This document shows, in pieces, positions 1 through 18,886 of a DNA stretch of 18,886 nt. Positions within the stretch are counted from its first letter, which is position 1; each line of letters starts with the position of its first letter. The notes below the pieces were generated by a model. That model was not told the origin of the DNA. It saw nothing but the letters and a program-made list of their open reading frames with translations, and did not search any database. A program made the position numbers and the translations under genes. This DNA comes from a virus (Duplodnaviria; Heunggongvirae; Uroviricota; Caudoviricetes), in the IMG/VR virus record IMGVR_UViG_2690316002_000017. One strand, given 5' to 3'.

Positions 1-132
1 GCCGTAATCACGACGCATCACCCGTGAGCCGACCGGTGTGCGCAGGATATCGCCGATACTCTGGCTGATATGCTCAAGGTCAGTGACAGTCAGGCCATCA
101 CTGCGATTCATTCCGAGATAACGCGCTGTCAT
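1..132 (-). CDS. W: Baseplate assembly protein W (gp25-like), N-terminal part only; C-terminus lies beyond the window start
   Basis: Reverse-complement translation of 1..132 reads MTARYLGMNRSDGLTVTDLEHISQSIGDILRTPVGSRVMRRDYG, matching my recollection of the P2 gpW N-terminus. ATG at 132..130 overlaps the V stop (ATGA). Position after V fits P2 order. Confidence 0.85.
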   Translation of the reverse strand, partial: MTARYLGMNRSDGLTVTDLEHISQSIGDILRTPVGSRVMRRDYG

Positions 133-764
133 AAAGGACTCCCGGTTGTGCCGCCGCTGTCGCCGGGGTGTTTATGGGTATGCAGTACCTTACCGTTTGA
201 TGAGAGTTCACCGCCGGTGTGTTCAATGTTGCCGCGCATCGTCCCGCCCTTCTGTACTTCCAGCGTGTCGGTAATCAGCCTGTTGGTGCAGACCACCTCC
301 GGTGTGTCCAGGGTGATGCGGGTTGACGCTTTCACCATGACCACCGGCACCGTGGCAGTAACAGAATCAGAAGCCGTCACGCTGGCCGTTTTAATTCCGC
401 TTACCGTCAGTGCACTGGTTTCAGGTTCATACTCAATCACCGCCCCGTCAGGGAAACGGATATGCAGGGCATCCGCCGACGCAGACGGCGCGGGGTTATC
501 GCCGGAATAAATCCCCGGCAGAACAAACGCCGTGTCAAGTTCACCGCCCACGGCCAGAATCAGCACCTGCTCCCCCACGGAAGGTGCCCACCATGTGCGC
601 GAACGCCCGGCACGACAGGTCAGCCACTGAAGCCAGTCGGTGCACATGCCGCCGGTCTGCACACGGCAGCGACCGGCGTTAAGGTCGGTTTCGACGACAA
701 GGCCGGTGCGAATCATGTTGCGCAGTGCGCGCGCGAGTTCCTGGATATTTGCGAGAGTGTTCAT
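129..764 (-). CDS. V: Baseplate spike / baseplate assembly protein V
   Basis: 211-aa ORF, the length of P2 gpV as I recall it. ATG at 764..762. Synteny S-V-W. Confidence 0.9.
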   Translation of the reverse strand: MNTLANIQELARALRNMIRTGLVVETDLNAGRCRVQTGGMCTDWLQWLTCRAGRSRTWWAPSVGEQVLILAVGGELDTAFVLPGIYSGDNPAPSASADALHIRFPDGAVIEYEPETSALTVSGIKTASVTASDSVTATVPVVMVKASTRITLDTPEVVCTNRLITDTLEVQKGGTMRGNIEHTGGELSSNGKVLHTHKHPGDSGGTTGSPL

Positions 765-830
765 AACGGGAAGGATGCCGCCGGGTCATACCGGCGGCAA
801 TGTGACGATGAGGTGTCGGGAATGGCACAA
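765..830 (-). promoter_or_regulatory. S-V intergenic region; expected site of a P2-type late promoter (PV)
   Basis: 66-nt non-coding spacer before V in an otherwise tightly packed operon. P2 is known to have a late promoter before V. No exact TGT-N12-ACA activator box was found by eye. Confidence 0.3.
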
Positions 831-1283
831 CTAACGGTCGAGGTGAGCCAGGATAATCTCTTCAATCATCTGCACATCCTCACCGGTGAAACCGAGCAGA
901 GGGCGCGCCGGATAATTAATTTTCTTACCGTCTTTCCGGTTTTCTTCCGACAGACCGAACTGATGCACGCTGGCGATTTTCGGTGACTTCCCGCCGTAAA
1001 ACTCCATTGATGCCTGTTCAGGGCTGGCGCGGATATGCAAAAAACGACTGGTAATAAGTTTCGCAAACATTTTTCGCTTAACACGACCAGTCTTTTTTCT
1101 GGCGCTCTGCTGCTGGCGTGGCGCGTAGGGTGTGCCGTCCGGGGCTTTCTGTGCCATCACCCGACGCTGCTGACTCTGACGCAGACGTTTCGCCAGTTCG
1201 GCGCTCAGTCGCCGACGCCCTGACGGTGACAGCGACTCAATCAGTCCGGTCAGCCGGTCTTCAAAACGCTTAAACTCATTCAT
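831..1283 (-). CDS. S: Tail completion protein S
   Basis: 150-aa ORF starting MNEFKRFEDRLTGLIESL, the size and position of P2 gpS. ATG at 1283..1281. Overlaps the R stop. Confidence 0.9.
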   Translation of the reverse strand: MNEFKRFEDRLTGLIESLSPSGRRRLSAELAKRLRQSQQRRVMAQKAPDGTPYAPRQQQSARKKTGRVKRKMFAKLITSRFLHIRASPEQASMEFYGGKSPKIASVHQFGLSEENRKDGKKINYPARPLLGFTGEDVQMIEEIILAHLDR

Positions 1284-1743
1284 CCCACTTGCTCACCAGT
1301 TCGCCATTGATATAAAGCTTCATCGGGCGGGTGACCGGCTCCGGCGGCGTGGGTTCCGGGATATTCTTCACATGCAGCGCGCCGTCCACCTCACTGACCA
1401 GCGTGCGTTCGGTCAGCATCAGGCTGATGCTGATATCAAAGCTGCTGTCATTGTTGATGTCTGCATAAAACGTGAAGCCCTTTTTCTGGCCTTCGTCGGT
1501 GGTCATGATGTCGGGCTGATTTTCCCGCAGCCACGCCAGCACCGGCACGATGAGCAGGTCAAAATCACCGGTAAAGTCGGTCACAATCACATTGAGCGTG
1601 TAACGCTTTTCGAATGACAGCGACGTCGCCAGTGTGGAGGCAATACTCCCGTTATCCACGAATATCCGCAGCATCTCGGGACTGGTTTTCAGCACCGTGA
1701 CGGCATCAGTCAGCGCCCTGCGCAGGCTGTCGGGTTTGAGCAT
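1276..1743 (-). CDS. R: Tail completion protein R
   Basis: 155-aa ORF starting MLKPDSLRRALTDAVTVLK, the size and position of P2 gpR. ATG at 1743..1741. Confidence 0.9.
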   Translation of the reverse strand: MLKPDSLRRALTDAVTVLKTSPEMLRIFVDNGSIASTLATSLSFEKRYTLNVIVTDFTGDFDLLIVPVLAWLRENQPDIMTTDEGQKKGFTFYADINNDSSFDISISLMLTERTLVSEVDGALHVKNIPEPTPPEPVTRPMKLYINGELVSKWDE

Positions 1744-1782
1744 CGTTTTCGTCCTGACAGTGTTTAATCATTTTTACCTGGC

Positions 1783-2075
1783 NNNNNNNNNNNNNNNNNN
1801 NNNNNNNNNNNNNNNNNNNNNNNNNNNNNNNNNNNNNNNNNNNNNNNNNNNNNNNNNNNNNNNNNNNNNNNNNNNNNNNNNNNNNNNNNNNNNNNNNNNN
1901 NNNNNNNNNNNNNNNNNNNNNNNNNNNNNNNNNNNNNNNNNNNNNNNNNNNNNNNNNNNNNNNNNNNNNNNNNNNNNNNNNNNNNNNNNNNNNNNNNNNN
2001 NNNNNNNNNNNNNNNNNNNNNNNNNNNNNNNNNNNNNNNNNNNNNNNNNNNNNNNNNNNNNNNNNNNNNNNNNNN
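1783..2075. other. Run of 293 N (assembly gap or masked sequence)
   Basis: Directly visible in the sequence. Removes the 3' part of lysB, the nested lysC region and the sequence upstream of R. Confidence 1.
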
Positions 2076-2318
2076 ACGCTTCGCCGCGTTCTCCAGTTCC
2101 TGACGCAGTGCCACCTGCGCCAGCTCGTTTTTGTCTGCCCTGGTGATGGCAACATGAAGCTGATTTTTCAGCATGGTGATGGTCGTCTGCTGTTCACTGG
2201 CGACGTTATTCGCCCTGTCCAGCGAGGCGCGCAGGCTGGCATTTTTGTGTTTCACCAGAAACAGACCGGTCACCGCCAGCGATAACAACACGACCAGCAC
2301 AATCATCAGCTTTGACAT
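2076..2318 (-). CDS. lysB: LysB (Rz-like spanin component), N-terminal part; 3' end lost in the N-run
   Basis: Internal ATG at 2318..2316 gives MSKLMIVLVVLLSLAVTGLFLVKHKNASLRASLDRANNVASEQQTT, a signal-anchor-like N-terminus. Overlaps the lysA 3' end as in P2. The reading frame continues into the Ns. Confidence 0.7.
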
Positions 2319-2731
2319 GGTTCCCGCCCCCCAAGACGCTGACGGCAGGCCGTACGTATCAGCCGGAAGAACACCGACGCCACGAGGTAAATCAGCGCGG
2401 TAAAAATCCACCCGGCAGCGACCAGCGAGATAAACGTCGCCACCATCACCACCAGAGCCGCCGCCCGTCTGCGCCACGGCACCGGCTGCAAAAACAGCGA
2501 CGCGACAATCTTCACGGCCAGCGATTCCGGCGGCAGCTCCCGCCCGTAGCGTTCCAGCACATACTCAGTGGCATACACGCCGACACCACCGGCAACCACA
2601 CAGATAACCGTCGCCAGAATCGCCCAGGCGGCAACAAAACTGACGGCCACGCTCTGCGGGTAAATCAGGGACAGTGCCAGCATCAGCGCCAGCGACACGT
2701 TCAGCATCAGTGAAAGGGATAATTTCTTCAT
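2306..2731 (-). CDS. lysA: LysA, membrane protein of the lysis cassette
   Basis: 141-aa hydrophobic ORF (multiple predicted transmembrane stretches) directly after the endolysin gene. ATG at 2731..2729 preceded by GGAG. Confidence 0.85.
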   Translation of the reverse strand: MKKLSLSLMLNVSLALMLALSLIYPQSVAVSFVAAWAILATVICVVAGGVGVYATEYVLERYGRELPPESLAVKIVASLFLQPVPWRRRAAALVVMVATFISLVAAGWIFTALIYLVASVFFRLIRTACRQRLGGREPCQS

Positions 2732-2745
2732 GGTGTTTACTCCGT

Positions 2746-3243
2746 TTAAGCCGGTACGCCGCCAGCGGTACGCCAGACGGTGACCAGTTTTTCCAGTGAA
2801 TGCTCACGCTGACCGTAACCGGCACCCGGCAGGGACGCCCAGATATTGCGACAGCGTGAAATGGCGCGCTCAATGCGTCCCGCCCGGATGTCATCCAGTG
2901 CACCGCGTTCGCGGATCAACTGAATGGCGAGTCTGTCCTGTGACAACGGACTGAAATCCGGCAGGGCAAGCTGTTTGCGGTAGTGCGGCCAGAACAGGTA
3001 AAGCTGCTGATAGCGACCGGAGGCCGTGGATTTTTCACCGCGACGGTTAAACACCTTCGCCGGTCGGCCATGCGCGAACGGGTGGTCACTGTAGTCAGTG
3101 AAAATTTCCGGCTTCCCGTCCAGTCCGGTGACTATCACGTCATAGCCCCGGTTTTTCGTCAGCGGATGATTCGCCGTCCCTTCGGACACGGCCAGCATGT
3201 CGAGAAAGGCCGCGATATTCTGATGCGTGTTAATTACCGGCAT
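2746..3243 (-). CDS. K: Endolysin (phage lysozyme) K
   Basis: 165-aa ORF starting MPVINTHQNIAAFLDMLAVSEGT, the size and position of P2 gpK. Start overlaps the holin stop by 1 nt. Confidence 0.9.
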   Translation of the reverse strand: MPVINTHQNIAAFLDMLAVSEGTANHPLTKNRGYDVIVTGLDGKPEIFTDYSDHPFAHGRPAKVFNRRGEKSTASGRYQQLYLFWPHYRKQLALPDFSPLSQDRLAIQLIRERGALDDIRAGRIERAISRCRNIWASLPGAGYGQREHSLEKLVTVWRTAGGVPA

Positions 3244-3524
3244 TACGGTTTCCCCCTGCCCTTAAAACGGCGCTGAATGGCAATCTCAATCACCTGATAA
3301 CCGGCGATACCCAGCATGGAGCCGATACCGCACACCGCAGGCAGTGACAGGTCAGGAAACTGCACCAGAACAACACCGGCAACCATCGAGACAAAACCAC
3401 CGAGCAACATGCGCCCGATAAACAGACGCGGGGTGATGGGTTCACCACCGGCAAGCACCTTGCCGACAACAATCAGCACCCCAATCATGAAAAGCGACAG
3501 GACGCTTTTTTCTTCTGCTGTCAT
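3243..3524 (-). CDS. Y: Holin Y
   Basis: 93-aa ORF with hydrophobic transmembrane segments and a charged C-terminus (RRFKGRGKP). Lies between X and K as in P2. Confidence 0.9.
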   Translation of the reverse strand: MTAEEKSVLSLFMIGVLIVVGKVLAGGEPITPRLFIGRMLLGGFVSMVAGVVLVQFPDLSLPAVCGIGSMLGIAGYQVIEIAIQRRFKGRGKP

Positions 3525-3527
3525 GCG

Positions 3528-3731
3528 TTACTCCCACAGATTGACAGTTTCAGCCACGGGCGCGGTCTGAACGTCGGGCAGTTCGACGGCGGTGCCGTGT
3601 GGCAGCACCGCACCCAGTTCAGCCAGTCCCGAATTTGCGGCGAGCACGGTCTCAACCACGCCTTCAGTGCGCCCGTAATACCGGACACAAATGGCGTCGA
3701 GCGTGTCGCCCTGTAGCGCAAAGGTCTTCAT
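3528..3731 (-). CDS. X: Tail protein X
   Basis: Internal ATG at 3731..3729 gives the 67-aa product MKTFALQGDTLDAICVRYYGRTEGVV..., matching P2 gpX as I recall it. That ATG overlaps the L stop (ATGA). The longer 90-aa ORF in the track would overlap L. Confidence 0.85.
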   Translation of the reverse strand: MKTFALQGDTLDAICVRYYGRTEGVVETVLAANSGLAELGAVLPHGTAVELPDVQTAPVAETVNLWE

Positions 3732-4237
3732 CAGATTTGACTCACGATGCAGCGCGGCTTGTCCTGGATACGCGCCACCGCCCAGCGCATATCCCGCCAC
3801 AGTTCATCAATGGTGCTGTCAATGCTGTCAGCCTTCTTGTCACCTTTCGCACTGGCATCCACGCCGCGATAACGCTCATAAAGCGACGCGGTCGCCATCG
3901 CACACACGGCGCGCTCGTAGTAAAAAACTTTGATGCTTTCACCGTCGATGTCGTCCGCCGGGACGTCCGCCAGACGCGTAAAACCGGCGGCAATTTTCTG
4001 TTCGCGGTACTCGTACAGCTCCGCATTCGTCTCCGCCATGCCTGACTTGATGGCCTCACGCAGACGGGCGGGGGCGACGGTCTGCTCAAGACGCATACGT
4101 TCCCGGACGCGCTTCGGGTCGATATCGGGAAAAAAGAACGTGTTTTTAATCACCGGCTCGTCGCCTGCCGGTTGCGGGATGACCACCGTACCCTCACCGG
4201 ACACGGGAGCCTCCTTTCGCGGAATAATCAGCGTCAT
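3731..4237 (-). CDS. L: Head completion / stabilization protein L
   Basis: Tandem ATG ATG at 4240..4235 preceded by GAGG. From the second ATG the product is 169 aa starting MTLIIPRKEAPVSGEGTVV, the length of P2 gpL. A start at 4240 is equally possible. Confidence 0.85.
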   Translation of the reverse strand: MTLIIPRKEAPVSGEGTVVIPQPAGDEPVIKNTFFFPDIDPKRVRERMRLEQTVAPARLREAIKSGMAETNAELYEYREQKIAAGFTRLADVPADDIDGESIKVFYYERAVCAMATASLYERYRGVDASAKGDKKADSIDSTIDELWRDMRWAVARIQDKPRCIVSQI

Positions 4238-4339
4238 CATGACTACCTCTGAAAAGTCGGGCGGTGGACGCCGGTGAAGTGTCAGGTGATTCACCCTCAC
4301 TGACCGGCGTGCCGCCCTGGCGCGGGGCGCATTCGGTTG

Positions 4340-5083
4340 TTAACTGGCTTTCTTTTTCGGGCGTCCACGTTTTGCCGGTGTCGCACTCCGGGTCTTACGC
4401 GGGGCGCGGGTGGCCGCTTTTGGCTGCGGCTCCGGCTTCGGTTTCAGCTCCCGCTCCAGTCGTTCAATCTCTTTTTTGACGCCTGCCTGACAGTCGAGCT
4501 GTGTCGCACGTTGCAGGTGAGCCAGCGCACCGGCGGCATCATCACCGTCACGCAGAAACAGACCGGTGATTTTGTGCAGCTTTGCGCGCACTTCATCAGG
4601 CATGTCTGCCGTGGCGGTCAGTTCAAGGGTTTCCGTCAGCAGGCGGGTATCCACAGATTCACCGGCAGCGTGGGCGCGCATGGCCGCAAGCGCTACCTCC
4701 TCGGTGAACATGTACGGCGGGGTACGGCGGTGTTTACCCGGCATGGTCAGACCGTACTTCAGGGCATAACGGGCAATCTCCAGCGCACCGGCAATATCGC
4801 CGGTATCCAGACGCCACAGCATGACCGTCATCAGAATGTCATCCTGTGCACCTTTGCCCTGCTCCAGCACGCCGTTCACCCACGGCAACCAGAACGGCAG
4901 CAGTTCGCGTTTTTTCGCGGCCTTCAGCTCTTTTGAATAAATCGCTTTCAGTGTGCGCTGGTCTGCGGCGAGCTTAACCAGCATCTGCTCATAGACAGTT
5001 GCATGTCGCAGCGGGGCGGCTTCCCGCTGCGCGGTCATCGCTGCCGAGACCCGCATCATGTGGCGCTGTGCGGGACTCGTCAT
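4340..5083 (-). CDS. M: Terminase small (endonuclease) subunit M
   Basis: 247-aa ORF with a basic C-terminus (PRKTRSATPAKRGRPKKKAS), the size and position of P2 gpM. ATG at 5083..5081. Confidence 0.9.
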   Translation of the reverse strand: MTSPAQRHMMRVSAAMTAQREAAPLRHATVYEQMLVKLAADQRTLKAIYSKELKAAKKRELLPFWLPWVNGVLEQGKGAQDDILMTVMLWRLDTGDIAGALEIARYALKYGLTMPGKHRRTPPYMFTEEVALAAMRAHAAGESVDTRLLTETLELTATADMPDEVRAKLHKITGLFLRDGDDAAGALAHLQRATQLDCQAGVKKEIERLERELKPKPEPQPKAATRAPRKTRSATPAKRGRPKKKAS

Positions 5084-5086
5084 CGG

Positions 5087-6160
5087 TTACGCTCCCGGCT
5101 CTGCGGTCGCTTTAGCCAGTGTGGAGAAATCACCGACCTTAATTTTTTCCACCAGACAACCGGCGGCGTAGTCTTCCACCACGTAATCAATGTTCATTGA
5201 CTCGTAGTTCTCCACGCGGTCGAGTTTCGGGTTTTCCTCAATCACGCGGCGATGGCTGTCATCCATGTAGTAGATGGACAGGTTTTCCAGCTTTGTGATG
5301 AGCATCGCATCCGCCGGGAAGTACGGGACGCGTACCGCTGGCAGGTTGCCGATGCGTTTCTGGCTGATGATGACGTCAGCAGCCAGCATTTCGCTGTTGT
5401 CCTGCTCCTTGTTGACGATGGGAAAATACTTGTCCGCCAGTAGCTGACGTCCCACAATCACCACAAGGTCAGGGTCTTCCTGATACCACGGCTCAATCAG
5501 GTTGTTGGTCGCATCCATCACCAGTGCGTCAAGGCTGGCATAATCACCGCCCTTACCCACGCGGATAACCTCAGAGGTGGTGCGCCCTTCCTCGTCAGTG
5601 ACCTTGCTCATCACGCGCGCCGGGGCTTCATTGCGGTATTTCTGCAGCCAGCCGACCGCCACATCCTGCAGCATCGGATTGCTGCTGCGGTCAGAGGTTT
5701 CGGCACGCCTCACGCCGTTAAAACCGGCCATGATTAAATCAAGGGACTGGCGTTTGATAATGGCGTTACGGACACGGAGCTGGAAATCCTGATAACGCGC
5801 CCACAGGTCCAGCGTTTTGTAGCGGATATAAAAATCGAAGTTAATCTGGTCGCATTCGTACTTGTTTGACGCCAGCTTCGAGAAGTCCTTCGGCTGACGC
5901 TCGGTGCCACCGGCGGTGTCGGTGGTGCTGGCGATGGAGCCGGTGACACCGATGCCAATTTTTTCCCCTTTCATTTCGCTGACCGGCACAATGTTGATGC
6001 GGGTCAGAAAGTCAGAGGACTCCTGCATGGTGTTCATCAGGGTCTGGGTGACCGACGGTTCAACGGTGAATTTTTTCGACACATCACCGGCGTCGATGCC
6101 GTTCAGTTCGGCAACACGGGACAGGTAGGCATTAAATTTAAAGCGGGTTTCCTGGCGCAT
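5087..6160 (-). CDS. N: Major capsid protein N
   Basis: 357-aa ORF starting MRQETRFKFNAYLSRVAELNG, the size and position of P2 gpN. ATG at 6160 preceded by AGGA. Confidence 0.95.
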   Translation of the reverse strand: MRQETRFKFNAYLSRVAELNGIDAGDVSKKFTVEPSVTQTLMNTMQESSDFLTRINIVPVSEMKGEKIGIGVTGSIASTTDTAGGTERQPKDFSKLASNKYECDQINFDFYIRYKTLDLWARYQDFQLRVRNAIIKRQSLDLIMAGFNGVRRAETSDRSSNPMLQDVAVGWLQKYRNEAPARVMSKVTDEEGRTTSEVIRVGKGGDYASLDALVMDATNNLIEPWYQEDPDLVVIVGRQLLADKYFPIVNKEQDNSEMLAADVIISQKRIGNLPAVRVPYFPADAMLITKLENLSIYYMDDSHRRVIEENPKLDRVENYESMNIDYVVEDYAAGCLVEKIKVGDFSTLAKATAEPGA

Positions 6161-6218
6161 AGTTTTTCCTGAAATTAAGGGTTAATCGTGAAGGTTTTCC
6201 CGGACTGACTGACGCCGG

Positions 6219-7073
6219 TCAGCAGTTCGTCATCAGGGCGTCACCGCCACCGCCGGTGGCTTTACTGCGGCGCTGCTGGGTCAGACTTTCGGTGTGGTCG
6301 AGACTGTTTTTCAGGCGGGTGAATGCCTGACTGGTTTCATCCGCCCTGTCAGTCACATCCTGCTTAAGTGCGGAAAAGGCGGTTTCCATCTCAGCAAGGC
6401 GCTGCTCAGTGGCGCTCAGTTTTTCCTGCACATGCTCAGCGACAGCGGTCACTGCTTCATGCACGTCATTCAGACGGGCGTCATCGCTGGCCTGTTTGCG
6501 GCCAAAAATGGATTTCACCTTTTCGGTCAGGGCTGTGAACACGGTTTCAGGCAGGTCTTCAAATTCCAGCTCAACAGGCGTTGCCACTGAAATCAGGTTT
6601 TCAGGGCTTAATTTGAAGCGGTTCAGAGGGTTGTGTTTTGCCGTGCGGCAGAATTCCAGGTATTCCGTGCCGAGGCTTGCCGGGTCATCGGTGACGGCCA
6701 GCCCCACCAGATAACATTTGCCGGTATTGGCAAAGTTCGGCTGAATTTCCATTGAGGTGTAGACCTTCTGCGCGGCCTTGTTCATCGCGATAAGGTCATC
6801 GGTCGGGGTGATTTTCGCAAACAGCGCCCATTTGCCTTTCAGCGCCGAATCATCGTCAATCTTTTCGGCCTTCAGTTCGACCACATCGCCATAACGCTTA
6901 AAAATACCGTCAGGCAGGATGCCGCGCAGATGTTCCAGGTTAATGCGGCAACCATAGACTCGCGGGTCAAAGGTTTCGGCCATTTCCTGAATATCCTGCG
7001 CACTGATGACACGCCCGTCACAGGTGTCACCCTCAACGCCGATACGAAAGAATTTTGAGACTTTTTTTGCCAT
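6219..7073 (-). CDS. O: Capsid scaffolding protein O
   Basis: Internal ATG at 7073..7071 gives a 284-aa product starting MAKKVSKFFRIGVEGDTCDGRVISAQDIQ, matching P2 gpO as I recall it. The track ORF begins 22 codons further upstream. Confidence 0.9.
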   Translation of the reverse strand: MAKKVSKFFRIGVEGDTCDGRVISAQDIQEMAETFDPRVYGCRINLEHLRGILPDGIFKRYGDVVELKAEKIDDDSALKGKWALFAKITPTDDLIAMNKAAQKVYTSMEIQPNFANTGKCYLVGLAVTDDPASLGTEYLEFCRTAKHNPLNRFKLSPENLISVATPVELEFEDLPETVFTALTEKVKSIFGRKQASDDARLNDVHEAVTAVAEHVQEKLSATEQRLAEMETAFSALKQDVTDRADETSQAFTRLKNSLDHTESLTQQRRSKATGGGGDALMTNC

Positions 7074-7246
7074 TGTCAGGAGTCCTGAATAGTGATTAGA
7101 GGAGTCACATGTCGGCATCAGTTTCCCGACGATGCGCATCCTCCGCCATCAGTCCCGGATGGCTTATCACTGACACAACAGCACCTTAGCGAATCGCGGG
7201 GCGCGACTCAGTAGCCTTGCCGTGTATTCATCACGGCGAGGTATTC
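7074..7246. promoter_or_regulatory. O-P divergent intergenic region; expected late promoters for the O and P operons
   Basis: 173-nt spacer between divergently oriented O (minus) and P (plus), as in P2. No exact TGT-N12-ACA box seen by eye, so the call rests on position only. Confidence 0.45.
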
Positions 7247-9019
7247 ATGACCATCACCACAGACACCACTCTTTTACACGACCCGCGTCGTCAGGCGGCG
7301 CTGCTGTACTGGCAGGGGTTTTCCGTGCCGCAGATTGCCGCCATGTTGCAGATGAAACGCCCGACGGTGCAGAGCTGGAAACAGCGCGACGGCTGGGACA
7401 GCGTTGCCCCCATCAGCCGTGTCGAAATGAGTCTGGAAGCGCGGCTGACCCAGCTCATCATCAAACCGCAGAAAACCGGTGGTGACTTCAAGGAAATTGA
7501 CCTGCTCGGACGCCAGATTGAACGACTGGCACGGGTAAACCGCTACAGTCAGACCGGCAACGAGGCAGACCTTAATCCGAACGTCGCTAACCGCAACAAA
7601 GGCGGGCGTCGCAAACCGAAAAAGAATTTTTTCAGTGACGAGGCCATCGAAAAGCTGGAGCAGATTTTCTTTGAGCAGTCTTTCGACTATCAGTTGCACT
7701 GGTATCGCGCCGGGCTTGAGCACCGCATCCGCGATATCCTGAAATCCCGCCAGATTGGCGCGACGTTTTATTTTTCCCGCGAGGCGCTGCTGCGTGCCCT
7801 GAAAACCGGTCATAACCAGATTTTTCTGTCGGCCAGTAAAACGCAGGCGTATGTGTTCCGCGAATACATCATCGCCTTTGCCCGTCTGGTTGACGTTGAC
7901 CTGACCGGTGACCCGATTGTCCTGGGCAATAACGGCGCAAAACTGATTTTTCTCGGCACCAACTCCAACACCGCGCAGAGTCATAACGGCGACCTGTACG
8001 TCGATGAGATTTTCTGGATCCCGAATTTTCAGATACTGCGTAAGGTGGCATCAGGTATGGCCTCACAGAGTCACCTGCGCTCGACCTATTTCTCCACCCC
8101 GTCCACGCTGGCGCACGACGCCTACCCGTTCTGGTCGGGTGAACTGTTTAACCGGGGACGCGCCAGTGCCGCCGAACGCGTGGAAATCGACGTCAGTCAT
8201 AACGCCCTTGCCGGTGGGCTTCTCTGTGCGGACGGCCAGTGGCGACAGATTGTCACCATTGAGGACGCCCTGAAAGGCGGCTGCACGCTGTTCGACATTG
8301 AGCAGCTCAAACGCGAAAACAGCGCCGACGATTTTAAAAACCTGTTCATGTGTGAATTTGTTGACGACAAGGCATCGGTGTTCCCGTTCGAGGAGCTGCA
8401 ACGCTGCATGGTCGACACGCTGGAAGAATGGGAAGACTATGCGCCGTTTGCCGCCAATCCGTTCGGCTCCCGCCCGGTATGGATTGGTTACGACCCGTCA
8501 CACCGTGGCGACAGCGCCGGATGCGTGGTACTGGCACCGCCGGTGGTGGCCGGTGGCAAATTCAGAATACTTGAGCGTCACCAGTGGAAAGGTATGGACT
8601 TTGCCACCCAGGCGGAATCCATCCGCAAACTCACCGAAAAATATAACGTCGAATACATCGGTATTGATGCCACCGGCCTCGGTGTCGGCGTGTTCCAGCT
8701 CGTGCGCTCGTTCTATCCCGCCGCGCGCGATATCCGCTACACGCCGGAAATGAAAACCGCAATGGTGCTCAAGGCAAAAGACGTTATCCGTCGTGGCTGT
8801 CTGGAATATGACGTCAGCGCCACCGACATCACCAGCTCGTTTATGGCTATCCGCAAGAGCATGACCAGCAGCGGACGCAGCGCCACCTATGAGGCCAGCC
8901 GCAGCGAGGAAGCCAGCCACGCCGACCTCGCATGGGCGACCATGCACGCCCTGTTAAATGAGCCACTCACCGCCGGTATCAGCACACCGCTGACATCCAC
9001 CATTCTGGAGTTTTACTGA
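7247..9019 (+). CDS. P: Terminase large (ATPase) subunit P
   Basis: ATG at 7247 preceded by GGCGAGG gives a 590-aa product starting MTITTDTTLLHDPRRQAALLYWQGFSVPQIAAMLQ, the size of P2 gpP. The track ORF starts 10 codons earlier. Confidence 0.95.
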   Translation: MTITTDTTLLHDPRRQAALLYWQGFSVPQIAAMLQMKRPTVQSWKQRDGWDSVAPISRVEMSLEARLTQLIIKPQKTGGDFKEIDLLGRQIERLARVNRYSQTGNEADLNPNVANRNKGGRRKPKKNFFSDEAIEKLEQIFFEQSFDYQLHWYRAGLEHRIRDILKSRQIGATFYFSREALLRALKTGHNQIFLSASKTQAYVFREYIIAFARLVDVDLTGDPIVLGNNGAKLIFLGTNSNTAQSHNGDLYVDEIFWIPNFQILRKVASGMASQSHLRSTYFSTPSTLAHDAYPFWSGELFNRGRASAAERVEIDVSHNALAGGLLCADGQWRQIVTIEDALKGGCTLFDIEQLKRENSADDFKNLFMCEFVDDKASVFPFEELQRCMVDTLEEWEDYAPFAANPFGSRPVWIGYDPSHRGDSAGCVVLAPPVVAGGKFRILERHQWKGMDFATQAESIRKLTEKYNVEYIGIDATGLGVGVFQLVRSFYPAARDIRYTPEMKTAMVLKAKDVIRRGCLEYDVSATDITSSFMAIRKSMTSSGRSATYEASRSEEASHADLAWATMHALLNEPLTAGISTPLTSTILEFY

Positions 9020-10053
9020 TGAGCAAGAAAAAAGGGAAAACACCGCAACCTGCGGCAAAAAAAATGACCGCCAGCGCCCCGAAAATGGAGGCATTCACCT
9101 TTGGTGAGCCGGTGCCGGTACTCGACCGCCGTGACATTCTGGATTACGTCGAGTGCATCAGTAACGGCAGATGGTATGAGCCACCGGTCAGCTTTACCGG
9201 TCTGGCAAAAAGCCTGCGTGCTGCCGTGCATCACAGCTCCCCGATTTACGTCAAACGCAATATTCTGGCCTCGACATTTATCCCGCATCCGTGGCTTTCC
9301 CAGCAGGATTTCAGCCGCTTTGCGCTGGATTTTCTGGTGTTCGGTAATGCGTTTCTGGAAAAGCGTTACAGCACCACCGGTAAGGTCATCAGACTGGAAA
9401 CCTCACCGGCAAAATATACCCGCCGTGGCGTGGAGGAGGATGTTTACTGGTGGGTGCCGTCCTTCAACGAGCCGACACCTTTCACGCCCGGCTCCGTGTT
9501 TCATCTGCTGGAGCCGGATATTAATCAGGAGCTGTACGGCATGCCGGAATATCTCAGCGCCCTTAACTCTGCCTGGCTGAATGAGTCAGCCACGCTGTTC
9601 CGCCGCAAGTATTACGAAAACGGCGCACATGCCGGATACATCATGTACGTCACTGATGCCGTGCAGGATCGCAACGATATCGAAATGCTTCGCGAAAACA
9701 TGGTCAAGTCGAAAGGCCGCAACAACTTTAAAAATCTGTTTCTCTATGCCCCGCAGGGAAAAGCCGACGGCATTAAAATTATCCCGCTCAGTGAAGTGGC
9801 AACGAAGGACGATTTTTTTAATATCAAAAAAGCCAGCGCCGCTGACCTGCTGGACGCGCACCGCATCCCCTTTCAGTTGATGGGCGGCAAGCCGGAGAAC
9901 GTCGGGTCGCTGGGTGATATTGAGAAAGTGGCAAAGGTCTTTGTCCGCAATGAGCTTATCCCGTTACAGGACAGGATCCGCGAGATAAACGGCTGGCTCG
10001 GTCAGGAGGTCATCCGCTTTAAAAACTACTCACTGGACACTGACAACGGCTGA
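9019..10053 (+). CDS. Q: Portal vertex protein Q
   Basis: 344-aa ORF starting MSKKKGKTPQPAAKKMTASAPKMEAFTFGEPVPVL, the size and position of P2 gpQ. Start overlaps the P stop (TGATG). Confidence 0.95.
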   Translation: MSKKKGKTPQPAAKKMTASAPKMEAFTFGEPVPVLDRRDILDYVECISNGRWYEPPVSFTGLAKSLRAAVHHSSPIYVKRNILASTFIPHPWLSQQDFSRFALDFLVFGNAFLEKRYSTTGKVIRLETSPAKYTRRGVEEDVYWWVPSFNEPTPFTPGSVFHLLEPDINQELYGMPEYLSALNSAWLNESATLFRRKYYENGAHAGYIMYVTDAVQDRNDIEMLRENMVKSKGRNNFKNLFLYAPQGKADGIKIIPLSEVATKDDFFNIKKASAADLLDAHRIPFQLMGGKPENVGSLGDIEKVAKVFVRNELIPLQDRIREINGWLGQEVIRFKNYSLDTDNG

Positions 10054-10058
10054 ACATC

Positions 10059-10080
10059 GCCGCCTGCGGGCGGCTTTTTT
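10059..10080 (+). terminator. Rho-independent terminator after Q
   Basis: GCCGCC-TGCG-GGCGGC hairpin followed by TTTTTT, six nt after the Q stop codon. Confidence 0.6.
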
Positions 10081-10217
10081 ACACCCCGCCATCACGCCCT
10101 CACACGCTCACCACCGCACAAAACATCCCGCAGACAACGCCCCGGCTAACAATCTAAACGCCATCACGACGCGCTCAGACGCTGAAAAAATAAAATCAGC
10201 ACCACCGCCAGCGCGCA

Positions 10218-10236
10218 GTGCTATCCCCGCCTCGCC
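10218..10236 (-). other. Putative cos site (19-nt cohesive-end sequence)
   Basis: Reverse complement of 10218..10236 is GGCGAGGCGGGGATAGCAC. From memory the P2 cohesive end is GGCGAGGCGGGGAAAGCAC, which gives a single mismatch. It lies next to Q where P2 cos is expected. Confidence 0.55.
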
Positions 10237-10353
10237 CGCCCGCTTAATGGGGCGGTTTTAATGCGGGTGCATAACCACTTCTTACCCACATCAATTCTGG
10301 TCAAGCCAAGCAGTACAGCTTATGATTTCAAGATGCAAACTCATGCAGCAATG

Positions 10354-11547
10354 TTAAATTCTGCATCCATCGGTTTGAAAATGTGATCCGTTTTTCGAAT
10401 TCAAACTCAACTCTGTTTGACTCTTTTGAACATTAATAGTTTTACCAGTAAGGACATCCAAAACCCCTGCAGCAACAGCCTGCGCCAATTTACAAGGCAC
10501 AGCATTCCCTATCTGACGCCAAATTGACGAATTTTTCCCCACAAAGACATAATTACTCGGGAATGTTTGAATCAAAAGAGCCTCATCTATCGTTAGTCGA
10601 CGTAAACGACTAGGTACATCGTGCATATCTTTTGGCTCACCACCATTCATTAGATGATTATGATAAGTCTCAACATAACTTGTTGAGCCATCATAAAGGT
10701 GTTCTTCATCAATAATTGGTGTCCTATTCCCCCCCATAGAAGCAGCTATAGTTGAAGCATACCCATTCGGGTTAATTGGTCTTCCCTGCCCGTTAAACAT
10801 CATTCCCGCGTAAGGTGACTTCCGTAATACTGGCTTAGCAGCATTTGTAATCCTTGCATTACAGACTCTTGAATTGTTTGGATTACCCGCTCGCCCTAAA
10901 GGCCGAATAATCTCACCAACTGTGGGCGAAAGATATTGGTATTTTTTTATCGCCGCCTCAACTCGTTTCACATCATTTTCGGAACGAAACCCTATAAAAA
11001 ACATACGTTCCCTATTCTGAGGAACGCCAAAATCTTTAGAATTCAGCACCAGCAAGGCTGAACGATAGCCTGACTTTTCAGCCATCTTAAACAGTTCACA
11101 CCTAACTGGTTCAAATTTGGACAACTGTGCTAAAGCCTTAACATTCTCCATAACAAAGCATTCTGGTTGAATTATATCCACCGCCCGCATGAATGACATA
11201 ACCAGCTTACTACGTGGATCATGAGCGTCCATTTTCCCTGCCACAGAAAATCCTTGGCATGGAGGCCCACCAAAAACACAACCTATATTTTTCAGCCCAG
11301 ACAATTCACTTAGCATCTCATCAATATCACCACAAAAAACAGGTGATTCATGATTAAGCTTAAATGTATCACATGCATCCTTATCTATATCATTGGCCCA
11401 AACTGTTCGGAACCCGGCATTAGAGAAACCGACATCCATCCCTCCTGCCCCAGTAAATAAGCTCACCGCTGAAATTTTGTTCACTTCTTTAGCACCAATT
11501 ATTCGATTTTGGAATAAAACCAATGATAGGTAAGGATCGACACACAA
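10354..11547 (-). CDS. DNA (cytosine-5)-methyltransferase
   Basis: Canonical C5-MTase motifs in order: FTGAGGMDVGF (motif I, AdoMet), GGPPCQGFSVAGK (motif IV, catalytic Cys; nt about 11247-11270), ENV (VI), QNRERMFFIGF (VIII), GNAVPCKLAQAVA (X). The track ORF starts at a TTG (11547). A GTG at 11484 (product MNKISAVSLFTGAGG...) is a plausible true start. AT-rich by eye. Confidence 0.85.
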   Translation of the reverse strand: MCVDPYLSLVLFQNRIIGAKEVNKISAVSLFTGAGGMDVGFSNAGFRTVWANDIDKDACDTFKLNHESPVFCGDIDEMLSELSGLKNIGCVFGGPPCQGFSVAGKMDAHDPRSKLVMSFMRAVDIIQPECFVMENVKALAQLSKFEPVRCELFKMAEKSGYRSALLVLNSKDFGVPQNRERMFFIGFRSENDVKRVEAAIKKYQYLSPTVGEIIRPLGRAGNPNNSRVCNARITNAAKPVLRKSPYAGMMFNGQGRPINPNGYASTIAASMGGNRTPIIDEEHLYDGSTSYVETYHNHLMNGGEPKDMHDVPSRLRRLTIDEALLIQTFPSNYVFVGKNSSIWRQIGNAVPCKLAQAVAAGVLDVLTGKTINVQKSQTELSLNSKNGSHFQTDGCRI

Positions 11548-11837
11548 TCAATCACCTTCTAAACCACATGGCAAAACGACAACCAACTATACATGATCAT
11601 AGATACAGGTGCCTAGTCCAGCTTCTCACCAAACTACGCAAAGAAGCTTCTCTTTCGCAGTCAGAATTGGCCATTTTTCTAGGATTATCACAATCAGATA
11701 TATCTAAAATCGAAAGCTTTGAAAGGCGATTAGATGCTTTAGAACTATTTGAATTATTAGAGGTGGTTGCAAGCCGATTAGGTCTACCAATGGATATCTT
11801 ACTAAAGGACACCTATGAAAGTATTAGTAAATCATGA
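11523..11837 (+). CDS. Small helix-turn-helix protein, candidate R-M controller (C protein)
   Basis: 104 aa with an XRE-like HTH (LSQSELAIFLGLSQSDISKIESFERRLDALELFELL). Divergent from the methyltransferase and directly upstream of the nuclease-like gene. An alternative start at ATG 11568 would give 89 aa. No strong Shine-Dalgarno at either. Confidence 0.6.
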   Translation: MIGKDRHTINHLLNHMAKRQPTIHDHRYRCLVQLLTKLRKEASLSQSELAIFLGLSQSDISKIESFERRLDALELFELLEVVASRLGLPMDILLKDTYESISKS

Positions 11838-12161
11838 GCAAGCCTATAATGCAATTATAAATGCAATCAACGATGCAAAAAATTAACTGATTACAAAACA
11901 AATAATCAATGGGTCTCCATTCAAAATGTAATTTTAGGCACCCACCTTACATACAGATATATACTTATTACTGGTTTACTTGCAAAAGCAACAGACCCTA
12001 GAGTAAACCCTCTGGCTTTACAAGCTAATGCCCCCGTAGACGGAGCCTATGATGCAAGAAGTTTATGTCATTCGGTAATAGTAGGCAAAGTAGAAGGCCC
12101 ATTTTTAGAGGGTAAGTTAGGCGCATCAAATGAGCCATTTCTAAATAAACCTGCTCGTTAC

Positions 12162-12869
12162 ATGCTCCACTCCTCTGATAACCCTGTGCGCAGAGGAAAT
12201 GATAAGGTTTTACAACAACTTTCAATTGATATATTACATGCAGCAACAACCCAAACCTTAGCTTATGAAATGCTTGTTATTGCATTATATTTTACCCTAC
12301 AGCGAACCAATAGAGTTATAACGCCGAACTCAATTAATTTTGATTTTCATAAGATTATTTATAATATTATATCTCATCCTTGTGATGGAGAAACATGCGC
12401 GATTGCTGCCGCAATTTCGTTACATTTATTAGGTGAACAAAGAGGATGGATAATAAAAGCACATCCCGTCAATCAGGCCGGTAGCTCCTCAAAAGAGATA
12501 CTGGACATAGATGTATATCATGACGATATAGTTTTCCTTTCTATAGAAGTGAAAGACAAACCATTTAATTATCAAGATGTTAATCACGCCGTTTCAAAAG
12601 CATCTGCATCCGGGATTTCAAAAGTTATCTTCCTTAAAGGGCCAAGAGCAACAAACTTAGATATTGATGAGTCTCTTGCGATTGAGAACGCTGCGACAAA
12701 AGGTATTTCACTAAGCTTTAGTGACGTCATGACATTCACAACAACATGTTATGCGTTATCGCCACTATTAAGTAATGACAGAATAATAGATTTCATAAAT
12801 AACACTTTAAAAGACATCAGAGCTAAAGATAGCACTATAGAATACATACAATCCATATTTAAAAATTAA
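12162..12869 (+). CDS. PD-(D/E)xK nuclease-like protein, candidate Type II restriction endonuclease; 5' end uncertain
   Basis: 235 aa from the first ATG. Contains LDIDVYHDDIVFLSIEVKDK (nt 12501-12560), with an acidic residue at the end of one predicted strand and a hydrophobic run ending in E-V-K. No Shine-Dalgarno before ATG 12162, and the frame is open for 104 codons upstream (see findings). Confidence 0.55.
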   Translation: MLHSSDNPVRRGNDKVLQQLSIDILHAATTQTLAYEMLVIALYFTLQRTNRVITPNSINFDFHKIIYNIISHPCDGETCAIAAAISLHLLGEQRGWIIKAHPVNQAGSSSKEILDIDVYHDDIVFLSIEVKDKPFNYQDVNHAVSKASASGISKVIFLKGPRATNLDIDESLAIENAATKGISLSFSDVMTFTTTCYALSPLLSNDRIIDFINNTLKDIRAKDSTIEYIQSIFKN

Positions 12870-12875
12870 TACTCC

Positions 12876-12912
12876 CGGGACAATATAGTTCACAACTACG
12901 TTGTCCCTTTTA
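12876..12912 (+). terminator. Candidate terminator hairpin between the convergent nuclease gene and gene A
   Basis: GGGACAA ... TTGTCCC inverted repeat followed by TTTTA, just after the nuclease stop (12867-12869). The loop is long (about 17 nt), so this is weak. Confidence 0.3.
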
Positions 12913-12962
12913 AAACAGTCAAGCAATTGCATTATATTAATTATTTACTTTTTATCACAATC

Positions 12963-15271
12963 TCATAATTCATACGCTCTCCAATCACATATAACAGGAT
13001 AACTGAAGCTTCTCCCGTCGTAATTTACAGTTGCCCCACGCGCCAGCGCCTCAAGCTCCCATCGCTGCGGCCTGATACCGTTCTGAGCAAGGTCAACGCG
13101 GATAAGGGTGATTTGCAATCGTTCAGACCTGGTCAGTCTGGCCGATGGTGCTATTTCATGCGGTTTTAACGGGCTTCCGTTTCTTTGCTGACGGTTTGGT
13201 GTTATCAGGTCGTGTTTTAATGCGCCCCTGAGCGCCCTCACGACCTCCGGGTCATTCCATTCGATAACACCGTCATCAACCAGATTAAGCACTGCTGCGG
13301 CGTGTTCAGAAGGTGTGGGAGCCGGTAACGAAGTATCACCACTGGTGAGCTTTCCACAGTTATTGACAGGACTCCGAGGCGCGGCGATGCCGCTTTTTAA
13401 AGTCAAAGGCTCAACGACCGGAACTTTCGGCACAATGCGCCAGTCCGTCGTTCTGGTGATATGAATATGACGCGCGCCGAGATGCGGCGCGTAAATGCCG
13501 ACCACTCTCTCGACTTCTTCCTCGTACTCGTTAACGTCATCCNNNNNNNNNNNNNNNNNNNNNNNNNNNNNNNNNNNNNNNNNNNNNNNNNNNNNNNNNN
13601 NNNNNNNNNNNNNNNNNNNNNNNNNNNNNNNNNNNNNNNNNNNNNNNNNNNNNNNNNNNNNNNNNNNNNNNNNNNNNNNNNNNNNNNNNNNNNNNNNNNN
13701 NNNNNNNNNNNNNNNNNNNNNNNNNNNNNNNNNNNNNNNNNNNNNNNNNNNNNNNNNNNNNNNNNNNNNNNNNNNNNNNNNNNNNNNNNNNNNNNNNNNN
13801 NNNNNNNNNNNNNNNNNNNNNNNNNNNNNNNNNNNNNNNNNNNNNNNNNNNNNNNNNNNNNNNNNNNNNGCTGCCCATCCAGTGCATAGCCGTCGATATT
13901 TTTTGAGATGTATTTCGCGATATACCCCGCAGCACCGCCCCGATTAAGATGTTTTGCCTGAAAACGGTTTCGCGCGGCTCCTCTTTCGTCGCCATCCTCT
14001 TTGAGCGCATAGCGACGCATGATTTCGATAATCTGGTTACGCTGGCGTGGATTACAAAAAAGCATCATATGCCAGTGCGGCGTTCCGTCGTGGTGTGGCT
14101 CGACGACTCGCAAACCGTAGACCTGTAAATCATTATCCTTGAATGCCGTGCGCATCAGGCTCCAGATACGGCAGAGATAACGCTGCGCATCCTTTGGATT
14201 AAATGCCTCATCATTCCAGCCGTGATTAAGCTGGACGGTTTTATTTTCGCCTTTTCCAACCTGACGTGTCGGGTGATACTTTGACGGCGCGGTAAGCGTG
14301 ATAAACATCCCCACATCACCCTCTGCGGCGGCGTAACGCTCAATACCGGCAATGGTGTTCATCAGCTCCATCCGGCGAATTTCAGGATTAGAAATACTGC
14401 CCATCACCTTACTGATAAGGTCGATGCGCTCGCCGGTTTCCCTGTTTTCAAGGTCACACGATTTAAGAAATTCCAGATTTGCCTGGCGGCGCGCACGCAC
14501 ATCACGAATGGCATGTTTACTGGCATAAGGAGAACGGTCTTTATTGACCTCCCCGACAGCTATCAGTAACGCCTCATGCCAGCGCATACGCTGGCCTTTA
14601 AGCTGATGAGTCCACCACTCATCGTTAAACAGGCGGGCAATGGCAGAATATGCCTGCCTCGTGGTCATCTGTCCTTTACGGTATTTTTTCCAGTAGAGCG
14701 GGGAAATATTGAAAGCACGTGCAGCGCCAGCAACATGACCATAGAGGTGAGCCTGCGCCTCATCCGTAAACAGCGATTCTTTTTCGCCATGTGCATCAAC
14801 CCAGGCATCGCAGAGTTCCTCATACATCATGAAAAGCTGCGATGAGATACGGGCAGCAAACTTTTTCAGCTCCTTGTCATTCATTCCCGGCAGGCGCGCA
14901 TAGTGGTCACGCTCTGCCAGAAACAGCAACGACGCGTCGGTGTTCATTTCATGGCGCTGATTCACACGCTCAATGCGCGGCCATAAACGACGCTGAAAAG
15001 TGGATGTGAGGAAATAAAACCCGTGCACCGGGCTTTTATTGCGCCGGATGTAGTCATAGCGTGAAGTAAACAGCGAGCGCAAAAAGTAAGGCAGGCGGTT
15101 AATCGTGGATAAAACACCTTGCACCTGATGCATCTCGTCACGTGTAAGGGGTCTTTCGCGCCCGACGGCCTCGCGTGGCGCGTTCCATGCATAAGCACCG
15201 GTAAACGCCTTACCGGTGCCTGCAGCAAATGCTGACGGAGGGACAAAACGCCCGGAGGCTTTAACGGCCAT
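12963..15271 (-). CDS. A: Replication initiation protein A (rolling-circle initiator), interrupted by an N-run
   Basis: ATG at 15271 gives MAVKASGRFVPPSAFAAGTGKAFTGAYAWNAPREA. Upstream of the gap are HHDGTPHWHMMLF and the active-site-like GYIAKYISKNIDGYALDGQ. After the gap the C-terminal part (DDVNEYEEEVERVVGIYAPHLGARHIHI...YPVICDWRAYEL) continues in a different frame relative to the Ns. Track ORFs 13403..15313 and 12963..13505 are the two pieces. Confidence 0.9.
13543..13869. other. Run of 327 N inside gene A (gap or mask; length not frame-consistent)
   Basis: Directly visible. The A frame before and after the run differ, so the run length does not equal the missing sequence length modulo 3. 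Confidence 1.
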
Positions 15272-15536
15272 ATGAGCCAAAAGCCTCTGAACAACGCCTG
15301 CTGAGTTGCTCAACCTGCGCGTTTAAATCAGCAAAAGATTTTGCGCTTCCGGTCAGAATATCGTGATGCATCAGGCCGGAAACGAGCTGGCTTAATTTCG
15401 GATAATAACCAACCACCGCCAGCCATTCCTGACCGGCGTTTTTACCGCTTTCCGCTCTCTTTTTCTCGTGGAGAATAAACTGAAAGCTGTCACTGGTAAC
15501 GACATAACGTTCGCCAATTTCAATACGAATACTCAT
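15261..15536 (-). CDS. Hypothetical early-operon protein just upstream of A
   Basis: 91-aa ORF with ATG at 15536 overlapping the stop of the upstream zinc-finger gene. Its 3' end overlaps the A start by 11 nt. Position corresponds to the small orfs preceding A in P2. Confidence 0.6.
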   Translation of the reverse strand: MSIRIEIGERYVVTSDSFQFILHEKKRAESGKNAGQEWLAVVGYYPKLSQLVSGLMHHDILTGSAKSFADLNAQVEQLSRRCSEAFGSYGR

Positions 15537-15757
15537 GCCGTTCTCCGGTAATGTTTGTTTTTTGCTTCAAAGACTGACTGGCAGGAAACACAACGCGTGG
15601 CTGACGGATAAGCCGCACGACGGGCAGCAGGTATTGGCGCGTCACACTCTTCGCAAACCAGCGCAGAAGCACCGCAATGTTTTACCCTTGCCGCGTTAAT
15701 CTGACGCTCCAGTAATTCAGCCTGTTGTTCCTGAATAAAATCTACGTTGTCCGGCAT
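15533..15757 (-). CDS. DksA/TraR-family C4 zinc-finger protein
   Basis: 74 aa with paired Cys motifs (C..C..LVCEEC ... RCVSC) typical of TraR/DksA C4 fingers. ATG at 15757 preceded by AAAAGGAG. P2-like early operons carry such a gene. Confidence 0.75.
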   Translation of the reverse strand: MPDNVDFIQEQQAELLERQINAARVKHCGASALVCEECDAPIPAARRAAYPSATRCVSCQSVFEAKNKHYRRTA

Positions 15758-16059
15758 TACCAGCTCCTTTTGTCGTTAAGTTTTTTAAATTCATCAGCGC
15801 AATAGCTAGCAATTTCTGTCGTTAATTTCGTCAGTTCATCCACGGAGGAGATTTGCTTGTGAAATACAGCGCGTTTAACAAGTAAATTGACCACATCAGA
15901 CAGGAGATTTAATTCGTTCTGATAAATCGCGATAACAGACTCAGTTATTTCGCGTTTTTCTTTATCAAGACCAAGTTGAATAAGAGATAAATCGCCATTT
16001 TTCATAACGGCGATTTTTAAGGCGTTATTCAGTAATACAACTGAACGAGAACAGGACAT
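15757..16059 (-). CDS. Hypothetical protein (AT-rich small early-operon gene)
   Basis: First ATG at 16059 gives about 100 aa ([24 protein letters not shown]...). The track ORF begins one codon earlier at TTG. Stop overlaps the next gene start (ATG/TAA overlap). No recognisable motif. Confidence 0.5.
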   Translation of the reverse strand: MSCSRSVVLLNNALKIAVMKNGDLSLIQLGLDKEKREITESVIAIYQNELNLLSDVVNLLVKRAVFHKQISSVDELTKLTTEIASYCADEFKKLNDKRSW

Positions 16060-16283
16060 CAAAGCACCTCCCCGCGAGACAATCCGATATTGTGAAATTT
16101 TTCCGACTCCTGACTGAGCAGCTCGACTATCTCCACGCGGGATAACTCCGCCTTTGTGATGTGGCGAATCATGGCGTCAAGATGAGAAGAAAAGCGCGTC
16201 GCTGCGTCGGCCTGTGCTTCGGTTCTGGCCTGTTGCAGCAGTAATGCGTATTTACCGCACTGATTTTCAGAAACTGTATGCAT
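16059..16283 (-). CDS. Hypothetical protein (small early-operon gene)
   Basis: ATG at 16283 preceded by GGAG gives about 74 aa ([21 protein letters not shown]...). The track ORF starts 11 codons earlier at TTG. No recognisable motif. Confidence 0.5.
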
Positions 16284-16346
16284 GACTTTCTCCAGGCAAA
16301 AAGAAGCCCCGCACAATTAAGTGCGTTAAAAACTCTGGTTAATTAC

Positions 16347-16847
16347 TTAATGCAGATATTGCTCTGGTTTTACCGACGTCAGAATTGTCGGTGCATACTC
16401 AAACAGGCTGAATAATTCACGTAATGCACGGAATAAAGCATCACGCCAGTAACATGATTCTTCATTAATTCGCCAGTATGGCTGGTTGAATTCTTTTTCA
16501 GTCAATCCGGCATGCATAAATAAAGTACGACGCTGACTGACTGTTAAAAAACTAATATATGCATACTCACTTGCGCCAACCTGACGGCGTTTTGAGAATG
16601 CCCCACGCAATTCATCAATTGCACATACCAGTCGTTCACGTTCGACATCATTCATTTCTTCAAAACGCATCGTTGCGTGACGCTGTTTTAACTGCGCATG
16701 GAAGCAAACCGTTAGCCGTTCGCGTTCCATCATCTGATTATAATAATCGCATGTCTCCTGCCAGCGAGGGACGGCAAGATGCTTACCAATTATCCGGCGC
16801 ATAGCTGCTGGCTGTTTTTCGACGAGATTAAGCGTCATCACTGTCAT
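16347..16847 (-). CDS. B: Replication protein B
   Basis: 166-aa ORF starting MTVMTLNLVEKQPAAMRRIIGKHLAVPRWQ, the size and position of P2 gpB as I recall it. Confidence 0.85.
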   Translation of the reverse strand: MTVMTLNLVEKQPAAMRRIIGKHLAVPRWQETCDYYNQMMERERLTVCFHAQLKQRHATMRFEEMNDVERERLVCAIDELRGAFSKRRQVGASEYAYISFLTVSQRRTLFMHAGLTEKEFNQPYWRINEESCYWRDALFRALRELFSLFEYAPTILTSVKPEQYLH

Positions 16848-17080
16848 TTCCAGACCCTCCGGCTTTTCAGAAAGGTCAGAGCCTTTTTTAACGGACTCTG
16901 TTTTTTGGTACGGATAATGATTCCCTTGCGCCCCTTCCCGTGGGTGATGGTGAAGTCAATCGCCCTGGGGCTTTCGTTACGCAATAACTGAGCAATACAA
17001 CGAGGCTCGTTCATCCTTTCCACCTTAAGCCGCACGGCCATGTCTTGATTTGCTGTAACTAATGCGATTTTTCCAGTCAT
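16844..17080 (-). CDS. Hypothetical small protein between the Cox-like gene and B
   Basis: Track ORF 16844..17104 overlaps the Cox-like gene by 80 nt. Internal ATG at 17080 gives 78 aa (MTGKIALVTANQDMAVRLKV...), the size of the P2 orf in this slot. Start is uncertain. Confidence 0.45.
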   Translation of the reverse strand: MTGKIALVTANQDMAVRLKVERMNEPRCIAQLLRNESPRAIDFTITHGKGRKGIIIRTKKQSPLKKALTFLKSRRVWK

Positions 17081-17381
17081 GCCATTCTGTCGGAGCTTCA
17101 TCAACTAGCTGGGCTGCGTACTTGTCCCACTCACGACGATTAATCCATAACTCAGCATGACCGCCCGGCTTTAATGGGTCCGTCATATAAAAGGCTGGTA
17201 ACTTGCCTGCTTTCGCCATTTCAGCAACAGCACGAGGCGTCTTACCGATGTAAAGAGCAAAACCCTCTTTCGAGAGCAAATCCGACGGTGCGGCTGCAAG
17301 TTTGATGTCACATTTTTTACTTTTTGTGAGATCAGATACTTTTTCTCCAACATCGTTATTCATTTCTGATCCAATACTCAT
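17025..17381 (-). CDS. Cox-like HTH protein (excision/immunity-switch regulator candidate)
   Basis: ATG at 17381 preceded by GAGGA gives about 118 aa. The segment FALYIGKTPRAVAEMAKAGKLPAFYMTDP resembles the P2 Cox core as I recall it. Divergent from the C repressor gene. The track ORF starts at TTG 17411. Confidence 0.6.
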   Translation of the reverse strand: MSIGSEMNNDVGEKVSDLTKSKKCDIKLAAAPSDLLSKEGFALYIGKTPRAVAEMAKAGKLPAFYMTDPLKPGGHAELWINRREWDKYAAQLVDEAPTEWHDWKNRISYSKSRHGRAA

Positions 17382-17485
17382 TTTGATATCCTCAACTTTG
17401 GTGCCATTCAATCAGAGCTATTTGAAGCCGCTCTGCGTTGTTCTGGCGTGTCGCATACAACATAAATTACGAGATACGACAATTC
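17382..17485. promoter_or_regulatory. Immunity switch region between the divergent Cox-like and C genes (expected Pe/Pc promoters and operators)
   Basis: 104-nt spacer between divergent regulator genes, as in the P2 transcriptional switch. A short direct repeat TACGA-GA-TACGA lies just upstream of the C start. Operators are not defined. Confidence 0.45.
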
Positions 17486-17797
17486 ATGTCAAATACACAA
17501 ATCACATCTCAAGCAGAGAAACTCGCACTTATTCGGGAATCAGAAAGAATGACAAGGAAGCAAGTTGCTGAATTAACTGGAATTAACTACAACACCTATG
17601 CTGGATATGAGCAGGGAAAAGTAAAGATGTCTTTTGACGCAGGTATGAAATTTTTCAAGCCAGAAAGATTTCGCAAGTACCGTGACTGGTTCATGTTTGA
17701 TGAAACTGATCCCGCTGGCGGACAAATAGCCCCGGCGCTCGCGCACATTGGGCAAGACTCAACAACCTTGCACCACTCAGACCAAAAGACTGGCTGA
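17486..17797 (+). CDS. C: Immunity repressor C
   Basis: ATG at 17486 gives 103 aa with the HTH MTRKQVAELTGINYNTYAGYEQGK and C-terminal GQIAPALAHIGQ...SDQKTG, resembling the P2 C repressor C-terminus as I recall it. Directly upstream of int, as in P2. Confidence 0.8.
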   Translation: MSNTQITSQAEKLALIRESERMTRKQVAELTGINYNTYAGYEQGKVKMSFDAGMKFFKPERFRKYRDWFMFDETDPAGGQIAPALAHIGQDSTTLHHSDQKTG

Positions 17798-17890
17798 CGA
17801 TTTATTCAGCATATGTGTGCAGTAAATGTACGAAAGAAAATTGCATTAATTTTCAAGTAGTAGAAGTAAACAGCGTCATCGGAGGGCTTT

Positions 17891-18886
17891 ATGTCTATTA
17901 AAAAGCTCGATGATGGTCGTTATGAAGTGGACGTCAGACCGCAGGGTGCAGATGGAAAACGTATCAGGCGGAAATTTAAAACTAAAGGTGAAGCTCAAGC
18001 ATTCGAACGTCATGTCCTGGTTAACTACCACAACAAAGAGTGGTTGGAGAAGCCGGCCGACCGCCGAACTCTTACAGAGTTGTTAGGCAGATGGTGGATA
18101 TATCACGGAAAATCACATGAGCGTGGAGATATTGAACGAGGGCGTTTGACGACAATAATCGCCAAATTTGCCGAGATGGGAGTGTCCAGGGCGGACCAGC
18201 TAACAAAGAAAACGATAACTGATTATCGCGTTGTAATGATGAACGATGGCCTAAAACCAGCCAGCGTAAATCGGCATCTGGCAATAATGAGCGGGATGTT
18301 CACCAAGTTAATTGACGCCGGTGAATATCACTCTCACAACCCGTTCCGTGAGGTTAAGCGGTTACGTGAAGCTGTTACGGAAATGGCTTTTTTGTCCAGT
18401 GAAGAGATTACGCGGCTGTTATCCATGCTTGATGGTGATGAGTTAAATGCAACTCTGGTCTGCCTTTCTACTGGTGGACGCTGGAGTGAAGTGTCTAATT
18501 TGAAAGCTGAACACATCATTAACCAGATGGTTACGTTTATGAAAACTAAAAACGGAAAGCGCAGGACAATTCCCGTTTCGCAGGACCTGATTAAACGGAT
18601 CAAGACCAAAAATTCAGGCAGGCTTTTTAATGCCAGTTACTACAAAGTGCGCAACGCTCTCAGGGAAGTAAAACCCGATTTACCTGACGGACAGGCAGTG
18701 CATGTTTTGAGGCATACATTTGCCACACATTTTATAATGAATGGAGGTAACATAATCACATTGCAGCGCATCCTGGGTCATTCTAACATTCAGCAAACTA
18801 TGACCTACGCACACTTTGCACCGGATTTCTTACAAGATGCTGTGACTCTTAACCCGGTGTCAGGAATGTCCATAATGCGTCCATAA
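17891..18886 (+). CDS. int: Tyrosine integrase (site-specific recombinase)
   Basis: 331-aa ORF starting MSIKKLDDGRYEVDVRPQGADGKRIRRKF, like P2 Int. GGAGGG before the ATG. C-terminal catalytic signature (VLRHTFATHF ... LGHSNIQQTMTYAHF). Stop codon is the last three bases of the window. Confidence 0.95.
   Translation: MSIKKLDDGRYEVDVRPQGADGKRIRRKFKTKGEAQAFERHVLVNYHNKEWLEKPADRRTLTELLGRWWIYHGKSHERGDIERGRLTTIIAKFAEMGVSRADQLTKKTITDYRVVMMNDGLKPASVNRHLAIMSGMFTKLIDAGEYHSHNPFREVKRLREAVTEMAFLSSEEITRLLSMLDGDELNATLVCLSTGGRWSEVSNLKAEHIINQMVTFMKTKNGKRRTIPVSQDLIKRIKTKNSGRLFNASYYKVRNALREVKPDLPDGQAVHVLRHTFATHFIMNGGNIITLQRILGHSNIQQTMTYAHFAPDFLQDAVTLNPVSGMSIMRP

Follow-up and report, generated by a model that had tools for sequence, protein, structure and literature searches.

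The AT-rich block at 10265-12993 of the window (the whole 18,886-nt stretch of DNA that was analysed) is, with a probability of roughly 0.85, a copy of the EcoT38I Type II restriction-modification (R-M) cassette in the Q-A slot of a P2-like prophage, with a frameshifted endonuclease gene (R); therefore the copy most likely methylates DNA without restricting it. Judged from its three protein sequences, the system is EcoT38I, already described and not new, and Kita et al. 2003 (J Bacteriol 185:2296) link EcoT38I in their title to P2 prophages and transfer by P2 phage. Thus there is little new biology here: the link to P2 was published in 2003, two of the three proteins have crystal structures, and surveys of the Q-A hotspot already extend to thousands of genomes. 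The copy is, however, a concrete defence pseudogene in a P2 hotspot, and shows how orphan methylases can arise by R-M decay.

Homology to P2 (~98% by blastn) covered 6740-10264, with P, Q and cos, and picked up again at 12994, within the last codons of gene A. Given these two breakpoints, the 2.7-kb block between them stands in for P2 30274-33546, i.e., the 3' end of A, orf91, tin and old. GC content of the block was 0.384, versus 0.555 in the left flank and 0.494 in the right flank. The left landmark of the slot is a P2-type 19-nt cohesive end (cos) at 10218-10236 in reverse orientation: P2 cos, GGCGAGGCGGGGAAAGCAC, when reverse-complemented, matches GTGCTATCCCCGCCTCGCC at all but one position (18/19). 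Lying between the portal gene Q with cos and the replication gene A, with old/tin replaced, the block belongs to the Q-A (cos-proximal) defence hotspot of P2-like phages catalogued by Rousset et al. 2022 (PMC9122126); moreover, the cassette was flanked by a portal gene and a replication endonuclease gene in three annotated E. coli copies, in Serratia and in Ewingella. R-M systems were earlier reported in P2/P4-type hotspots (PMC9122126; EcoO109I on P4-like satellites, Kita 1999). The sequence-only reading had described an AT-rich block in a known variable hotspot for anti-phage cargo, between cos and gene A and with orf91/tin/old absent; all of this holds, and the end of A is replaced as well.

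The cassette shares with old/tin of P2 the cos-adjacent gpQ-gpA slot and the character of AT-rich, swappable anti-phage cargo, but its mechanism would be restriction plus modification, whereas that of old/tin is abortive infection or exclusion. Compared with the usual cargo of P2 hotspots, the present copy stands apart as a defence pseudogene, a class reported to be rare there by a 2026 survey (PMC13586616). Of 5426 complete E. coli genomes, 20 contained the cassette, which was seen only in bacterial chromosomes; a megablast search of the INPHARED phage collection with the block returned no match, and neither did an Rfam scan of the window.

On the minus strand of the block, ecoT38IM (10354-11484) encodes an intact m5C DNA methyltransferase (M) of 376 aa, starting at GTG 11484. 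The protein matched PF00145 (1.4e-66), TIGR00675 (6.6e-59) and PADLOC MTase_II (2e-79), and motifs I, IV, VI, VIII and X of C5 methyltransferases can be read in its translation (FTGAGG, GPPCQGFS, ENV within ENVKAL, QNRER and GNAVP, respectively). It was identical at 363/363 residues to UniProt Q83VT0 (363 aa), an entry filed under Peduovirus P2, from which the present ORF differs in being 13 codons longer at its 3' end. GTG 11484 was favoured as the start because it agrees with Q83VT0 and with GGG codons 12 and 15, which an entry in PMC6456624 lists for the EcoT38I methyltransferase; on the same grounds a start at TTG 11547 (397 aa) was dropped.

On the plus strand, ecoT38IC (11568-11837) encodes an intact 89-aa HTH_3 controller (C) protein (HTH_3, 1.8e-6; PADLOC Control_protein, 2e-4), residues 6-89 of which were 84/84 identical to PDB 2EF8. 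Its start was placed at 11568 because indels at 11531-11567 in orthologous cassettes are not multiples of three, which also ruled out ATG 11523 (104 aa, the PGAP start), a codon absent in Serratia. The likely limits of M and C given here differ from the longest ORFs in both cases. Downstream, ecoT38IR (11815-12869, plus strand), a SacI-family Type II endonuclease gene of 351 codons when intact, begins at ATG 11815 and overlaps the end of C (11837) by 23 nt. When one A was restored, its product was 349/351 identical to the EcoT38I endonuclease (PDB 7E8R/7EDB), the differences being V13A and V298I, and E. coli relatives carry a 351-aa "restriction endonuclease, SacI family" annotation at this position.

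Taken against EcoT38I of E. coli TH38, which resides on (defective) P2 prophages, M and C are identical and R is 99.4% identical, the gene order is the same, M is divergent and C overlaps R by the same 23 nt. On the other hand, the present R departs from the deposited sequence by a 1-nt deletion (A7 to A6) in addition to the two substitutions. The start codons of M and R are separated by 330 nt (11485-11814), which reportedly agrees with the published spacing of EcoT38I. The methyltransferase on the minus strand and the small HTH protein on the plus strand were correctly recognized from the letters alone, and so was their PvuII-type, controller-regulated Type II layout with M divergent from C-R.

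The lesion lies at 11877-11882 (plus strand), where alignment showed an A6 tract in the window versus A7 in three E. coli relatives. As a result of this 1-nt deletion, R is stopped by TAA 11884-11886 after 23 codons, and the 351-aa frame of EcoT38I is broken into a 23-codon 5' ORF and a 235-codon 3' ORF. The latter (12162-12869, plus strand) comprises the 3' two-thirds of R with a putative D231/D233...E245-x-K247 catalytic motif; scanned in its unrepaired form, it spanned positions 115-276 of the 276 in the RE_SacI profile at 112 bits (cut-off 19.3) and positions 117-351 of the 351 in PADLOC REase_II PDLC03473. The 351-aa form of R carries a precomputed PF09566 assignment and agrees with EcoT38I along its whole length, and no NCBIfam model matched R. 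The SacI family (PF09566), whose full-length relatives match the Pfam model, has >1400 members, often paired with a divergent m5C methyltransferase; its distant members (~42% identity, e.g., L014) are without a C gene, unlike EcoT38I.

The 235-aa ORF had been read as a nuclease gene set apart from the HTH gene by a 325-nt gap. The ORF is only the last two-thirds of a gene, and what had been taken for a gap is the first third of R. That the ORF is an active nuclease in its own right was rejected, since it has no Shine-Dalgarno sequence upstream and since 29 of the 54 family-invariant residues, including the block L102-R115, belong to the 116 aa that it lacks. Annotation from ORFs, or a defence finder, would here return a short "SacI family" nuclease or overlook the R-M system altogether, whereas the truth is a frameshifted R beside an intact M and C.

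Restriction would be low or switchable, with methylation on, if the frameshift were leaky or reversible, via -1 frameshifting or transcriptional slippage at A_AAA_AAT or via A6<->A7 reversion; we regard this as improbable. The deletion does create an in-frame X_XXY_YYZ heptamer, A_AAA_AAT (11877-11883), with the stop directly after it, and the tract is the only homopolymer of at least 6 nt in R. A -1 shift at the heptamer rejoins the R frame exactly, as K23N, and might thereby yield traces of the complete enzyme. However, i) both an upstream Shine-Dalgarno-like stimulator and a downstream structure are absent (MFE -7.9 kcal/mol, z = -0.38), and programmed frameshifting was dropped for want of a stimulatory element; ii) A7 is not conserved in orthologues, with A5 in Enterobacter and Pseudescherichia and no tract in Serratia, which argues against selection for a mutable tract, and a selected phase-variable tract was dropped on this ground; iii) A6/A7 is short for classical phase variation; iv) the allele is rare. 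It is thus quite doubtful that A7/A6 at codons 22-23 serves to switch or leak restriction while methylation stays constant, although, were it so, a prophage of E. coli would carry a Type II R-M system subject to phase variation.

The opposite possibility, that the cassette is fully functional EcoT38I and A6 a sequencing or assembly error, is quite improbable as well. The window is a draft, interrupted by N runs at 1783-2075 and 13543-13869, in which a homopolymer miscall is conceivable; homopolymer indels occur in other assemblies of the cassette, where M is frameshifted (C7->C6 in FORC_082, A4->A3 in NCTC9088); and the 351-aa form of R is far commoner than the truncated one (~986 contigs versus 2). 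Yet the read sets SRR1186599 and ERR124657, assembled independently by Logan, both gave A6 together with the private V298I, and two NCBI accessions carry precisely this 235-aa product. A run of 6-7 nt is also rather short to be miscalled systematically in short reads. The present R copy also has two private amino-acid changes. Moreover one of the two assemblies with A6, L004, diverges from the window right of 13870, and therefore represents a different prophage mosaic. Because two independent sets of reads share A6, the deletion is probably genuine.

The sequence-only reading had left it undecided whether the trio is a known system or a new specificity, and the identities (R 349/351, C 84/84, M 363/363) decide for the former, EcoT38I, and against the latter. 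That the trio has a novel specificity, or is a novel R-M system merely resembling the SacI family, is extremely improbable: the two departures from the PDB EcoT38I sequence (V13A and V298I) and the presence in Pfam RE_SacI of enzymes with other specificities might hint at this, but R is 99.4% identical, no residue differs between M and the methylase deposited for the EcoT38I locus (363 aa compared) or between C and 2EF8, and neither V13 nor V298 falls in a conserved column.

Under the EcoT38I reading with a broken R, the working of the cassette can be proposed as follows. In intact copies, a dimeric HTH C protein would bind a palindromic operator between M and C, thereby delaying and then sustaining C-R transcription while holding M down; M would methylate the recognition site and R would cut unmethylated sites, so that incoming DNA carrying the site would be restricted. 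In the present copy, the A7 to A6 deletion would halt translation of R after 23 codons, and the locus would represent an R-M system in decay, its M and C left orphaned. The protein identities, the place in the prophage, the frameshift with its recurrence and the conservation of the operator are observed, while this regulatory logic and the loss of restriction with continued methylation are inferred; only the methylase and the regulator probably still work here. A functional Type II R-M system comprises both an active endonuclease and an active methyltransferase, and the endonuclease is truncated in this copy. The module had been proposed to protect the lysogen against superinfection and to act as an addiction module; both roles need an intact endonuclease, and with R frameshifted at codon 23 neither is supported for this copy. 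As for the alternative that M is a solitary antirestriction methylase, it fits the gene content (M and C intact, R dead) but not in the sense of a dedicated design, the state of the locus being one of R-M decay.

Comparison of the M-C intergenic region among seven cassettes from seven genera left a single invariant block, a palindrome at 11499-11517 (TTATTC-GATTTTG-GAATAA; no strand), which lies upstream of both genes, 14 nt from the start codon of M and 50 nt from that of C. Two symmetric compensatory variants were seen in the same comparison (ATATTC..GAATAT and ATATGC..GCATAT), and we predict the palindrome to be the C-box operator. C.EcoT38I is one of the C proteins from REBASE for which an upstream site has been predicted, and a predicted site for it is reportedly given in the supplement of Sorokin 2008. 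A second conserved element, a 32-nt block at 11586-11617 inside the C coding region, was invariant at 31 of 32 columns among six Enterobacterales cassettes, although their R proteins were only 57-74% identical to EcoT38I. On the minus strand it reads as a promoter-like TAGGCA-18 nt-TATAGT pointing at M, suggesting that it may be the M promoter. When a leaderless C promoter or a second operator was sought upstream of 11568, no convincing conserved -10 element was found. The comparative footprint yields an operator and an M-promoter prediction for C.EcoT38I, a protein whose structure (2EF8) is at hand.

The C protein of EcoT38I is reported (Kita et al. 2003) to activate R and to modulate expression of M. 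In PvuII-type systems (C.PvuII, C.AhdI, C.BclI and C.Esp1396I) M is likewise divergent from a C-R operon, a small HTH_3 C gene likewise overlaps R, and a palindromic operator likewise lies upstream of C. However, C.EcoT38I showed only distant similarity to C.BclI and C.AhdI (E 0.015-0.05), and the operator predicted for it consists of one 6-7-6 palindrome (TTATTC-N7-GAATAA), whereas PvuII-like systems have a 35-bp double C-box with a central GTG.

SacI recognises GAGCTC, while the site of EcoT38I is degenerate; it is reported (REBASE; Kita et al. 2003) to be G(A/G)GC(T/C)^C, i.e., GRGCYC, and a literature search on GRGCYC found no paper tying it to EcoT38I. On this presumed site, GRGCYC was counted 0 times in the window and 0 times in the whole P2 genome (33.6 kb), so that neither sequence offers M a site to protect, a point that bears on the solitary-methylase alternative. 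If its absence from P2 reflected selection, a notion that we hold to be highly doubtful and that is separate from any switching of R, the system could be carried without risk to the phage's own DNA, and sibling P2-like phages would be invisible to it. The genome of lambda, by the same presumed motif, contains seven sites.

The P2 gene order was kept, but inverted, across the window: P (terminase, 7217-9019) and Q (portal, 9019-10053) point rightward toward cos (P2 cos at 10218-10236, one mismatch), and replication gene A with the early operon occupied the minus strand from 12963 onward. In blastn against the circularised P2 genome, 6740-10264 was 97.9% identical and the sequence from 12994 rightward 95-98% identical, and 10265-12993 between the two breakpoints had no P2 counterpart, replacing P2 30274-33546 (the last codons of A, orf91, tin and old). 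GC content was 0.384 in 10265-12993 versus 0.555 and 0.494 in the flanks. Thus the lower GC, the missing P2 counterpart and the replaced P2 segment bear out the AT-rich foreign block in the tin/old slot described by the sequence-only reading, which was also right in kind in proposing a C-regulated Type II restriction-modification (R-M) system in a P2 hotspot: P2-like prophages have a catalogued anti-phage cargo hotspot in the gpQ-gpA slot (PMC9122126), and the cassette is, by sequence identity, EcoT38I. Two N runs were also present in the window (1783-2075 and 13543-13869), the second of which places 327 N within gene A where both P2 and L004, a Logan contig of SRR1186599, have 289 nt. The seeming split of gene A into two frames there (ORFs 13403-15313 and 12963-13505) is a gap artefact, because the A gene of L004 is intact (756 aa).

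All three components of EcoT38I were recognized, so that the question left open before, whether the trio was a system already in REBASE or one of new specificity, can be answered: it is a known and already published one, judged by identities of 363/363 for the methyltransferase (M), 84/84 for the controller (C) and 349/351 for the endonuclease (R). The C5-cytosine methyltransferase ORF (10354-11547, minus) matched PF00145 (1.4e-66), TIGR00675 (6.6e-59) and PADLOC MTase_II (2e-79); all catalytic motifs were present, and from GTG 11484 the product was identical throughout to the cytosine methyltransferase that UniProt lists under Peduovirus P2 (Q83VT0). The small HTH_3 protein (ORF 11523-11837, plus), with weak hits to PADLOC "control protein" models, had an intact reading frame and residues 6-89 identical to PDB 2EF8. 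Both gene calls of the sequence-only reading stand. The intact E. coli R was identical at 350 of 351 positions to PDB 7E8R/7EDB ("EcoT38I restriction endonuclease"), and the repaired window R differed from it only by V13A and V298I. EcoT38I reportedly (Kita, 2003) recognizes G(A/G)GC(T/C)^C and has M and R genes arranged head-to-head 330 nt apart, with the C gene within this spacer and overlapping R, and C is said to control R positively and M negatively; the M-R spacer of the window (11485-11814) is likewise exactly 330 nt. The GTG start of M agrees with the rare codons tabulated for EcoT38I, GGG for codons 12 and 15 of the MTase and AUA for codon 15 of the REase (PMC6456624). At its 3' end (10354-10392), the M ORF of the window and of E. 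coli genomes has 13 extra C-terminal codons (...LNSKNGSHFQTDGCRI), as compared with Q83VT0, which ends in ...LNS.

The 235-aa ORF (12162-12869), previously taken as a nuclease gene of its own, proved to be a fragment. It matched Pfam RE_SacI at profile positions 115-276 of 276 only, and one PADLOC REase_II model (549 bits) at positions 117-351 of 351 only, which indicates that it is the C-terminal two-thirds of a 351-aa enzyme. Three-frame translation of 11800-12300 traced the missing part: translation from ATG 11815 gives MKVLVNHEQAYNAIINAINDAKN before ending at TAA 11884, and the reading frame used by the 235-aa ORF has no stop from ~11850 on, continuing as ...KKLTDYKTNNQWVSIQNVILGTHLTYRYIL. 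The same block was found at ≥99.7% identity in three E. coli chromosomes (Res13-Lact-PEB08-01, FORC_082 and NCTC9088), where the A6 of the window (11877-11882) is A7. Restoring one A yields a 351-codon R gene from 11815, its first 23 nt shared with the end of the HTH gene.

Several lines of evidence bear on whether the deletion is real: i) sequences identical to the 235-aa product, with its private V298I, occurred under two NCBI accessions (E. coli 3-073-06_S1_C1 being the source of one) and on independently assembled contigs from SRR1186599 and ERR124657; ii) both of these assemblies have A6; iii) A6 was found in none of the three aligned complete-genome copies, and the other 17 block matches had lengths (2727 nt for a 2726-nt query) consistent with A7; iv) the intact 351-aa form of R was present on about 986 contigs. 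Given this recurrence in independent records and A7 elsewhere, we regard the deletion as a mutation that is very probably genuine, rare and inherited. The SRR1186599 contig was 100% identical to the window over 2162-13542 (11.4 kb), R frameshift included. Rightward of the gap in A it had 20 mismatches over 3.1 kb, and it showed no similarity after 17014 (window 17015-18886 versus L004 14816-16663), in the immunity and integrase region, where the window carries a different Cox-like gene (17025-17411), an HTH repressor-like gene (17438-17797) and an integrase gene (17891-18886). Such identity followed by divergence places the R-minus allele in no fewer than two prophage mosaics; P2-like prophages are evidently mosaic, and the allele has moved between backgrounds.

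Aligning 25 family members placed 29 of their 54 invariant residues within the first 116 residues of R, and the lost part includes the invariant block L102-G103-S105-N106-E107-P108-L110-N111-K112-P113-A114-R115, directly ahead of the initiating Met of the 235-aa ORF; D231/D233, E245 and K247, the putative PD...ExK residues, are in the retained part. No ribosome-binding site preceded ATG 12162. The deletion also makes an in-frame slippery heptamer, A_AAA_AAT, followed by the stop, where slipping by -1 would bring translation back into the R frame; however, neither a Shine-Dalgarno-like element upstream nor a downstream structure (z = -0.38) was found to favour this rescue. Orthologues do not conserve the A tract. 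With invariant residues missing, no ribosome-binding site at 12162 and the -1 rescue unsupported, restriction is most likely lost in the window copy, for which the proposed roles of the module in protecting the lysogen and in addiction do not hold.

Taking GRGCYC as the EcoT38I site, we found none in the window (18.9 kb; 15.4 ± 3.6 expected from shuffles), in the complete P2 genome (1-33593, 33.6 kb; 14-20 expected, Markov) or in a 186-like prophage segment (17 kb; 7.5-11, Markov), two in E. coli core genes (33 kb; 14-16, Markov) and seven in phage lambda (about 20 expected). CYCGRG was similarly rare and other degenerate GC-rich palindromes were not depleted; the scarcity looks like a species-wide palindrome avoidance. 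With this presumed site, an intact EcoT38I would restrict lambda-like phages and not P2-like relatives, which suggests that little is forfeited against site-free phages when R is lost. That the carrier phage itself lacks any site needing protection argues against M as a self-protective antirestriction methylase.

C.EcoT38I is among the REBASE controller proteins for which an upstream binding site has been predicted (PMC2632904). When the M-C intergenic regions of the window and of orthologous cassettes from six other genera were aligned, one element was invariant, the palindrome TTATTC-GATTTTG-GAATAA (11499-11517), located 14 nt upstream of the start of M. It varies in a symmetric, compensatory manner (ATATTC..GAATAT in Yersinia, Serratia and Ewingella; ATATGC..GCATAT in Pseudoalteromonas), the pattern expected for a dimeric HTH protein, and is our predicted operator. 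The likely start of C is ATG 11568 (89 aa), because indels between 11531 and 11567 are not multiples of three. Inside C, a 32-nt stretch (11586-11617, ACTATACATGATCATAGATACAGGTGCCTAGT, with a GATC site) was nearly invariant in nucleotides among six Enterobacterales cassettes and not conserved in the Pseudoalteromonas cassette, and the codons around it vary. Its minus-strand reading, TAGGCA-18 nt-TATAGT, is promoter-like and aimed at M, and we predict it to be the M promoter. M would thus be transcribed from inside C across the operator, and operator-bound C would drive C-R and at once throttle M. The non-trivial residue of the analysis is only this testable operator prediction and the rarity of the pseudogene, defence pseudogenes in P2 hotspots being reported as rare (PMC13586616).

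The cassettes from the six genera (R proteins 52-74% identical to EcoT38I) show M-C-R moving as a three-gene unit. Those of Serratia and Ewingella occupy the P2 Q-A slot as in the window. Four lie outside it: the Yersinia aldovae cassette (L010 4575-7053) is beside ogr and tail genes (tail gene D), at the opposite end of a P2-like element, and the other three are in non-phage islands: those of Enterobacter and Pseudescherichia have no phage genes nearby (neighbours PIN-domain genes and Tae4/yegS, respectively), and that of Pseudoalteromonas adjoins a resolvase gene. In a 42%-identical relative, M and R are present and C is absent. In Res13-Lact-PEB08-01 (NZ_CP062865.1, locus 71-3812), an IS66-family element (ISCro1) interrupts the portal gene beside an intact EcoT38I cassette; this P2 prophage, although defective, retains its R-M system, as the title of Kita's 2003 paper describes for TH38 strains. 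M was frameshifted in a homopolymer, with R intact, in FORC_082 (4118-5310, C7 to C6) and NCTC9088 (4157-5202, A4 to A3). These are probably assembly indels, because an M-broken, R-intact genotype should be lethal; if they are real, R is silent in both.

Follow-up and report, generated by a model that had tools for sequence, protein, structure and literature searches.

A recent one-base deletion in an A tract has very probably made a pseudogene of ecoT38IR in a P2-like Escherichia coli prophage

Introduction

The closest described relative of the locus reported here is EcoT38I, a type II restriction-modification (R-M) system of E. coli TH38 that is carried on a P2 prophage (Kita, Kawakami & Tanaka 2003, J Bacteriol 185:2296, as cited in PMC2853133, ref 21). 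Its control protein, C.EcoT38I, is among the known C proteins from systems with a predicted site (PMC2632904), and in P2-like phages the cos-proximal interval between gpA and gpQ is a defence hotspot (Rousset et al. 2022, PMC9122126). In the EcoT38I system (PDB 7e8r and 7edb) the methylase gene (M) is divergent, the C gene overlaps the start of the nuclease gene (R), and the genes lie between P2 genes A and Q. The nuclease itself, R.EcoT38I, has a helical domain at its N-terminus and a PD-(D/E)XK nuclease domain at its C-terminus. The recognition sequence is reportedly GRGCYC, and C is said to have a regulatory role. For SacI and EcoICRI, the literature that we found consists of cloning papers only.

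Other described systems offer further points of comparison: the cargo of the P2 hotspot, EcoO109I on P4-like satellites, orphan methylases that arose from decay of the nuclease gene, and the so-called savior indels, as in the G7 run of the herpes simplex virus (HSV) thymidine kinase gene, where an indel is offset by low-level frameshifting (PMC5009743). Short homopolymers matter in several of these cases, and in E. coli genes runs of AAAAAAA are under-represented, for which a proneness to indels through slippage has been suggested as the reason (PMC4066793).

Here we analyze an R-M cassette in phage DNA of 18,886 nt (the whole stretch, called the window below). The cassette has the layout of EcoT38I and the same site between genes A and Q, and it differs in that its R gene is broken by the loss of one base, A7 to A6, at codons 22-24.

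Results

We identified the nuclease gene from its long reading frame (plus strand, 11850-12869), which consists of 340 sense codons followed by one stop. The frame matches the Pfam family RE_SacI (PF09566) with an E-value of 3.6e-73 and 247 bits (curated cut-off, 19.3 bits); the match starts at residue 13 of the translation from 11850, right after the A tract, and does not include profile positions 1-24. A profile of 61 family members led to one solved structure, PDB 7e8r, the EcoT38I restriction endonuclease (351 aa, E 3e-144), and a 99% identical relative (P0001) aligns with 7e8r over residues 1-351 with one substitution (E 1e-233). Because both the family profile and this relative match 7e8r, we assign the nuclease gene and its neighbours to the EcoT38I system: the gene is ecoT38IR, which encodes the SacI-family restriction endonuclease of that type II R-M system. 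When the A is restored, the window protein is 351 aa long and two residues apart from 7e8r, and V13A and V298I are its only changes from the common allele. Codon 15 reads AUA, which agrees with the table entry for the EcoT38I REase in PMC6456624. The window gene shares with the SacI family both the profile match and the invariant motifs of the PD-(D/E)XK core (D231, D233 and E245-x-K247), and departs from the family in being frameshifted and in a specificity that is GRGCYC-like, not strictly GAGCTC. An unbroken frame of ~350 aa from the conserved N-terminus is absent in the window: a TAA at 11884-11886 follows after 23 codons, and the rest lies in another frame.

To judge by its relatives, the true start of R is ATG 11815, in a third frame, with a product of 351 aa when the gene is intact. 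In RefSeq relatives, R is a 1,056-nt CDS that begins at the equivalent of 11815; in the window this ATG is preceded by a Shine-Dalgarno-like AAGGA 5 nt upstream (plus strand, 11805-11809), and the 22 N-terminal residues read from it can be aligned even with family members of as little as 39% identity. The gene is therefore found in two pieces on the plus strand. The 5' fragment (11815-11886) comprises ATG 11815 and 23 codons up to the premature TAA, overlaps the C gene by 23 nt, and reads MKVLVNHEQAYNAIINAINDAKN before the stop, one codon past the A run; this open reading frame (ORF), missed by the first-pass annotation of the sequence, is the real 5' end of the nuclease gene. The 3' part (11883-12869), codons 24-351, carries the RE_SacI match, is out of frame with the start, and belongs to the frame that is open from 11850. 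Gene callers report a 235-aa ORF instead (plus strand, 12162-12869), which begins at the first ATG after the frameshift. This ATG has no Shine-Dalgarno sequence, as the first-pass annotation had remarked (the preceding sequence is AAACCTGCTCGTTACATG), and the ORF is without residues 1-116, which contain 22 of the 45 columns that are invariant across the 61 homologues. The 235-aa ORF is probably not a real product, and we infer that it would not be a functional enzyme.

The first-pass annotation had been struck by the long frame because 104 codons upstream of ATG 12162 contain neither stop nor start, which it held to be more than chance. Direct counting bears this out: there are no stops and no starts in the 104 codons at 11850-12161, the first ATG, GTG or TTG of the frame is at 12162, and the other two frames have 12 and 9 stops over the same interval. 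Mononucleotide shuffles of this segment (37.5% GC) were stop-free in 57 of 100,000 cases, and a composition model gives P of about 5e-4. That the upstream codons are coding sequence, as had been suspected, follows from the family alignment: homology continues upstream of the M at 12162, and the homologues, with lengths of 350-370 aa, align over about 100% of the query. The three short ORFs described in the second frame (11834-11860, 11861-11890 and 11909-12001) are present where they had been placed, and the helix-turn-helix (HTH) gene is indeed in the same frame as the long stretch, separated from it by TGA and TAA (ESISKS, stop, ASL, stop, CNYK). This shared frame is a by-product of the one-base deletion.

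The deletion lies in the A6 run at 11877-11882 (plus strand), which had already been noticed as a frame junction and at which, as alignments and tract lengths show, the relatives have one more A. The tract is A7 in all 28 other copies that we compared, made up of 20 complete E. coli genomes, 7 IMG/VR contigs and 1 human-gut metagenome contig; neither A8 nor A5 was found in any of them. A 77-nt query with A7 matched at 100% in each of the 20 complete genomes, and alignment to four E. coli loci produced a single gap, A7 in the relatives vs A6 in the window. A scan for the tract in the contigs of species-representative genomes found no copy, and a search of a phage collection with the cassette found no match. 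Since the other copies are all A7, restoration of the 351-aa protein requires the gain of one A, not a loss. One intact copy, on an IMG/VR contig (L011), matches the window at every position of the 2,651-nt cassette save for one extra A, and its 351-aa protein (P0150) occurs on 16 contigs. Because this one base is the sole difference from an intact copy, the deletion is very recent.

The same allele is found outside the window. Two independent Logan assemblies, SRR1186599 and ERR124657, have A6, the linked C at 11852 and the exact 235-aa product from ATG 12162, and this product has been deposited twice, as KDZ47706.1 (E. coli 3-073-06_S1_C1) and as CUA47437.1. With two independent assemblies and two NCBI protein records carrying it, A6 is a genuine mutation. 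The sequences from the A6 read sets differ from the window at a single base, which lies 3 nt away from the end of a contig. The three A6 sequences being essentially identical, the allele may stem from a single event in one lineage; the isolates behind SRR1186599 and ERR124657 may be closely related, and it is possible that a mixed A6/A7 population underlies the assembled A6 sequences. Over ~18 kb of alignment with strain 64 (L004), the best whole-window relative, we found one other indel, 5 bp long and intergenic: at 10135, downstream of the portal gene and near the expected cos region, strain 64 has a CACAC that is missing in the window.

The two neighbours of R are intact. The gene for an m5C DNA methyltransferase of the M.EcoT38I type (minus strand, 10354-11547; Pfam DNA_methylase, 1.4e-66) encodes the same protein as that annotated as intact in a relative (L001; 397 aa, WP_001488173.1), and its DNA is without differences from that of L011. 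The start of M is uncertain, either TTG 11547, as in RefSeq relatives, or GTG 11484. The C gene, an HTH regulator (plus strand, 11523-11837; Pfam HTH_3, 1.8e-6), encodes a protein identical to the 104-aa HTH protein of L001, and this exact protein is found on at least 1000 contigs. The arrangement is that of a C-controlled type II operon: C lies upstream of R, is co-oriented with it and overlaps the R start at 11815, and M is on the opposite strand. A repeat search of 11430-11600, upstream of the C gene, for inverted repeats of at least 8 nt, as would resemble a C-box, found none. Given that M and C are identical to genes annotated as intact, the most likely state is restriction-minus and modification-plus. 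On this sequence evidence, the strain would have lost EcoT38I restriction and would still methylate its sites, so that the methylase would effectively be an orphan.

Annotation of these two genes varies between records. M is annotated with 397 aa in L001 and the window and with 384 aa in strain 64, a difference that accompanies a T-to-A change at 10395; its start is called at TTG 11547 or shorter, giving 376 and 361 aa. The C start is called at ATG 11523 or, as the RefSeq alternative, at ATG 11568. The methylase gene (minus strand) also contains a C7 run at 10729-10735 that is C6 in FORC_082 (L003) and in an IMG/VR contig (L013), where it frameshifts the methylase and leaves the nuclease gene intact. 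A frameshifted methylase beside an intact nuclease should be lethal if real; because the portal gene of FORC_082 is frameshifted as well, and L013 has three further 1-bp deletions, the C6 of these two records looks like an assembly error. In NCTC9088 (L002), M lacks a single base elsewhere, at 11247.

Among 5,426 complete E. coli genomes, 20 contain the 2,651-nt cassette at an identity of at least 99.5%. In all 20 it is chromosomal and lies in a P2-like prophage, between the genes for the portal protein and the replication endonuclease. The cassette of the window lies exactly there, flanked by the portal gene (9019-10053) on one side and by the replication endonuclease gene, which begins at 12963, on the other: it is cargo of the gpQ-gpA hotspot in a P2-like E. 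coli prophage. Other P2-like prophages have a DUF7380 protein or an AAA ATPase at the same position. Compared with such cargo, and with EcoO109I on P4-like satellites, the window is distinct in that its defence gene is broken. In the R.EcoT38I cluster (P0123, clustered at 90%), a 351-aa member from Salmonella enterica is encoded by 14 contigs, which shows that the cassette also occurs outside E. coli.

The gpA replication endonuclease gene of the window contains a masked run of 327 N at 13543-13869. It causes the split of gpA into two frames (12963-13505 and 13403-15313), which we had considered as a second frameshift or a sign of sloppy assembly, and which is not due to an indel. An otherwise identical contig (L005) has 289 bases where the window has 327 N, showing that the mask length is not the length of the hidden sequence, and reading frames therefore cannot be followed across it.

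Discussion

We have found that the nuclease gene of an EcoT38I system is interrupted by the loss of one base, at a position where all 28 other copies that we compared read A7. Our interpretation, which we hold to be very probable, is that a recent A7-to-A6 deletion made ecoT38IR a pseudogene beside intact M and C genes. Replication slippage would have shortened the A7 run at codons 22-24 to A6 in one strain lineage; translation from ATG 11815 would then end at TAA 11884 after 23 residues, leaving the remaining 328 codons stranded as an open frame that has no start. This is an ordinary loss-of-function allele of an R-M system that was already known. It resembles the orphan methylases produced by decay of R and the savior indels in that a one-base indel in a short homopolymer disables one gene, and it differs from them in that the window offers no evidence for selection or for compensatory frameshifting. 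Among the explanations put forward in the first-pass annotation, a frameshift that kills the nuclease and spares the methylase is the one best supported by these data; its view of the upstream codons and of the A6 junction has held as well, and what has to be replaced is its reconstruction of the ancestral gene, with respect to both the start and the length of the tract.

That reconstruction took ATG 11861 or 11873, in the second frame, as the start, so that A5, or a +1 ribosomal slip, would yield a nuclease of ~336 aa. The arithmetic holds, since a deletion of one base does join the second frame to the long frame, but A5 occurs in no relative and A7 in all of them, and the intact relatives start at ATG 11815 and have 351 aa. 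We also examined the protein ends: MQSTMQK, which this start would give, is without a homologue; MKVLVNHEQAYN.IINAINDAK, in contrast, can be aligned throughout the family, and the solved EcoT38I protein begins MKVLVNHEQ. There is practically no chance that the earlier model is right. A different kind of explanation, also raised at the outset, is that A6 is a homopolymer error of sequencing or assembly, and that the true sequence is A7, with the nuclease gene intact. The lesion does sit in a homopolymer, and other assemblies of the cassette contain error-like single-base deletions: FORC_082, with the methylase and portal genes both frameshifted, and L013, in which M and R together have lost single bases at four places, including the C7 tract that is affected in FORC_082. 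Against this, the same A6 was obtained in two runs that differ in sequencing, assembly and archive and stands in two NCBI protein records, and over ~18 kb the window has no other 1-bp indel relative to its closest relatives. We regard an error as highly improbable, and the deletion as real.

If the deletion is real, it might still be something other than decay. Classic contingency loci usually have tracts of 8 or more bases, by which high-frequency slippage switches a gene ON and OFF, and the A tract of R could in principle be such a switch, with restriction ON at A7 and OFF at A6 or A8. Like the tracts of known phase-variable R-M genes, it is found near the start of the gene (codons 22-24), and a second 235-aa truncated product (P0151, on 2 contigs; STI05309.1 and MCS1743630.1) is known, which, as it sits in the background of the common allele, reveals at least one further independent disruption of the N-terminus. 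The tract, however, is with 7 bases shorter than the classic ones; the 28 other copies are uniformly A7 and never A8, with A6 in a single haplotype; and about 1000 contigs encode the intact protein vs 2 for each truncated form. Furthermore, the second lysine encoded by the tract varies in homologues (KN, KR, RG, KA, KS), so that the family as a whole does not conserve the tract. Phase variation, another of the options first listed, is in our judgment very unlikely. Much the same holds for programmed recoding, in which a -1 slip on A_AAA_AAT, or transcriptional slippage, would produce meaningful amounts of the full-length enzyme from the A6 allele. In the frame of 11815, positions 11877-11883 make up a canonical X_XXY_YYZ heptamer with a stop codon directly after it, a -1 slip there recreates exactly the wild-type DAKKLTDYK, and the HSV thymidine kinase G7 run provides a precedent. 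On the other side, we detected no downstream stimulatory structure (fold z = -0.38) and no Shine-Dalgarno-like element is visible upstream. In E. coli, heptamers that lack a stimulator exceed the frameshifting background, about 0.055%, only 2- to 10-fold (PMC4066793). The arrangement in two frames, moreover, occurs in no relative, all of which have a single ORF. This lack of conservation indicates that the two-frame layout of the A6 allele is not programmed, and we give recoding on a meaningful scale only a very small probability.

A weaker form of slippage has to be distinguished from both. Since a trace of -1 slippage on A_AAA_AAT would regenerate the wild-type protein, 'inactive' may here mean 'almost inactive'; trace-level compensation of the kind known from the savior indels is possible in principle at this locus too. 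It is a further step, and one for which the chances are slim, to regard the A6 allele as a reversible or leaky OFF state from which R.EcoT38I is restored by rare A6-to-A7 reversion or by trace -1 slips. Were this true, a lineage of lysogens could tune restriction without losing the gene, which would be a case of a savior indel in a defence system, and the truncated form of the P0151 type would reflect recurrent switching at the tract.

Under the pseudogene interpretation, the main value of the present result is for annotation: the records KDZ47706.1 and CUA47437.1, labelled 'SacI restriction endonuclease', are artefacts that gene callers derived from a frameshifted ecoT38IR, for which the proper annotation would be a pseudogene that starts at 11815. 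The A6 allele raises no new question; it adds another mobile R-M system that has lost its nuclease and kept its methylase, here within the P2 defence hotspot.

We also counted GRGCYC sites, in the window and in five further carriers of the cassette (L004, L007, L010, L011 and L013), with two P2-like prophages that do not have it (L014 and L015) for comparison. The 18.9-kb window has 0 sites vs about 15 expected, whether from dinucleotide shuffles or from a Markov model of first order (Poisson P about 3e-7). In the prophages without the cassette there are 2 sites in 29.7 kb (L014) and 4 in 33.4 kb (L015), of which at least 4 of the 6 lie in cargo or IS DNA, and in the flanking chromosome a site occurs roughly every 3.5 kb. 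Avoidance of GRGCYC seems to be a property of the P2 backbone, not only of the prophages that carry the system.
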